Assembly: GCA_965261475.1 (NCBI GenBank)
Contig: OZ253454.1
Location: 1,378,001-1,442,000, forward strand
Length of the DNA: 64,000 nucleotides
Source: a bacterium
GTDB taxonomy: Bacteria; SAR324; XYD2-FULL-50-16; G965216635
Reading direction: 5' to 3'
In this document: positions 1 through 64,000 of the stretch, in pieces
Numbering within the stretch: the stretch's first letter is position 1
Layout: each line of letters starts with the position of its first letter
Notes under the pieces: generated by a model
What the model was told of the DNA's origin: nothing
The model's input: the letters and a program-made list of their open reading frames with translations, nothing else
The model's database searches: none
Position numbers and translations under genes: made by a program

Positions 1-297
1 CCAGCAATGCCTATTATGCCTGGTGTTTTAATTATTGAAGCATTAGCACAAACTGCTGCTTTAATTGGGGGCAAAAGAAAAAAAGGAGAATTATTTATGA
101 TTGTAGGAGTTGATAAATTTAAATTTCAAGCTCAAGTTATACCGGGAGATCAAATTATTTGCACCGCAGAAATATTAAAATTTAAATTAAATATGTTTTT
201 CTTAAATGCCAAAGCAATTGTTCGAAAACCAGATGGTACAAACCACCCTTGCGCATCTGGTGTTTTAAAATGTGCTAAAGTGGATACCATAAAATAA
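1..297 (+). CDS. fabZ: 3-hydroxyacyl-ACP dehydratase (FabZ-like hotdog fold), C-terminal fragment; 5' end lies before the window
   Basis: Frame is open from base 1 (P-A-M-P-I-M-P-G-V-L-I-I-E-A-L-A-Q). The PGVLIIEALAQ segment matches the conserved FabZ/FabA hotdog active-site region. Confidence 0.6.
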   Translation, partial: PAMPIMPGVLIIEALAQTAALIGGKRKKGELFMIVGVDKFKFQAQVIPGDQIICTAEILKFKLNMFFLNAKAIVRKPDGTNHPCASGVLKCAKVDTIK

Positions 298-307
298 ACA
301 CTTTACT

Positions 308-1297
308 ATGCAAATATACGCTATAGGAATAGCTTCTAAAAATAAAAAAGGAGAAATTTTAGATGTGTTTTTTCCTTTGATTAAAAATATACCAAAACAT
401 TTTGAAACCATTACTAAGTTTTACCAAAAACACACTAACTTTGAAGCAGTACTAACGAAACAAGATTTTTCTCACATACAAACTGCTTTTACTGCCCGAC
501 CCTTACCTGATTTACCAAAAAATAAAGATTTTTTACTAGTTTGCTTGATGAGAGATACAGCACTTGAAACAGTGGCAGAAAGCTATTTAAAACTACATTT
601 ACTTTCAAAACGACTTTATAAACCTCATCAACTAGATTTAAGTAATATTTTCTCAGTGTTACCCAATGTTGTTTGGAGCAATAAAGGAGCAATTGATATT
701 AACGAAATAGAAGAAAAACAGCATCAAAGTCGTCTTACAGAAAATCCTATACTGGTCAAAAGTTTAGATAAAATACCTGCAATGACTGATTATATTACAC
801 CAACAAAAGTGCGCATAGGAGACGCTGTTAGAGTAAGGTTAGGAGCTTATTTAGGGGAGGGTACAACAATTATGCACGAAGGATTTGTAAACTTTAACGC
901 TGGGACACAAGGACCTAATATGATAGAAGGTAGAATCTCAGCAGGCGTATTTGTTGGCAAGGGCACAGATTTAGGAGGTGGTTGCTCAATTATGGGAACT
1001 CTATCAGGTGGTGGAAAAACAGTAATTTCTATAGGTGAGGATTGTTTAGTGGGAGCAAATGCTGGATTAGGAATTTCTCTCGGAGCTAGATGCACCGTAG
1101 AAGCAGGACTATATCTTACAGCAGGAACTAAAGTTCGTATTTTAAATACTCGCAAACAAGAAGTAATGCAGGTAAAAGCAGTGTCTTTATCCCAAAAATC
1201 AGATCTGCTCTTTCGCAGAAATTCACTGAGTGGCAGTGTTGAGTGCCTAGTAAACGAAAATAAAATAGAGCTAAACAGTATTTTACACCACAACTAA
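308..1297 (+). CDS. dapD: 2,3,4,5-tetrahydropyridine-2,6-dicarboxylate N-succinyltransferase (hexapeptide-repeat acyltransferase, long DapD form)
   Basis: 329 aa with a left-handed beta-helix hexapeptide region (GAYLGEGTTIMHEGFVNFNAGTQGPNMIEGRISAGVFVGKGTDLGGGCSIMGTLSGGG) resembling long-form DapD. Confidence 0.6.
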   Translation: MQIYAIGIASKNKKGEILDVFFPLIKNIPKHFETITKFYQKHTNFEAVLTKQDFSHIQTAFTARPLPDLPKNKDFLLVCLMRDTALETVAESYLKLHLLSKRLYKPHQLDLSNIFSVLPNVVWSNKGAIDINEIEEKQHQSRLTENPILVKSLDKIPAMTDYITPTKVRIGDAVRVRLGAYLGEGTTIMHEGFVNFNAGTQGPNMIEGRISAGVFVGKGTDLGGGCSIMGTLSGGGKTVISIGEDCLVGANAGLGISLGARCTVEAGLYLTAGTKVRILNTRKQEVMQVKAVSLSQKSDLLFRRNSLSGSVECLVNENKIELNSILHHN

Positions 1298-1299
1298 CT

Positions 1300-3993
1300 A
1301 TGAAAAAAATTATAAGATTTACAGCAGTTTATTTTTTCTTGTTTGTGATTATTCTGTATTTAGGTATAGAATATCAGGCGCAAAATTATTATCCCAAGTC
1401 CGATCAAATTGCCGATGTACTACAGAGACTCAAAAAAGATTATGTAGACTCTCAAAGACTAGAGCCTTACACAATGTTAGAGGCTACTTTAGAAAATCTT
1501 GCCCGTCATATACCTCCTGTTGTATTACAAGAACTTAAAGGCAGTCCTTTTTCTGCTGTTACTATTCAAGTAGATAAAGCAAAAAAAGAATTTATTATTC
1601 CAAAACTAAAAAATTTAGCAGACTTAGCAAACACCTTACAAAAAATAGTTATCTATATCAAACAAAACCTCCCAAAAGAAAAAGATTTAAAAAACATAGA
1701 CTATGTAGCTATTAATGGATTTCTATCTGTTTTAGACCCTTATACTTCATTATTAGTCCCTGAAGTTTATACAGAATTTCGTGAAGATACAGATGGGAAT
1801 TATAGCGGAGTAGGAATGTATATTGGAATTAGAGACACAAAATTACAGGTTATTTCACCTATCTTTAACTCTCCTGCCTATAAAGCAGGTATAAAAGCTA
1901 AAGATATTATTTTGCAAATCAACGAAGAATCTACAATTAACATGAGCACTGGTACTGCTTCTTCTAAAATCAAAGGATTAGAGGGTACAAAAGTAAATTT
2001 ACTAATCCAAAGAAAAGAATTTAATAAACCAAAAAATTTTGCAATAACTAGAGCGCGTATATCATTAACAAGTGCTAATGCTTTAGAGCTAAAAACAAAA
2101 GAAGGAAGAATTGGCTATCTATCTATTTCCCGATTTCACCAAAAAACAGCTAAAGAAGTAGAGACAGCACTAAAAAAACTGAAAATAAATTATTCTGACT
2201 TTCAAGGAATTATTTTAGATTTAAGAAATAATCCAGGAGGCATCTTACAACAAGCAGTCAAAGTCAGTGATAAGTTTCTAGCACAAGGCAGGATTGTAAC
2301 CACCGCTGGGATATCTAACAAACCAAGAATTGCTTACAACGCTAGGGGAAGTAATAGCATCATAAATACTCCTATTATCATCTTAATGAATGGAGGCTCT
2401 GCTTCGGCAGCAGAAATTCTTGGCGCTGCACTTAAACAAAATAAAAGAGCCATTGTTTTAGGGACAACAAGCTTCGGCAAAGGCTCCGTACAACAATTAA
2501 GACAATTTCAAGATGGTTCTGCTTTAAAACTAACCATTGCTAAATATCTTACTCCTAATAATAACTCTTTGCACTCCATAGGTATTACTCCGCATATTGA
2601 GGTAAACCCTTGGATTATTGACGGCAATAGCATCAATATTATTAACAACAAGGAGTTAAATGCTAACAAAAAAGATAAATTTGCAGAGTGGGGAGGCGTT
2701 CCAGATAAACCAATTCGTTCATTTAACTATCTATTTGATAAAGATTTTCAACACAATATTTTTAGCACTAGCGAGCAAAAACAAGACATTGCAGGATTTG
2801 ATATAGATGGTTTAAAAAAGGATTATTTACTTTATTTTGCTAGCAAAATACTAGAAACTAGTAAAGTAAAAGATTTACCAACACTATCGCAAACAGTAAT
2901 TGCGACTACAAAATTAGAGGAGCAAATACAAAATACCAAACTTAAAAAAAAATTAGAAGAGATTGGTATTTCTTGGAGACAAAAACTACAAGGAACTAGC
3001 GAAGTAGAAGTTAAATTTTGGGTAGAAAAAAAAAGACAAAACAACGAAGCTTGTTTGCAAGCCAGAAAGGATCGCATACAAGCTGGTGATGAAATTTATC
3101 TTTGTGTAGTATTAAAAAATACTACCAAACAAGAAACTATAAGATTACAAGCAACTGGAAATTCTCCATATCCTATTTTTAATAAAAAACAATTCGTCTT
3201 TGGCAATATTCCTGCTGGGAAGACAAAAAAATGGTTTGTCCCTGTCAATATTCCTGCCTACTTTGCTAATGCAGACATTCCTTTTACTATTAAGCTCCTA
3301 GACTTTGAAGAAAAAGAGATTATTGCTCATCAATTCTTCTTTAATATTAACCAAATTCCTCAACCTCAATTTCAGTATTCATTGAAAGCTTATAGCAAAA
3401 CTAGCAAAATAGAAGCTCCTAATTCTATAAAATTAGATATACAAATTTTTAATAAATCAAATGTAGATTCTGGTAAATTAAATATATCGCTTAAAAATGG
3501 AGAAGGTAAAAAAATTTTTCTTACAGCTGCTAAAGACACGGTAAATAGTTTAGCAAAAAAAAATCAGAAAAAATCAGAATTTAAATTTGATTTAAAACAT
3601 TCTATTCCCGATGGGGCAATTGATTTATCATTTTCTTTATTGGACTCCAAATATAACAAACATATTACTCATAACTTTACTATTCCTTATGGAGCTGAAG
3701 GAACGCAAACCATCACTAATTCTGCACCTAGTATTAACATCAAAAGTTATCCTCTACAAACCAAAAAAGAAAAAATTACTTTAGAATTTACTAGTGAAGA
3801 TGACAAAAAAATAAAAGATTTTTATATCTTTGCCAATGACAAAAAAGAATTTTATCGTAGTTTTGGCAAACAAAAAATTTTACATGATATTGCAATTAAG
3901 TTAAAAACAGGTTTAAATAAAATAATATTTTTTAGTCGTGATAATTATGATGTCACTACCTTGCAACAAATTTATATTTATAGACAAAACTAA
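1300..3993 (+). CDS. Tail-specific (C-terminal processing) protease, S41 family, with a roughly 450-aa Lys/Asn-rich C-terminal extension
   Basis: 897 aa with N-terminal signal/TM segment, a PDZ-like segment (GVGMYIGIRD...SPAYKAGIKAKDIIL) and the S41 catalytic region (ILDLRNNPGG, MNGGSASAAEILG, GTTSFGKGSVQ). The C-terminal half is low-complexity with no recognisable catalytic motif. Confidence 0.7.
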   Translation: MKKIIRFTAVYFFLFVIILYLGIEYQAQNYYPKSDQIADVLQRLKKDYVDSQRLEPYTMLEATLENLARHIPPVVLQELKGSPFSAVTIQVDKAKKEFIIPKLKNLADLANTLQKIVIYIKQNLPKEKDLKNIDYVAINGFLSVLDPYTSLLVPEVYTEFREDTDGNYSGVGMYIGIRDTKLQVISPIFNSPAYKAGIKAKDIILQINEESTINMSTGTASSKIKGLEGTKVNLLIQRKEFNKPKNFAITRARISLTSANALELKTKEGRIGYLSISRFHQKTAKEVETALKKLKINYSDFQGIILDLRNNPGGILQQAVKVSDKFLAQGRIVTTAGISNKPRIAYNARGSNSIINTPIIILMNGGSASAAEILGAALKQNKRAIVLGTTSFGKGSVQQLRQFQDGSALKLTIAKYLTPNNNSLHSIGITPHIEVNPWIIDGNSINIINNKELNANKKDKFAEWGGVPDKPIRSFNYLFDKDFQHNIFSTSEQKQDIAGFDIDGLKKDYLLYFASKILETSKVKDLPTLSQTVIATTKLEEQIQNTKLKKKLEEIGISWRQKLQGTSEVEVKFWVEKKRQNNEACLQARKDRIQAGDEIYLCVVLKNTTKQETIRLQATGNSPYPIFNKKQFVFGNIPAGKTKKWFVPVNIPAYFANADIPFTIKLLDFEEKEIIAHQFFFNINQIPQPQFQYSLKAYSKTSKIEAPNSIKLDIQIFNKSNVDSGKLNISLKNGEGKKIFLTAAKDTVNSLAKKNQKKSEFKFDLKHSIPDGAIDLSFSLLDSKYNKHITHNFTIPYGAEGTQTITNSAPSINIKSYPLQTKKEKITLEFTSEDDKKIKDFYIFANDKKEFYRSFGKQKILHDIAIKLKTGLNKIIFFSRDNYDVTTLQQIYIYRQN

Positions 3994-4052
3994 CGCACCA
4001 AATACCACTGCAACAAATAACCTATCAACTGCTTGAATATAAATAATATGAT

Positions 4053-4466
4053 TTATTTTTTTCTGCGAGTGAATAGATGCAATAAACTAGTAACTACAAT
4101 CAAAAAGGAGCTATAAAAATGGATAAAATTCCAAAGAGGAACAAAATCTAAAGTATAAAAAAAGAGCATCAAACCACTATAAAAATTGATAATAAAAACT
4201 AATAGATAGATTACACCACTCCACGCCGATGATTTTTTTTGATGCTTGCTTTGTAAACTAAAACTATCTTGATATTTTTTGATATGTTGCAAAATATACA
4301 AAAAAAAGAAAGCAACAAAAAAAAATCCTAAGATAGTATGAAAAATACCTAAAAATAAACTAGTTCGCCAAAAATAGATTGTAAAACCACTCACCAAAAG
4401 TAAAACAAAAAATAATTTTAGTAACTGATACATTAACAAAGATGGAATTCTTTTTAAGATAGCCAA
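4053..4466 (-). CDS. Hypothetical small integral membrane protein
   Basis: 137-aa ORF with several hydrophobic helices, 9 bp downstream of the ClC gene on the same strand; no recognisable motif. Confidence 0.3.
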   Translation of the reverse strand: MAILKRIPSLLMYQLLKLFFVLLLVSGFTIYFWRTSLFLGIFHTILGFFFVAFFFLYILQHIKKYQDSFSLQSKHQKKSSAWSGVIYLLVFIINFYSGLMLFFYTLDFVPLWNFIHFYSSFLIVVTSLLHLFTRRKK

Positions 4467-4475
4467 GATAACAAA

Positions 4476-6296
4476 CTAGTTTTGTTGTTTTATGAAACCT
4501 TTGATAGATAAAACACTGTTGTACTGGTCTATGATGTCTCTATGAGAAATAAGCCCAATAATTTTTTTATCGTTGTTTTTTGAAACAACTGGCAGAATAT
4601 CCAAATCTTTAATACTAAACAAATTTAAGGCTTGAGAGAGATCTGCATCTTCCTTGATAGTAATTAAATTAGATTCCATAATATCTTTCATAATGATAAT
4701 ATTTTCTAAACCTTCTTCCAAAATAAGTTCTTGTATCATAGAAAAAGATACAGCTCCTGTGAGCTCTTTTTTAGCATTTAAAATAGGAAAATAATGTGTT
4801 TTTTGCTTTGGAATTTGTTTTAGTAGAGTATCAAAGCTATCTTTTTCTCTCAAACTTGTAAAATCAGAATGCAAGACCTGTTTAACAGTTATAGATTGTA
4901 AAACACTTAATTCTCGTCCTTCCTCTAAGCGAATACCTTCTTTAGCAAGTTTTAGCGTGTCTATAGACTCTCCTAATAAAGTTTTAATGCTGACAGTACC
5001 AATAATAGAGGCAAACATTACAGGAATAATGACATGGTAGTCATTGGTTAGTTCAAAAAGCAAAAAAATAGCAGTTAAAGGCGCAAGAGTCGTAGCAGCT
5101 AAAAACGAGCCCATTCCAATCAACGCGTAAGAGCCTATTTCTATATTTAAATCTGCAAACAAGAGTTGTACTATGCTACCAAACAAAGCTCCAAAAGCAG
5201 CTCCAATAACTAATGATGGGGCTAAAATACCACCTACATTGCCAGAGCCTAAGGTAATAGAGGTTGCTATTATTTTTAATATTACTAGCAAACCCAAAAA
5301 CCAGAGAGTATAAGAGTTATTGTGTAAAAGTTGAATCATTAAATTATACCCATCTCCTAGTACTTCAAATTGCATTAACCCTAGACAACCTACTAAAAAA
5401 GCACCTAGTATAGGTTTAGCTAATCTAGGAATTTTGAGTTTTTGAAAAAAATCACTTGTAGCATAAAAAATGCGTATAAAAAAATAAGCAAGAAACCCAA
5501 TAAATACACCAAGCAAACAATAAAAAATAAATTCTTCGTAAGTAATGCTGTAATTTAAATTACCAAAGACTGGAGCATCTGAATAATAAGCACGAGAAAT
5601 AGCCGTTGCTACACCTGAAGCTACAACTAATGCACCAAAAGATTCTAATTGAAATTTACCTAGCATAATCACTTCTTGTGCGAAAAGCACGCCTGCTAAA
5701 GGAGCATTAAATTGTGCTGCAACTGCTGCTGCTGAGCCTGTAGCAATTAACACTTGCAGACGGTTAGCACTCATAGAAAATATTCTCCCTACTTTAGAGC
5801 CTACAGCTCCTCCTATTTGAGCAATAGGACCTTCTACTCCAGCTGATCCTCCAGTAGAAATAACAATGGATGCTGTAACCATTTTTGCTAAAATTTCTCT
5901 AGTCCTAATCAACCCGCCTTGCAAATGTATAGATTTCAAAAAATCTGGCATAGTGTAGCCACCTACAATAATTTTTGGAAATAATTTCATTAACACCACC
6001 AACAAAATAGCACCTGCAACAGGTATTACAGGTAAAGCAAACCAGCCAATATTATCCGTCAACCATTGGTAGCTAACCTCAAACGCAATATGATGTAAAA
6101 AATCTAAGATGTTACGAAAAATAACAGAAAGAAAACCCGCAATAACTCCCGTGAGTACTGCCATTAATAGCAAAGAATTGGTATGACTGAGGAATAGTTT
6201 GCGATATAAGGTTTGAAAAATTTCTTGAATTTTAAAATATCGTAATCGCTTGATATGATTTTTAAGTTCTTTTAATCTTTTCCTTTCAATAGACAT
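4476..6296 (-). CDS. ClC-family voltage-gated chloride channel / H+-Cl- antiporter with C-terminal CBS domain pair
   Basis: 606 aa, multi-helix membrane domain with ClC-like selectivity segments (GSAGVEGP, GGILAPSL) followed by a soluble C-terminal region typical of tandem CBS domains. Confidence 0.7.
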   Translation of the reverse strand: MSIERKRLKELKNHIKRLRYFKIQEIFQTLYRKLFLSHTNSLLLMAVLTGVIAGFLSVIFRNILDFLHHIAFEVSYQWLTDNIGWFALPVIPVAGAILLVVLMKLFPKIIVGGYTMPDFLKSIHLQGGLIRTREILAKMVTASIVISTGGSAGVEGPIAQIGGAVGSKVGRIFSMSANRLQVLIATGSAAAVAAQFNAPLAGVLFAQEVIMLGKFQLESFGALVVASGVATAISRAYYSDAPVFGNLNYSITYEEFIFYCLLGVFIGFLAYFFIRIFYATSDFFQKLKIPRLAKPILGAFLVGCLGLMQFEVLGDGYNLMIQLLHNNSYTLWFLGLLVILKIIATSITLGSGNVGGILAPSLVIGAAFGALFGSIVQLLFADLNIEIGSYALIGMGSFLAATTLAPLTAIFLLFELTNDYHVIIPVMFASIIGTVSIKTLLGESIDTLKLAKEGIRLEEGRELSVLQSITVKQVLHSDFTSLREKDSFDTLLKQIPKQKTHYFPILNAKKELTGAVSFSMIQELILEEGLENIIIMKDIMESNLITIKEDADLSQALNLFSIKDLDILPVVSKNNDKKIIGLISHRDIIDQYNSVLSIKGFIKQQN

Positions 6297-6418
6297 TTAT
6301 AAAAGAGCATAATAATGATTTAAATTCTCAACGTAGCAACAAACACAAAATTCACTATGCTAATAACCTGTATGAGATTGAATTTTATATTTATATTTTA
6401 GCTGTAACTCATTAGTTT

Positions 6419-7579
6419 TTATCCACAAAAAAAGGCTGAACCTAACTTTGCTCGTCGCAATTCTAATATTTTTTGAGAAGAAAAACAAGGTAATATATGC
6501 TGTTGTGCTAATATTTTTTTTACTTCTAAAGCTACTATTGGTGCAAAAACCAACTTCACAGGAGAGCAAACTATAAAGTCAGCATAATTTTTTACAAAGG
6601 GTGCGGCTGGTAGCAAGCCTGTTTTTTGCCAAGGCTCAGCTCTATCTACACTAATCATTTTCCACTTAGCATCTACTAGATTGAGTTTAATATTTTTTTG
6701 TAAAAGTTGCGTTGCTTCTTGCAATTTTTGAACACTTACTTGCTGTTTTTCTGCAATTTTACCTCCCAAATACCATAGCATATTCCCATTTTTTTTATAA
6801 TGAGAACTAATAGTAAAAAGAGGTTTAGAACTCGCTGTAATACAATGTCCATAAATTTTGAAAGGAGCAGAATGCTCTAGTATCAACATTGTTAGAGGAC
6901 GTAATTGCGCTTTGTATGGTAAATCAAAATATGTAGCAAGGGTGCTATTACCTTTACCTGCTGCTAAAATAAACTTTTTTGTCCAAAGCAAGATATTTTC
7001 TTTTTTAAACTTAATACCTACAAGACCTTCTTTGCTAGTGTAAGAACAATTTTCTTTTTCCAAAGAGCACTGGTAGTAATGGTTTTTTTGCTGATCATAA
7101 AAATTCTGCATCATAGAATAGCTATTGATAATTTTTTCCTTTAGCCAAAAAATATGTTTAGGTTGATGTGTGAGCCAAGTAGGAAACTCAGAAAATTTTA
7201 ACTTTTCTAATTGAGAACGAAAAATTTGTTTTGAGCCCTTAGCAAAAAAAGAAGCAAGTAGTCCTTGCTCGTTCCAAATAAGTTGCTTATCAGCATAAAT
7301 TTCTGTTTTACTTAAATCTACTTCATAGTTTCCAGCTAAAGCCTGCTCCCAAATATCTGCACTTTTTGTAAGTAAATTTGTTATTTTAGCAGTCCGATTG
7401 CCTAGCAAATATTTCAGTCCTTTATGAATAATACCTTGTGATAGGAGCGTTTGCTCTCCTCCAATAGTATTCTTCTCTAAAAGACAGGTGCTATAACCTT
7501 GTTTTTGTAAAATAGCATCTATCCACACTCCGCAAACGCCTCCTCCAAAAATTATGCAATCAAAGTAGTATGACTTCAT
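6419..7579 (-). CDS. FAD-dependent oxidoreductase (DAO/ThiO-like family), function unknown
   Basis: 386 aa with an N-terminal Rossmann dinucleotide-binding motif (DCIIFGGGVCGVWIDAIL...LLEK); no further family-specific motif recognised. Confidence 0.4.
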   Translation of the reverse strand: MKSYYFDCIIFGGGVCGVWIDAILQKQGYSTCLLEKNTIGGEQTLLSQGIIHKGLKYLLGNRTAKITNLLTKSADIWEQALAGNYEVDLSKTEIYADKQLIWNEQGLLASFFAKGSKQIFRSQLEKLKFSEFPTWLTHQPKHIFWLKEKIINSYSMMQNFYDQQKNHYYQCSLEKENCSYTSKEGLVGIKFKKENILLWTKKFILAAGKGNSTLATYFDLPYKAQLRPLTMLILEHSAPFKIYGHCITASSKPLFTISSHYKKNGNMLWYLGGKIAEKQQVSVQKLQEATQLLQKNIKLNLVDAKWKMISVDRAEPWQKTGLLPAAPFVKNYADFIVCSPVKLVFAPIVALEVKKILAQQHILPCFSSQKILELRRAKLGSAFFCG

Positions 7580-7582
7580 AGC

Positions 7583-9016
7583 TCAGTAAGCCATGCCAAA
7601 TAACACCTTGTATTTAGATTGTGCTTGAGAATAAATACATTTTTGAGTACTAGTCTCTGCTAAAATCAAACGAATAGTAGCTTTGGTTTCTGCTTGAATT
7701 TTTAGAGCAGTTTCGTGGCTTCCATCCCAATAGGCTTCTACTGCACAAGCTTCTTGTTCAAATACTCTCTTCATTTCTTCGTAATCTTGTAATTCTAGCC
7801 TATTGCTTTTTTGAAAATCTAACGCTTTTTTAAAAAGATTATCGTGCAACATTGCTAGCTGCTCTTTAGCAACAAGAGCAACTTTTGATAAATTGGTAGT
7901 AATTTTTGCTTTGCTATCTCTTTTGACTAAAACACAAGTTTCGCTCTCAAGCTCTCTCACTCCGATTTCTATTCTGAGCGGAATACCTTTTTGTATCCAA
8001 TAAAAAAACCTATCAATTGGTCTTTGATGCGTTTGATTATCTGTGTGTATTAGTAAAAAATCAAATCTTTCTGTCAGTCTTTGTAAAACTTTTTTTGTAT
8101 ATTCCATAACTCTCACTTGGTCTGCTTGTTTGTGAAAAATAGGAATTAACACAATTTGTGTGCTAGCTATTTTTGGTGGTAAAATTAACCCATCGTTGTC
8201 TCCGTGTGCCATAATAACTCCTCCTATCATACGAGTAGAAACTCCCCAGCTAGTTGTCCAAGCTAATTCTATTTGATTCTTGCGATTAAGAAATTTAATA
8301 CCAAAAGCATTAGCAAAATTTTGCCCTAAATTATGAGAAGTACCAGATTGTAGAAACTTGGTATCCTGCATCATTGCTTCCAAAGTATAAGTTTCTAGTG
8401 CACCAGGGAACTTTTCGTGCTCTGGTTTTTTACCTGTGATTACTGGGATTGCACAATAGTCTTCTAAAAAAGTACGATAAACTTCAAGCATCTTTAAGGT
8501 TTCAGCTCTAGCTTCTTGCAAAGTTTCGTGTGCTGTATGTCCTTCTTGCCACAAAAACTCTGCCGTCCTCAAAAACAACCTAGTACGCATTTCCCAGCGA
8601 AATACATTGCACCACTGGTTAATTAAAATAGGTAAATCACGGTAACTCTTCAGCCACTTAGCATACATATGCCCTATAATTGTTTCAGAAGTAGGACGAA
8701 TTGCTAAAGGTTCGGCTAATTTATTACCACCTCCGTGTGTGACAACAGCTAATTCTGGAGAAAATCCATCTATATGCTGACTTTCTTTTTTTAGAAAGCT
8801 ATCTGGAATAAGTAAAGGAAAATACGCATTTTGATGCCCTGTTTCTTTGAACATTCTATCCAAAATAGATTGCATTTTCTCCCAAATTGCAAAACCTGTA
8901 GGTCTAATAACCATACAACCCCTAACTGGTGCATAATCTGCTAACTCACCTGCTTGGATCACATCTAAATACCATTGAGAAAAATTTTGCTCTTGTGGAG
9001 TAATATTTTTTGCCAT
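7583..9016 (-). CDS. proS: Prolyl-tRNA synthetase, archaeal/eukaryote-like short form (no insertion editing domain)
   Basis: 477 aa class II aaRS; N-terminus (FSQWYLDVIQAGELADYAPVRGCMVIRPTGFAIWE) and overall length match the eukaryote-type ProRS architecture. Confidence 0.85.
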   Translation of the reverse strand: MAKNITPQEQNFSQWYLDVIQAGELADYAPVRGCMVIRPTGFAIWEKMQSILDRMFKETGHQNAYFPLLIPDSFLKKESQHIDGFSPELAVVTHGGGNKLAEPLAIRPTSETIIGHMYAKWLKSYRDLPILINQWCNVFRWEMRTRLFLRTAEFLWQEGHTAHETLQEARAETLKMLEVYRTFLEDYCAIPVITGKKPEHEKFPGALETYTLEAMMQDTKFLQSGTSHNLGQNFANAFGIKFLNRKNQIELAWTTSWGVSTRMIGGVIMAHGDNDGLILPPKIASTQIVLIPIFHKQADQVRVMEYTKKVLQRLTERFDFLLIHTDNQTHQRPIDRFFYWIQKGIPLRIEIGVRELESETCVLVKRDSKAKITTNLSKVALVAKEQLAMLHDNLFKKALDFQKSNRLELQDYEEMKRVFEQEACAVEAYWDGSHETALKIQAETKATIRLILAETSTQKCIYSQAQSKYKVLFGMAY

Positions 9017-9108
9017 TATCTATTAGAATAATTGATTTTTATTCAAGTAAAAGAGTACACTATAAAATAAAATTTTGTACTATAATTCTAGCTTTGGTGC
9101 TTTTTGTA

Positions 9109-9714
9109 ATGTCTCTTCCCATTGTTGTTATTCTCTCAGGACCCTCTGCTGTAGGGAAAACTACAATTGCAGATATTTTGTTAAAATGTAATAAAAATTT
9201 TGCAAGAATTATCACTTGTACCTCTAGAGAGCCTCGTAGTAATGAAACAAATTATATTTTTTTATCAAAAAAAGAATTTAAAGAAAAAATTAAAAAAAAT
9301 TGCTTCATAGAATACTCTAAAGTATATAAAAATTACTATGGTATTTTGCAAAGTGAGTTTGAAAAAGCCTACAAACAATTTACCTACTCCTTGATAGTGA
9401 TAGATACTGTAGGCTCTTTAAAACTTATAAAGTACTGCAAACAAAACAAAATTACCTATAAGAGTATTTTTTTAACTCTTCGAGATAAAGAGCAAATAAA
9501 AGAAAGATTGCTAGCAAGAGAAAAACAAGAAAACCAATTTACCACAGATAAAAAAGCAAATATCAAAAAAAGGATAAAGGCGATGACAAAAGAATTACAA
9601 ACTGCTCAATTTTTTGATAAACAAATTTATAATCAAGATTTACAAACATGCGTACTGGAAATCCAAAAATTTATAACTGCCACTAGTAGCAACAAAGACC
9701 AAATAAAAACTTAA
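9109..9714 (+). CDS. gmk: Guanylate kinase
   Basis: P-loop SGPSAVGKTT followed by the TSREPRSNE...YIF and NYYGI motifs typical of Gmk. The track ORF starts at 9010, but that adds a 33-aa hydrophobic extension overlapping the proS start; the internal Met at 9109 (MSLPIVVILSGPS) is the more plausible start. Confidence 0.7.
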   Translation: MSLPIVVILSGPSAVGKTTIADILLKCNKNFARIITCTSREPRSNETNYIFLSKKEFKEKIKKNCFIEYSKVYKNYYGILQSEFEKAYKQFTYSLIVIDTVGSLKLIKYCKQNKITYKSIFLTLRDKEQIKERLLAREKQENQFTTDKKANIKKRIKAMTKELQTAQFFDKQIYNQDLQTCVLEIQKFITATSSNKDQIKT

Positions 9715-9724
9715 CTCAAAGCTT

Positions 9725-11488
9725 ATGGATAAGAGTTTTGTTTTTATAAAAATTAAAGTTCTGATTTTCTTCTGTGCTCTTGCTCTGAGTGCTTGCGCAA
9801 AAGGAAGTAAGACATCTACGAATATAAACAATTGTAGTGCTACAAATTCCCTACTTACCTTTGATAATAATACCTCTGATGAGATTCTAAACCCTAAGAG
9901 CAATCCTTTGTATGCTCAGCAGTGGCATCTAAAAAATACAGGTCAAAAAGCTTTTGCAGAAAATCCAGGAACAGCAGGTGTAGATTTACGCTTGGACGGA
10001 GTATTGCAAACCGGCAGAGGTGTGGTAGTCAATGTTGTAGATACTGGACTAGAAATTTGCCACGAGGATCTAAGGAATAACATTGCACCAGGCTCTGTAA
10101 ATTTTCTCGATAATAGCAATGATCCAACAAATATCAAAGATACAACTGGCGATCACGGCACTAGTGTTGCAGGCTTGATAGCAGCAGCAGCAAATAATGT
10201 AGGAGGTCTAGGAGTAGCGCCTGATGCGAGTTTGATAGCCCACAATTTTTTAGCTGCTCAAAGTTCTGCTAATTTTATAACTTCTATACTAGCAAATGCA
10301 GATATAGTAAACCAAAGTTTTGGTAGAGATAATACAGATGATTTTAGACCAGAAGACTCTGTTATAACAGCTTACAAAGAGGGAGTGACCAACAAAAGAA
10401 ATCGTAAAGGAATTGTTTATCTAAAATCTGCTGGCAATGGCTTTCAAAAAGAAGAAGAGAACCCTTACTGCATAGCAGAACTGACCTGTCATAATGCAAA
10501 TATGGACCCTGTGCACACTTACCCTTATAACATTATCATAGCTGCTATCAACGCCCAGGGAGAAAGGGCTTCTTATTCTACTGCGGGCGCTGCTATTTTA
10601 CTCAGTGGATTTGGTGGGGAAGATGGCGAAAACTACCCCGCTATGATTACTACAGATCAAAGCGGCTGCCATCAAGGCTACTCAAGGACAATTCAAAGAC
10701 GAAATCAATTGTATACCAATAGTAGAATTCCTATTTCACTAGATGTAAATTGTAACTATACTAGTACTTTTAACGGTACCTCCTCAGCTGCACCAGTGGT
10801 TGCTGGCGTAGTAGCTTTGATGTTGGAGACAAACCCCGAGTTAACTTGGCGAGATGTTAGACATATTTTAATCAAGACCGCTCGTAAGATAGACCCTACT
10901 AGGGATGCTTTGTATTACCGTGATATAACAACGCAAAACATACCTAATCTCAACGATGCTACCGTAGAACTAGGTTGGACAACAAACAAAGCAGGTTTAG
11001 AGTTTCATAATTGGTATGGTTTTGGTTTAGTAGATGCGAGCAATGCTATTAAAATGGCTAGGGGTTATAGTGCTGATTTAGGTAATTTTCAAGAGCGCAC
11101 AACTGATTTTTTATCTGTTAATAGCATTATCCCAGACGCCAGCACAAAAGGTATAACAAGTAAAATTGAATTTAGATACTCTGTAAGAAGCATTGAGTCT
11201 GTACAAATTGATATCAAAATTACTCATAAGTTTACAGCAGATTTAGGAATTTTTCTAGAATCACCACAAGGTACAACAAGTTTACTATTAAATTTTGCCA
11301 ATGCTTTTGCAGACACAGATAATTTAAATATGCTACTAGCAAGTCAAGCATTTTACGGCGAACAATCTAGTGGAACTTGGAAACTAAAAGTTATAGATTA
11401 CGTAGACAAAGACATTGGCACTTTGGATAAATGGAACTTAAAAATTTATGGGCACTACCAGAAACTACCTCAGCAGATAGTACCTTAA
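9725..11488 (+). CDS. Subtilisin/kexin-like serine protease (S8) lipoprotein with C-terminal proprotein-convertase P-domain
   Basis: 587 aa. Lipoprotein signal with lipobox (ALALSAC). Catalytic triad motifs DTGLE (Asp), HGTSVAGLIAA (His), GTSSAAPVVAGVVALM (Ser). C-terminal roughly 130 aa resembles the P/homo-B domain. Confidence 0.7.
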   Translation: MDKSFVFIKIKVLIFFCALALSACAKGSKTSTNINNCSATNSLLTFDNNTSDEILNPKSNPLYAQQWHLKNTGQKAFAENPGTAGVDLRLDGVLQTGRGVVVNVVDTGLEICHEDLRNNIAPGSVNFLDNSNDPTNIKDTTGDHGTSVAGLIAAAANNVGGLGVAPDASLIAHNFLAAQSSANFITSILANADIVNQSFGRDNTDDFRPEDSVITAYKEGVTNKRNRKGIVYLKSAGNGFQKEEENPYCIAELTCHNANMDPVHTYPYNIIIAAINAQGERASYSTAGAAILLSGFGGEDGENYPAMITTDQSGCHQGYSRTIQRRNQLYTNSRIPISLDVNCNYTSTFNGTSSAAPVVAGVVALMLETNPELTWRDVRHILIKTARKIDPTRDALYYRDITTQNIPNLNDATVELGWTTNKAGLEFHNWYGFGLVDASNAIKMARGYSADLGNFQERTTDFLSVNSIIPDASTKGITSKIEFRYSVRSIESVQIDIKITHKFTADLGIFLESPQGTTSLLLNFANAFADTDNLNMLLASQAFYGEQSSGTWKLKVIDYVDKDIGTLDKWNLKIYGHYQKLPQQIVP

Positions 11489-11551
11489 TAACACTGCTCA
11501 AGCAAAAAAATTATAAAGGTATTATTTCTAGTACAACGAAAAACCTACACT

Positions 11552-11581
11552 TTGACATTTTGTTTTTTCCTATGCTATGCT
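11552..11581 (+). promoter_or_regulatory. Candidate sigma70-type promoter for nuoLMN (TTGACA-N18-TATGCT)
   Basis: TTGACA at 11552-11557 and TATGCT at 11576-11581, about 30 bp upstream of the nuoL start; -10 is weak and the spacer is 18 nt. Confidence 0.2.
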
Positions 11582-11609
11582 CTAATTAAATTTGTAGTTT
11601 CTACTGTTC

Positions 11610-13517
11610 ATGTTGCTTTTTGCTATCTTATCTCCTCTTGTAGGTTTTTTTTTGCTCTTCTTACTCGGCAAAAATTTATCTTTTATACAACAGGGTTATT
11701 TAGCCTGTTGTAGTGTTTTTTTTTCTTTCCTTGCTTTTTGTTACCTTTTTTTTAATTTCTCTCTTACCAAGACACCTATTAACTACAATCTATTTACTTG
11801 GTTGGAATTAAGAGGATTGAGCGTTTCTTTTGGATTCTTATTGGATAACTTAAGTTTTGTAATGGTACTAATTATTACAGGAATAGGCTTACTTATTCAT
11901 TTTTATTCCATTGGATATATGAAAAACGAAGAAAGCTCTTATCGTTATTTTAGTTTTCTTAATCTATTTATTTTTTTTATGCTTTTGTTAGTCATAGCTA
12001 ATAATTTAGTATTGCTGTTTCTAGGTTGGGAAGGAGTAGGCTTATGTTCCTACCTGCTAATAGGGTTTTATTTAGAAAAAAAAACAGCTAGCAAAGCTGC
12101 CAAAAAAGCCTTTATAGTCAATCGTATTGGAGATTTTTGTTTTGTGATAGCCCTCATGCTAGTTTTTTTTATGTTTGGATCCTTTGATTTTTGGACCATA
12201 CAAACAGAATTTAACAAAACTACTTTTGAGCAAGAATTAATTTTACTAACTACTTTGATGTTATTTTTAAGCGCTACAGGAAAATCTGCGCAAATACCAC
12301 TGCATATTTGGCTACCAGATGCTATGGAAGGACCAACTCCCGTATCAGCTCTTATTCACGCAGCAACTATGGTAACAGCAGGTATCTATCTCATAGCTAG
12401 ATTGCATTTTCTTTTTATTGCTGCAGAAACTACACTTTTTCTTATGCTAATCATAGGCTCTTTGACAGCTTTGTTAGGTGCAGCAGTAGCTATAGTACAA
12501 ACAGACCTAAAAAAAATTCTTGCCTATTCTACTATTAGTCAATTAGGTTATATGTTTATGGCTTTGGGAGTAGGAGCCTTTTCAACTGCTATTTTTCATT
12601 TATTAACTCACGCTTTTTTCAAAGCTCTGTTATTTTTAAGTGCAGGAGCTTTGATTTATGCCTTGTACCACGAACAAGATATTCGTAATATGGGTAGGCT
12701 AAAATCAAAAATGCCTTTGATTTGGAGTGCTTTTGCCGTAGGCAGTTGGTGCTTAACAGGATTACCTTTAGCTGCTGGTTTTTTTAGCAAGGATGAAATT
12801 TTATTTTCGGTGTTTCTAGGATCTATGCGTTTTCCACTCTTTTTTGTTATAGGTATTTTTACCAGTCTCCTCTCAGCTATTTATACCTACCGTATGATGA
12901 ATTTAGTTTTTTACTCTAATGAGAGAAAAACACACAAAATCAAAAAAATACCTAAAACTATGCAAGCAGTGTTACAAATTTTGATTTTAGGCTCTGTGAG
13001 TGTAGGGTTTTTAGGAGTTCCCCATTTCTTAGAAAAAATCCATTTACAAAATATATTTGCTCATTATTTCCACTCATTTTTTACCGAAAAAGCCTTGCCT
13101 ACAACAGATGTTGCCTTTCTCTCAACAAACCTCAGTCCTCTAATGAAAGAATTTTTTGTTTTAGGATTGTCAGTCTTTGTCTCAGGTTTAGGAATGCTAT
13201 GGATGTATTACAAATACTGCCACAAAGACTGGAAAATAGCTCAACGAACGAATTACATACACTATATTTTACAAAAAAAATTCTTTATTGAAGAATTCTA
13301 TTATGGAATCATCATACTTCCCTTAAAAACAATCTCTCAAAATATCTTCTTAAGATGGGGTGAGCAAAAATTTATGAGATGGAACTTACAAATTTTTAGC
13401 CAATCGGCTCTATTTGTTGGCTCTTTGCTAAGTTCTTGGCACAACGGCAAACTCTTTCGCTATACACTAACAATGCTGTTTGGAATTGTAGCAATAGTAT
13501 ATTTTTTTATTTTTTAA
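11610..13517 (+). CDS. nuoL: NADH-quinone oxidoreductase subunit L
   Basis: 635 aa polytopic membrane protein; strong match to the NuoL/ND5 core (LGWEGVGLCSYLLIGFY, HAATMVTAGIYL). Confidence 0.85.
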   Translation: MLLFAILSPLVGFFLLFLLGKNLSFIQQGYLACCSVFFSFLAFCYLFFNFSLTKTPINYNLFTWLELRGLSVSFGFLLDNLSFVMVLIITGIGLLIHFYSIGYMKNEESSYRYFSFLNLFIFFMLLLVIANNLVLLFLGWEGVGLCSYLLIGFYLEKKTASKAAKKAFIVNRIGDFCFVIALMLVFFMFGSFDFWTIQTEFNKTTFEQELILLTTLMLFLSATGKSAQIPLHIWLPDAMEGPTPVSALIHAATMVTAGIYLIARLHFLFIAAETTLFLMLIIGSLTALLGAAVAIVQTDLKKILAYSTISQLGYMFMALGVGAFSTAIFHLLTHAFFKALLFLSAGALIYALYHEQDIRNMGRLKSKMPLIWSAFAVGSWCLTGLPLAAGFFSKDEILFSVFLGSMRFPLFFVIGIFTSLLSAIYTYRMMNLVFYSNERKTHKIKKIPKTMQAVLQILILGSVSVGFLGVPHFLEKIHLQNIFAHYFHSFFTEKALPTTDVAFLSTNLSPLMKEFFVLGLSVFVSGLGMLWMYYKYCHKDWKIAQRTNYIHYILQKKFFIEEFYYGIIILPLKTISQNIFLRWGEQKFMRWNLQIFSQSALFVGSLLSSWHNGKLFRYTLTMLFGIVAIVYFFIF

Positions 13518-13518
13518 A

Positions 13519-15000
13519 ATGGACCTATTAAGTCTGATTTTATTTCTACCTGTAATAGGAGCATTATTCTTAAGTTGCATACCTCAAAATAAAACCTATC
13601 CCCTTAAAATTGTTGGTTTGATATTTCAAATATCAACTTTTTGTATCGGATTTTATGTACTATATTTATTCCAAAATTTGGAAAATAGCCCTCAATTTGC
13701 GGTTAAATATAATTGGATTTCTTATTTTGGTGTTTTTTATGCCTTAAAACTAGATGGCTTAAGCTTTGTGTTAATTGCGATTACGCTGATTTTATTTCCT
13801 CTAGTCAGTTTAGGTTGTTGGAGTGTGACTCTAAAACAAGAAAAATGGCTATGGATCAATATTTTAATTTTAGAAACCGGTCTACTTGGAGTTTTTCTCT
13901 CTGCAGATATATTTTTATTTTATTTTTTTTGGGAGACTGTGCTCATTCCTATGTATTTTATTATTGTCCTTTGGGGAGAAGCCAAAAGAGTAAAAGCAGC
14001 TATAGAATTTTTTATTTATACTATGGCGTCCTCTTTTTTTATGTTGTTTGCTATTTTTTTACTAGCAATTATTTCATACTACCAACTAGGAGTAGCAAGT
14101 TTTGATTTAGAAATATGGAAAACATTACAACTTGGCACACTAGAGCCTTACTTTTTTTGGGCTTTTTTTATTCCTTTTGCAGTCAAAATTCCTCTGTTTC
14201 CATTTCATTCTTGGATGCCTGCTGTATACAAAAATGCACCTTGGATAGGCACTATATTTTTATCAGCCCTACTCTCTAAGATGGGTATCTATGGACTGCT
14301 TCGTATTGTCATTCCTCTTTTTCCATTATCCGTACAAAATTACAGTTCTTTAATTTTAACCCTCTCCTTAATTAGTATTTTATACTGTGCTACAGTTGCT
14401 ATAGTGCAAAAAGATTTAAAAATGGTTATTGCTTATTCTTCGGTATCACATTTGGGTATGATTGTTCTTGGAATTTTTGCTTTACATCTTTTTACTTGGA
14501 GCGGGGCGATTTTACAAATCATTAATCACTCCGTTACCACAGCTGCGATATTTTTACTGTTGGGGTTACTAGGCTATCATTTTAAATCCACAAAAATAGG
14601 AGATTTTTACGGATTAGCAAAAACTACTCCTAAACTTTGTGTTTTCTTTTTTATATTCACCCTTTCTGCTATTGGGTTTCCTAGCACAGGTAGCTTTGTA
14701 GGAGAGCTCTTTATCTTTTTAGGAAGTTTTCAAACTGTATTATATTTTGCAATTTTTGCTGCTTTAGGTGTTATTCTTTCTGCGGTTTATATGCTAAGAA
14801 TCAACCAAAAAATATTCTTTGGTGCCACACACAAGCAAATCTTTGCTACAAAAAAAGATTTAAACCTGCGAGAAATTTTAGCTCTACTACCTTTAATAGT
14901 AATTATTTTTTGGATAGGAATTTACCCTAAATTCTTGCTAAGTAATTTTGAAATTTATGTTCAACAAAATTTGAGCAATTTATTAATACGATTTTTATAA
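13519..15000 (+). CDS. nuoM: NADH-quinone oxidoreductase subunit M
   Basis: 493 aa, antiporter-like membrane subunit, starts 2 bp after nuoL; NuoM/ND4-like motifs (FFWETVLIPMY, HSWMP). Confidence 0.85.
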   Translation: MDLLSLILFLPVIGALFLSCIPQNKTYPLKIVGLIFQISTFCIGFYVLYLFQNLENSPQFAVKYNWISYFGVFYALKLDGLSFVLIAITLILFPLVSLGCWSVTLKQEKWLWINILILETGLLGVFLSADIFLFYFFWETVLIPMYFIIVLWGEAKRVKAAIEFFIYTMASSFFMLFAIFLLAIISYYQLGVASFDLEIWKTLQLGTLEPYFFWAFFIPFAVKIPLFPFHSWMPAVYKNAPWIGTIFLSALLSKMGIYGLLRIVIPLFPLSVQNYSSLILTLSLISILYCATVAIVQKDLKMVIAYSSVSHLGMIVLGIFALHLFTWSGAILQIINHSVTTAAIFLLLGLLGYHFKSTKIGDFYGLAKTTPKLCVFFFIFTLSAIGFPSTGSFVGELFIFLGSFQTVLYFAIFAALGVILSAVYMLRINQKIFFGATHKQIFATKKDLNLREILALLPLIVIIFWIGIYPKFLLSNFEIYVQQNLSNLLIRFL

Positions 15001-15002
15001 AA

Positions 15003-16448
15003 ATGCCTCTATTATCTTTTAATTTAATTGCAGCAGAAATTTGGTTATTAGCTATAGGATTTGTCATTCTAATCGTAGACATGTTTTTTGCACCTAATAA
15101 AAAATGGATTCATTGTTTGAGTGTTGCGTCTATGTTAGTTGCAATAGTTTGGTTAATTGCTAATTTTTTTTTAGAAACACAAGGTTTTTATGGATTTTTA
15201 GCTACTAATACTTGGAATAATTCTTTGAAGATTTTACTAATTATTGCTACAGCTATTTGTGTCTTACTCAGTCCTCCTGTACTAGAACAAAACAAAATAC
15301 ACAGCTCTGAATTTTATTTTTTATTGCATGTAGTACTAGTTAGTATGTTATTTTTAACGGATAGCTTGCACCTATTTTTTATCTATATCTGTTTAGAAAC
15401 AGCTTCCATAACTTCCTTTATACTTTGTAGCTTAAATACAAACAACAAACTTGCTGTCGAGGGAGGGATGAAATACTTTTTACTCAATGCTTTTGCTTCT
15501 GCTATTTTACTCTACGGAATTACTCTACTATTTGGAGCAACAGGAAGTTTTAATTTATTACAAATACATAGTAGTTTCCTTGCTGCCAACTCCGTTGATA
15601 GCATAGCTATACTAGGTATTTTATTTTTGGTAGTAGGCTTTGGATTTAAAATTGCTCTAGTTCCCTTTCATATGTGGACTCCAGATATTTATGCTAGTTC
15701 TGCTTTAACGATCACTGCTTTTTTTTCTACTCCTATGAAAATAGCCTTTATTGCTATCTTTGTAAAAATATGTATAGTAGCTTTGATTACCTATTTTCAA
15801 CTTTTAGAATGGATGTTAGGTATTCTCTTAGTGCTTACCTTGATAGTAGCTAACCTACTTGCCCTAGTGCAAAAAGATATAAAAAGAATACTAGCTTATT
15901 CCTCTATTTCGCATGCGGGTTTTTTGATACTAGGAATTTTGAATATTCCAACAGGAGGCATAACCTCTTTATATTTTTATTTTATTACCTATATTTTTGC
16001 ATCGTTGGGAGTATTTGCTTGTCTAATTTATCTCACAGGAAAAAAAGAAGTTATTTGTTTAGATGACTTAACGGGATTAGGCTCCAAGCATCCTCTAGTT
16101 TCTAGTATTTTTATTTTTTTTCTCTTTAGTCTTGCAGGTTTGCCTATTACGGGTGGATTTATTGCCAAACTAATCTTGTTTTACAACGCACTACAAGCCG
16201 GCTATTTAGGAATAGTTATTATTGGCTTGCTAGCTAGCATAATTTCTACAGGCTACTATCTCAAATTAGGAATACAACTTTTCTCTCCGTCTATGACAAA
16301 AATTAATTCTGCTCAAGAAATCAATATTCGCTCTCAGTTTGTCTTGTGTTGTTGTGTAATTGTCTTGCTTGTTTTGGGTATTTTCCCTTCTGTCTTAGAT
16401 TGGAATATCGAGCTTATTCAAGGAAAATTACTCTTTTCTTTTTTATAA
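15003..16448 (+). CDS. nuoN: NADH-quinone oxidoreductase subunit N
   Basis: 481 aa membrane protein 2 bp after nuoM; NuoN/ND2-like (FKIALVPFHMWTPD). Confidence 0.8.
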   Translation: MPLLSFNLIAAEIWLLAIGFVILIVDMFFAPNKKWIHCLSVASMLVAIVWLIANFFLETQGFYGFLATNTWNNSLKILLIIATAICVLLSPPVLEQNKIHSSEFYFLLHVVLVSMLFLTDSLHLFFIYICLETASITSFILCSLNTNNKLAVEGGMKYFLLNAFASAILLYGITLLFGATGSFNLLQIHSSFLAANSVDSIAILGILFLVVGFGFKIALVPFHMWTPDIYASSALTITAFFSTPMKIAFIAIFVKICIVALITYFQLLEWMLGILLVLTLIVANLLALVQKDIKRILAYSSISHAGFLILGILNIPTGGITSLYFYFITYIFASLGVFACLIYLTGKKEVICLDDLTGLGSKHPLVSSIFIFFLFSLAGLPITGGFIAKLILFYNALQAGYLGIVIIGLLASIISTGYYLKLGIQLFSPSMTKINSAQEINIRSQFVLCCCVIVLLVLGIFPSVLDWNIELIQGKLLFSFL

Positions 16449-16464
16449 TTTTACTAGATTTTAG

Positions 16465-16495
16465 ATAAATTTACTATTGACAATAGTAAATTTAT
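16465..16495. promoter_or_regulatory. Perfect 31-bp palindrome (15-1-15) ATAAATTTACTATTGACAATAGTAAATTTAT; candidate operator overlapping the groESL promoter
   Basis: Read directly: arms 16465-16479 and 16481-16495 are exact reverse complements around a central A at 16480. Confidence 0.55.
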
Positions 16496-16505
16496 TGTGT
16501 AGAAT
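16477..16505 (+). promoter_or_regulatory. sigma70-type promoter of groES-groEL (TTGACA-N17-TAGAAT)
   Basis: Consensus -35 TTGACA at 16477-16482, 17-nt spacer, -10 TAGAAT at 16500-16505, about 70 bp upstream of the groES ATG. Confidence 0.5.
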
Positions 16506-16575
16506 TTATATGTGAAACTGTGTTATTTCTTATAACCTGTTTCTTTTTTCAAATCTTAATTATTACATTAAAACT

Positions 16576-16860
16576 ATGATTAAACCATTACAAGATAGAG
16601 TAATTGTAAAACGTAAAGACGCTGAGACAAAAACTGACAGCGGTATTATCATTCCAGACACAGCAAAAGAGCAGCCTCAAGAAGGTGTTGTATTTGCAGT
16701 AGGTGAAGGAAAAAAAAAAGACGATGGAAGTCGTATTACTCCAGATATTAAAAAAGGAGATAATATTCTTTTTGGCAAATATGCTGGAACAGAAGTTAAA
16801 ATCAATGGTGAAGACTATTTGATAATGCGAGAAGACGACATTGTCGGAGTTGTTGCATAA
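16576..16860 (+). CDS. groES: Co-chaperonin GroES (Hsp10)
   Basis: 94 aa; [13 protein letters not shown]...[17 protein letters not shown]...[29 protein letters not shown] is canonical GroES. Confidence 0.9.
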
Positions 16861-16868
16861 AAATTTAA

Positions 16869-18560
<1,692 letters not shown>

Positions 18561-18585
18561 TCATACCCTTGTAAAAACAGTACCT

Positions 18586-18620
18586 AAGGAGATAAGTCGT
18601 CTTATCTCCTTATTTTTATA
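18586..18620 (+). terminator. Rho-independent terminator downstream of groEL
   Basis: 11-bp perfect stem (AAGGAGATAAG / CTTATCTCCTT) with 4-nt loop TCGT at 18597-18600, followed by TATTTTTAT. Confidence 0.6.
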
Positions 18621-18631
18621 TCATTTTCAGT

Positions 18632-19501
18632 ATGTCTAATTTACTAGATACTATTGAACTCTCGCAAAGAACACAACTTATTGCTGAGATCCAGCATATT
18701 ATTCAAAAATTATACAACGAAGTTATTGTTATAAAATACGGTGGCTCAACTTTAGAAGTTAAAAGTTTTGAGCATACCGTATTAGACGATATTTGTATCT
18801 TACAAAAATCAGGAATTAAACCAATTATTATTCATGGTGGAGGTCCAAGCATTACCAAAGAGTTAAAGCTGCGTGGTCTTAAATCGCAGTTTGTGAACGG
18901 GCATAGAGTTACTAATAAAGAAACCCTTTCTGTGGTAGAAATGGTATTATCTGGAAAAGTCAATAAGAATATTGTAGAAAAACTGAACAGCTACGGGATC
19001 GCTGCGGTAGGAATTAGCGGCAAAGATGGAAAAATTTTAATCGCAAAAAAAAAACTAGTAGATAATCAAGACATAGGTTACGTAGGAGAAATTACAAAAA
19101 TCAATATACAAATGATAGAATTCTTGCTCAATAATAATTATGTGCCTGTAATTTCTCCTATAGCAACTGGAGAAAATAATGTTACTTATAGTATCAATGC
19201 AGATAGCGTAGCAGCTGCTATTGCTATTAGCACGGGCGCTAAAAAAGTATTATTTTTAACAGATGTCAAAGGAATTATGAAAGATGAAAAATTAATTCCA
19301 TACCTTGCAAAAGATGAAGCCTATAAGTTAATTAAAGAAGGTGTAATTAAAGGGGGGATGATTCCGAAAATAGAATCTATGCTAGAATGCTTTAAAGGGA
19401 GCGTAGATCAGATCTACATAGTAGATGGTAGAAAAAAACACCCTATCATCGGCGAATTATTTAGCAGTGTAGGGTTAGGGACCTTGGTAACTCGCGACTA
19501 A
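18632..19501 (+). CDS. argB: Acetylglutamate kinase
   Basis: 289 aa amino-acid kinase fold: VIKYGGS...IIIHGGGPSI, a C-terminal glycine-rich segment. Confidence 0.8.
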   Translation: MSNLLDTIELSQRTQLIAEIQHIIQKLYNEVIVIKYGGSTLEVKSFEHTVLDDICILQKSGIKPIIIHGGGPSITKELKLRGLKSQFVNGHRVTNKETLSVVEMVLSGKVNKNIVEKLNSYGIAAVGISGKDGKILIAKKKLVDNQDIGYVGEITKINIQMIEFLLNNNYVPVISPIATGENNVTYSINADSVAAAIAISTGAKKVLFLTDVKGIMKDEKLIPYLAKDEAYKLIKEGVIKGGMIPKIESMLECFKGSVDQIYIVDGRKKHPIIGELFSSVGLGTLVTRD

Positions 19502-19585
19502 TAAAAATTAGTAAAAAAATTAATAATAATTTCAAAATCAATAAATTAGTTTGTGTTATAATGCTTAAATTTACTAGGTAAAATA

Positions 19586-20641
19586 ATGTTAAAAAATACT
19601 CTTATAGAGTTATTGTCTATTCCATCAGAAACTAACTCAGAAAAAAAAATTAGCCTTTTTTTACAAAAAAAATTACAAAATTTTCAAAAATTTAAATTAA
19701 TTAAAAAAAATTTTACCCTGTGTTATTTTTCTCAAAATTTTGATACTGCTAGGTCTAGCATCGCTTTTTATGGACATCTAGACACAGTCAAAAATCAACA
19801 AACCATAGCAGTGCAAGAAAAAAATGGTTTTCTCTACGGTTGTGGAGCAAGCGACATGAAAGCTGGAGTAGCCACTATGGTAGAGCTGATGAAAATCATA
19901 GAGCAAACAAAAACCTTGCCTTATAACTACCAGTTTATTTTTTATACAGGAGAAGAAGGTAGCTATCATAAAAGCGGTTTAGAAGGTATCTTTGGGGAGA
20001 TACCAAAATTAAAAGTAGCAACGATGGCATTTGTATTAGAGCCGACAAATAATAATATTCAAACTGGTTGTCTAGGCTCTATACGTGCACAAGTCAGCAT
20101 ACTAGGAAAATGTGGACATAGTGCTCGCCCTTGGTTAGGAGAAAATGCTATTCATAAAAGTTGGAAATTTTTAAAATTTTTAAAAGAAACAAAACCTCAA
20201 ACAGTCACTTTGCATTCTTTGGATTTTTACGAAATACTATCAGCAACTATGGTAGAAGGTGGAACTTTACCTAATGTCATACCAGACAAAATAAAATTTA
20301 TAATCAACTATCGCTATGCTCCAAATAAAACAAAACAAAAAGCTCAGACAATGCTAACGCAAATTTTAAAAAATAAAGTTGATGACATAGATATTTTAGA
20401 AAATGCTCCATCAGGTAAAGTAGTAGATAACGCAATGTTAAAACAAATTGCTAAAGCATTTGCTTTAAATATAGAGCCAAAACAAGCGTGGACAGATATA
20501 GCACGACTAGGGCTAGTTGGTATTGATGCTGTAAATTTAGGCTCAGGCAATCCTAATGAAGCACATCAAAAAGATGAAAAAGTTAGCGTTACTCAGTTAC
20601 ACCAAGGATTACAAATTTATAAATACATTGTTCTAGGTTAA
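19586..20641 (+). CDS. M20-family metallopeptidase (ArgE/DapE-like deacylase)
   Basis: 351 aa with M20 metal-binding segments (HLDTV, GASDMKAG, TGEEG). Cannot distinguish acetylornithine deacetylase from succinyl-DAP desuccinylase by eye; sits between argB and the 7TM-HD gene. Confidence 0.5.
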   Translation: MLKNTLIELLSIPSETNSEKKISLFLQKKLQNFQKFKLIKKNFTLCYFSQNFDTARSSIAFYGHLDTVKNQQTIAVQEKNGFLYGCGASDMKAGVATMVELMKIIEQTKTLPYNYQFIFYTGEEGSYHKSGLEGIFGEIPKLKVATMAFVLEPTNNNIQTGCLGSIRAQVSILGKCGHSARPWLGENAIHKSWKFLKFLKETKPQTVTLHSLDFYEILSATMVEGGTLPNVIPDKIKFIINYRYAPNKTKQKAQTMLTQILKNKVDDIDILENAPSGKVVDNAMLKQIAKAFALNIEPKQAWTDIARLGLVGIDAVNLGSGNPNEAHQKDEKVSVTQLHQGLQIYKYIVLG

Positions 20642-20643
20642 AA

Positions 20644-23154
20644 ATGCAAGAGATACAAGTTGGTAAGAAAACAATCAATCTTTTAGAAGCAGATGAATTC
20701 CAGCTAGATTATAAAAAAGAAAAAAGAAAAAAAATTATTAAAAATAAATACATACTAGCATTTGCTGTTTGTGTGATTATCTTTTTGCTCATTCCAAAAT
20801 TTAATTTTATCAATAATGCTCCAAAAATAGGTGATTTAATCACAAAAGACATTGTCGCAGAAACTAATGTTTTATTAAAAGATAAAGACGCTACAAAATT
20901 TAAAATAAAAAAAAGCTTAAGCAATTTAAGCGTTTTCTTAGACTATGATCCTTTAGCTTATCAAAAATTAATTGAAAAAGTGCGCTCTTCTTTTAGTATT
21001 TTTTTAATAAAAAATGCAGAGATTAGAAAACAAGAAATAAAATTCCAAGAAGAAAAATATCAGTTAGCAATAAACAACTTCTGGAATTTACAAAATATAG
21101 AAAAACTAAAAAACGCAAAACTAATTTATAAAAAGTATTTGAGTTTTTTAAAAGATAAAAATCAGATAAATAATATCTATTCATTACCAAACGCAAACTC
21201 TTTGCAGAACAAAGAAAATACCTTAAAACAAGAAAGACAAAAACTTGATGAAGTGCTTATAAAAACGAAGGTACAAGATAAAGAATTTACGAAAAATATC
21301 TCAATAAATTACGACAATAATTTAGGAAAATTTTTTCAAGAATTAAGATTAAATTTTGATCAAGAAATTTTTACCTTACTGCAACAAATAACCGATTATG
21401 AACTTTTTTTTAATAGATTGATTGCAATCTTAATAGAGTTTGATCGCTCTTTTATTTTAAACTCTAAAGATATATTGCAAGCTAATTTAAATAAAGAAAT
21501 TCAAATTTTTAATTTAGAAACCAATGCACCTATTGCCAATTCTGATAGAGTAAATTTTCTTGATCTTAAAGAAGTCGATCAAATTATTAAAAAATATATA
21601 GAGCAAAATTTTAAAGAATCTACACACCTAAACCTTGCTCTATATTTGTTAGCAAAAAAACTACTAATTCCTACCAGCTTTGAAAACAAACAAAAACTAG
21701 AAGCCCAACGGAAAATTATTACCAGTGAAAGCAATTCTGTTTTTATTAACATTGCCAAAGGAACAGTGTTGGTAAAAAAAGGTAATATTTTAGGAAAAGA
21801 TCAAAGTGATATTATTACCAACTATTACAATAATCTAAATCAAGGAAAAGGTATTTTTTATACCATAGGAATAATATCCTTAATACTTTTAATTATTCTG
21901 ATAATTTTTATTACCTTAAAAATAGAAAGAAAATCTGTAGATATTTTTTATGAAAATTTTGTAATCTTGCTGTGCTCAGTCGCAACCGGATTGATTATTA
22001 TTTCTTTTGTAAAAGGAATGTTGAATGAGTTTTCTGTCAACCTCTCTCTTTTTTCTTTATCTGGCTACATTTATGCCTTGCCTATTACCATAAGCGCTAT
22101 GCTCGGAAGTAGTTTAGTTAATTTTAGGACAAATATGTTTAACGTTTTTCTTACAGCACTCTGTATTACTTTTTATTTAGAAGAAGCCTTTTTATTTTTT
22201 ATTTATTGCTGGTTAAGCGCAAGCTTTACTTGTATGATCTTCGTTAATTTAAATACTAGGTTTGATTTGTTAAAAAAAGGAGCAATAACTGCGATGATCA
22301 ATATGTTGATCTTATTTGTATTAGAATTATTAAAAGATCCGAGCAACATTTCTATAGATATATTGCAATCTGTTTTATTTGCTTTTATGGGAGGAATGTT
22401 ATCAACTATTTTGAATATTATTTTGCTACCTTTATTTGAGCAAATATTTGGAATCAGCACCCAGTTAAAACTACTAGAGTTATCCAACCTCAACCATCCA
22501 TTGTTAAAATTATTACAAAATAGATGCTTAGGGACCTATCAACATTCCATATTGGTAGGTAGTTTAGCAGAAGCAGGAGCACAAAAAATTGGTAGCAATT
22601 CCTTATTAGTAAAAATTGGAGCTTACTATCATGACATAGGAAAAGCAGTAGAGCCTCAATATTTTAATGAAAATTACCACGAAAATGAAAAATCTATCCA
22701 TGATGATCTTCCCCCGCAAGAGTCAGCAAAGAAAATTATCAATCATATTGTTTATGGTATTCAATTTTCTAAAAAATTTAAACTTGGACAAAGTATTACA
22801 GAATTTATTATGGAGCACCACGGAAATTCTACCATTCAATTTTTTTACAATAAAGCCTGCAGACAAAAAGGAGAACAGGTTGTAAAAAAAGAATTTTGTT
22901 ATCCTATGCCACGTCCAAGAAGCATAGAAACTGCTGTGATAATGTTAGCAGATAGCTCAGAAGTTACAGTGCGTTCTTTAAAAAAAACTGACAAACACAG
23001 TATTACAAAAACTATCAATGATGTTTTTCAATATATTACAGATAATCAGCAATTAGATTTATCAGGGATTAGTATTAAGCAAATACGAATACTAAAATCT
23101 GTATTTATTGATATTTTAGTTTCTTTAAATCACAATCGAGCATTAGGTAAATAA
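20644..23154 (+). CDS. 7TM receptor with intracellular HD hydrolase domain (PgpH/YqfF-like putative cyclic-dinucleotide phosphodiesterase)
   Basis: 836 aa: N-terminal TM anchor, roughly 350-aa Lys/Asn-rich extracytoplasmic region, seven hydrophobic helices (about residues 400-620), C-terminal HD domain (HSILVGSLAE...YYHDIGKA...MEHHG). Confidence 0.65.
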   Translation: MQEIQVGKKTINLLEADEFQLDYKKEKRKKIIKNKYILAFAVCVIIFLLIPKFNFINNAPKIGDLITKDIVAETNVLLKDKDATKFKIKKSLSNLSVFLDYDPLAYQKLIEKVRSSFSIFLIKNAEIRKQEIKFQEEKYQLAINNFWNLQNIEKLKNAKLIYKKYLSFLKDKNQINNIYSLPNANSLQNKENTLKQERQKLDEVLIKTKVQDKEFTKNISINYDNNLGKFFQELRLNFDQEIFTLLQQITDYELFFNRLIAILIEFDRSFILNSKDILQANLNKEIQIFNLETNAPIANSDRVNFLDLKEVDQIIKKYIEQNFKESTHLNLALYLLAKKLLIPTSFENKQKLEAQRKIITSESNSVFINIAKGTVLVKKGNILGKDQSDIITNYYNNLNQGKGIFYTIGIISLILLIILIIFITLKIERKSVDIFYENFVILLCSVATGLIIISFVKGMLNEFSVNLSLFSLSGYIYALPITISAMLGSSLVNFRTNMFNVFLTALCITFYLEEAFLFFIYCWLSASFTCMIFVNLNTRFDLLKKGAITAMINMLILFVLELLKDPSNISIDILQSVLFAFMGGMLSTILNIILLPLFEQIFGISTQLKLLELSNLNHPLLKLLQNRCLGTYQHSILVGSLAEAGAQKIGSNSLLVKIGAYYHDIGKAVEPQYFNENYHENEKSIHDDLPPQESAKKIINHIVYGIQFSKKFKLGQSITEFIMEHHGNSTIQFFYNKACRQKGEQVVKKEFCYPMPRPRSIETAVIMLADSSEVTVRSLKKTDKHSITKTINDVFQYITDNQQLDLSGISIKQIRILKSVFIDILVSLNHNRALGK

Positions 23155-23442
23155 ACGCATAGTGTAATAAATTTGAATTATTTGTTATAAAGGTCATATC
23201 ATAAAAAATAACCTAACTTTTTTGTAGCTAATACGTAATTTTCCCCTTATTTTTACTGAACTATGAATATTATTCAATATAATAAATATGAATTTTTGTT
23301 AAAAAATAATATTAATTTTTAAATATGGAATAGTGGTTGCTTTCATTTAAGATACTGTTGCAAAAACAACCTTTATTAAAATTAACTTAACTAACAAATA
23401 TTTTGTAACTTATAGAAAACCCAAAAATTATTTTTAATTTAT

Positions 23443-24966
23443 ATGCTTTACCGCTGTTGTTACTTACTGTTATTCATTGTTATATTACCAAATAACATAT
23501 TAGCTAAAATCAAGATAGATAACTTCTATCATAGAGATTTTGTTAATCAAAAAAAGAGCAATACTCTTTTTCTAGATGCTAGGTCACCTCAAGAATACCA
23601 AAACGAAACTTTGTTGTTATACAATCAAAAAAAATTATTATATCCCCAAATTTATGATTTACTTCCTACATTAAAACAGGAACAGCTGTCTCAAGCTCTT
23701 AGAGTGCAAAACTCGAATAGCGAAGAGAGGTTGATTAGTCTAGAAAAACGAATTTTTCAGCATATTGCAACAAACCTATCCAATCAAATTGAGGCAATAA
23801 AAACTAGTAAAAATAAAAAATACATTATGGCACCACACAACGATGTTGCAATCAGTGTCAATCAAAAAAAAATAGATATTTTTATCAATTTTTATACGCA
23901 CAAAAAAAGAAAGATATTTTTAACAGGATTAAAAAGAGCTCCTAAATATTACAAAATGGTTGATAGAATCTTCAAAGAATACGGATTACCTCACGATCTT
24001 TTCTATCTTGCAATGGTAGAATCTAACTTTAACCAAAAAGCTATTTCTAAAGCTAGCGCAGTTGGTCTATGGCAATTTATGGCAAAAACAGGAAAGAGCT
24101 ACGGCATGACATATAGCTGGTGGCATGATGATCGACTAGATGCTGAAAAACTCACACATACCGCAGCAAAATTTTTAAAAACATTATACACAAAATACAA
24201 AGACTGGTCTTTAGTGCTAGCAGCTTACAATAGCGGAATAGGTACTGTAAATAGGGCAATCGCTAAAAATAAAAAACTTGGAAAACCCACAGATTATTGG
24301 TCTCTAAAACTTCCGAAAGAAACAGAAAACTATGTCCCTGTTTTTCTTGCTGTGATACATATTTTTAACAATTTAGAATACTATAATTTTCCTATTCCCC
24401 AAAAACTTGAAGAATGGAAAAAATATAAAATTGTACATGTTAGCCCAAGTGTTTCTTTTGCGCAAATTAGCAAAAAGACCGCCTTAAATGTGGTAGAACT
24501 ACAAAATTTTAACCCATCACTAAAATATTCTATCACGCCTTATAGCAAGTCAAAATACCCCCTAAAAGTTCCGATATATAGCCAAATTAACAAACAACAG
24601 CTAGCTAGCTTAACACCAGATATTGCTCAAGGTTTTATTACTCATCGTATCACAAGAGGAGATAATCTATGGAATATCTCTAGAAAATACCAAACTTCTT
24701 TAAAAAATATTTACCTTAGTAACCCTGTTTTAAATGCTAATAAATACCTCAGACCAGGTCAAAAAATAATTATTCCAATTGCTACTAGCTCACCAAAAAA
24801 ACTACAAATAACTACAGATAACAAGGTGTATGTTGTCCGCAAAGGAGATTCTTTATGGTCTATTGCTAAAAAATATAGAGTAAGTATCAAACATCTAATC
24901 AAAAAAAACTATCATCTTAGCTCTACAAAAGACATTATTAGAATTGGCGTAAAAATAAAGATCTAA
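23443..24966 (+). CDS. Membrane-bound lytic murein transglycosylase (MltD-like) with C-terminal LysM repeats
   Basis: 507 aa; signal peptide; SLT catalytic segment (ESNFNQKAISKASAVGLWQFM...AAYNSG) and two LysM-like repeats (ITRGDNLWNISRKY, VVRKGDSLWSIAKKY). Confidence 0.7.
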   Translation: MLYRCCYLLLFIVILPNNILAKIKIDNFYHRDFVNQKKSNTLFLDARSPQEYQNETLLLYNQKKLLYPQIYDLLPTLKQEQLSQALRVQNSNSEERLISLEKRIFQHIATNLSNQIEAIKTSKNKKYIMAPHNDVAISVNQKKIDIFINFYTHKKRKIFLTGLKRAPKYYKMVDRIFKEYGLPHDLFYLAMVESNFNQKAISKASAVGLWQFMAKTGKSYGMTYSWWHDDRLDAEKLTHTAAKFLKTLYTKYKDWSLVLAAYNSGIGTVNRAIAKNKKLGKPTDYWSLKLPKETENYVPVFLAVIHIFNNLEYYNFPIPQKLEEWKKYKIVHVSPSVSFAQISKKTALNVVELQNFNPSLKYSITPYSKSKYPLKVPIYSQINKQQLASLTPDIAQGFITHRITRGDNLWNISRKYQTSLKNIYLSNPVLNANKYLRPGQKIIIPIATSSPKKLQITTDNKVYVVRKGDSLWSIAKKYRVSIKHLIKKNYHLSSTKDIIRIGVKIKI

Positions 24967-25079
24967 ATTCTACGTTTTTAACTCTAGAGAGGTTTTGAAT
25001 ACAGTAAGACCTGCTATAAGGATATTATAATGACAACAGTGCTACTACTGTCAAATCAGGATTGGTTTGAGAGCTTGTC

Positions 25080-26402
25080 TTAATACCTATAGGTATCTGG
25101 TTTAAAAGGACCTGCTGAGCAAATACCAAGATAATCTGTTTGCTTTTGATTGAGTATATCTAGTTTGACACCTATTTGCGCTAGGTGCAATCTCGCAACC
25201 TTTTCATCTAGCTTTTTAGACAGAGTATAAACTTTATTTGTTAGATTTTTATAATTTTGCCAAATCTCTATTTGAGCTAATACTTGGTTGCAAAAACTAT
25301 TAGACATCACAAAGCTAGGATGACCCGTAGCACAACCTAGGTTAACCAACCTGCCTTCAGCAAGCAAAGTAATAACTTTGCCGTTTGCATAGTAAAATCT
25401 GTCAACTTGTGGTTTTATATTTTCTTTGGTAATAGAGCTATCACTCAATAAGGCAGATACCTGTATTTCTAAATCAAAGTGTCCAATATTACAAACAATC
25501 GCTTCTGTAGGCATTTGATCTAAATGCTCTTTGGTAATAACATCACAACAACCTGTTGTAGTGATAAAAATATTGCCTATTTTACAAGCATCATCCATTT
25601 GCATAACCTGATAACCTTCCATAGCAGCCTGTAGAGCACAAATAGGGTCTATTTCTGTTACAATCACCCTAGCTCCCATTCCTTCTAAAGAAGCTACACA
25701 ACCTTTACCTACATCTCCAAACCCAGCTACTATAGCTACCTTGCCCGCAATCATTACATCTGTTGCTCTTTTAATACCATCTAGTAAAGATTCTCTACAA
25801 CCGTAAAGGTTATCAAATTTAGATTTAGTAACCGAATTATTAACGTCAAAAGCTGGAATTTTTAATTCATTTTTTTTTGTCATCTGATGTAGTCTATGAA
25901 CACCTGTGGTAGTCTCCTCTGATACTCCTTTGATCTTTGATAGCAAATCTGGTCGTTTTTGATGTACAAAAGCAGTAAGATCGCCTCCATCATCCAATAA
26001 AATATTAGGCCCACCATCAGCCCAGTTTAAGCTTTGCTCTAAACACCACCAATATTCTCTTTCTGTTTCTCCCTTCCAAGCAAACACAGGAATATTTTTG
26101 GCGGCTATAGCAGCAGCAGCGTGATCTTGAGTAGATAAAATGTTACAAGATGCCCAGCGTACTTGTGCTCCTAATGTCATTAAAGTTTCTATTAAAACAG
26201 CTGTTTGAATTGTCATGTGCAAAGAGCCTGTAATTCTTGCTCCTTTTAGAGGCTGTTCTTGCACATAATCTTCAGCAAGACTAACTAGTCCTGGCATTTC
26301 TGCACGCGCAATTTCTATGTCTTTTTTGCCACATGTAGCTAAAGAAATATCAGCTACTTTATAATCTTGAAAATTATTTTTAATTTTTAAATTCATACCC
26401 AT
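25080..26402 (-). CDS. ahcY: Adenosylhomocysteinase (S-adenosyl-L-homocysteine hydrolase)
   Basis: 440 aa; conserved AhcY N-terminal motifs and NAD-binding [10 protein letters not shown]. Confidence 0.85.
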
Positions 26403-26414
26403 ATGTTTATTTTA

Positions 26415-26765
26415 TTAAACATTTTTACCTAATTTACTTCCTATAAAAGCTCCTATTACTGGAATAAAAGACGATACCAAACATAAAACAACAGGTTGTA
26501 GCCAAAAATTTAAATAATAGAAAAAAATATAAACCCAAGGAATGACTATAATATATCCACTATAAATATAAATTTTATGATATAAACTCCTTGCACTATA
26601 AATAAAATAAACTAAAAAGGCAGAAGAAATAATACCAACAACACTATAGATAAAAAAATTCGTTATGTATTCTGATTTTGTTAAACTATTTTGTATTTGC
26701 AAAACAAAAATAGTTAGTAAAGGCCAAGCTAAAGCTACAAAAAAAAAAAGAAAAATCTTAATCAT
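26415..26765 (-). CDS. Hypothetical small membrane protein directly downstream of rpoC
   Basis: 116 aa, 3-4 hydrophobic helices; starts 5 bp after the rpoC stop on the same strand. Confidence 0.3.
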   Translation of the reverse strand: MIKIFLFFFVALAWPLLTIFVLQIQNSLTKSEYITNFFIYSVVGIISSAFLVYFIYSARSLYHKIYIYSGYIIVIPWVYIFFYYLNFWLQPVVLCLVSSFIPVIGAFIGSKLGKNV

Positions 26766-26770
26766 TTATG

Positions 26771-29700
26771 TTAGTCTACTGTTTCTTCGGAAATAAATTT
26801 TTTATCTGTAATATATTTTGCTTCCGTATAATCTGTTTGTGCCATGTTGTCTACAATCTCATAATCATGCTCTTTAGTATTATAATGAAAACCAGTTCCT
26901 ACTGGAATTAAACGACCTAAAATAACATTTTCTTTTGGTCCTCTAAAATAATCAATTTTACCTTCAGCAGCGCTAGCAGTAAGTACTTTTGTAGTTTCCT
27001 GAAAGGAAGCTGCAGAAATAAAAGATTCTGTACTCAAAGATGCCTGCATAATACCAAGCAGCACTGGCTTTGCTTCCGCTTTTCTTTTTCCCTCAGATTC
27101 CAATCTCTTATTCTCCGCTCCAAATAAGTGTTTAAATATTTTTTTACCTTCTAGAAAGTTAGAATCTCCTGTTTCTGTAATTTCTACTTTTTTTAGCATA
27201 TGCGTTACAATAACCTCTACATGTTTATCGTTGATTTTTACACCTTGCATTCTATAGATTTCTAGCACTTCATTTACTAAATATCGTTGCAGAGCGACTA
27301 ACCCTTTAATTTTCAATATATCATGAGGATTTTGCACTCCGTCGGTTAAAAGATCCCCTGCTTTGATAATCTCGTCATCCAGGACACGGATAAAATCTCC
27401 TCGATTGATTAAATAGCTCTTTGATTCGCCCACATCAGGATGAATAATAATTTTCTTTTTTCTACGTGCATTCTCTCCAATCTCTACTTTTCCTGAAATT
27501 TCTGATATTTGACAAGGATTTTTAGGAACGCGTGCCTCAAATAAATCAACAACTCTAGGCAAGCCACCTGTAATATCTTTGGTTTTAGCAGATTCCCTAG
27601 GAATTTTAGCTAAAATATCGCCTGCTTTAATTTTATCGCCGTCTCTTACTACTAGTTCAGAACGCACAGGTAAATCAAAATCTTTACGCCAACTCCCATC
27701 TTTTTTAACCACTCTTTTTCCTTTATCATCAACAAGTCTAATAGATGGTTTTAAATCATATTCATAATTTTCTACAATTACCGCTCTAGAAATTCCTGTA
27801 TTATCGTCTGTTTCTACAACCATACTTTTGTTTTCTATAATATCACAAAATTGTACTATACCAACTTCATTAGAAAGAATAGGTACAGAAAATGGATCCC
27901 ATTCAGAAATAGTATCTCCTATTTTTATCTCATCGTTGTGTTTAAAAAATATTTTTGCACCTAATGGTAATTTTAACCTATCTACATCGTAACCTTCATC
28001 ATTAACAATACTGACCTCTGAATTTTGATCTACCACAACTTGTACATTATCTTTGTTGATTACAGTATTAACTTTATCTAGAATAATTTTACCTGGTTTT
28101 TGACAATCCCAAGAAGTTTCTTCAATTTTACTAGAGGCAGTCCCTCCAATATGAAATGTGCGCATAGTTAATTGAGTACCAGGCTCCCCAATAGATTGAG
28201 CGGCAATAATTCCTACAGCCTCACCGATGCTAACCATTTTACCTCTTGCTAAATCTCTGCCGTAACACAACACACAAAACCCTCTTTCAGCCTCACATGT
28301 CAATGGAGAACGTACAGCTACAGAAGTTATTAACGATTTATCAATAGCAACTATATTATTTTCATCAAACATAGTACCTTGTTTTACTAACAATTCTTTG
28401 GTGTAAGGATGTAACACATCCTCAGCAGCAATTCTTCCCAAAATTCTTTCTCCTATTCTTTCAATAATTTCTCCATTTTCTATTAAAGCTTCTATAATAA
28501 ATTTATTGCTTGTACCACAATCTCTAACACTAATCACGCTATCTTGAGCAACATCTACAAGTTTTCTTGTCAAATATCCAGAACGCGCAGTTTTTAAAGC
28601 TGTATCTGCTAATCCTTTTCTTGCTCCATGTGTAGAAATAAAATACTGCTGAGAATTTAAACCTTCTCTAAAATTTACAGTGATTGGAGTCTCAATAATT
28701 GCTCCACTAGGCTTTGCCATCAATCCTCTCATTCCGCAAAGCTGTTTGTTTTGATTAGTACTACCTCTTGCTCCAGAATCTGCCATAGCAAAAATAGGAT
28801 TCATTTGCATCATACCGTCTACTTCTCTTTCTTTAGATAAAATATCTAACATTCGATTTGCAATATCTTCCGTAGTCAAAGACCATAAATTAATTACCCT
28901 ATTATACCTTTCATTATCTGTAATAATACCCTCTTCGTGCTGTCTTTGAATTTTGAGTACTTCTTTTTCTGTTTTCTTCACAAGTTTGTCTTTTTCGCTT
29001 GGAATAGTCATATCTGTAATAGCTATTGAGAAGCCTGCTATCGTAGCATATTTAAAGCCTAAATCCTTAAGTTTATCTAATATATCTACTGTAACTACAT
29101 TACCTGCAAAACGATAACAAAGGTCCACAAGATTTTCGATATCTTTTTGCTTGAGCACCTTATTAATTGTTTCAAAACTTATACTCTTAGGAAAAACATC
29201 GTATAAAATCACTCTACCAGCTGTAGTGTCATAAATTTTATCTTCAATACGGACTTTAATTATTGCTTGTAAATCAACAAACTCATGTTCATAAGCTGCA
29301 ATGACTTGTAAAATACTAGAAAATATTTTTCCTTCACCTTTTCTTTTCGGAAAACTTTTAGACATCCAATAAATACCTAAAACCATATCTTTTGTTGGTA
29401 TCATAATAGGCTTGCCAGTAGCTGGTGATAAAATATTATTATGCGCCATCATTAACATTTTAGCTTCTGTTTGAGCTTCTATACTCAATGGAATATGAAC
29501 TGCCATTTGATCGCCATCAAAATCCGCATTAAAAGCAGTACAAACCAAAGGGTGTAATTGAATTGCTTTTTCTGCAATTAGCTTAATCTCAAAAGCTTGA
29601 ATTCCTAGACGATGCAAAGTAGGAGCTCTGTTTAGTAGCACAGGATAGCCTCTAGTAACATTTTCTAACGCTTTCCAAATTAGTGGATCATCTGTCTCCA

Positions 29701-30889
29701 ACATTCTCTTAGCTGCTCTAATAGTAGACGCATAGTCGTGATTTAGTAAATAACCTAGTACAAACGGCTTAAATAACTCTAAAGCCATTTTTTTAGGAAT
29801 ACCACATTCGTTAAGTTTTAAATTAGGTCCTACAACTATGACAGTTCTTGCTGAATAATCCACTCGTTTACCTAGTAAATTTTGCCTAAATCTACCATAT
29901 TTACCTCGTAAATTATCACTCAAAGATTTTAGAGGTCTGCCGTTAGCACCCAAAATAGCCCTAGCACTACGAGTATTATCAAATAAAGAATCTACAGATT
30001 CCTGTAACATTCTTTTTTCGTTTTTTACAATAATATCAGGTGCATTTAACTCTATCAATCGTTTGAGACGATTATTTCTATGAATCACTCTACGATACAA
30101 ATCATTCAAATCACTAGTTGCAAATTTTCCTCCGTCTAACGCCACCAGAGGGCGTAAATCAGGGCTAATTACTGGCAGAACAGTTAAAATCATATTCGAC
30201 ATTTTCCCTCCAGATCTACGAAAAGAATCTAAAACTTCAAACCTTCTTGTAAAGTTTTTTCTTTTCATTTCTGATTTACATTCTTTAATTTCTATTTTGA
30301 GTTGCTCAATTATCTGCTCAATATCAAGATTATCTAGAGTTTCTTTAATAGCTTCTGCGCCCATTCCAGCTTCAAGATCTTCGTCTGCATAGTCATGTTT
30401 TTCATAATCTTCTTTACTAATTAACTCTCCGATCTTTAGAGAAGTGCTTCCTGCATCAAAAACAATATAAGATTCAAAATGCAAAACTAACTCTACATCC
30501 TTCAGGCTTAAATCTAGAGCTATCGCTAGTAAACTAGGTGCTCTTTTTAAAAACCAGCTATGAGCAATAGGTACACAAAGATTGATATGACCCAATCTTT
30601 CTCTACGTACCTTAGACTCAATAACTTGTACACCACACTTTTCACAAGTAATGTCTCGGTGCTTCATTTTCTTATATTTTCCACAAACACACTCGTAATC
30701 CACTACGGGACCAAAAATTCTTCCACAAAATAAACCATCTCTTTCTGGTTTATTTGTTCTATAATTGATAGTTTCAGAATTCTTTACTTCTCCGTGAGAC
30801 CACTCCAAAATTTTTTCTGCAGAAACCAAATAAAGTTTTGCCGAATTATAAAACTGGGGGTCATCTTTTTCACTAAATGTTTTTTTCAA
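26771..30889 (-). CDS. rpoC: DNA-directed RNA polymerase subunit beta'
   Basis: 1372 aa; N-terminal zinc-binding region (CVCGKY...CEKCGV), NADFDGD active site and the rest of the conserved beta' core. Confidence 0.95.
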   Translation of the reverse strand: MKKTFSEKDDPQFYNSAKLYLVSAEKILEWSHGEVKNSETINYRTNKPERDGLFCGRIFGPVVDYECVCGKYKKMKHRDITCEKCGVQVIESKVRRERLGHINLCVPIAHSWFLKRAPSLLAIALDLSLKDVELVLHFESYIVFDAGSTSLKIGELISKEDYEKHDYADEDLEAGMGAEAIKETLDNLDIEQIIEQLKIEIKECKSEMKRKNFTRRFEVLDSFRRSGGKMSNMILTVLPVISPDLRPLVALDGGKFATSDLNDLYRRVIHRNNRLKRLIELNAPDIIVKNEKRMLQESVDSLFDNTRSARAILGANGRPLKSLSDNLRGKYGRFRQNLLGKRVDYSARTVIVVGPNLKLNECGIPKKMALELFKPFVLGYLLNHDYASTIRAAKRMLETDDPLIWKALENVTRGYPVLLNRAPTLHRLGIQAFEIKLIAEKAIQLHPLVCTAFNADFDGDQMAVHIPLSIEAQTEAKMLMMAHNNILSPATGKPIMIPTKDMVLGIYWMSKSFPKRKGEGKIFSSILQVIAAYEHEFVDLQAIIKVRIEDKIYDTTAGRVILYDVFPKSISFETINKVLKQKDIENLVDLCYRFAGNVVTVDILDKLKDLGFKYATIAGFSIAITDMTIPSEKDKLVKKTEKEVLKIQRQHEEGIITDNERYNRVINLWSLTTEDIANRMLDILSKEREVDGMMQMNPIFAMADSGARGSTNQNKQLCGMRGLMAKPSGAIIETPITVNFREGLNSQQYFISTHGARKGLADTALKTARSGYLTRKLVDVAQDSVISVRDCGTSNKFIIEALIENGEIIERIGERILGRIAAEDVLHPYTKELLVKQGTMFDENNIVAIDKSLITSVAVRSPLTCEAERGFCVLCYGRDLARGKMVSIGEAVGIIAAQSIGEPGTQLTMRTFHIGGTASSKIEETSWDCQKPGKIILDKVNTVINKDNVQVVVDQNSEVSIVNDEGYDVDRLKLPLGAKIFFKHNDEIKIGDTISEWDPFSVPILSNEVGIVQFCDIIENKSMVVETDDNTGISRAVIVENYEYDLKPSIRLVDDKGKRVVKKDGSWRKDFDLPVRSELVVRDGDKIKAGDILAKIPRESAKTKDITGGLPRVVDLFEARVPKNPCQISEISGKVEIGENARRKKKIIIHPDVGESKSYLINRGDFIRVLDDEIIKAGDLLTDGVQNPHDILKIKGLVALQRYLVNEVLEIYRMQGVKINDKHVEVIVTHMLKKVEITETGDSNFLEGKKIFKHLFGAENKRLESEGKRKAEAKPVLLGIMQASLSTESFISAASFQETTKVLTASAAEGKIDYFRGPKENVILGRLIPVGTGFHYNTKEHDYEIVDNMAQTDYTEAKYITDKKFISEETVD

Positions 30890-30917
30890 CTTATACTCCC
30901 TAAATAAAATTAAACAA

Positions 30918-33900
30918 CTAAATATCTTCCATAATTTCTTGAGCTTTAGCCCTAGAGTCCCCTACTAGCTCTAAATCTATACACAAAGATCGTAACTCAT
31001 TAACTAAGACTTTAAAGGATTCTGGGATCCCTGATTCGTAATGCAAATCTCCTTTGACAATAGCTTCGTACACCTTATTCCTGCCAAAAATATCATCAGA
31101 TTTTACAGTTAATAACTCCTTTAAAATAAAAGCTGCTCCGTAAGCCTCCAAAGCCCATACTTCCATTTCGCCAAATCTTTGTCCACCAAAATGAGATTTT
31201 CCTCCTAAAGGCTGTTGAGTAACTAAAGAATAGGGTCCAGTCGACCTAGCATGTAATTTATCATCAACCAAATGGTAAAGTTTACACATATACTTATAGC
31301 CAATTGTTACTTTTTGCTTGAATTTTTCTCCTGTTTGCCCATCGTACAAAGCGACTTTTCCAGAATAATCCATACCACAAAGATCCATAAGTCTACGTAT
31401 ATCAGTTTCTTTTGCTCCATCAAAAACAGGAGTGGCAAAATAAACACCATTTCTTAGTTTATTAAAGAAGACAACTAATCCATCGTCATCTAAACTGTCT
31501 AAATACTGATTTATATAATTTGATTGATAAATTTCTTTGACAAATTTTTTGATTTCATCATAAGACACCATAGTTGTTAGCATTTGATCAATTTTATCAC
31601 CCAAATGTTTAGAAATCATGCCAAGATGGGTTTCTAACAACTGTCCAATATTCATACGAGATGGTACGCCCAACGGATTTAAGATCAAATCAATAGGTTC
31701 TCCATCCTCTGTATGTGGCATATCCTCAACGGGTAAAATCTTAGAAACAACACCTTTATTCCCGTGTCTGCCAGACATTTTATCACCTACAGAAAGTTTT
31801 CTTTTCATAGCAATATAAACCTTAACAATCTGATTAACTCCCTGAGGCAAATCTTCTAGTCTTCTTTTATTCTCTATTTGATTACGATATTTGCTATTAA
31901 CTGTTTCTGCTTGTTTCTGCATTTTTTGCAGTAGTGCAACTAATTCTTTGTTTTTTACTTCGTTTTCTACACAAATACCGATAAAACTCTCAATAGGCAA
32001 TTTTAATAGTTCATCTACATTGATGAGAGATTTTTTAGCAAGCACAACCTTTTGAGTTTTGGTATTAACAATATCATATTTTAATTTTTCACCCTCTAGG
32101 AGATTTTTGTGTTTATTGATAAAGTTGCTCTTTAGAATAAAAAGCTCATCTTGATTGTCTTTATCAATATTGCTAATCATCTCTTCTTCAATTTTAATAG
32201 TAGAAGATTTTTTTTCTACGCCTCTTCTATTAAAAACTTTAACATCCATAACTATACCTCTTACTCCTTGTGGAACTTTTAGAGAGCTATCTCTAATATC
32301 AGCAGCTTTATCTCCAAAAATTGCCCGTAATAATTTTTCTTCAGGGTTAAGCTGAGATTCTGTTTTAGGCGTAGTTTTACCAACCAAAATATCTCCTGTT
32401 TTTACATAACATCCAATACGTACAATTCCAGATTCGTCTAAATTTCTTAACCTGTACTCGCTAGAAGACGGGACATCTCGGGTAATATGCTCTCTACCAA
32501 TTTTTGTATCTCTAGCAGATGTTTCAAATTTTTCTATATGCACGGAAGTAAAAACATTATTGTGTAGCAATCTTTCGCTAACTACCAAAGAATCTTCATA
32601 ATTAAAACCATTCCAAGACATAAAAGCTACCTTAACATTTTTTCCAAGAGCTAATTCTCCAGACTCACAAGCTGGACCATTAGCAATAATTTGTCCTTTT
32701 TGAATTTTATCGCCTTTTGCTACTAATGGAATTTGATTGATACAAGTATTTTGATTGGTTCTATCATATTTTTGCATCCTATAAATAACAATGTCAAAAG
32801 GATTATCCTTAGAAACCGTGTTTTCCATTATAATTTTAGTAGCATCTACAAAACGCACTACTCCGCTTTTTTCAGCAAGTACACAAACACCAGTAGTTTG
32901 TGCTATCAATGCTTCCATACCAGTTCCTACAAAAGGAGCTTCAGGAATAGCCAAGGGAACAGCTTGCCGTTGCATATTAGAGCCCATTAAAGCGCGATTT
33001 GCATCGTCATGTTCCAAAAATGGAATTAAGGAAGCAGCCACAGAAACGAGTTGGTGTGGCGATAAATCAATCCATTCTGCCCACTCTCTAGGCTGTGATT
33101 TAAACTCACTATTTTTCCTCAGAGTGATCATTTCTTTAATAAATCTTTCTTTTTTATCTAATAAAGCGTTAGATTGAGCAATATAAAAATTACTATCATC
33201 TAAGGCGGACATGTACTTAACTTCATTAGTTAATTGCATATCTTTGACCTTTCTATAAGGAGTTTCAATAAATCCAAACTCATCAAGTTTGGCATAAATA
33301 GTAAAACTAGACATAAGTCCAATACTTGGTCCTTCTGGAGTTTCAATCGGACAAATCCTTCCGTAATGCGAAGGATGAACGTCTCTCACCTCAAACCCAG
33401 CTCTATCTCGACTCAATCCGCCAGGACCCAAAGCACTCAATCTTCTCTTATGCGTCATTTCAGACAGAGGATTGGTTTGCTCCATAAATTGAGACAATTG
33501 ATTAGTAGCAAAAAAGTCATGTATAACACCAGTAATCAATTTTACATTAAACAATTCATTCAAACTGGTATTTTCCTCTCCCAAGAAAACCATTTTTTCT
33601 TTGATATTTTTTTCTATACGAAACATTCCTTTGTTAAAACATTGACCTAACAGCTCTCCTACATCTTTGACTCTTCTATTTTTTAAATTATCTATGTCAT
33701 CTAGCACCATTTTACCTTTCCTTAAAAGAAAAAGACGCGCGACTGTCTCAAAAAGATCATCATGATCTAATGTGACTTTATCTATAGATTGGTTCTTACC
33801 AAATTTTTTATTAAATTGCATTCTTCCTATTTTAGAAAGGCTATAAAATTGCTCATCAAATAAAAAAGATTTAACAAAACTCTTGCTTTTTTCTAAATTA

Positions 33901-35048
33901 ACAATGGAAGTTTTTAATTTTTTATAAATTTCAATTGCTGCATCGTCTATTGAAGTAATTTTATCCTGCAATATAGTGTTTCTCAAAGCAGCATCCATAG
34001 TGTCGCTTTCTAGTAAAAAATAATTTATATTTTTTACTTTGTTTGCTAAGAATTTTTCTAAAAGCTCTAGCGTAATAATTTCATTGAATTTAGCAATGGT
34101 TTCTCCGTTTGCACTAATAACATCCTTGAGTATAGCAGCTCCTAAAAAATCTTCTTTTGAAACCTCTATTAGTTTTTTGCGAATATTTTGGAATTTTTCT
34201 ACATCTCCAGCTTTCCATCTATCTCCTTTGAGTCCAATTACTTTATAGGTTGCCCCATCTAAAATATCCTGAGTAATTTTAGTATTTTCTTTAATTTTTC
34301 CATCAAAATTCTTGTAAAATTTTTTATCAGACAAAATTAATTCTCCTACAGGGTAAAATCTTTCTATTATTTCTGGGCAAGTATAGCCTAGCGCTTGAAA
34401 AAAAGTAGATACTAAGAGCTTCTTTTTTCTATCTATTTTAACATTTAAAATATCCTTAGAATCAAATTCAAAATCTAACCAAGAGCCTCGTTGCGGGATA
34501 ATAGCGGCTATAAAAACTTGTTTGCGACTAACTACTGGTTTTTTATTTTCTAAGAAAAATACTCCCGGAGAGCGATGAAGTTGGCTAACAATTACCCTCT
34601 CTGTGCCATTGACAATAAAATATCCCGAAGGTGTCATTAAAGGAAAATTGCCAAAAAATATTTCATCTTCCTTAACTTCCTGTATTTTAAGATTAGCAGT
34701 AAGATGTTCTTGTGCTAACTCATAGGTAATCAATCTAAGTTTGATCCAGATTGGAATAGTGTAGGTAGCACCTCTGTTTTTACATTCTTCACGAGAATAT
34801 CGTGGCTCTGCTAGTCTATAAGAAATATATTCTATCTTAAATCTTGAGTTAGAATTAGCAATAGGAAAGACATTATTAAAAATAGCTTCCATGCCAATTT
34901 TTGCTCTATCAGCAGGCTCTTTGCTTCGTTGTATAAATCCCTCATAGGCTTCTGTTTGTACGCTTACAAGGTTTGGAGAGCTGGTTATATTTTTTATTTT
35001 ACTAAAATCAACCCTGATGCGCAAAGCATTTTCTATGTTTTGTATCAT
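30918..35048 (-). CDS. rpoB: DNA-directed RNA polymerase subunit beta
   Basis: 1376 aa; conserved beta-subunit blocks throughout (GPGGL...RDVHPSHYGRICPIETPEGP, NMQRQAVPL, GQRFGEMEVWALEAYGAA). Confidence 0.95.
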   Translation of the reverse strand: MIQNIENALRIRVDFSKIKNITSSPNLVSVQTEAYEGFIQRSKEPADRAKIGMEAIFNNVFPIANSNSRFKIEYISYRLAEPRYSREECKNRGATYTIPIWIKLRLITYELAQEHLTANLKIQEVKEDEIFFGNFPLMTPSGYFIVNGTERVIVSQLHRSPGVFFLENKKPVVSRKQVFIAAIIPQRGSWLDFEFDSKDILNVKIDRKKKLLVSTFFQALGYTCPEIIERFYPVGELILSDKKFYKNFDGKIKENTKITQDILDGATYKVIGLKGDRWKAGDVEKFQNIRKKLIEVSKEDFLGAAILKDVISANGETIAKFNEIITLELLEKFLANKVKNINYFLLESDTMDAALRNTILQDKITSIDDAAIEIYKKLKTSIVNLEKSKSFVKSFLFDEQFYSLSKIGRMQFNKKFGKNQSIDKVTLDHDDLFETVARLFLLRKGKMVLDDIDNLKNRRVKDVGELLGQCFNKGMFRIEKNIKEKMVFLGEENTSLNELFNVKLITGVIHDFFATNQLSQFMEQTNPLSEMTHKRRLSALGPGGLSRDRAGFEVRDVHPSHYGRICPIETPEGPSIGLMSSFTIYAKLDEFGFIETPYRKVKDMQLTNEVKYMSALDDSNFYIAQSNALLDKKERFIKEMITLRKNSEFKSQPREWAEWIDLSPHQLVSVAASLIPFLEHDDANRALMGSNMQRQAVPLAIPEAPFVGTGMEALIAQTTGVCVLAEKSGVVRFVDATKIIMENTVSKDNPFDIVIYRMQKYDRTNQNTCINQIPLVAKGDKIQKGQIIANGPACESGELALGKNVKVAFMSWNGFNYEDSLVVSERLLHNNVFTSVHIEKFETSARDTKIGREHITRDVPSSSEYRLRNLDESGIVRIGCYVKTGDILVGKTTPKTESQLNPEEKLLRAIFGDKAADIRDSSLKVPQGVRGIVMDVKVFNRRGVEKKSSTIKIEEEMISNIDKDNQDELFILKSNFINKHKNLLEGEKLKYDIVNTKTQKVVLAKKSLINVDELLKLPIESFIGICVENEVKNKELVALLQKMQKQAETVNSKYRNQIENKRRLEDLPQGVNQIVKVYIAMKRKLSVGDKMSGRHGNKGVVSKILPVEDMPHTEDGEPIDLILNPLGVPSRMNIGQLLETHLGMISKHLGDKIDQMLTTMVSYDEIKKFVKEIYQSNYINQYLDSLDDDGLVVFFNKLRNGVYFATPVFDGAKETDIRRLMDLCGMDYSGKVALYDGQTGEKFKQKVTIGYKYMCKLYHLVDDKLHARSTGPYSLVTQQPLGGKSHFGGQRFGEMEVWALEAYGAAFILKELLTVKSDDIFGRNKVYEAIVKGDLHYESGIPESFKVLVNELRSLCIDLELVGDSRAKAQEIMEDI

Positions 35049-35223
35049 TTAATATTTAATAAAGTTAGATTTTCGAATTACTGCTATACTAACCCAAAGA
35101 CTGGCTGTAAAAATCTATAAGTTTTATAAATTTAGCTATTGAAAATACCCCATTGCAGGTATTACATCAAAAAATTAAATCCGCACTAATATCCTATAAG
35201 TGTTTCAAAAAACATTAACAATG

Positions 35224-35778
35224 TCAAGTAAATCTTCTTTTAAATAACTTTTCTTTGTAATACTTTAATTCCAAAATAGATTCCCTAAGATCTACAAGAG
35301 CGTCATGCACTCCTTTTTTAGAAAAAGGTGCAATTTGAGGGTAGCATACCTCTTTGATAATCTTCAAACTAGATACATCTAAATTACGATAATGTAAAAA
35401 TTGCGAAAATGTTGGCATATAACGGTATAAAAACCTTCTGTCTTGTCCAATACTATTACCACAAAGCGGTGATTCTCCTTTTTTTGTATGTTGGGTGACA
35501 TAAGCTAAACAAATCTTCTCTACTTCTCGCAAACTAGTAGTAGATGCTAAGCATTGATCAAATAATCCTGTCTTTTTGTGAGTAGTAAGACACCATTCGC
35601 TCATGCCATTTAAAACCTTTACAGGTTGTGTGAGACAACAAACAATTCCCGCATCTAACTCCTGTAACTTTGAGTTTGTTGCAACTATAGCTATTTGCAA
35701 AATCACATCTTTCTCAGGGTCCAATCCTGTCATTTCCAAATCTAACCAGATGAAATTAGTTTGTGAATCCATTAACAC
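35224..35778 (-). CDS. orn: Oligoribonuclease
   Basis: 184 aa DEDDh exonuclease; WLDLEMTGLDP...CGNSIGQDRRFL matches Orn. Confidence 0.8.
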   Translation of the reverse strand: MLMDSQTNFIWLDLEMTGLDPEKDVILQIAIVATNSKLQELDAGIVCCLTQPVKVLNGMSEWCLTTHKKTGLFDQCLASTTSLREVEKICLAYVTQHTKKGESPLCGNSIGQDRRFLYRYMPTFSQFLHYRNLDVSSLKIIKEVCYPQIAPFSKKGVHDALVDLRESILELKYYKEKLFKRRFT

Positions 35779-35788
35779 AGTCCTGCCG

Positions 35789-37522
35789 TTATTTAAAAGA
35801 TTTGTGTTCTTTTTTATACTGATCTACTTGTTTTGCTATATCTTGATCATACCAGAGTAAATCAAAATCAATTCCTCTTTTGGTGCCTAGAGCTTTTGGA
35901 GCTTGTATATATCTTTGTCTGAGATAAAGTTGAAAAGGTCTTTTCCAAAAATGAATTAAAAGAGTACTTTGATGAGTTATTTGCTCTATTTTATCAATAG
36001 CAGCTACACGTTTTTGTTCGTCTAAGTCGTATTCGTAAGCATCAATCAACTGATCTAACTCCTTGTTACCAAAGAAAAAAAGATTATTAGTTCCAGGTTT
36101 TTTATTTTCTGTATGCAAAAACTGACGAGGAGAAGGATATCTACCACCACCAAAAAAAATGACTACTGCTTGGTACTTACCAGAATCTAAAGTACGAAAT
36201 AAGGTGGAGCCGTCTTGTAAAACTAATAGTAAATCAATACCTGCTTTTAAAAAACTATTTTTAATAGTTCCTAAATAAGGACTGTGTACAGCCGAAGCGT
36301 ACAAAAGCCGTAGAGTTAGTTTTTCTCCATTTTTGTAACGTAATCCATCTTTTTGAGAAAGCTGCCAACCTGCGTCATTTAATATTTTGTTTGCTTTTTT
36401 AAGATCAAATTTATAAGTTTCTATGCTTGTTTTGTATGGTGGATCTACATCAAAAAAATTATGCTTCCGCTCTCCTAAGTTATACAGATGATTTTTATTG
36501 ATCGCTGCAAAATCTACACTATAAGCTGCTGCTTGTCGTAAACGTGTATCAGACCAAATCTGATCTTGCGTATTAAACATAATACCACGAATGCCTACCC
36601 AAGTTTCTATAGGGTATTTGTGTTTTAAAATATAACCTTTTTTGATGGAATCAATAGCCGTTTCTTTAGTCCATTGTATTTCTGTAGGTGCAAAAACACT
36701 CAATTTTCTTTTTTTAAAAAACTCAAAAGCTACAGCTTGATTGCGAATAATAACCAAGCGAATAATATCAAAATTAAATTGATGCTTATATTCTGCACGA
36801 TTTGCCCCCCACCAGTTTTTAACACGATGAAACTCTATATACTGATTGTTTTTAAATTTCTCTAACACATAAGGACCAGGCACTACATTTGCCTTCCATT
36901 GATAATTTTTAACCCAATTCTTATCTAACACTATAGCGTGTTTAGGCAGTGGAGAGATATTGACTTCTTCTAGTAGTTTCCAGCTAGGTTTGACACTGAC
37001 AATTTTTAATGTATATTCGTCTATTGCCTCTACAGACGCAAGGTGGTCACGAATATATTGGTTGTAAAAAGGAGCTTGGATAGCAGGGTTTTGTAAAAAC
37101 TGAAAGGCAAAAACATAGTCTGCAGCAGTAATTTTTTTACCATCAGACCACCGAGCTTCCTGAGCTAATTTAAAGTACACAGTCTTTTGGTCATTGGCTA
37201 TACTCCAGTGTGTTGCTAATTCTGGTAAATACTCTGAAGTATTTGGATGACGATTAACTAAACTCCAAAAGGCATATCTGCGATTATAACCAACAAAACC
37301 TCCAGAATTACTGTTTGGTCCATAAAGACGAAAAGTCAGAGGATAAGTCGATAGATAAGTAGCATAAACCCCGCCCTTTTTAGCATTGATAGAAGATAAA
37401 ATTGGTGTATAAGCGTTAGTTTGCCACACAAGATCTTTCGGTAAGGCTATAACTTGCAAAGACAAAAAGGTAAACAAAAATAAAAAAAACGTCTTTATAA
37501 AAATAATTTTTAAATGAGTCAT
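35789..37522 (-). CDS. ABC-transporter substrate-binding protein, family 5 (oligopeptide/OppA-YejA-like), orphan
   Basis: 577 aa with signal peptide and cluster-C SBP size; no permease or ATPase genes adjacent. Confidence 0.55.
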   Translation of the reverse strand: MTHLKIIFIKTFFLFLFTFLSLQVIALPKDLVWQTNAYTPILSSINAKKGGVYATYLSTYPLTFRLYGPNSNSGGFVGYNRRYAFWSLVNRHPNTSEYLPELATHWSIANDQKTVYFKLAQEARWSDGKKITAADYVFAFQFLQNPAIQAPFYNQYIRDHLASVEAIDEYTLKIVSVKPSWKLLEEVNISPLPKHAIVLDKNWVKNYQWKANVVPGPYVLEKFKNNQYIEFHRVKNWWGANRAEYKHQFNFDIIRLVIIRNQAVAFEFFKKRKLSVFAPTEIQWTKETAIDSIKKGYILKHKYPIETWVGIRGIMFNTQDQIWSDTRLRQAAAYSVDFAAINKNHLYNLGERKHNFFDVDPPYKTSIETYKFDLKKANKILNDAGWQLSQKDGLRYKNGEKLTLRLLYASAVHSPYLGTIKNSFLKAGIDLLLVLQDGSTLFRTLDSGKYQAVVIFFGGGRYPSPRQFLHTENKKPGTNNLFFFGNKELDQLIDAYEYDLDEQKRVAAIDKIEQITHQSTLLIHFWKRPFQLYLRQRYIQAPKALGTKRGIDFDLLWYDQDIAKQVDQYKKEHKSFK

Positions 37523-37674
37523 CTAACCTGAAGTAATGTAAAACACATAAAAATCTATGCTTTATTTGGTAAAAAAGCAAATTTTAATTTTGACGGGCAA
37601 ACAAATCTTCATTGATTACAAAATCTTTAAAAATTATAGTATTATTTTAAAATCTTAAATCATAGAAAAATCAA

Positions 37675-38259
37675 ATGATAATTCGCTCTGTAGAATTATT
37701 AAAAATCTTGCCTTCTGTTGAAAATTTTACACAACAACACGCCTTTCCAAAAATTTTGTTTTTTGGTAAATCCAACGTAGGCAAGTCCAGTTTAATCAAT
37801 AGTCTTTTACAAAATAAAAAAATCGCGCGTACTAGCTCCAAACCAGGCAGAACTACTCTGTTTTACTATTTTCTTATTAACAAATCTTTTCTTTTTGTAG
37901 ATGCTCCGGGCTACGGATACGCAAAAGTACCTGCTTCCCTAAAAAAACATTGGGAAAATCAGTTTCATATACTACTGCAACAGACAAATTTAAAACTTAT
38001 TATTCACCTTATAGACCTGCGTCACCCACCTAGTAAACTAGACCAGCAATACCACAAAATAATACAAACAGGTAAAGTAGCCTACACTATAATAGCAACA
38101 AAATCCGATACTCTCAGTAATAACAAAAGAAAACAAGCCGTAGCCCAACTAGGGCAAAGCCTACAAAAAGAAGTTTTTGACTACTCCATCAAAGAGCCTC
38201 AAGCTCAAGAACAAGTATGGGCAGGAATTACTCATCTACTACCAATTTTAGAGAAATAA
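37675..38259 (+). CDS. engB: Ribosome-biogenesis GTPase EngB (YihA/YsxC)
   Basis: 194 aa; G1 motif FFGKSNVGKSSLINSL, G3 DAPGYG, G4 TKSD. Confidence 0.75.
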   Translation: MIIRSVELLKILPSVENFTQQHAFPKILFFGKSNVGKSSLINSLLQNKKIARTSSKPGRTTLFYYFLINKSFLFVDAPGYGYAKVPASLKKHWENQFHILLQQTNLKLIIHLIDLRHPPSKLDQQYHKIIQTGKVAYTIIATKSDTLSNNKRKQAVAQLGQSLQKEVFDYSIKEPQAQEQVWAGITHLLPILEK

Positions 38260-40204
38260 ACTGTTTTTCTAAATCGATTTGTTTGATTTTAACTTGGTAA
38301 ATTCGCTCAAACTTTAAAAAAGGAGCAACAACAAATTGCATCAATTGTAATTCTAAAAACTGCACCATCAATCTTCCTTGATAGATTTTAACAAGCTTAA
38401 TAAGAAAAACCTTGTCTTGATTTTGAAAAAGATACTTCCTTTTCCAATAATTAAGTATTTTTTTTTCTAGATTTATATATTGTGCTGATTTATTTTGCAC
38501 TCTTTCTAAAATAGAAAATAAAGAATTATCCTGAAAAGGAATTTTTTTGTCTTGTAAAATAGCTAACAGTATTTTTTGGGATAATAAATCTTGAAAACGA
38601 CGAATAGGAGAAGTGATATGTGTATAACTACTAACTCCTAGGGAGCAATGTTTATCTGCTGATAAACTAAAATACGCTGGCGGAATATCTAAATGTTCTA
38701 GCTCTAGTTTTTGGCTTTGCTCTTTTGAAGCAATAACTCTATAGGCTGCTTGTTTACGAAAAATAGCAGCGCAACCTTTTTTTACAAATAAATTTGCTGC
38801 CCAACTATTTGCTTGAATGGCGCACTCACTAACTATCAAATAAGCGGGACTAGAAGTATTAACATACGAAACTTTGATATTTTGCTCATCTCTAATATCT
38901 AAACGCACATCATTTCTACTCAGATTTAAAGCTCCATTAGCTATTCTTTGTTGTAACCACAAAGAGCAAATTTTATGAAGAAATTGCCATTGAGATTTTT
39001 GATTGATCCACTTACTAGCAAGCTCATAAGAAATATTATTTTTGACACAGATCTTGGAAGAATAAATTTTTTTTGAGTGTAATTTACCAAGTTTATCAAA
39101 AAACCAGGCAAAGGTTACCACACGACGTAGTTGTTGTTGAACCAAAGAAAATGTTTTTTGAGATAATATTGTCGGTAGCAAATGATAAACTTTAGCTAAG
39201 GTATATACAGAAGAAATATGAATTGCTAAGTGCTCAAATAAAACAGAATCAGATGAAATAAAAGAAGCTAGATCGCTAATATGTAAACGCACTGTGTAGC
39301 CATCTGCTAGCTCTTCTACACTAATAGCATCGTCAAAATCTCTTGTTTTAGAACTATCTATAGTGTAGCAGTGTAGGTGAGTCTCATCTAGAATATACTC
39401 TTGCAAACAAAGCGAATATTCATCCGCTAACTTTTTTGCTTGTAAGAGTATTTTTGGATCATACTGCTCGCAAACTTGAGCTTGCTTTACTTGCCACTCT
39501 TGCCAAGAGATATCTATTTGTAAAAGCTGAAGCAAAGCTAAAAATTGATTCTCGTATTGATTACCAAACCCTGTGAATGATAGAATTTTGTGAAAATATT
39601 TTTTTTCTAAATGCTCTTGTGGATACTGAGCAAAAGCAATCAATCTATTTTTAAAATCTTCCCAATCTCCAGACTGGTCTTTGGTGTAAATTGGTAGCTT
39701 TCCTTTTTTGAGCAAGTTAGCCCACAGAATCTCTAGTTTTTTCTTTTGCTGAATTTTTTCTTGTTGCTTTTGTTTATTTTGCAAAACAACTACTCTTTCC
39801 AATTTTTGTTTCTGAAATACTCCTTTGTGATGTATAAAAAAATTTTGTTTTGATACTAATAAACGATAATAGAGAAATGCTTGTTGCCAGACATCTGTAA
39901 AATCTGATAACACAAAAGACGCAATCTTTGCTAAAGAATATTTTTGTTGTACTTCACAAAGCTCGTACACCACAGCCAGATCTACAGAAAATTTTACTAA
40001 TTTTTGTTTTTGATTGGCTAAATAAAAGATGGGATCAGTAGCATTTGATAATTCTTCTTCAAAAATAAATAGCATAGAATTGGCAGTAAGAGCGTACTTT
40101 TTTTGGCTACTCTGCACCAAAAACTTGCTTTTTTTTTCTAACACCAAACCAAACTCCAATTTTTGATGGAGATAAAAAAGACAAAATTGACAAGCTTGAC
40201 CCAT
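38228..40204 (-). CDS. RNB-family 3'-5' exoribonuclease (RNase II/R-like) with a non-canonical N-terminal region
   Basis: 658 aa; RNB catalytic motifs (CYTIDSSKTRDFDDAISV, HITSPIRRFQDLL). First roughly 250 aa lack recognisable cold-shock domains. The 3' end overlaps the engB 3' end convergently by 32 bp. Confidence 0.55.
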   Translation of the reverse strand: MGQACQFCLFYLHQKLEFGLVLEKKSKFLVQSSQKKYALTANSMLFIFEEELSNATDPIFYLANQKQKLVKFSVDLAVVYELCEVQQKYSLAKIASFVLSDFTDVWQQAFLYYRLLVSKQNFFIHHKGVFQKQKLERVVVLQNKQKQQEKIQQKKKLEILWANLLKKGKLPIYTKDQSGDWEDFKNRLIAFAQYPQEHLEKKYFHKILSFTGFGNQYENQFLALLQLLQIDISWQEWQVKQAQVCEQYDPKILLQAKKLADEYSLCLQEYILDETHLHCYTIDSSKTRDFDDAISVEELADGYTVRLHISDLASFISSDSVLFEHLAIHISSVYTLAKVYHLLPTILSQKTFSLVQQQLRRVVTFAWFFDKLGKLHSKKIYSSKICVKNNISYELASKWINQKSQWQFLHKICSLWLQQRIANGALNLSRNDVRLDIRDEQNIKVSYVNTSSPAYLIVSECAIQANSWAANLFVKKGCAAIFRKQAAYRVIASKEQSQKLELEHLDIPPAYFSLSADKHCSLGVSSYTHITSPIRRFQDLLSQKILLAILQDKKIPFQDNSLFSILERVQNKSAQYINLEKKILNYWKRKYLFQNQDKVFLIKLVKIYQGRLMVQFLELQLMQFVVAPFLKFERIYQVKIKQIDLEKQFISLKLVVDE

Positions 40205-40294
40205 AAATTCTTACTCTTTATGCTTAAACTCGGATAATACACAAATAGCCAAAGAATATTGACAATAATTATAAAATAACTACATTTTATTTTT

Positions 40295-41176
40295 TTAATT
40301 TTGCTTCAATTCTGCTAATTCTAAAGAGCTATTTGTTTCTTGTACTTTATCTAATAAAATATTCCCTAAAGTTTCTAATTCTGTCATTGCTTTTGAGCTT
40401 TTCTTTAGAAAAATACTAGTTTGTTTAAAATCTGCTAAAAATTCCTGCTTTTTTTTTTGCTTAATTTGCTCTACTTGCTTTTTAGCTGCAGCTAAAAATG
40501 TTTCTAAAAATTCTAAATTGTGAGGATTATCTATTAAAATATGGGTGTAAAGCTCAGGGTTTCTCATTAAAATCCTACAAACCAAAGAAAAATTAATTTG
40601 ATAGATAGGACTACAAATATCTAAAAGAGTTTGAATATCTACATTGTGTTCTCGCAAAGTCGTAGCTAAGCTAATTTGAGTGAAGTGTAATAAGGCTTGT
40701 ATGACACTCATGTAACTATCGTGTTTTTGCCATTGTTTTAGAATATATACATCTAAACCCAAGGATTGATAAAGTTTTTCTAGGTCTGCTAACTGTTGCT
40801 TTTGACAGCGTACAGGCAATAATAACATTTTTTGACCTTGAATATTCTTGACAGTACCAAACATAGGGTGTGCAGAAATCACACTTGCAGAACTTTTTTG
40901 CATAGCAGCAATAACATTCTCTTTCACAGAGGTAAAATCAGAAAAAATTTGGTCTGCGCGTAAAAAAGGTGCTACTTTCTGTGCCAATGCAGGGGTTGCT
41001 TCAATAGGGACGGCAAGTATGACCATTTGTGCTTGAGGAATTTTGTCAATCCATAAAGCTGCATCGTCGTTTTTTTCTACAGCTAGCACTGCAATGCCTT
41101 GTTTTTTAAATGCCTCAACAAAAATCTTGCCTATCTCTCCAGATGCTCCAAAAATAATTACTAGCATAAAAATCAA
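40295..41176 (-). CDS. Prephenate/arogenate dehydrogenase family protein
   Basis: 293 aa; N-terminal NAD(P)-binding GxGxxG (IFGASGEIG) and HPMFG motif characteristic of TyrA-type dehydrogenases. Confidence 0.55.
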   Translation of the reverse strand: MIFMLVIIFGASGEIGKIFVEAFKKQGIAVLAVEKNDDAALWIDKIPQAQMVILAVPIEATPALAQKVAPFLRADQIFSDFTSVKENVIAAMQKSSASVISAHPMFGTVKNIQGQKMLLLPVRCQKQQLADLEKLYQSLGLDVYILKQWQKHDSYMSVIQALLHFTQISLATTLREHNVDIQTLLDICSPIYQINFSLVCRILMRNPELYTHILIDNPHNLEFLETFLAAAKKQVEQIKQKKKQEFLADFKQTSIFLKKSSKAMTELETLGNILLDKVQETNSSLELAELKQN

Positions 41177-41226
41177 ATAGAAGGAATGATAATTTTTGTG
41201 ATAACTATAAGCAATACTTGCAATTT

Positions 41227-42387
41227 TTAAAAAGCTTGCTCTAAATCTGCAATTAGGTCTGAGACATCTTCTATGCCTACAGAAATCCGAATCAAATTAT
41301 TGTTAACCCCGACTTTTTCCCTCATTGCTTTTGGAATAGAAGCATGCGTCATAGTCGCAGGATGTTCTATAAGACTCTCTACCCCACCAAGACTCTCAGC
41401 TAAAGTAAAAATTTTTAATCTAGATAAAAAATTTTTACTAGCTTGCATACCACCCTTCAAATAAAAACTAATCATAGAGCCATAACCTCCTAATTGTTTG
41501 GTAGCTAGCATTGTTTTTGCTAATTTAAACTGTGGATGAGATGGCATTCCAAGATAAATAGTTTTTTCTACTTGAGAATTATTCCTCAAGTATTCAGCAA
41601 TTTTTTGAGCATTTTTTTGTGCTTTTGCTACCCTAATTGCCAATGTTTTGACACCTCTTAATACCAACCAAGAATCCCATGGGGCGTGACAAGGACCTAT
41701 AGCATTGTGTAAGAAAAATAAGCGCTCTCTAATTTCTTTGCTATTTGTCATAGCAACACCCACAATGACATCACTATGTCCATTGATATATTTTGTTGCA
41801 GAATGCATCACTATGTCTGCTCCTAACTCCAAAGGATTGAGTAGATAAGGACTAAGCATAGTATTATCAACAACAACTAAACTATTTTGTTTTTTAGCAA
41901 ATTTAACAATTTTTTGTATATCACACAAAGAAAGTAACGGATTGGTCAAGCTTTCTAGCCAAATCATTGCTGGTTTGTAAGTTTGAATAGCTTTGTCAAC
42001 TTGCACTAAATCATTAAAATCTATATAATGAAAATCTAGTTTTCCTTGATATACCTCGTCAAACAGACGAAAACTTCCTCCATATAAATCATTACAAGAA
42101 AGTACACAAGAGTTTTTTGCTACTAACTGTAGAATTAAAGAAGTAATTGCCAATCCAGAAGAAGCAACTAAAGCGTATTCTGCTTTTTCTAAAGATGCTA
42201 AACAACTTTCTAGTCTAGTTCTAGTAGGGTTATGCGTTCGACTATATTCGTATCCTTGATGTTCTGCTGGGGCACTATGAGCAAAAGTACTGGTTTGATA
42301 AATAGGAGGAATCACAGCTCCTGTTTCCTGGTCTCGCTCACTACCAACATGAATAGCTTTTGTTGCAAATCCTAATTCTTTTTTCAT
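41227..42387 (-). CDS. Cys/Met-metabolism PLP-dependent enzyme (cystathionine gamma-synthase / gamma-lyase / beta-lyase family)
   Basis: 386 aa; typical family N-terminus (THNPTR) and PLP-lysine region (HSATKYINGHSDV). Confidence 0.7.
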   Translation of the reverse strand: MKKELGFATKAIHVGSERDQETGAVIPPIYQTSTFAHSAPAEHQGYEYSRTHNPTRTRLESCLASLEKAEYALVASSGLAITSLILQLVAKNSCVLSCNDLYGGSFRLFDEVYQGKLDFHYIDFNDLVQVDKAIQTYKPAMIWLESLTNPLLSLCDIQKIVKFAKKQNSLVVVDNTMLSPYLLNPLELGADIVMHSATKYINGHSDVIVGVAMTNSKEIRERLFFLHNAIGPCHAPWDSWLVLRGVKTLAIRVAKAQKNAQKIAEYLRNNSQVEKTIYLGMPSHPQFKLAKTMLATKQLGGYGSMISFYLKGGMQASKNFLSRLKIFTLAESLGGVESLIEHPATMTHASIPKAMREKVGVNNNLIRISVGIEDVSDLIADLEQAF

Positions 42388-42393
42388 TTTATA

Positions 42394-43359
42394 TTAAGGT
42401 AAAAAATTATTTTCCTGCATCCACTGATCGCTGTAGAGTTTATTAACGTATCTGTCACCAGAGTCACATAGTACAATCAAAGCTTTTTGCTTATGCGAAA
42501 TCTTTGTTAAAAATTCTAATGCACCAAATACCGTCATACCAGAAGAACCTCCTGCATAAATTCCTTCTTTTTGCAGCATTTGTCTCGTCATCAAAAAAGC
42601 ATCTTTATCTGAAACTTCTACCCAAGAATCGATTACAGAAAAATCAAAATTCTCAGGAATAAAATCGGCTCCTACTCCTTCTAAAATATAAGGTTTAGCT
42701 TCTGTTATTTTTCCAGTTTTTGCGTATTCTGACAAGATAGAGCCTCTGACGTCCACAGCAATAGTGTGAATTTTATTCCCTAGTTGCTCTTTTAAAAATT
42801 GAGAGCTACCACTAACTAGACCTCCCGTGCCTGCTGGAAAAAAAACTAGATCTAGCTCTCCTTTTGTTTGCTGAAAAATTTCTGGTCCTGTAGTTTTGTA
42901 ATGAGCTTCGCGGTTGAGAATGTCGTTGTATTGATCAATATAAAGCGAATTTTCTGTTTCTTGAGCAATAAGTTTAGCTACACTATAATAAGAACGTGAG
43001 TCAGTCGGCTCTACATCAGACGGACAAATAACTACTTCTGCTCCAAAATTTTTTAAAAAGGCAATTTTATCTGGCGATTGTTTATCACTAATAGTAAAAA
43101 TACAGTGAAACTTATTGACCGCTGCCCACAAAGCCATACCAATGCCTGTGTTACCAGAAGTGCAAGCAACAATAGTGCCTCCTTTTTTTAGTTTGCCTGT
43201 AGCTACTGCCTCATCTAGCATATATTTAGCAATTCTGTCTTTGTAAGAGCCACCAGGATTTAAATATTCCAATTTAACATAAATATCGTGGGGCAAATCG
43301 CTCGTTATATTTTGTAACTCTACAATTGGGGTATTACCAATAGCGTCTAGTATATTCAT
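42394..43359 (-). CDS. Cysteine synthase / cystathionine beta-synthase-like PLP enzyme (CysK/MccA-type)
   Basis: 321 aa; PLP-lysine motif (GGSYKDR), glycine loop (TSGNTGIGMA), GTGGL. Confidence 0.7.
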   Translation of the reverse strand: MNILDAIGNTPIVELQNITSDLPHDIYVKLEYLNPGGSYKDRIAKYMLDEAVATGKLKKGGTIVACTSGNTGIGMALWAAVNKFHCIFTISDKQSPDKIAFLKNFGAEVVICPSDVEPTDSRSYYSVAKLIAQETENSLYIDQYNDILNREAHYKTTGPEIFQQTKGELDLVFFPAGTGGLVSGSSQFLKEQLGNKIHTIAVDVRGSILSEYAKTGKITEAKPYILEGVGADFIPENFDFSVIDSWVEVSDKDAFLMTRQMLQKEGIYAGGSSGMTVFGALEFLTKISHKQKALIVLCDSGDRYVNKLYSDQWMQENNFLP

Positions 43360-43492
43360 CTAAAAATTATCTTTGCCTGTGCCAAGACTACATCTTTTGA
43401 AAGAAAATTGGAATATAAATTTTTATTCAAATTGATTTTACATTATTTTTATCTATAGCATATAAATGCTAAATGCAATCACCATCTACTGA

Positions 43493-44594
43493 TTAGTTAT
43501 TTTGTAGCAAATTAGCTTGAATAAAATTATCAAGCTCACCATCTAAAACAGCATCAGTATTACTGGTTTCTTCACCACTGCGGTGATCTTTGACCATTTG
43601 ATAGGGTTGTAATACATAACTGCGGACCTGGCTACCCCAGCTAATCTCTTTTTTTTCATTTTCCTTTTGCTCTTTTTCTTTTTTTTGTTCTTCTAATTGT
43701 CTTTGTACTAGAGCAGACTTTAAAATTTTCATAGCTGTAGCTTTATTTTTGTGTTGCGAGCGCTCGTTTTGACATTGGGCAGTGATACCTGTTGGTAGAT
43801 GCACAATCCGCACCGCCGAATCAGTAGTGTTAACATGCTGTCCACCAGCTCCTGTAGCACGATAGGTATCTATTCTAAGCTCAGAATCTTTAATTTCTAC
43901 TTCAAGATCTTCCTTGACTTCCGGAAAAACAAATACAGACGCAAAGGAGGTATGTCTTTTTTTATTACTATCAAAAGGAGAAATTCGTACCAAACGATGC
44001 ACTCCTATTTCTTGTTTTAGTTTACCATAAGCAAATTTGCCATGTACTTCAAAAGTTATAGATTTAAATCCTGCTTCTTCCCCTGAAGTACTTGCTAACA
44101 CACTAAAATAAAAAAAATTTTTTTCTGACCACCGAGTATACATTCTAAACAGTATCTTAACCCAATCCATAGCTTCCGTACCTCCAGACCCAGAATTAAT
44201 TTGTATGATAGCGTTATTGGGATCATGAGGGTTATGAAGATAATAAGCAATTTCTCCAGCAATGATTTTTTTGGAAAAACCTCGTACCATACTATCTAGC
44301 TCTTTCATAATTTGTGCATCAAAAACTTCTTGACACAACGCAAAAGCAGCTAAAATATCACCTTCTAAAACACAAAGCTCGTCCCAAGATTGTTGCTCCT
44401 GTTTTAAATCAGAAATTTGTTTAAGAATTTTATTTTGCTTAATCCTCGGCAGTAACCAAAAAGATTCTTGTTTTATTTGCTTTTGTAATTCTTGTAAAGC
44501 ATTCTCTACGCCCTTGGAGTCAAAGATACCTCCTCAAAGCCAATTTTCTTGCTTTTGACTTTTCAAAAATTACTTTTAAATCTTCTAACTTCAC
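43493..44594 (-). CDS. prfB: Peptide chain release factor 2, expressed through a programmed +1 ribosomal frameshift
   Basis: Frame 0 runs from GTG at 44594 through 24 codons to ...LRRYL, then in-frame TGA at 44522-44520. The +1 frame (GAC at 44521 to stop at 43493) encodes the rest of RF2 with the SPF... and GGQHVNTTDSAVR motifs. Combined product is about 366 aa; the ORF track only shows the 3' part (43493-44338). Confidence 0.8.
44519..44534 (-). other. prfB programmed +1 frameshift cassette: internal SD-like AGGAGG, then UAU CUU UGA C
   Basis: Minus-strand sequence AGG AGG TAT CTT TGA C read directly; matches the canonical RF2 autoregulatory frameshift site. Confidence 0.75.
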
Positions 44595-45142
44595 TGTGAT
44601 ATGTAGTTTAGAATATCAGAAAATTTTGCAATAATCCTAATATTTTTTATACTTTTAGCTTCTTGTTGAGACTGTGCGCCATATCCTGTTAATACTAGTG
44701 CAGCTTGGCAACCAATTTTACTCGCTACTTGCATATCTATTATTTTGTCGCCAATGAGCCAGCTATTTTTTATGTCTATAGCATATTTTTTTTTTGCCTG
44801 TTCTATAAGACCAATTTTAGGTTTTCTGCACTCACAATCTATGTTATAAGGGGGATTACCTAGTGGATGATGAGGGCAATAAAAACAATCGTCTAATTTG
44901 ACCTTAAACTCTGCAAGCAAACGGTTAATTGTTTGATAAGCACTTTTTACAAAATTTTCTGAAATAATTCCCTTTGCTACAGCAGATTGATTAGTAAGTA
45001 GTAATAATAAAAAACCTTTTTGTTGGAGGGCTTTTAACGTAGTTGCGACACCCTCAAAAAGTACAATATTTGCTAAATTATTGAGGTAGTGCTTTTCTAC
45101 TATGAGAGTACCATCTCTATCCAAAAAAACAGCAGGTTGCAT
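44591..45142 (-). CDS. gmhB: D-glycero-D-manno-heptose 1,7-bisphosphate phosphatase (HAD-IIIA, GmhB-like)
   Basis: 183 aa; HAD motif I (FLDRDGTL), zinc-binding CxH...CxC insert (CPHH...CECRKP), motif III (GDK..D). Stop codon overlaps the prfB GTG start (GTGA). Confidence 0.6.
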   Translation of the reverse strand: MQPAVFLDRDGTLIVEKHYLNNLANIVLFEGVATTLKALQQKGFLLLLLTNQSAVAKGIISENFVKSAYQTINRLLAEFKVKLDDCFYCPHHPLGNPPYNIDCECRKPKIGLIEQAKKKYAIDIKNSWLIGDKIIDMQVASKIGCQAALVLTGYGAQSQQEAKSIKNIRIIAKFSDILNYISQ

Positions 45143-45213
45143 AAATTTGTTTTTCTTTGGTAAGCTTTTTATGTTCTCTAAAAGAATAAATCATTTTTTA
45201 GAAAAAACCAATT

Positions 45214-46626
45214 ATGCTTGCAAATTTTGACTTTAGAGATAAACAAACAAAAAATATATGCCTACACATTTTAGATCTTGTGCGTCAAAATAATGGCAAG
45301 GGTTTTTTAGTTGGTGGGTGTGTACGAGATGCTTTAGTAGGAATTAGTGCTACAGACATAGATATAGAAGTCTATAACATCAAGTTAGCTAAGCTGATTC
45401 GGCTTCTTAAAGAGCACTTTGCGATTAACTTTGTCGGTAAAAGTTTTGGTGTTATCAAACTCAATCACTACCCTATAGATATTACTATTCCAAGAAAAGA
45501 AGTCAAAACAGGTCAAGGTTACAAGGGTTTTGATATTGAAACCGACCATCTCTTATCACCAAAAGAAGCTTGTGCTAGAAGAGATTTTACTATCAATGCT
45601 ATTTTATTTAACCCCCTAGAAAATACATTTATAGATATTTACAACGGCAAAAAAGATTTACAACAATATATTCTAAGACATACTACAGATAAATTTTCTG
45701 AAGATCCTCTACGCGTTTTACGGGCAATGCAATTCATTGCAAGATTTAAATTACAAATAGCACCAGAGAGTTTAAAGCTTTGTAAAAATATTGCAATCGA
45801 AAATCTTTCATCAGAGCGTATATTTGAAGAGTGGAAAAAATTAATTCTCAAAGGAAAAAAAATTTCTTGGGGTTTAAATTTTTTAAAACAATCTAATTGG
45901 TTAAAATATTTTCCAGAGCTACAAGCTCTAGACGGTTGTCCTCAATACAAAAAATGGCATCCAGAGGGAGATGTTTTTACTCATACAGGTTTTTGTATGG
46001 ATGCCTTTGTCATAGAAAGACATTTATGTCATAGCTCAAAAGAGAATTTGTTAGTAGGTCTTGGAGTCTTGTGTCACGACTTCGGCAAACCTCTAACTAC
46101 AAAAACTCATCTAGATGGAACAATCACTTCTCATCAACACGACATCCAAGGAGTAATTCCTACCATAAATTTTTTAAGCCGTCTTACCAATCAAAAAGAC
46201 ATACTTCATAAAGTTGCTTTACTAGTTCGCTATCATATGATTCCAAAAGAGCTCTATATCAATCATGCCAAAGAATCGGCTGTACTAGGATTATCCAAAA
46301 AGGCAGAGAATATTCAAAGATTGCTACGCGTTTGCAAAGCAGACAAAAATGGTAAAGGCTCAAAATACGAATGGAATTATCCCGTAGCAGATTGGCTACT
46401 ATCAAAGGCAGAAAAATTACAAGTTACAAAAACTCCACCACCACCAATTTTAAAAGGAAGACACTTAATAGCAATAGGGCTAAAGCCTAGCAAAAAATTT
46501 TCTGAACTACTAAATTTTGTCTATCAAGCTCAGCTAGATAAAAAAATTCATTCCGTATCAGAAGGAATTGCTTTTTTAAGAAAAGAAATAAAGTTTAAAA
46601 ACCAATTCCAAAACCTAAATAAATAG
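45214..46626 (+). CDS. cca: CCA-adding tRNA nucleotidyltransferase with HD domain
   Basis: 470 aa; head-domain motif GGCVRDALVG...DIDIEV and a downstream HD motif (HDFGK). Confidence 0.7.
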   Translation: MLANFDFRDKQTKNICLHILDLVRQNNGKGFLVGGCVRDALVGISATDIDIEVYNIKLAKLIRLLKEHFAINFVGKSFGVIKLNHYPIDITIPRKEVKTGQGYKGFDIETDHLLSPKEACARRDFTINAILFNPLENTFIDIYNGKKDLQQYILRHTTDKFSEDPLRVLRAMQFIARFKLQIAPESLKLCKNIAIENLSSERIFEEWKKLILKGKKISWGLNFLKQSNWLKYFPELQALDGCPQYKKWHPEGDVFTHTGFCMDAFVIERHLCHSSKENLLVGLGVLCHDFGKPLTTKTHLDGTITSHQHDIQGVIPTINFLSRLTNQKDILHKVALLVRYHMIPKELYINHAKESAVLGLSKKAENIQRLLRVCKADKNGKGSKYEWNYPVADWLLSKAEKLQVTKTPPPPILKGRHLIAIGLKPSKKFSELLNFVYQAQLDKKIHSVSEGIAFLRKEIKFKNQFQNLNK

Positions 46627-47128
46627 CATTAGAAGCAGATGCTAAATTTACTCTGCCATCAGCGTTGCTAAAAGTAACTTTTTCTCCAACATCTACTCTA
46701 TACTCTACGCCGACTTGGACAACAATAACAGAAAGATTTAAACCAGCAGAAATCCATGTGCCATTATACTTTTGTGTATCTTTTTGATCTAAAAGATTAT
46801 TGTAGGTGATTTTATTATTACTAACACCCAAACCAACAAAAGGTTTAACAATAGCAAAAAACTCCTTGCGGATACCAAAACTAGTTTCTTCAATCCGAAT
46901 AGCTTCTTTTTGTTTAGTTTGAACGCCAGCTTGCCAATCCGCTAAAAACTCTATTCCTGTAAAAGGAATAGCAAGGTCAAAACTCAAGCCATAATAATCT
47001 ACAAAGGTAATATTCTTCGAAGGGCTATCCTCAAAAGATTTACTTCCGTATTTTAATTTTATACCGGCAAAAGCAGTCCCAGAAATACTAAAACATAAAA
47101 AAATAATCAGTATCGTTCTTTTTAACAT
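46595..47128 (-). CDS. Small outer-membrane beta-barrel protein
   Basis: 177 aa; signal peptide, alternating amphipathic beta-strand pattern, C-terminal aromatic-terminal motif (...YLGFGIGF). Confidence 0.5.
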   Translation of the reverse strand: MLKRTILIIFLCFSISGTAFAGIKLKYGSKSFEDSPSKNITFVDYYGLSFDLAIPFTGIEFLADWQAGVQTKQKEAIRIEETSFGIRKEFFAIVKPFVGLGVSNNKITYNNLLDQKDTQKYNGTWISAGLNLSVIVVQVGVEYRVDVGEKVTFSNADGRVNLASASNAIYLGFGIGF

Positions 47129-47159
47129 TTTTTATTTAGATAAATTAAAAATTACATTA

Positions 47160-47879
47160 TTAAAATCCAAAATTAAATATCAGATTCGTTTCACTAGAGC
47201 TGAAATTTACTTGTCGTCCACCAAAATTTACATTTTTACTCAAATTGACTTTTTGTTCTAATGTCAAATTCAGATAACCTTTAGCATCAAAAGCAATGCC
47301 GTAAGCATACCAAGAATCCATAAAACTAACATTTTTGGATATATTCTTTATACCTGTACTTTGGTTATTTGGGTCAAATTCCGCTGAATTATATAAAATT
47401 GAAGTACTGTAAAATCCAGTTGCAATATAAGGTTGAAAAACTTTTGCAAATGTTGTGTGCAATTTAATTCCTAACTCTAGATTCATCATAGTAGCTACTT
47501 CAGGTACTTCTTGATTTACATCAATAGTTATATCACGCACTATTTGCTCTAATTCCAAACTTTCACCAGGCACTATGGTTAATCTATCATTTATTTTTTC
47601 TACTACTGCCTCTCTTACGTCTTCTGGAATTCGTACTACTCCTGCTATTCTATTTTTTCCCGCATATGCTCCAATAGTAGTGTTAAGCACAATACCAACA
47701 TGCTGCCAATCGCGAAAAAATCGCACTCCAAAGACAGATAAATTATTTAAATTTGGAGTATCACCTGTACTTTCTAGATTCAAAGCACTTTTAAAACCTC
47801 TGTTCCCTAAAATAATATCAGCTGCAAAAATATCGCTACCTACTACAAATGCCAATAAAATAAAAATAAATTTTTTCAT
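47160..47879 (-). CDS. Outer-membrane beta-barrel protein
   Basis: 239 aa; signal peptide (MKKFIFILLAFVVGSDIFA) and C-terminal ...LIFNFGF. Confidence 0.5.
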   Translation of the reverse strand: MKKFIFILLAFVVGSDIFAADIILGNRGFKSALNLESTGDTPNLNNLSVFGVRFFRDWQHVGIVLNTTIGAYAGKNRIAGVVRIPEDVREAVVEKINDRLTIVPGESLELEQIVRDITIDVNQEVPEVATMMNLELGIKLHTTFAKVFQPYIATGFYSTSILYNSAEFDPNNQSTGIKNISKNVSFMDSWYAYGIAFDAKGYLNLTLEQKVNLSKNVNFGGRQVNFSSSETNLIFNFGF

Positions 47880-47921
47880 ATATAATCTTATTACTCTGCA
47901 AGAGCATTTTACATACTAACA

Positions 47922-48182
47922 TTAGTGGAGAAAAAATAAAATATTTAAAATCAATTTTTCTAAGAGGTACAAAGAAATAATCGCAACCATAGGGCTAAAA
48001 TCCAACCCTCCTATTACTGGTACATAGCGGCGAAAAAAATTTAAAAAAGGATCGGTAATGCGATATAAATAACCTAATATAGGATGATATCCAAGAGATA
48101 GCCAAGTCAATAAAGAGCGAATAATGATTAAAAAAATATAAATTCTAATCACCTTTTGTAAAAATATAAATGCTAAAAACAT
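47922..48182 (-). CDS. YggT-family small membrane protein
   Basis: 86 aa; YggT-like pattern (IRSLLTW...ITDPFLNFFRRYVPVIGGLDFSP). Confidence 0.55.
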   Translation of the reverse strand: MFLAFIFLQKVIRIYIFLIIIRSLLTWLSLGYHPILGYLYRITDPFLNFFRRYVPVIGGLDFSPMVAIISLYLLEKLILNILFFLH

Positions 48183-48314
48183 AATAGATATCTAAATATT
48201 ACTGAGTCCAGTGACGATACATTGCAAATAACAACATACCAATCCGCTTACTTACTGCCATTCCTTACTAATTGCTAAAGAATAAACTAGAGATCAAGTT
48301 CAAACTTACAATGT

Positions 48315-50453
48315 TTATTGGAACAGTATCTCTTGATATTTGGGTAACTGCCAAAGACTATCATCTACCATAGCCTCTATAGTATCTGATAAACTACGCA
48401 CCTCACCCATGCAGGGTAAAATCTTACTTTGACTATATTTTGCTGCCTTGAGCTCTTCTTTGACATTTTTAGCATTAGCCAGTAGTTCTTTTAAACTATT
48501 ATTTTTATCAATCAAAGAATTAATAGTAACAGTTAGTTTGCTCAACTGCTCTTTTTGATTGCTCAAACTCACGCTCGGTATTCCAGCTTGCTGACTAGCA
48601 ATAATACTATTAGCAAGTTGCTCTTGTTGCTGATAACTGCTAGGCAACACCATACTATCAATTAAATTCCATAGAGTTTTAGCTTCAATACCTATAATAA
48701 TAGCATATTTTGTAAGGCGAACACTTTGACGAGATATAATTTCTGCTTTACTTAAAACTCGATATTTCTCAAACAAATCTACAATTTCTTTTTTGGAATA
48801 AACCGCAAAAGCATCTACCGAATTAGTAAAATTTGGTAAATTCCTTTTTTTTGCTTCTTTAGTCCACTGTGCAGAGTAATTATCTCCGTTAAAAACAATC
48901 CTAGAATGTTCATCCCAAATTTCTTTGATAATATGACATATAGATAAATTTTTTTCTGTTTTTTTAGCAAGTTTTTTTGTTAATTGCTCAGTTACATAAT
49001 CCATAGAATCAGCAACTATAGTATTTAGAGTAAAGTTAGGTACGGCTATGTTTTGCGAAGAACCTAAGGCTCTAAACTCAAATTTATTACCAGTAAAAGC
49101 AAAAGGAGAAGTTCTATTCCTATCAGAATCCTGTTTTGGGATAGGAGGTAGAGTATCTACAAAAAGATCAATATTACTTTGTTTATCTGAATTAAAATCT
49201 TTACCTGCTGTAAATCTATCTAAAATACTTTTGAGAGCTTGACCTAAAAAAATAGAAATAATAGCAGGAGGGGCTTCATTTGCACCCATCCTATGATCGT
49301 TCCTAGCAGAAGAAACAGAAATTTTTAGCATTTCTGCGTGTTTATCAACCGCCCTAATAATAATAGCAATGATCAAAAGAAAAATACAATTTTCTTTTGA
49401 TTGCTTGCAAGGCTCTAACAAATTTTTTCCATCAGCAGTAATAGACCAATTACAATGTTTGCCGCTGCCATTGATACCTTCAAAAGGTTTCTCGTGTAGT
49501 AATGCTTTTAAATCATATTTTTCTGCTACCTCATCTAAAATCTGCATAATTAATAAATTTTGATCAGAGCTCAAAATAGAATCTTGAAAAATAGGCGCTA
49601 TTTCAAATTGAGAAGGAGCTACTTCATTATGACGAGTCGTAATAGGAATGCCTAATCGATAGGCTTCGTTTTCAACATCTTGCATAAAACGCAGTATTCT
49701 AGGCTTGATCGAACCAAAGTAGTGATCATTTAATTCTTGTCCTTTATAGGGAGAATTCCCTATGAGAGTTCTGCCACAAGCAACTAAATCAGGACGCTCA
49801 AAATAAGTGTTTCGATCTATTAAAAAATACTCCTGTTCGACACCAATATTAATGGCAACATTTTGACAGTTTTGACCCAAAACTGTTAGCAATTTTTTAG
49901 TACTTGTTGTGAGAGCTATGCAAGAACGAAGCAATGGAGTTTTTAAATCTAAAGCCTCCCCAGTGTAAGAAAAAAATACAGAAGGAATACAAAGGGTTGC
50001 TCCAAAATCTGCATCCTTAATAAAAACGGGAGAAATAGGATCCCAAACAGTATATCCTCTCGCTTCAAAAGTAGATCTTATTCCTCCTGATGGCAAAGAG
50101 GAAGCATCAGGCTCTCCTTGAATTAACATTTTTCCAGAAAATTCCATTCTTAATTCTCCATCAGAAGATAGGTCAATAAAAGAATCGTGTTTTTCTGCTG
50201 CAGATTCTGTGAAAGGCTGAAACCAATGTGTATAATGAGTAGCTCCATGATCTAGTGCCCATTCTTTCATTGCTTTAGCAACATCGTCCGCTATTTCTGG
50301 TGCTAAACTTTGTTTGTTCGCTATAGTTTGTTCTAGTTTATTAAAAACAGATTTAGATAATCTAATTTTTCTTTCTTGCCTATTAAAAACCTTGCATGCA
50401 AAGATTTTATCTGGTCTAGAAAATTGTTTTTCCGCTTGCATTACTTTTACCAT
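48315..50453 (-). CDS. Glutamine synthetase, type III (GlnN-like)
   Basis: 712 aa, about twice the length of GSI; N-terminus and central catalytic region are characteristic of GSIII. Confidence 0.75.
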   Translation of the reverse strand: MVKVMQAEKQFSRPDKIFACKVFNRQERKIRLSKSVFNKLEQTIANKQSLAPEIADDVAKAMKEWALDHGATHYTHWFQPFTESAAEKHDSFIDLSSDGELRMEFSGKMLIQGEPDASSLPSGGIRSTFEARGYTVWDPISPVFIKDADFGATLCIPSVFFSYTGEALDLKTPLLRSCIALTTSTKKLLTVLGQNCQNVAINIGVEQEYFLIDRNTYFERPDLVACGRTLIGNSPYKGQELNDHYFGSIKPRILRFMQDVENEAYRLGIPITTRHNEVAPSQFEIAPIFQDSILSSDQNLLIMQILDEVAEKYDLKALLHEKPFEGINGSGKHCNWSITADGKNLLEPCKQSKENCIFLLIIAIIIRAVDKHAEMLKISVSSARNDHRMGANEAPPAIISIFLGQALKSILDRFTAGKDFNSDKQSNIDLFVDTLPPIPKQDSDRNRTSPFAFTGNKFEFRALGSSQNIAVPNFTLNTIVADSMDYVTEQLTKKLAKKTEKNLSICHIIKEIWDEHSRIVFNGDNYSAQWTKEAKKRNLPNFTNSVDAFAVYSKKEIVDLFEKYRVLSKAEIISRQSVRLTKYAIIIGIEAKTLWNLIDSMVLPSSYQQQEQLANSIIASQQAGIPSVSLSNQKEQLSKLTVTINSLIDKNNSLKELLANAKNVKEELKAAKYSQSKILPCMGEVRSLSDTIEAMVDDSLWQLPKYQEILFQ

Positions 50454-50549
50454 TTTTATTCATCAAATTTATTTATCTACAAAAAAAATCTTTCAATATT
50501 GTTTTATGTTAACAGCGAGAGTCCATATCCTACTTAATAATTAAAACAG

Positions 50550-50993
50550 TTATTTTAGCTGCCAAATATCTTGCCACTTTCTATCCGCAAATTGAATAAA
50601 ATAGGTTTTGTTAGCTAACCATTTCTTGCGAAGCTCCAAATCATAATTCAAATATAGTTTTTCATCAACAATACTCCAAGATTCTGGTATGCTAGAAGCG
50701 AATACACCTTTGGACATAGCGTAGGCACAAAAACCTCCATATTGAGGTGCATATTTTTCAGGATTCTTTTTAAATAATTCTAGATTCTTTTGATTAGCAA
50801 ACTTCCATTTTGCACCTTTCCATTCATAGCTAAAAGCACTATCTCCTTGTACAGGTTTAGCATCTAAAAAATAAGCTACGGAATCATATCCATTGATTGC
50901 TACTTTCAAGAAAGACGAATAAACCCTATCTTTGGCACTAATCACTTGGAATAAGCCAAAAAATAACAAACAAAATAAAAAATTTTTTACCAT
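50550..50993 (-). CDS. Secreted YHS-domain protein
   Basis: 147 aa with signal peptide; GYDSVAYF motif typical of YHS domains. Confidence 0.45.
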   Translation of the reverse strand: MVKNFLFCLLFFGLFQVISAKDRVYSSFLKVAINGYDSVAYFLDAKPVQGDSAFSYEWKGAKWKFANQKNLELFKKNPEKYAPQYGGFCAYAMSKGVFASSIPESWSIVDEKLYLNYDLELRKKWLANKTYFIQFADRKWQDIWQLK

Positions 50994-51053
50994 AAATTAC
51001 ACTTAATCATCACAGTAACACTATTGCTTTTTTAAAAACATCAAATTTGTAAA

Positions 51054-51638
51054 TTAAACATAACGAAGTAATTTAACTTTGCGATTGATTTGCAGCATAA
51101 CACTATCAATATTAGATTGCAAGTAAGTACGCCCAAAATCCCTTTGCATTTGTTGTAACAGGTCCTGTACAATTAGTACATCTCCTAAAGCACGATGTCT
51201 TTTGGTAGTTTTAATACCCAATCTGTCTACAACGCTGTCTAATCCGTGCTTTCTAAAAATAGGATATACTCTTTGAGATAGTTTTAAAGAACACAAAATC
51301 TTAGGATTGTATTTTATCTTCAATCTACAAAACTCCTTTTGTAAAAATTCTAAATCTATAAAAGCATTATGAGCTATAAGTAACTTTCCTTGTAAAATAT
51401 CAAATAACTCTTGTGATATTTTTTGAAATTTGGGTGCATTTTCTACCATTTTATTGGTAATACCAATATATCCTTGAATAAATTTTGAAATTCTTCTGTC
51501 GGGATTGATCAACCTTTCCCACTCCATAACCTTTTTGCCATTCTTAAAAACAACCAAACCGACCTCAATAATTCTGGCATTCCTAGGAACTCCATCAGTC
51601 GCTTCTATGTCTAAAATCACTGAATTATCAAAGATCAT
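51054..51638 (-). CDS. DnaQ-like 3'-5' exonuclease (DNA pol III epsilon family), standalone
   Basis: 194 aa; Exo I (ILDIEATD), Exo II ([13 protein letters not shown]), Exo III (HRALGD) motifs. ATG overlaps the dnaJ stop (ATGA). Confidence 0.6.
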
Positions 51639-52747
51639 AAACTATTCTTATCTAAATCTTTTTTAAATTTTAAAACTGTTTTGAGTTGTTTGAGCTCTAA
51701 CTTTTTACTAAATTTGTTGAGCAAATCTGCTTGCGATGAAGAAAGATTGATAGGAACTTCTACAAGAATTTGTACCAACAAATCTCCTTTACTACCTCTA
51801 ATACTAGCGCACCCCTTACCTCTTAAATTAAAAACCTTGCCAGTTTGAGTACCAGCTGGAATTTTAAATTTTGCTTGACCATCTAGTGTAGGCACAACAA
51901 TCTCTCCTCCTAAAGTAGCCAAGGCTATATCTACAGGCACTTCACAAAGGACATTATTACCCTTTCTTTGGAAAAAATGATGTTCTTCTACATGAAAAAC
52001 TACATACAAATCGCCTGTTTTTCCTTCTCCTCTGCCTTGCTCACCTTCTCCAGAAAAACGAATCTTTTGTCCTGTTTGTACACCTTGAGGAATTTTAATT
52101 TTGAGTTTCTTATCTCTTTGTATAACAGTTTCTCCATGGCAAGTAGGACAAGGCACACTAATTACTTTCCCAGCACCTTGGCAATAATTACAAGTAGAAG
52201 AAAACGCGATAAAACTTTGACGTACCCTCATAAAACCTGTTCCATTGCAATGAGCACAAATAGTAATATCATTTTTTGAGCGAGCTCCTAATCCACTACA
52301 ATCATTACAAATTTCTTGCCTAGGATACGAGATGTCTATGCTATTACCTCGCACAGCATCAGCAAAAGAAATTTGTAAATTGTACTGCAAATCACTTCCG
52401 TTGTCTACATTCTTGCGAGCACCACCACCCGTGAAACCAGTAAAAATATCATCAAAAACATCTTTAAAACCACCAGAGAAAAAATCTTCAAAGCCTCCAG
52501 CTCTTCCGCCACTAAAACTACTAAATTCGCTGTCATGTCCAAACTGGTCGTAAGCGGAGCGTCTTTTAGCATTAGAAAGCACATGGTAGGCTTCAGATAA
52601 TTCCTTAAATTTCTCTTCTGCTTGTTTATTCCCTTGATTTTTATCAGGGTGGTATTTTAAAGCTATCTTCCGATATTGTTTTTTGATCTCATCAGTAGAG
52701 GCTTCTCTATTAACACCTAAAACTGTATAGTAATCTTTTTTTGCCAC
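51635..52747 (-). CDS. dnaJ: Chaperone DnaJ (Hsp40)
   Basis: 370 aa; J-domain with HPD (KYHPDKN), G/F-rich linker, four CxxCxG zinc-finger repeats. Confidence 0.9.
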
Positions 52748-52750
52748 AAG

Positions 52751-54673
52751 TTAATTTTTCTTTTCCACATCTTCAAAATTGACATCCTCAGCATCATTTT
52801 TACTCTTGTTGTCACTAGCAGAAGTAGATTGTGTATTTTCTGCAGTATCACCACTAGTGTTAGCTGCTGCTTCGCTTTGGCTAAGTTTTTGCGATAATTC
52901 CTGAAAAATAGTAGAAAGAGCTTGAACAGCTTTGTTAATTTCTTCTGCAGAATCTCCTTTTACTTTACTCTTTAGCTCCTCAATAGCTGACTCTATTTTT
53001 TCTTTTTCCGATTTTTCAACTTTGTCTTTGCTATCATTTAGAATTTTTTCACACTGATAAATTAAATTATCTGCTTGATTTTTAGCGTCTATTAGTTCTT
53101 TCTTGCCCTTATCTTGCTCAGCATATTTTTGTGCTTCTTCTACCATTTTAGCTATTTCCTCATCCGATAAACCACCAGATGCGGTAATACGAATTTTTTG
53201 CTCTTTACCAGTTCCTTTATCTTTGGCAGAAACATTTAAAATACCATTAGCATCTATATCAAAAGTAACTTCAATTTGTGGTACGCCCCTAGGAGCAGAA
53301 GCAATACCCACTAATTCAAATTTTCCTATAGATTTATTATCGCTCGCCAACTCTCTTTCTCCTTGCAACACATGAATAGTTACTGCAGGTTGATTATCTG
53401 CAGCCGTAGAAAATACTTGTGATTTTTTGCTTGGAATAGTAGTATTCCTGTCAATCAATCTAGTTAAAACTCCACCTAGGGTTTCAATCCCTAAAGACAA
53501 AGGAGTAACATCTAGCAGTAAAACATCCTTAACATCTCCTCTCAATACTCCACCTTGGATTGCAGCACCAAGTGCTACCACTTCATCAGGATTAACACCC
53601 TTATGGGCTGATTTTCCAATAAACTTTTCTACTACCTCTATAATTTTTGGCATTCTAGTCATGCCCCCTACTAAAATCACATCATCAACATCAGAAGTAG
53701 TAATACCAGCATCTTTTAAAGCCATCTTCATAGGAGTTAAACATTTTTGTATTAAATCATCTACAATCTGTTCAAGTTTTGACCTAGTAAGTTTGACATT
53801 TAAGTGCTTTGGACCAGATGCGTCTGCTGTCACAAACGGCAAATTAACCTCTGTATCTGTAGCAGAAGAAAGTTCATGTTTAGCCTTTTCTGCTGCCTCT
53901 TTAAGTCTTTGCAGAGCCATTCTATCTTCTCTTAAATCTATGCCGTTATCTTTTTTAAACTCACTTGCTAAATAATCAATAATTCTTAGATCAAAATCTT
54001 CTCCACCCAAGTGAGTATCTCCGTTAGTTGATTTAACTTCAAATACACCATCTCCTAATTCCAAAACAGAAACATCAAAAGTACCTCCTCCAAGGTCAAA
54101 TACTACAATTGTTTCTTCTTTTTTCTTATCTAATCCGTAAGCCAAAGCTGCAGCAGTAGGCTCATTAATAATTCTTAAAATGTCTAATCCAGCAATTTTA
54201 CCAGCATCTTTGGTAGCCTGTCTTTGCGTGTCATTAAAGTAAGCAGGAACAGTAATGACAGCTTCTGTGACCTTTTCACCTAGATAATTTTCTGCAGTTA
54301 ATTTCATTTTTTGCAAGATAAAAGCGGAAATTTCTGCAATAGAAAAATTTTTATCGTCTACTTGGACCTGTGCTAACTTATTCTTCGCTTGAGTTATTTT
54401 ATAGGTTAAATTCTTAATATCATTTTGTACTATAGAAGAATCAAAGCTATGTCCAATCAATCTTTTAATAGAATAAATAGTTTTAGTAGGGTTAGTAATT
54501 GATTGTCTTTTGGCAATTTGCCCCACTAGCTTTTCACCTTTATCGGTAAAAGCAACAATGGAAGGAGTGGTTCTAGTGCCTTCAGAATTTTCAATTACTT
54601 TTGCGTCTCCTCCATCCATAACAGCTACGCAAGAATTAGTAGTTCCTAAATCTATTCCTATTACTTTGCTCAT
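52751..54673 (-). CDS. dnaK: Chaperone DnaK (Hsp70)
   Basis: 640 aa; [30 protein letters not shown] and the rest of the canonical Hsp70 sequence. Confidence 0.95.
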
Positions 54674-54749
54674 TTTATTTTATTTTTAATTGAGTTATAT
54701 TTTAATGAATTTTAAATTGCTACTACATACCATATCTAGCAAAAATGCT

Positions 54750-55409
54750 CTATGCTTTGGAAACATTATCAGTCTTTGTCTTAGATACTTGCACCATAGC
54801 GGGTCTAATAATCCTATCATGCAACAAGTAACCTGCCTTAAAAACAGCAGTTACTTTATTATCTTTCCTCTCACATGTCTCTAGTGTAGCAACAGCTTCG
54901 TGTCTTGTAGGATCAAAAGTCTCACCCAAAGTATTCATTTTTTCTATGTGATGTTGCTTGAAAACATCAAGAAACTGCTGATGCACTAGCCTAATGCCTT
55001 TAGCACATTCTTTAAAATTTTTGCTATCCTTATTATCTGTAATATGTTCTAGAGCTATCTCTAGGGAATCTAGCACCGAAAATAAATCTTTTGCAATACT
55101 CTCATTAGCATATTTTGCTTTTAGCTCACTGTATTGAGATTGTCTTTTTTTATAATTATCAAACTCTGCTGCCAACCGTAAAAATTGATCTTTGGACTGT
55201 ATAACTTCTGCCTTTTGAGCACAAACCAAGTCGGCTAACTTTTTTTGCTCTAATTCCATTTGCTCATCTTGCACTGGCTTTAATTTTGACTTTGATAAAG
55301 AAAGATCAATATCTGAATCTTTAGCATCTATCTCAGAGCTAGGTTGTTCTTGTCTAGTGCCTTGAGCCTTGTCTTCACATTTTTTACTATTTTGCTCTTC
55401 TTTGGTCAT
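54750..55409 (-). CDS. grpE: Nucleotide exchange factor GrpE
   Basis: 219 aa; acidic N-terminus, coiled-coil, GrpE C-terminal motifs (FDPTRHEAV...GY.L.DRIIRPAMV). Confidence 0.8.
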   Translation of the reverse strand: MTKEEQNSKKCEDKAQGTRQEQPSSEIDAKDSDIDLSLSKSKLKPVQDEQMELEQKKLADLVCAQKAEVIQSKDQFLRLAAEFDNYKKRQSQYSELKAKYANESIAKDLFSVLDSLEIALEHITDNKDSKNFKECAKGIRLVHQQFLDVFKQHHIEKMNTLGETFDPTRHEAVATLETCERKDNKVTAVFKAGYLLHDRIIRPAMVQVSKTKTDNVSKA

Positions 55410-55620
55410 CTATGTATTTTTTGCAAATTTATTGAGACCTTATAATTGTCACTACAAAACTTTGATAACTCATTAAAAACCAACCAATTGCAGTCATTGC
55501 CACCTAAGCTAAAATATTATAAAATATCTCTAATGCAATGTTGAGCTAATATAATCTACTTGTTTTATCGCAACTTTGTATGCAAAAGTCTCCATTGTCA
55601 TGCTATACATTTTAATTGTT

Positions 55621-56337
55621 TTAGTCAACAAAAAAATGCAAAATTTCTGCTACATCTTTGGCGGTATCTATACCAAAAAAATGGTTTTTAGCTAGAACTA
55701 CAGAGATCGAATAACCTGCTTCTAGAGCTCGTAGTTGCTCTAATTTTTCTGCTTTTTCTAACGAAGACAGAGGTAAGCTAGTGTAGTGTAATAAAAAATT
55801 TTTACTATATCCATAAACACCAATATGACAATAATATTGTGCTTGTAAGTTCTCGCTATAAGGAATAGGGGAGCGAGAAAAATACAGAGCTTTTAATTGC
55901 TTGCTTAAAACTACTTTCACTTTGGAAGTATCAGTAATTGCTGCTTTAGTTTGTAGAGGATACGCCGCAGTGACAAATTCGGATTCTTTTTGTTGTAATT
56001 TTTTGGCAATTTTAGCGAGCACACTAGATTCAATAAAAGGCTCATCTGCTTGCACATTAATAATATAATCGCAATCTATCTTGCTAGCAGCTTCTGCAAT
56101 TCTATCTGTACCAGATAAATGAGTGCTAGAAGTCATGATTACATTTTGCATAAATTGAAGGGCTACCTTTTGTATTTTTTCGCTATCAGTAGCTATGTAT
56201 ACTGGAGCTATTTGTGCAAGGCTAACTCTTTCAAAAACTCTTTGTAACATAGTTTTTCCCTTCAGATCTATCAAAACTTTTTCTTTCAAACGACTAGAAT
56301 TCAACCTTGCTGGAATTATAATTACTGTTTTATTCAT
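55621..56337 (-). CDS. kdsB: 3-deoxy-manno-octulosonate cytidylyltransferase (CMP-Kdo synthetase)
   Basis: 238 aa; IIPARLNSSRL...GTDRIAEA...VNVQADEP matches KdsB. Confidence 0.8.
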   Translation of the reverse strand: MNKTVIIIPARLNSSRLKEKVLIDLKGKTMLQRVFERVSLAQIAPVYIATDSEKIQKVALQFMQNVIMTSSTHLSGTDRIAEAASKIDCDYIINVQADEPFIESSVLAKIAKKLQQKESEFVTAAYPLQTKAAITDTSKVKVVLSKQLKALYFSRSPIPYSENLQAQYYCHIGVYGYSKNFLLHYTSLPLSSLEKAEKLEQLRALEAGYSISVVLAKNHFFGIDTAKDVAEILHFFVD

Positions 56338-56404
56338 TTACGCTTTGTCTTTTCGCTAAATAAAAGTATGATTGTAAAACTATAACATAATTGATAGTAA
56401 AAAA

Positions 56405-57763
56405 TTGCAAGAAATAAATCTTACTAAAAACTCTATTCCTCACTCTTTAAACCAACTTTTTATTCCAGCAAGCGTAGGATTTTTTTTTAATGTACTATTC
56501 AATATCGTAGATACCTATTTTGGAGGACAAATCTCTCCACAAACTCTTACCGCGCTGTCCATCAATTTTCCTATTTTTTTTGTTATTATTGCAGTTGTTT
56601 TTGGTTTTGCGGATTCATATTCAGCTTTAATTGCTACTCAAATAGGTAAAGGACGAAAAGACATAGCAACAAAACTATTTTTTCAATCTTTAGGTTTTGG
56701 AATATTTCTTTCTGTTTTTCTTACTATTTTTGGTATTTTTTTTAGTAAACCCTTGTTGATATTTCTGGGTGCTCATGGGAATTATTTACAAGAGGCACTA
56801 GATTATATTCTGCCTATGTTTTATGGTTCTATTTTTTTAGTGCTAATTGGAAGCCTCAACTCTGGTCTCAGCGCTCAAGGGAATAACAAAATAAACCGCA
56901 ACTTTTTGATTGGCTCTTTCGTAGCAAATATATTTTTAGACTATTGGTTTATACACGGGGGCTTAGGGTTGCCTCCTTTAGGGGTTACAGGAATTGCACT
57001 AGCCACACTCTTGGTGCACGTCATAGGTGTTTTTTATTTTTTTTGGCATTTGAAAAAAACTTTTTTGCTAAAAACAATCCATTGGAAATATTTTATCCCT
57101 CAAAAATACTACTATCAACAAATTTTATCACAAGGCATCCCTGCTACTTTTAATCTACTCAATGTTAGTGTTTACTTTTTTATTGTCAATCGCTTTTTAG
57201 CTAGTTTTGGACAAGATGCAATCGCCGCCTACGGCATAGGATTACGTATTGGACAGCTTATTTTAGTTCCAATAATAGGCTTAGGAGTAGCTATTGCTAC
57301 TATGGTAGCTCACAACCACGGAGCAAATATGGAGACAAGAGTTAAAAAAATCATTAGTGTAGGACTATTTTATTCTTTAACAATAGCGTTCGTAGGTTGC
57401 TTGTTTTTATTTTTTACAGGAAAGATAGTCATGCAATTTTTTACCGATAGCAAAGTTATTATAGATATTGGAGCACAGTACCTACAAATAGAAGCTTTCG
57501 CACTTTTTAGCTACTCCTTGATACATGTTTCTGCTTTTGCTTTACAAGGATTAAAAAAACCAAGTATCTCGTTTTTGATAAATTTAGTAGGTAGTATTAG
57601 CCCCCTACCCACTTTGTTTCTACTCATTACTATTATGCAATTTAACACTAACTCCGTGTGGTGGGCATTATTTGGAAATAACTTGGCCATAGGAATTATA
57701 TTTATAATTTTTTTACAAATAATTTTAAAAAAAAGCTTTACAACAAAAAATGAAATTACATAG
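56405..57763 (+). CDS. MATE-family efflux transporter
   Basis: 452 aa, about 12 predicted TM helices with MATE-like two-fold repeat organisation. Confidence 0.5.
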   Translation: MQEINLTKNSIPHSLNQLFIPASVGFFFNVLFNIVDTYFGGQISPQTLTALSINFPIFFVIIAVVFGFADSYSALIATQIGKGRKDIATKLFFQSLGFGIFLSVFLTIFGIFFSKPLLIFLGAHGNYLQEALDYILPMFYGSIFLVLIGSLNSGLSAQGNNKINRNFLIGSFVANIFLDYWFIHGGLGLPPLGVTGIALATLLVHVIGVFYFFWHLKKTFLLKTIHWKYFIPQKYYYQQILSQGIPATFNLLNVSVYFFIVNRFLASFGQDAIAAYGIGLRIGQLILVPIIGLGVAIATMVAHNHGANMETRVKKIISVGLFYSLTIAFVGCLFLFFTGKIVMQFFTDSKVIIDIGAQYLQIEAFALFSYSLIHVSAFALQGLKKPSISFLINLVGSISPLPTLFLLITIMQFNTNSVWWALFGNNLAIGIIFIIFLQIILKKSFTTKNEIT

Positions 57764-59198
57764 TAAATACTTTCTACCTATTTTTTTTTTAATTTATTTT
57801 TTAATTTGGTATGTAGTTAGTTTTGGGCTCAACATTCATCCAGATTCCCTAGAATATTGGGTTTGGTCTCAAAACATAAGTTTAGGATACGCCAATAATT
57901 CGCCTATGATTGCCTACGGCATCAAAATTATGAATTTGCTTATCAAAAATAATATTTGGGCTATCAAAATTGGCGCAATCATTAACTCAGGGCTAGTGCT
58001 AATGGCTGCATATTGGTCTGCAAGAGGGTTTCTAAGTCAAAAAGAATCTCGGTTATACCTGCTCATACTAGGAGGTACTATCTATTATTCCTTATCCACT
58101 CAATTTTGGTCTATTGAACAACCTTATAATTTTTTTTGGTTTTTAACTCTTGGGTCATTAGCAAGATACATTAACACTAAACGAGTAAGGTGGTTGTTTG
58201 GTATGGGAGTATTTTTTGCTCTTGGCGTTTTATCTAAATATATCATTGGTCTTTTTGTAATTATTCTATTGTGCTGGATATTGTGGAATAAAGAGCACCG
58301 CTATCTTTTATGGAATCCTTATTTATGGCTATCGGGGTTACTGGTGATCACTATTTTAGCGCCACATCTTTATTGGAATTATCAAAGAGATTGGGTGACT
58401 TTCATTTTTCTGTTCCATAAAGGATTAAAACAAGGAATATTTTGGCATAATTTATGGCAAATACAAGTGTCTCATTTATTTTTTTATTCTATTTTTTTTT
58501 CTTTGCCCTCTTGGTGGGTGCTGATTAAACATAAGCAATTTAATTTTTTTGCCTCAAGCAAATTTTCGCTGATTTTGATCCACTCCATTATTCCAGTTGT
58601 CTTTTTTAGTTATAGCTCTCTCACAGGAAAAATAGCAGACCCTAACTGGATGGCAGCAAGCTATATTTCTGTATTCTTGTTACTAGCAAAATATTGTCAT
58701 CACTTAATCCAACAAGGTAAAAAATATTTCGTTATTTTGAGCTTTTCTTTTTCTTACATCGCTTTGATTAGTCTAACAATTTTTATCCTTTTATTTCAGC
58801 ACTACCAATTCTCTTTTGTACCCAAAACCATAGCTGGTAGATTAAACGAACCAAACGGATGGAAAGAATTTGCTTTATCTGTAGAAAAAGTTTTTCAAGA
58901 AAAAAATAAAAAACTTCCTCAATATTTAATTACTAAACACTTTCATACGGGCGCTGCAGTTTCTTTCTACCTCACAGGACAGCCTACAAACTATGTAACT
59001 CAAAGAGATGAAAGAGAGTTTGTTGACAAAAAAACTATCGCTCAAAATAGAGCCATCATACTTGTTCGCTCTCAGTTTCCAGAAGATATAGCAAAAATAC
59101 AAAAAATATTCCCTCAAAAATGGACCTACATGGGAGAAATTGCTGCAATCTTTAGAGGAAAAAAATTGCGAGCATTTCAAGTCTGGTTAAAAGACTGA
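57750..59198 (+). CDS. GT-C fold membrane glycosyltransferase (ArnT/PMT-like, families 39/83)
   Basis: 482 aa polytopic membrane protein with an N-terminal periplasmic-loop acidic motif region (PDSLEYW). Overlaps the MATE gene by 14 bp. Confidence 0.45.
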   Translation: MKLHSKYFLPIFFLIYFLIWYVVSFGLNIHPDSLEYWVWSQNISLGYANNSPMIAYGIKIMNLLIKNNIWAIKIGAIINSGLVLMAAYWSARGFLSQKESRLYLLILGGTIYYSLSTQFWSIEQPYNFFWFLTLGSLARYINTKRVRWLFGMGVFFALGVLSKYIIGLFVIILLCWILWNKEHRYLLWNPYLWLSGLLVITILAPHLYWNYQRDWVTFIFLFHKGLKQGIFWHNLWQIQVSHLFFYSIFFSLPSWWVLIKHKQFNFFASSKFSLILIHSIIPVVFFSYSSLTGKIADPNWMAASYISVFLLLAKYCHHLIQQGKKYFVILSFSFSYIALISLTIFILLFQHYQFSFVPKTIAGRLNEPNGWKEFALSVEKVFQEKNKKLPQYLITKHFHTGAAVSFYLTGQPTNYVTQRDEREFVDKKTIAQNRAIILVRSQFPEDIAKIQKIFPQKWTYMGEIAAIFRGKKLRAFQVWLKD

Positions 59199-60319
59199 TG
59201 CTTAAACTACTCAAAAATTATTTGCTAGCAAAATACCTACTCAAAAAAATAGAATTTTTGTTCTTTATCAGTCTTTGTTTTTTTTTACTATTTTTTTTAA
59301 TAAATGAAACTATCTTTACCCTGCTTTACTTCCAATATTTTCAAACAAACTCTCTTGTTTTAATTAAAATTATTATATTTTACTTACTAGGTAGTATAGA
59401 AACTCTTTTTAGTTTTTGTGCAATGTTAGCGATTTTGGTAACTACACAACAACTCTCTAGAGCATCAGAGCTTACCGCCTATTTTGCACAAGGAATTTCT
59501 ATAAATTTTATTTTTGCTTGTGTTTTACGTTTTACGGCTGTTTTGGGTATTTTTAGTTTTTTTATAGTTGCTTGGATGAGACCAATTTTTTTTGAGCAAA
59601 GAGAAAAACTCATAGCACAAATAGTCCATCAAGGAAAATTTAAATTTGCACCTGAAAAACTAAATTCTATCGGAGATTATATTTTTTACTTTAAAAAAAA
59701 AAAAGGTAATGACTTTTATAATATCCTAATTTTTAAAAGAACCAACCCTCTCAAAGGACAAATTATTTCCGCTAAAAAAGGTAATATAAAAAGTTCAATC
59801 GCAGAGAGCCTGTTTAGTTTTGAATTACAAGAAGGTCGTATTACCCTTTTACCTAGTCCAAAAAAGAATTATCAAATCACTAAATTTGCTAAACTAGCCT
59901 ATCCTATACAAATTGGCAACACCGTGCAATTAGCAAACATTGAAACTAGGGTAATTAAAAAACAACAAAGATATACACAATACACATTGCCTCAAATGTA
60001 CCAAAAAATCAAGGAATTACACAAGATAGACAAAGCAGAACAAGAATACTATTTTGTTCGTTTTATCTTTTTATTTACAAGAAGTTTGCATAATGCCGCT
60101 CTACCATTAGTGGGTTTAATGCTAGGTTTCTTTTACCCTAGATTGCGTAAAAAACAAATCTATCTCAAATTTTTTACTATTTACATTTTATACTACACTG
60201 TGGTAATTCAATTAGAGGAAGCTACTTTAAATGGGTTGATCTCTGTGTGGTGGAACTTCTTGCTTCCAGCACTAAGTGCTTACTTAGCCTACTATTGCTT
60301 TAAAAGCAAAGCCTATTAA
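59198..60319 (+). CDS. LptF/LptG-family permease (YjgP/YjgQ)
   Basis: 373 aa; N-terminus M-LKLLKNYLLAKYL...FF pattern and 6-TM topology with a large periplasmic loop. Confidence 0.5.
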   Translation: MLKLLKNYLLAKYLLKKIEFLFFISLCFFLLFFLINETIFTLLYFQYFQTNSLVLIKIIIFYLLGSIETLFSFCAMLAILVTTQQLSRASELTAYFAQGISINFIFACVLRFTAVLGIFSFFIVAWMRPIFFEQREKLIAQIVHQGKFKFAPEKLNSIGDYIFYFKKKKGNDFYNILIFKRTNPLKGQIISAKKGNIKSSIAESLFSFELQEGRITLLPSPKKNYQITKFAKLAYPIQIGNTVQLANIETRVIKKQQRYTQYTLPQMYQKIKELHKIDKAEQEYYFVRFIFLFTRSLHNAALPLVGLMLGFFYPRLRKKQIYLKFFTIYILYYTVVIQLEEATLNGLISVWWNFLLPALSAYLAYYCFKSKAY

Positions 60320-60328
60320 CCAAAAAAC

Positions 60329-61294
60329 ATGAAAAAAATTCTTGTTTTAGGGCAATTAGCTAAAGCAGGCATTGCCCTACTAGAAGCAAAAAAGAATATT
60401 GCTTGGGTGCAGTTATTAGGTGAAGATGCTCAAAACGAAGCAAAAATTTTAACTCATTTGAAGGAAACAAATGCTCTGTTAGTACGCACTCAAAATATTT
60501 TGCCAGAATGGATCAAGCAAGCAAAAAATTTAGAAATTGTTTCTAGGCACGGAGTAGGAGTTGATAACCTGCCTCTTAAAACTCTAAGTCAAAACAAAAT
60601 TCCTGTTTGTATTATTGAAGATATAAATTCTATTTCTGTAGCCGAGCATACTATTATGTTATTGCTGAGTTGTGCTAAACAACTTCGTTTCTACCAAACA
60701 AAAATGCAAAACCGAGCATGGCACATGAGAGACGAAGGGCGAAGTGTAGAGCTTTACAACAAAAATTTACTAATGATAGGTTGTGGTAGAGTAGGAGAAA
60801 AAATTTTAGAAAGACTCGCAGCATTTAAAATGCAAACAAAAATTTTTGATCCTCACAAAAAAACAAAAAATAACTACGCCCTCTTTGTAACAAACATAGA
60901 AGATGCTCTGAGCTCGGCAGATTTTGTGCTACTTTGTTGCCCAAAAACAAAGGAAACTATCAATATTTTAAATAAAAAAATGTTAAATTTATTAAAACCA
61001 CAAGCTATCTTAATCAACACAGCAAGAGGAGCTTTAGTAGACGAAAATGCTTTGTATGATTTATTACGGGCAAGAAAAATAGCTGCCGCAGGTTTTGATG
61101 TTTTTGCTACAGAGCCTATGCCAAAACAACATCCCTTGTTACTGCTAGATAATTTTATCGCTACGCCGCACATTGCGTCTAAAACAAAAGAATGCATAAA
61201 AAACACTTCTGTAAGTGCTGTAAACAATATATTGCGTTTTTGGCAAGGTGATTTAAACTACTCTTTGATTACAAATTCAGAGGTTTTAAAATAA
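60329..61294 (+). CDS. D-isomer-specific 2-hydroxyacid dehydrogenase (SerA/GhrA-like)
   Basis: 321 aa; NAD-binding GCGRVGEKI, catalytic region (NTARGALVDENAL). Confidence 0.65.
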   Translation: MKKILVLGQLAKAGIALLEAKKNIAWVQLLGEDAQNEAKILTHLKETNALLVRTQNILPEWIKQAKNLEIVSRHGVGVDNLPLKTLSQNKIPVCIIEDINSISVAEHTIMLLLSCAKQLRFYQTKMQNRAWHMRDEGRSVELYNKNLLMIGCGRVGEKILERLAAFKMQTKIFDPHKKTKNNYALFVTNIEDALSSADFVLLCCPKTKETINILNKKMLNLLKPQAILINTARGALVDENALYDLLRARKIAAAGFDVFATEPMPKQHPLLLLDNFIATPHIASKTKECIKNTSVSAVNNILRFWQGDLNYSLITNSEVLK

Positions 61295-61421
61295 ATGCTT
61301 TGTTTTATTTTGAGCGTTACGGCTATGATCTAAACAATTATTAGTCAATAATTATCTACAAGCAACTTAAGCAGTATTTTGCACAATACCAATCGTCAAA
61401 ATTATCACTTTTTAACAAATT

Positions 61422-62204
61422 ATGACTAGTTTAGTTGGAGATTCTAACATCTTTACCCTCTATCAAGAACTCGCAGGCAAAGATTTATTTTATCAAGATT
61501 TATTAAAAGAAAAAGAAATATTAACCAATCTATACTACCACTTAATTAGAGATGGGGCGCAAGCTCTGCGCATTCCTTCAATACACTGTTACAAAATAGA
61601 GTTAGAAAAACAAAAGCTCTACCACCAAATAGAGCAAATATTAGGTTTACTTGTTTCTAGCGCTAAACAGGCAATAAAAAGAACAGGAGCTGATATTCTA
61701 ATACTAGGTGTTATCAGTTACAGCTCGCTTGTCAAAGGAGAAAATTTTTGGAAGGAAATGCACAAAAATATCTCAGAAACAGTAATTTATTTATCAGATT
61801 TTGGCATAGACGCAATTTTTATTGAAGGTATTACAAACTGGAAAATAATGAAAAAAACACTAGATATAGTAGAAGAGCAATGCCCGCATCCTATTGCTCC
61901 TTTTTTTGCTTTGCAAAACTTTAAGAAAGGAGAACTAGAAAATTATCTCACAATCTACAAAAAACTACATTTAGAGATGCTAGGAATAGAAATAGAGCCT
62001 AGAGATTTTATCCAAAACAAGCAAAAAATTAGTTTGCTAGAGCAAAACCAACAAATAGGTTTCTTATTAAATAATTGCAATTCTACTGCAAGCATAAATT
62101 TAGCGACTAACTTTTTTAAAAAAATCAAACCTCTAGCCTTATTTGGAGGCAATCAAATCAAAAGAAAATGGTGGAATAATTTTTGCCAAAAATATTTTGG
62201 ATAA
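61422..62204 (+). CDS. Hypothetical protein with weak homocysteine-S-methyltransferase-like features
   Basis: 260 aa; weak resemblance to the Hcy-binding TIM-barrel domain (GADILILGVIS, DAIFIEGITN) but without the N-terminal GGMGT region. Confidence 0.3.
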   Translation: MTSLVGDSNIFTLYQELAGKDLFYQDLLKEKEILTNLYYHLIRDGAQALRIPSIHCYKIELEKQKLYHQIEQILGLLVSSAKQAIKRTGADILILGVISYSSLVKGENFWKEMHKNISETVIYLSDFGIDAIFIEGITNWKIMKKTLDIVEEQCPHPIAPFFALQNFKKGELENYLTIYKKLHLEMLGIEIEPRDFIQNKQKISLLEQNQQIGFLLNNCNSTASINLATNFFKKIKPLALFGGNQIKRKWWNNFCQKYFG

Positions 62205-62211
62205 TGTTTAT

Positions 62212-62814
62212 TTAAAATCCGTAAGCAAATTTGAGATAGATAGAATTGATATCAAAGCCTGAAATAAAGTTGAGGCTATCCTTTTGGGACTCAGAAATTT
62301 TAACCTCATTAGTAGCAAAGTTTAAATACACAAAACCCGTTTCAAAATAAAAACCTTGATGTACGGAGGTAATTTTATAACCAAAATCAAACATATAAGA
62401 GCTACCAAAAAATTTTCCTCCGCTAGCAAAAGTAGTAGTACCAGAGCCTTGCCCTAACCCTACAAAAAAACCAGAATAATGCACATAGTCTACAGAGATA
62501 AGGAGTGCTGAGATATCTGTTTTTGAAACATCTGTAGTCCAAGAAAAGTAAGAAATAGCCAATCTCCAATCCACAAAATTATACCCTGCGCGGATATTGA
62601 GCCCATTAGCAGACTCAGCCCCTCGAAAATCATCGGTAACATCTATAGAGCTATCTGCGTGACTAAAATCTTGACCTACCCTGGCACCTAACGAAAATCC
62701 ACTATCTATAAAATAACCGGTTTTTAACTGAGCAAACAATGCACTAGGAAAAACCAATAAAACCAACAAAATTACAATACATTTTTTCATCATACTTATT
62801 ATTAAACTACACAT
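62212..62814 (-). CDS. Small outer-membrane beta-barrel protein
   Basis: 200 aa; signal peptide (MMKKCIVILLVLLVFPSALFA), beta-strand alternation, C-terminal ...LKFAYGF. Confidence 0.5.
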   Translation of the reverse strand: MCSLIISMMKKCIVILLVLLVFPSALFAQLKTGYFIDSGFSLGARVGQDFSHADSSIDVTDDFRGAESANGLNIRAGYNFVDWRLAISYFSWTTDVSKTDISALLISVDYVHYSGFFVGLGQGSGTTTFASGGKFFGSSYMFDFGYKITSVHQGFYFETGFVYLNFATNEVKISESQKDSLNFISGFDINSIYLKFAYGF

Positions 62815-62909
62815 AAAACCAATACAAACCCTATGCCAAAATACTTAAATTAAGTAAAATTAAATGCAAATAAAAAGAGATTTATATCAATGCCAACCAA
62901 TAGTAATAA

Positions 62910-62943
62910 CTACAACAACCTTGTTGTAGCTGTATATTTTTTA
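62910..62943 (-). terminator. Candidate hairpin terminator just downstream of crcB
   Basis: Inverted repeat CTACAACAA-CC-TTGTTGTAG at 62910-62929, 11 nt after the crcB stop, flanked by T-rich tracts on both strands. Confidence 0.35.
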
Positions 62944-63342
62944 TTGTACAACACTAAAAACAAGTCTAGTTAAAAAAATTGCTAAAATCACAGCAAATAT
63001 AGTCAAGCTAAAATTTAGTAAAATATTACTAAAGGCAAGTAAATAATTTGTTTTTTGCAAAAGCTGCAGAGTTTCTAAAGAAAAAGTAGAAAAAGTAGTG
63101 AGTGAACCTGTAAAACCTACAACAAGCAATAAGCGCCAAGTTTCATTTACAAAATGTCTATCTACAAAAAGCACAAAAATAACACCGAGCAAAGCCGAGC
63201 CTAAAAAATTAGCAAAAAAAGTAGCAAATGGAAAATCGTTTGCTAAAACTTGTTTGGTAATCAAAAGAATCAAATAGCGAGTTACAGCACCCAAAGCTCC
63301 GCCGCAAGCGATAGCTAGAATAGCAATAAAACTTGTTGGCAT
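62941..63342 (-). CDS. crcB: Fluoride ion channel CrcB (Fluc)
   Basis: 133 aa, 4 TM; GGALGAVTRY and GFTGSLTTFSTF motifs. Confidence 0.75.
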   Translation of the reverse strand: MPTSFIAILAIACGGALGAVTRYLILLITKQVLANDFPFATFFANFLGSALLGVIFVLFVDRHFVNETWRLLLVVGFTGSLTTFSTFSLETLQLLQKTNYLLAFSNILLNFSLTIFAVILAIFLTRLVFSVVQ

Positions 63343-63346
63343 TTTT

Positions 63347-64000
63347 TTAAAAGTTAGACAAGCCTATTCCTAGCAATCTTACTTTTTGCACTTCTATTTC
63401 AGTTTTTCCAACAAGCTGAGATACCACCTCCAAGATTGTCTTTAGATTAGTATAGCCCTTACTCATAGTAAAGCTACGAGTTATCACTCTAAAATTACTA
63501 TATTTCACTTTTAGCGTTAAAGTTTTGGCTAAAACAGAGTACTCTGCTTGAAGATCAAAAACCCTGCTAGCTAGCTTTTCTAAAGCAGGTAACATGTCAC
63601 TCAAATATAGCAAGTCTTGAACAAAAGTTATTTCCTTACTCACAGACTTTCTTACTCTTGTAGAGAGTACAGGGCGTAAATCAATGGCTTTTGCTGCGTT
63701 ATACAAATAATCAGCAAATTTTCCAAAATTATTTTTTAAAAATTCCAAAGATTGTCTTCGTAAATCCTCCCCAGTGTAAATTTTGAGCTTGTGCATTTTT
63801 TGCTCTGTAGCAGGACCTATGCCGTAAAATTGACGAATCTTTAAACTACTCACAAATTCTTGCCCTGCTTCTGGTAGCACTACCGTCAAACCATTAGGTT
63901 TTTGATAATCAGAAGCAATTTTTGCTAAAAACTTGTTGAAAGATACCCCCGCAGAAGCAGTAAGTTTGACCTGAGCTAAAATTTTGTCCTTAATCTCCTC
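63347..64000 (-). CDS. dinB: DNA polymerase IV (Y-family), C-terminal part; 5' end lies beyond the window
   Basis: Frame stays open from 63889 to the window edge (EEIKDKILAQVKLTASAGVSFNKFLAKIASDYQKPNGLTVV...). HhH region (FYGIGPATEQKM) and little-finger domain match DinB. Confidence 0.8.
   Translation of the reverse strand, partial: EEIKDKILAQVKLTASAGVSFNKFLAKIASDYQKPNGLTVVLPEAGQEFVSSLKIRQFYGIGPATEQKMHKLKIYTGEDLRRQSLEFLKNNFGKFADYLYNAAKAIDLRPVLSTRVRKSVSKEITFVQDLLYLSDMLPALEKLASRVFDLQAEYSVLAKTLTLKVKYSNFRVITRSFTMSKGYTNLKTILEVVSQLVGKTEIEVQKVRLLGIGLSNF

What the first reader, a model, noticed from the sequence alone, without database searches (positions are those of the whole stretch)
9725..11488. 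Kexin/proprotein-convertase-like subtilisin lipoprotein directly upstream of nuoLMN
The protein pairs an S8 catalytic domain with a C-terminal P (homo-B) domain, the architecture of eukaryotic proprotein convertases, and carries a lipoprotein signal (lipobox ...LSAC). P-domain subtilisins occur in bacteria but are not core housekeeping genes, and this one sits between gmk and a respiratory-complex operon. It may process surface or secreted substrates, which would be relevant to a host-associated or predatory lifestyle.
Basis: partly seen in the sequence, partly recalled or inferred. Interest (0 to 1): 0.45.

Follow-up and report, generated by a model that had tools for sequence, protein, structure and literature searches.

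The report
Lipid-anchored ASP/kexin-type subtilisin protease
The gene is real and encodes a membrane-tethered serine protease built like yeast kexin and human furin, but it is an ordinary member of a very large bacterial family whose solved example is the Aeromonas sobria protease ASP, and its place next to the respiratory genes nuoLMN looks incidental.

Summary
Observation confirmed. ORF 9725-11488 (+, 587 aa) has a Peptidase_S8 domain (E=2e-40) followed by a P/homo-B domain (E=2.8e-21). Asp106, His144, Ser353 and Asn238 are invariant in 36 homologues. A rule-conforming lipobox (LSA|C24) is present. The AlphaFold model matches ASP, Kex2 and furin over both domains.

The closest solved relative is bacterial ASP/AspA (MEROPS S08.125; E=4e-83), not kexin or furin (about 1e-32). 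The family is large: 2,423 hits at E<=1e-10, and all 120 listed carry both domains.

Like ASP, the protein has no propeptide, only a 34-residue linker. Unlike ASP, it is lipid-anchored and lacks the occluding insertions that include Arg-566. It also has no ORF2 chaperone gene nearby, whereas a Bermanella relative keeps a gene matching the ORF2 family directly downstream.

Kex2's acidic S2 and S4 residues are absent, so dibasic convertase specificity should not be assumed.

The gmk-protease-nuoLMN order holds in the one close relative examined (89% identity). At 52-54% identity the gene sits elsewhere and occurs as paralogues.

Verdict: new member of a known kind. Low interest.

The parts
9725..11488 (+). 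Complete gene for a 587-aa lipoprotein subtilase of the S8B / ASP-like type
   Evidence: ORF list. Pfam S8 plus P_proprotein. Best PDB match is ASP 3HJR, E=4e-83. An identical protein is on record on a 1.60-Mb contig.
9725..9796 (+). Lipoprotein signal peptide, residues 1-24: n-region MDKSFVFIKIK, hydrophobic core, lipobox LSA|C24
   Evidence: Passes the PROSITE-like lipoprotein rule. Of the three 82-89% relatives, P0002 and P0003 keep LSAC and pass the rule; P0004 has VSTC and fails the strict rule. The same rule is passed by 14 of 36 aligned family members, and others have non-canonical boxes or truncated N-termini.
9797..9898 (+). 34-residue Asn/Ser/Thr-rich tether (residues 25-58). No propeptide.
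   Evidence: Composition. pLDDT below 50. No prodomain family hit in the whole protein or in residues 1-62. Alignment to the mature Kex2 chains begins at about residue 59-60.
9899..11059 (+). Subtilase catalytic domain (residues 59-445)
10040..10042 (+). Catalytic Asp106 (GAT)
   Evidence: Invariant in 36/36. Aligns with the ASP VVDDG motif. Codon checked.
10154..10156 (+). Catalytic His144 (CAC)
   Evidence: Invariant in 36/36. Aligns with the ASP and Kex2 HGT motif.
10436..10438 (+). Oxyanion-hole Asn238 (AAT)
   Evidence: Invariant in 36/36. Lies in the AGNGF motif, aligned with the ASP AGNGF and Kex2 SGNGG motifs.
10781..10783 (+). Catalytic Ser353 (TCC)
   Evidence: Invariant in 36/36. 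Aligns with ASP Ser336, the residue changed to Ala in the 3WQB chain.
10505..10507 (+). Asp261, candidate S1-pocket acidic residue
   Evidence: Aligns with Asp247 of ASP. Conserved in 32/36. Its equivalence to Kex2 Asp325 is my inference from the motif, not a tool result.
11060..11455 (+). P / homo-B domain (residues 446-577), all-beta sandwich
   Evidence: Pfam P_proprotein. Nine predicted strands, 10-residue block pLDDT 76-95. Foldseek covers both domains of ASP, Kex2 and furin. Lacks ASP insertions 511-522 and 560-582.
11552..11581 (+). Promoter-like site (TTGACA, 18 nt, TATGCT, TG-extended) in the 121-bp spacer before nuoL. Context, not part of the protease gene.
   Evidence: This is a consensus match only; the region has no more such sites than shuffled sequence.
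9010..9714 (+). Guanylate-kinase-like gene ending 10 bp before the protease start codon. Probable co-transcription partner (context).
   Evidence: The orthologue in L018 is called as 212 aa.

Best explanation
The gene encodes an active, envelope-tethered endoprotease of the ASP/AspA branch of the kexin subfamily (MEROPS S8B).

Proposed route. The precursor is exported. It is lipidated on Cys24 and cut between Ala23 and Cys24 by the lipoprotein pathway. Because residue +2 is Ala rather than Asp, it is probably passed to the outer membrane; the window encodes LptF/G-family and KdsB-like cytidylyltransferase proteins, so the cell is a diderm with LPS. A 34-residue flexible tether holds the enzyme to the membrane. 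The enzyme is a subtilase domain (Asp106/His144/Ser353, oxyanion Asn238) buttressed by a C-terminal P-domain beta-sandwich, as in Kex2, furin and ASP.

Proposed specificity. By homology with ASP, and from the conserved Asp261 in the presumed S1 pocket, it most likely cuts after Lys or Arg. It lacks Kex2's acidic S2/S4 residues and ASP's occluding loop with Arg-566. I therefore expect an open cleft and looser subsite selectivity than a true convertase.

Proposed role. Cleavage of external or envelope proteins, for peptide supply or attack on foreign proteins, rather than dedicated precursor maturation. It has no functional tie to nuoLMN.

Shown: gene, domains, catalytic residues, lipobox, fold, family size, variable synteny. 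Inferred: lipidation, outer-membrane sorting, P1 preference, physiological role.
For: - Domains and triad.
- Two-domain fold match to ASP (TM 0.73), Kex2 (target TM 0.81) and furin (target TM about 0.80).
- Closest solved relative is ASP at E=4e-83, against about 1e-32 for kexin and furin and about 1e-15 for subtilisins.
- With the family profile, ASP scores E=4.7e-144 from about residue 22 to 595.
- Lipobox rule is met and recurs in the family.
- Diderm markers LptF/G-family and KdsB-like cytidylyltransferase.
- No propeptide.
- S2/S4 residues differ from Kex2 (D176 to T107, D210/D211 to T141/G142, E255 to a Ser beside a 5-residue deletion).
- ASP cleaves Boc-Glu-Lys-Lys-MCA, and Arg-566 selects the P3 residue: PMC5638518.
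- The insertion carrying Arg-566 is absent.
- Large family (2,423 hits at E<=1e-10, all 120 listed with S8 plus P).
- Paralogues and shifting locations in relatives.
- Highest dN/dS among nine neighbouring genes (0.51 against 0-0.38), as expected for an exposed protein that is still under purifying selection.
Against: - No substrate is known and no activity was measured.
- The model is weak (pLDDT below 50) for residues 300-351, a loop beside the active site that also varies by indels among close relatives. Cleft geometry is therefore uncertain.
- Asp261 is Asn in the two nearest relatives P0002 and P0004, so a basic-P1 preference is not secure.
- Outer-membrane sorting from the +2 rule is extrapolated from E. 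coli to a lineage whose RpoB is only about 50% identical to that of any named taxon.
- How a subtilase with neither a propeptide nor a nearby ORF2-type chaperone folds is unexplained.
Confidence: 0.6

Rival explanations
1. It is a genuine convertase-type maturase. The tethered enzyme makes limited, site-specific cuts after basic residues in the bacterium's own secreted or surface precursors (toxins, adhesins, other lipoproteins), as Kex2 and furin do in the secretory pathway.
For: Same two-domain fold as Kex2 and furin. A candidate S1 Asp is conserved in 32/36. ASP itself is selective enough to be described in the literature as a member of the kexin family of subtilases (reference list of PMC5638518). 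Retention in 1.5-1.6-Mb genomes suggests the gene matters.
Against: Kex2's acidic S2/S4 residues are not conserved, and position 107 is Thr or Ser in 28/36 family members. There is no prodomain. No gene travels with it across L018, L019 and L020. Paralogue expansion and the highest dN/dS in the neighbourhood fit an outward-facing, diversifying enzyme better than a dedicated maturase.
Confidence: 0.22
2. The protease is functionally coupled to the adjacent nuoLMN genes, for example in assembly or turnover of the complex I membrane subunits. On this view the gene order gmk-protease-nuoLMN is an operon with shared function.
For: Same strand, a 121-bp spacer and no predicted terminator between the protease and nuoL. 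The order is identical in the 89%-identical relative L018.
Against: At 52-54% identity the gene sits after rpoBC-AdoHcyase (L019), or in a tandem paralogue pair beside unrelated genes (L020). A TTGACA-18-TATGCT promoter-like site precedes nuoL. A lipoprotein faces the periplasm or the cell surface, and no known complex I assembly step uses a subtilase (my knowledge). None of the 17 more distant loci was seen to pair the protease with nuo genes in the neighbour clustering.
Confidence: 0.02
3. It is a non-catalytic remnant, serving as a binding protein or decaying as a gene.
For: It has the highest dN and dN/dS of its neighbourhood. The 300-345 loop is indel-prone.
Against: The reading frame is intact. 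The triad and oxyanion Asn are invariant, and four cysteines are invariant. dN/dS of 0.51 is still below 1. The conserved core 346-445 varies at only 11% of sites among close relatives.
Confidence: 0.03

Closest known systems
Aeromonas sobria serine protease ASP / AspA (MEROPS S08.125; PDB 3HJR, 3WQB)
   Same: Best sequence and fold match (E=4e-83; profile E=4.7e-144; TM 0.73). Subtilase domain plus P-domain. No N-terminal propeptide. The same catalytic residues (query Ser353 aligns with ASP Ser336). Shared Asp in the N-x-D-P motif (query 261, ASP 247).
   Different: ASP is a soluble secreted enzyme, whereas this protein carries a lipobox. ASP has two P-domain insertions (511-522 and 560-582, with the P3-selecting Arg-566) that are absent here and in the family consensus. 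ASP needs the ORF2 chaperone encoded just downstream (PMC5638518); here the next gene is nuoL, and no ORF2-like ORF exists anywhere in the window. Foldseek-aligned identity is only about 31-32%.
Yeast kexin (Kex2) and mammalian furin / proprotein convertases (MEROPS S8B)
   Same: Same two-domain architecture and fold (target TM about 0.8). Both Pfam domains are shared. The catalytic domain starts with the conserved (D/N)PL-x-x-QWHL motif.
   Different: No prodomain. No C-terminal transmembrane or Cys-rich region; anchoring is by an N-terminal lipid instead. Kex2's acidic residues D176, D210, D211 and E255 are replaced by T, T, G and S. Identity is only about 24-25%. Sequence E-values are about 50 orders of magnitude weaker than to ASP.
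ORF2-type external chaperones of propeptide-less subtilases (Pfam PF18492 ORF_2_N)
   Same: The downstream ORF of the Bermanella relative matches this family at 30.2 bits, just above the cutoff of 29.2. The downstream ORFs in the Bacterioplanes and SAR86 relatives match only below it.
   Different: The window protease and its close relatives (L018-L020) have no such gene nearby. Profiles of both partner types find nothing in the window (best E above 1).

Membership tests
Subtilases, MEROPS family S8 | Asp-His-Ser triad in that order plus an oxyanion-hole Asn, within the Peptidase_S8 fold | tested here: met
   D106, H144, S353 and N238 are invariant in 36/36. Pfam PF00082 E=2e-40.
Kexin subfamily S8B | A P / homo-B domain directly after the catalytic domain | tested here: met
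   PF01483 E=2.8e-21 at residues 490-574. Confident beta-sandwich in the model. Full-length fold matches to ASP, Kex2 and furin.
Kexin subfamily S8B | Catalytic domain closer to S8B members than to S8A subtilisins | tested here: met
   ASP 4e-83 and kexin/furin about 1e-32, against mirolase 9e-18 and subtilisins about 1e-15.
Eukaryotic-type proprotein convertases (Kex2, furin) | N-terminal prodomain acting as intramolecular chaperone and inhibitor | tested here: not met
   Only 34 residues lie between Cys24 and the start of the catalytic domain. No prodomain family hit.
Eukaryotic-type proprotein convertases (Kex2, furin) | Acidic S2 and S4 subsites that give dibasic or multibasic specificity | tested here: not met
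   Kex2 D176 aligns to T107, D210/D211 to T141/G142, and E255 to Ser beside a 5-residue deletion. Thr or Ser occupies position 107 in 28/36 family members. The Kex2 residue numbers and their roles come from my knowledge of the Kex2 structures.
Eukaryotic-type proprotein convertases (Kex2, furin) | Calcium-dependent activity on defined precursor substrates | not testable with these tools
   Needs biochemistry.
ASP / AspA type (S08.125) | Propeptide-less S8B enzyme | tested here: met
   Literature definition in PMC9549277.
ASP / AspA type (S08.125) | Operon with a downstream orf2 external-chaperone gene | tested here: not met
   A 121-bp spacer is followed by nuoL. Profiles of ORF2-like and prodomain-like partners find nothing in the window or in L018-L020. 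The rest of the genome could not be searched.
ASP / AspA type (S08.125) | Extra occluding region in the P-domain, including Arg-566 | tested here: not met
   ASP residues 511-522 and 560-582 are insertions relative to the query and the family profile. The role of Arg-566 is from PMC5638518.
Bacterial lipoproteins (PROSITE PS51257-type signal) | Basic n-region, uncharged hydrophobic stretch, [LVI..][AST..][GAS]-Cys lipobox with the Cys at position 15-35 | tested here: met
   K3, then residues 14-19 uncharged, then A20-L21-S22-A23-C24. Actual lipidation is not testable here.

The most novel reading that the evidence does not exclude
In a deep-branching, reduced-genome lineage (1.5-1.6 Mb; RpoB only about 50% identical to that of any named taxon), ASP-like S8B proteases have become lipid-anchored surface enzymes. 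They fold with neither an intramolecular propeptide nor an ORF2-type external chaperone, have multiplied into paralogues, and evolve fast. On this reading they are the organism's main tool for attacking host or prey surface proteins. The clade would then give a third, unknown folding route for subtilases and a marker of a parasitic or predatory lifestyle.
Probability: 0.1. Interest if true: 0.45.

Novelty: new member of a known kind. Interest (0 to 1): 0.17.

Why it matters
Mostly as a correct annotation. This is an ASP-type S8B subtilase lipoprotein, not a convertase in the functional sense, and not part of the respiratory operon.

A modest wider point comes out of the comparison. The literature treats ASP as nearly the only propeptide-less subtilase, rescued by its ORF2 chaperone. 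The family it belongs to is large in metagenomes. Some members, this one included, show no propeptide, and they differ in what lies next to the gene:
- an ORF matching the ORF2 family (Bermanella; weaker matches in Bacterioplanes and SAR86);
- a free-standing prodomain-like protein (weak match);
- or nothing detectable nearby, as here.

How members of the last kind fold is an open biochemical question that can be tested.

Tried and rejected
- I looked for paralogues of the protease in the window by tblastn. There are none.
- I looked for RNA genes or regulatory RNAs in the window with Rfam. There are none.
- I looked for a terminator between the protease and nuoL. None was predicted, so read-through cannot be excluded.
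- I tried to name the organism by exact-sequence look-up, which returned no names. The window's own contig could not be retrieved. GroEL and RpoB searches gave only 'Deltaproteobacteria / Proteobacteria / SAR324 / Syntrophales bacterium' MAG names, at about 78% and about 50% identity.
- The window's own genome did not appear among the loci returned by the genome-contig scan.
- I tested whether the recurrent upstream neighbour in L004-L008 was gmk, which would have made gmk-protease an ancient pair. It is not.
- phmmer of the candidate partner ORFs against PDB did not reach ORF2 (3WQB chain B). Only the Pfam ORF_2_N model did.
- The two JBC papers on the ASP structure are not held in the library. 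The afdb50 fold library was unavailable.
- I rejected the idea of a functional nuoLMN link (see the rival explanations).

Full report
**1. Is it there?**

Yes. The ORF runs from the ATG at 9725 to the TAA at 11486-11488 on the + strand and encodes 587 aa. The three relatives at 82-89% identity begin with the same N-terminal motif, which supports this start codon. An identical protein is on record on a 1,601,439-bp contig.

Pfam finds Peptidase_S8 at residues 97-434 (E=2e-40) and the proprotein-convertase P-domain at residues 490-574 (E=2.8e-21). Both are far above their gathering scores.

**2. Anatomy**

- Residues 1-24 are a lipoprotein signal: a basic n-region (K3, K9, K11), a hydrophobic core and the lipobox L-S-A-C24. 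It meets a PROSITE PS51257-style rule.
- Residues 25-58 are an Asn/Ser/Thr-rich stretch that the model leaves disordered. No prodomain family matches it.
- The catalytic domain begins at about residue 59-60 with NPLYAQQWHL. This aligns with DPLFERQWHL near the start of the mature Kex2 chains.
- Asp106, His144, Ser353 and the oxyanion Asn238 are invariant in a 36-sequence alignment spanning 46-90% identity, as are four cysteines (C249, C255, C315, C343).
- Ser353 aligns with ASP Ser336, the residue replaced by Ala in the 3WQB chain.
- The P-domain (residues 446-577) is predicted as a nine-strand beta-sandwich, with 10-residue block pLDDT values of 76-95.
- The whole model (pLDDT 71.5, pTM 0.79) matches ASP (TM 0.73), Kex2 (target TM 0.81) and furin (target TM about 0.80) over roughly 540 columns. 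That coverage includes both domains.

**3. Which family?**

The nearest solved relative is the Aeromonas sobria serine protease, at E=4e-83. Kexin and furin score about 1e-32, and ordinary subtilisins about 1e-15. With the family profile, ASP scores E=4.7e-144 and aligns from about residue 22 to 595.

ASP/AspA is MEROPS S08.125. The literature describes it as a propeptide-lacking member that stands apart within S8B (PMC9549277).

The family is large. There are 2,423 proteins at E<=1e-10 among the candidates scored, and all 120 best hits carry both domains. Identity to this protein falls to about 43-54% beyond its three closest relatives. Hits come from many metagenomes and from MAGs named SAR86, Gammaproteobacteria, Burkholderiales, Bermanella and Bacterioplanes.

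**4. Differences from ASP and from the convertases**

(a) Anchoring. ASP is a soluble secreted enzyme, whereas this protein has a lipobox. In the 36-sequence alignment, 14 members meet the strict lipoprotein rule. Several more have a Cys after a hydrophobic stretch followed by a poly-Gly or poly-Ser tether. Many of the rest have truncated or extended N-termini.

(b) The occluding region. Two P-domain insertions of ASP, residues 511-522 and 560-582, are missing from this protein and from the family consensus. The second insertion holds Arg-566. Experiments reported in PMC5638518 identify that residue as the selector for the substrate P3 residue and as a contact for the ORF2 chaperone.

(c) The chaperone gene.
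- ASP needs ORF2, which is encoded just downstream.
- Here the stop codon is followed by 121 bp and then nuoL.
- The Bermanella locus L010 has a signal-peptide ORF directly downstream that matches Pfam ORF_2_N at 30.2 bits, just above the 29.2 cutoff.
- The Bacterioplanes loci (L003, L015) and the SAR86/gamma MAG loci (L001, L002) have similar ORFs with weaker matches (E=5e-4 and E=0.03), below the cutoff.
- Loci L004-L008 instead carry a conserved secreted protein of about 200 aa roughly 1 kb upstream, with a basic C-terminal tail. In the two members scanned (L005, L007) it gives a weak match to a subtilase prodomain family (E=0.002 and 0.007, below cutoff).
- Profiles of both partner types find nothing in any frame of the window or in L018-L020; the best E-values are above 1.

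(d) Subsites. Kex2's acidic S2 and S4 residues are replaced: D176 by T107, D210/D211 by T141/G142, and E255 by Ser next to a 5-residue deletion. Position 107 is Thr or Ser in 28 of 36 family members. A candidate S1 aspartate, Asp261, is shared with ASP (Asp247) and present in 32/36. It is Asn in the two nearest relatives. Its equivalence to Kex2 Asp325 is my inference.

Together these points say that 'kexin-like' describes the fold. Dibasic convertase specificity should not be assumed.

**5. Context**

The neighbourhood is housekeeping throughout:
- upstream: S41/PDZ protease, CLC channel, DAO, proS and gmk;
- downstream: nuoL, nuoM, nuoN, groES and groEL;
- further on: argB-like kinase, M20 peptidase, 7TM-HD receptor, SLT-LysM, AdoHcyase, rpoC and rpoB, an OppA-type binding protein, dnaK, dnaJ and grpE, and LptF/G-family and KdsB-like cytidylyltransferase genes.

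The window holds no paralogue of the protease and no Rfam match.

The order from CLC to groEL is identical in the 89%-identical relative L018. In the 1.46-Mb relative (RpoB 69% identical), the 52%-identical homologue follows rpoB-rpoC-ORF116-AdoHcyase, and a second paralogue lies on the same contig. In L020 two paralogues sit in tandem beside unrelated genes. Three homologues also share one 153-kb contig.

A TTGACA-18-TATGCT site with an extended -10 TG lies 29 nt before the nuoL start codon. No terminator was predicted.

The adjacency to nuoLMN therefore looks like shallow shared ancestry, not a functional unit.

**6. Evolutionary rate**

Between the window and L018, the protease has the highest dN (0.053) and dN/dS (0.51) of nine neighbouring genes. 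The others range from 0 to 0.38, and dS is 0.03-0.11 throughout.

Changes concentrate in the signal peptide, the tether, the first part of the catalytic domain and the 300-345 loop. Residues 346-445 and the P-domain are conserved. This fits an exposed protein that is still under functional constraint.

The gene's GC content is 0.38, against 0.326 for the window. That is mildly elevated and not decisive for a foreign origin.

**7. Organism**

The organism is uncultured. GroEL is about 78-82% identical to unnamed sequences and to 'Deltaproteobacteria / Proteobacteria / SAR324' MAG sequences. RpoB has a handful of unnamed relatives at 61-69% identity, then drops to about 50% for all named taxa.

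Genome sizes in the clade are about 1.46-1.60 Mb. The window encodes LPS-export and KDO-activation proteins, so the cell is a diderm.

A host-associated or predatory lifestyle is plausible for such small genomes, but nothing here tests it.

**8. Mechanism and verdict**

Most likely this is a lipid-anchored, probably outer-membrane, active endoprotease. It probably prefers a basic P1 residue and has an open cleft. It probably acts on external or envelope proteins.

- Confidence is about 0.6 for this overall picture.
- Confidence is above 0.9 for 'active S8B/ASP-like subtilase with a lipoprotein signal'.
- A dedicated convertase role is possible (about 0.2).
- A link to complex I is very unlikely.

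It is a new member of a known and very common kind. The only mildly interesting feature is the absence of both a propeptide and a nearby external chaperone. Interest is low.

Noticed in passing
L010 7679-8212; L003 7778-8203; L015 5265-5690; L001 3438-3998; L002 7622-8182: Distant relatives of the protease (39-43% identity) have a signal-peptide ORF of 141-186 aa directly downstream. The Bermanella ORF passes the Pfam ORF_2_N (ASP chaperone) cutoff (30.2 against 29.2 bits); the others match weakly (E=5e-4 and 0.03). The published survey named only four other genera (Vibrio, Shewanella, Chromobacterium, Pseudoalteromonas), so the asp-orf2 arrangement extends at least to Bermanella.
   Followed up: partly
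L004 4460-5074; L005 4442-5101; L006 4487-5056; L007 4379-5047; L008 4191-4805: A conserved secreted protein of about 200-220 aa lies about 1 kb upstream of the protease in five MAG loci. It ends in a basic tail (for example RLRRPRVQWR). The two members scanned (L005, L007) match the Fervidolysin N-prodomain family weakly (E=0.002 and 0.007, below cutoff). It could be a free-standing prodomain acting in trans. L007 has a second partial copy at about 8969-9427.
   Followed up: partly
window 11610-16448: nuoL, nuoM and nuoN stand alone between the protease and groES. None of the ORFs of at least 100 aa that were scanned in the 64-kb window is another nuo gene, so the complex I genes are split in this genome or only the antiporter-like subunits are kept together.
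   Followed up: no
window 30918-35048 (rpoB): RpoB is only about 50% identical to any named taxon, with a few unnamed relatives at 61-69%. This is a deep, poorly sampled, small-genome lineage (1.46-1.6 Mb, about 33% GC).
   Followed up: partly
window 26415-26765 (-): A 116-aa ORF with no Pfam match lies between rpoC and the AdoHcyase gene. A 116-aa gene with no Pfam hit occupies the same position in the 1.46-Mb relative (L019 6378-6728), which suggests a conserved unknown gene.
   Followed up: no
window 1300-3993 (+): An unusually long (897 aa) S41 C-terminal-processing-type peptidase with a PDZ domain. The recognised domains cover only residues 179-435, so about 460 C-terminal residues are unassigned.
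   Followed up: no
window 35789-37522 (-): An OppA/DppA-type periplasmic peptide-binding protein (SBP_bac_5). It is compatible with peptide uptake downstream of extracellular proteolysis, but it is 24 kb away and no link was shown.
   Followed up: no
window 46595-47128, 47160-47879, 62212-62814 (all -): Three ORFs of 177-239 aa have no Pfam match at E<=0.001.
   Followed up: no
window 48315-50453 (-): A type III glutamine synthetase (GSIII_N plus catalytic and C-terminal domains), a form with a patchy taxonomic distribution.
   Followed up: no
window 10622-10759 (protease residues 300-345): The loop next to the catalytic serine is Arg-rich (TIQRRNQLY), poorly modelled, and shortened by deletions in P0002 and P0003. 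It could be a specificity or autoprocessing loop.
   Followed up: partly

Follow-up and report, generated by a model that had tools for sequence, protein, structure and literature searches.

The closest described system is the prfB gene of Escherichia coli, and the autoregulatory frameshift by which RF2 is made from such genes was described in the 1980s. In E. coli prfB, the abundance of RF2 sets the competition at an in-frame UGA-C, and an upstream Shine-Dalgarno (SD)-like element that pairs with the 3′ tail of the 16S rRNA stimulates the slip. The cassette of E. coli K-12 reads AGGGGG-TAT-CTT-TGA-C, and the RefSeq entry for the gene (b2891) is a CDS joined from two pieces.

The distribution of this system was surveyed in 12,753 RefSeq species genomes in a study published in 2025, which found the premature stop motif in 64% of the genomes and gave the consensus as AGGGGG, a 3-nt spacer, CTTT, and TGA-C (PMC12421855). 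In that survey, retention of the frameshift went with low GC content and low TGA usage, and genomes that are truly without the frameshift were also without the CTTTGA and SD elements (PMC12421855). It has also been documented that the SD element of prfB is retained in SD-blind bacteria irrespective of genome-wide SD usage, that negative FSD values are found in Bacteroidia and Verrucomicrobiales, and that in Flavobacterium johnsoniae, the one SD-blind organism studied so far, the frameshifting of prfB is inefficient (about 7%) and SD-independent under laboratory conditions (PMC10798248).

Here we describe a locus in the window (the whole stretch of DNA that was analysed, 64 kb in length) that is almost certainly an intact prfB gene, translated by means of the classical +1 programmed ribosomal frameshift through which RF2 regulates its own synthesis. 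It belongs to the same family as E. coli prfB, and its cassette stands at the same early position, with the same TAT, CTT-T, TGA, and C and the same 3-nt spacing, differing from the E. coli version by one base (AGGAGG). The two loci differ in the length of the leader, which has 24 codons in the window compared to 25 in E. coli (the latter is established knowledge, with which the extra columns of the alignment agree), in a GTG start that overlaps a HAD phosphatase gene in the window only, in a downstream neighbour that, unlike that of E. coli, is not lysS, and in a genomic background that appears SD-poor, unlike that of E. coli. The mechanism is already known, and the locus is the textbook RF2 frameshift in one more genome. 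The window has a GC content of 32.6%, and TGA ends 5 of its 43 long ORFs.

Anatomy of the prfB locus and its shift cassette

The preliminary description had placed a GTG start at 44594, 24 codons, and an in-frame UGA within AGG-AGG-UAU-CUU-UGA-C, and each of these elements was located to the base (Table 1). The leader begins at 44594-44592 on the minus strand and runs for 24 sense codons (VKLEDLKVIFEKSKARKLALRRYL) until the in-frame TGA, which is enclosed by the 16-nt cassette AGGAGG-TAT-CTT-TGA-C at 44534-44519. The SD-like element had been said to lie at the usual spacing, and it was found that this spacing is 3 nt, as in E. coli and in the published consensus. When T44522 is skipped, GAC at 44521-44519 is read in the +1 frame, which is then open until the TAA at 43495-43493. 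The joined product is therefore 24 + 342 = 366 aa in length, in agreement with the earlier estimate of about 366 aa, and the residues around the join are LALRRYL-DSKGVENALQELQK. The cassette 16-mer is present as a single copy in the window, even when 2 mismatches are allowed, compared to an expectation of 0.04 from shuffles, and it is not a chance match because the codon it occupies corresponds to the one at which other RF2 genes have their frameshift site.

As had been pointed out from the ORF track, a mechanical list of ORFs contains only a truncated form of the gene, with 281 aa (43493..44338, TTG start), beside the 24-aa leader (44520..44594). A TGA 4 codons before the shift site closes the +1 frame, whose first canonical start, TTG 44338, is 61 codons downstream of that site. 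Therefore, ordinary initiation cannot enter the body of RF2 without the loss of conserved sequence. A second CTTTGA, which is out of frame, lies 12 nt further upstream, within GGCTTTGAGG (44534-44543); this second copy is the source of the +1-frame stop at 44536-44534 and is formed, probably by coincidence, by the Leu-Arg codons TTG-AGG.

Table 1. Features of the prfB locus and its upstream neighbour, in window positions. L081 and L082 are two near-identical assemblies of the locus; 9fy1_8 is an RF2 chain of solved structure.
Feature	Position	Strand	Basis
GmhB-like HAD-IIIA phosphatase gene, 183 aa, upstream of prfB	44591..45142	-	passes TIGR01656 and TIGR01662 only
Complete prfB, two frame segments joined by a +1 shift, 366 aa	43493..44594	-	sequence and join, TIGR00020, Pfam, 9fy1_8 alignment
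GTGA, overlap of the prfB start with the stop of the upstream HAD-IIIA phosphatase gene	44591..44594	-	sequence; likewise in L081 and L082
Frame-0 leader, GTG and 23 codons, the last being the P-site codon CTT (Leu24)	44523..44594	-	ORF; start backed by homology
+1-frame TGA closing the body frame upstream	44534..44536	-	frame scan
Internal Shine-Dalgarno-like AGGAGG, 3 nt upstream of CTT	44529..44534	-	sequence, pairing energy, relatives, consensus
Spacer and E-site codon TAT (Tyr23)	44526..44528	-	sequence; identical in E. coli
Shift site CTT-TGA-C: slippery CTT-T, RF2-specific TGA 44522-44520, weak-context C 44519; Asp25 = GAC	44519..44525	-	conserved
+1-frame RF2 body, residues 25-366 and TAA	43493..44521	-	join, structure alignment, lineage alignment
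SPF, residues 205-207, RF2 stop-codon recognition motif	43973..43981	-	invariant in lineage alignment
GGQ, residues 250-252, peptidyl-tRNA hydrolysis motif	43838..43846	-	invariant in lineage alignment

By analogy with E. coli prfB, ribosomes would initiate at GTG 44594 and read 24 codons, at which point the P site would be occupied by tRNA-Leu paired with CUU and the A site by UGA-C. Abundant RF2 would recognise the UGA and release a 24-residue peptide. With little RF2, the pause would be longer and the P-site tRNA could slip downstream by one base, exchanging its pairing with CUU for UUU; reading would then resume at GAC in the +1 frame and yield the full 366-aa factor. The AGGAGG element would be placed, as in E. 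coli, to pair with the 3′ tail of the 16S rRNA and to stimulate the shift. That the shift takes place in the host, how efficient it is, how RF2 feeds back on it, and what the SD-like element contributes are inferred from the knowledge of E. coli prfB.

No match was obtained with Rfam over the whole window at the gathering threshold, and a permissive Rfam search of 44300-44800 gave chance-level matches only (E above 3). Folding of the RNA from 44440-44600 gave z = -1.68, a level equalled by 13 of 200 shuffles, and so no significant structure was found in this region; this absence fits a type of frameshift that needs no structure downstream.

Family membership, conservation, and neighbourhood

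The joined protein was evaluated against family models and solved structures. As a member of NCBIfam TIGR00020 (prfB), it scored 459.8 bits against a curated cutoff of 370, whereas it failed the RF1 models, with 255.5 and 252.2 bits compared to cutoffs of 400 and 423. The Pfam domains PCRF (PF03462, residues 30-220) and RF-1 (PF00472, residues 229-338) were found, and both the SPF and the GGQ motifs are intact in the joined product. The best match among solved structures was the RF2 chain 9fy1_8, which we take to be Bacillus subtilis RF2, aligned over its residues 1-361 with residues 1-362 of the window protein (E 2.5e-100); the next matches were the E. coli and Thermus RF2 chains. Residue 1 of the window RF2 was aligned with residue 1 of 9fy1_8, and there was no gap across the junction, where ...rryLDskg... 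lies over ...rgsLDles.... The two proteins have the same length of 366 aa and a Leu-Asp junction at residues 24-25, although they are clearly diverged, as indicated by the E value, and their genes have different genomic contexts. The alignment with RF2 that had been proposed as a check therefore establishes that the joined translation is colinear with RF2, and the sequence comparisons support the membership of the joined product in the prfB (RF2) family.

The closest tier consists of two independent, near-identical assemblies (L081 and L082; ENA ERZ26693765 and ERZ26693861). Over 6.8 kb, 73 and 86 substitutions set them apart from the window, with no indel and with an identical leader and cassette. 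Within prfB, one assembly has 4 synonymous and 3 non-synonymous codon changes and the other has 6 of each kind, again with no indels. A middle tier consists of six relatives of the same lineage, with 59-73% protein identity over residues 86-366, and all of them have a 24-codon leader followed by TAT-CTT-TGA-C. These six relatives have an ATG start at the homologous position, 24 codons before the stop (MK-I/L-E...), which argues that GTG 44594 is the true start in the window. Across the lineage, the identity of residues 25-85, between the shift site and TTG 44338, was 28-49%, and the Tyr-Leu-Asp junction was invariant in the alignment. The shift site was thus present in 8 of 8 close or lineage loci.

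The most distant tier was made up of 80 genomes among the matches listed, from many phyla and with 45-62% identity. It was found that 69 of these 80 have CTT-TGA at the homologous codon, with a G-rich hexamer 3 nt upstream of CTT; among these 69 listed genomes, the stop is followed by C in 56, and the commonest spacer codon is TAT (27 of 69). The remaining 11 of the 80 listed genomes have a single uninterrupted frame and are without the CTTTGA and SD elements. This distribution agrees with the published survey (PMC12421855). Conservation of CUU UGA C in relatives, which had been named as a further check, was therefore found both within the lineage and, for CTT-TGA, in most of the distant genomes listed. 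Taken together, the TIGR00020 score, the failed RF1 models, the colinear alignment, and the conserved site bear out the earlier interpretation that this is an intact prfB that needs a +1 frameshift at CUU-UGA-C.

One of the related contigs (L087, ERZ26869290:ctg324422) contains at 228-4862 a near-perfect foldback, with inverted arms of 1,367 nt (100%) and 590 nt (99%), in which HAD-prfB is duplicated in inverted orientation. This foldback most probably arose as a chimera in the assembly of long reads and does not reflect a real arrangement of the genes.

The gene upstream of prfB had been called gmhB, but it is not a proven GmhB and is better described as a GmhB-like HAD-IIIA phosphatase. Its product scored 152.4 bits against the GmhB equivalog NF006506 (cutoff 178) and 133.4 bits against the subfamily model TIGR00213 (cutoff 149.6), reaching neither cutoff, and it passed only the HAD-IIIA and histidinol-phosphatase-domain models TIGR01656 (117 bits, cutoff 84) and TIGR01662 (105.6 bits, cutoff 44.6). 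A Cys-x-His ... Cys-x-Cys stretch (CPHH...CEC) is present in this minus-strand HAD-IIIA phosphatase. The overlap of the prfB GTG with the upstream stop codon as GTGA, which had also been described, was confirmed, and it is common to the window, L081, and L082 only; in four more distant relatives with the HAD gene upstream (L084-L087), an ATG follows the HAD stop by 3-8 nt without overlap. The gene order of CCA-adding enzyme (divergent), HAD, and prfB is kept in L081, L082, and L084-L087. Therefore, the tight linkage of HAD and prfB is conserved and the GTGA overlap is not. The HAD gene is probably co-transcribed with prfB, and the two may be translationally coupled, as had been suggested, with the GTGA overlap limited to the species cluster of the window.

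A scan of 43200-45400 gave 8 promoter-like sites compared to 8.8 in shuffles, with no evidence that a promoter separates prfB from the HAD gene, although such a scan is weak in 33% GC DNA; no terminator-like site was found in the same region. The ORF of the CCA-adding enzyme (45214..46626, plus strand) and a convergent 177-aa ORF (46595..47128, minus strand) overlap at their 3′ ends by 32 nt (46595-46626). The 177-aa ORF has a signal-peptide-like N terminus, and the pair is also called in L081 and L082. No tRNA or tmRNA genes were found in the window (1-64000).

The frame break and its annotation

We considered whether an indel introduced by sequencing or assembly could account for the frame break, in which case the real gene would be one uninterrupted ORF. 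The source is apparently metagenome-derived, the related contigs come from long-read assemblies, which are prone to homopolymer indels, CTTT is a short run of T, and the contig L087 is clearly an assembly foldback. Against this, the break falls exactly inside the canonical 16-nt cassette and at the homologous codon, the same break is present in six relatives at 59-73% protein identity, and relatives that truly do not frameshift are also without the CTTTGA and SD elements. An indel error at the site, which the preliminary description had itself raised as an objection, is contradicted by L081 and L082, which keep identical cassettes and leaders despite their substitutions elsewhere. We consider an indel to be extremely improbable, and this reading is effectively refuted. 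It is just as hard to credit that prfB is a decaying pseudogene in a host that uses another release factor or a reassigned UGA. Such a view could draw on the premature stop seen when ORFs are read naively and on the truncated public gene calls, but no further stop interrupts the 342 codons of the +1 frame, the motifs for catalysis and for stop-codon recognition are preserved, and residues 86-366 are as well conserved across the lineage as given above. Furthermore, RF2 is needed, since the long ORFs of the window that end in TGA include the neighbour of prfB. UGA as a sense codon was also considered and rejected; frame 0 meets another stop 26 codons later.

If there were no frameshift, the locus could encode a 24-aa leader peptide and an RF2 initiated internally, either as 281 aa from TTG 44338 or as 271 aa from ATG 44308. 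Both of these starts exist, and the 271-aa form is in the public protein collection. However, the 61 conserved codons before TTG 44338, which are aligned to solved RF2, could not be translated without the shift, a start at residue 86 or 96 would drop the N-terminal part that aligns with solved RF2, and the start positions are not conserved, as the truncated calls of the relatives vary in length. There is therefore almost no chance that internal initiation accounts for the gene, and the +1 frameshift is the interpretation that we retain.

It had been expected that automated annotation might call the gene a pseudogene. This is not what was found: the gene is on record as a truncated call of 271 aa from ATG 44308, with 282 nt left uncalled, and an exact look-up of the joined 366-aa form and of the 281-aa form in the public protein collection returned neither. 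In the gene tables of L081 and L082, the HAD gene and the 271-aa call are likewise separated by 282 nt in which no gene is called (2719-3000 in both). The public RF2 calls of all the lineage relatives examined are N-terminally truncated, at 228-337 aa (proteins P0002, P0016-P0023, P0031, P0054, and P0108), so that the leader and the shift site fall in uncalled, 'intergenic' DNA. Annotation by the NCBI pipeline was good enough for the survey of 12,753 genomes (PMC12421855). The correct annotation of the window gene is a minus-strand CDS in two segments, 44594..44523 joined to 44521..43493 by ribosomal slippage.

The value of this result is practical, not conceptual, in that it is an annotation fix for an essential and intact gene. 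With truncated calls, the leader and as much as about 280 nt are not assigned to any gene, and completeness checks, RF2 phylogenies, and protein clustering that are built from such calls inherit the truncated sequences.

SD elements in the window and its lineage

The pairing of the cassette with an assumed canonical 16S rRNA 3′ tail was predicted to have an energy of -13.6 kcal/mol in the window, compared to -10.7 kcal/mol for the E. coli cassette. Across the lineage, the predicted values ranged from -13.6 down to -3.8 kcal/mol, the weaker cassettes including ATGGAG (-5.9 kcal/mol) and AAAGGT (-3.8 kcal/mol). SD usage at gene starts was evaluated for 45 genes of the window, which is without a 16S rRNA gene, and it was found that, with crudely assigned starts and an assumed canonical anti-SD, 6.7% of the 45 genes had pairing of -4 kcal/mol or stronger at -20..-1, compared to 11.1% of mock upstream windows and 18% of random 20-mers. 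The FSD-type value for the window was negative for the same 45 genes and the same assumed anti-SD, like the values published for Bacteroidia and Verrucomicrobiales (PMC10798248). In addition, only 2 of the 43 long ORFs have GGAG, GAGG, or AGGA at -20..-4, the regions upstream of the long ORFs are A/T-rich, and those of GroEL, DnaK, and RpoB have no SD (for example, the leaders of 16902 on the plus strand and of 54673 and 35048 on the minus strand). The hexamer AGGAGG is present in 27 copies in the window compared to 13.7 +/- 3.8 in dinucleotide shuffles, none of which reached 27. Therefore, internal SD-like hexamers are not avoided, being about twice as frequent as in shuffles.

The sole long ORF with a strong SD-like element is 26771..30889 (minus strand), in which ttagggagtataag, in the upstream stretch 30890-30909, precedes a crudely assigned TTG start, with a pairing energy of -8.4 kcal/mol. 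This ORF is presumed to be rpoC from its position after rpoB, the two lying within 26771-35048 of the window.

These data bear on whether the frameshift is helped by the SD-like element in this host. It could be that the ribosomes of the lineage are blind to SD elements, as in Bacteroidia, and that the frameshift proceeds without SD help, the AGGAGG being kept for Arg-Arg or for a condition-specific role. This would be in line with the rarity of pairing near starts relative to mock windows and random 20-mers, with the SD-less GroEL, DnaK, and RpoB leaders, with the over-representation of AGGAGG, with lineage relatives that keep the shift site while the SD element varies down to AAAGGT, and with the F. 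johnsoniae precedent (PMC10798248). On the other hand, the strongest possible pairing is found in the window and in its nearest relative L084, and L089 has AGGGGG at -12.6 kcal/mol, which suggests that some members of the lineage keep the element under selection; moreover, the sample is one of 45 genes with crudely assigned starts and an assumed anti-SD tail. We consider an SD-independent shift to be rather unlikely. In the classical model the SD-like element would stimulate the shift, although the inefficient, SD-independent shift of F. johnsoniae and the scant use of SD for initiation in the window mean that the stimulatory role of AGGAGG may not hold here.

F. johnsoniae and other Bacteroidia have almost no SD-led initiation and yet keep an SD-containing prfB cassette (PMC10798248), as appears to be the case in the window. 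In some Bacteroidia the SD degenerates while CTT-TGA-C stays, as is also the case in the lineage of the window, which is different from theirs. The window RpoB is 64-69% identical to that of four relatives, two of which are on contigs of 1.46 and 2.39 Mb (the proteins of the window itself are found on contigs of 1.55 and 1.60 Mb), and only about 50% identical to that of any named taxon, such as SAR324, "Deltaproteobacteria bacterium TL4", Thermodesulfobacteriota, and Binatia, the nearest named taxa being SAR324 and "Deltaproteobacteria bacterium TL4". The identities of RF2 are distributed in a similar way, in that named matches plateau at about 50% across several phyla.

It is conceivable, and we put it forward tentatively at somewhat less than an even chance, that a deep lineage of small AT-rich genomes (contigs of 1.46-2.39 Mb), with RpoB about 50% identical to anything named, has globally abandoned SD-led initiation. 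The SD-poor background is a lead and not a result, and the lineage may be the part that is new. If true, this would add another SD-less group to Bacteroidia, Verrucomicrobiales, and Cyanobiaceae, and the prfB cassette would be among the few places in which a perfect SD has survived. The role for which the anti-SD tail is kept would then seem to be regulation in the elongation phase, such as the frameshift, and not the selection of start sites.
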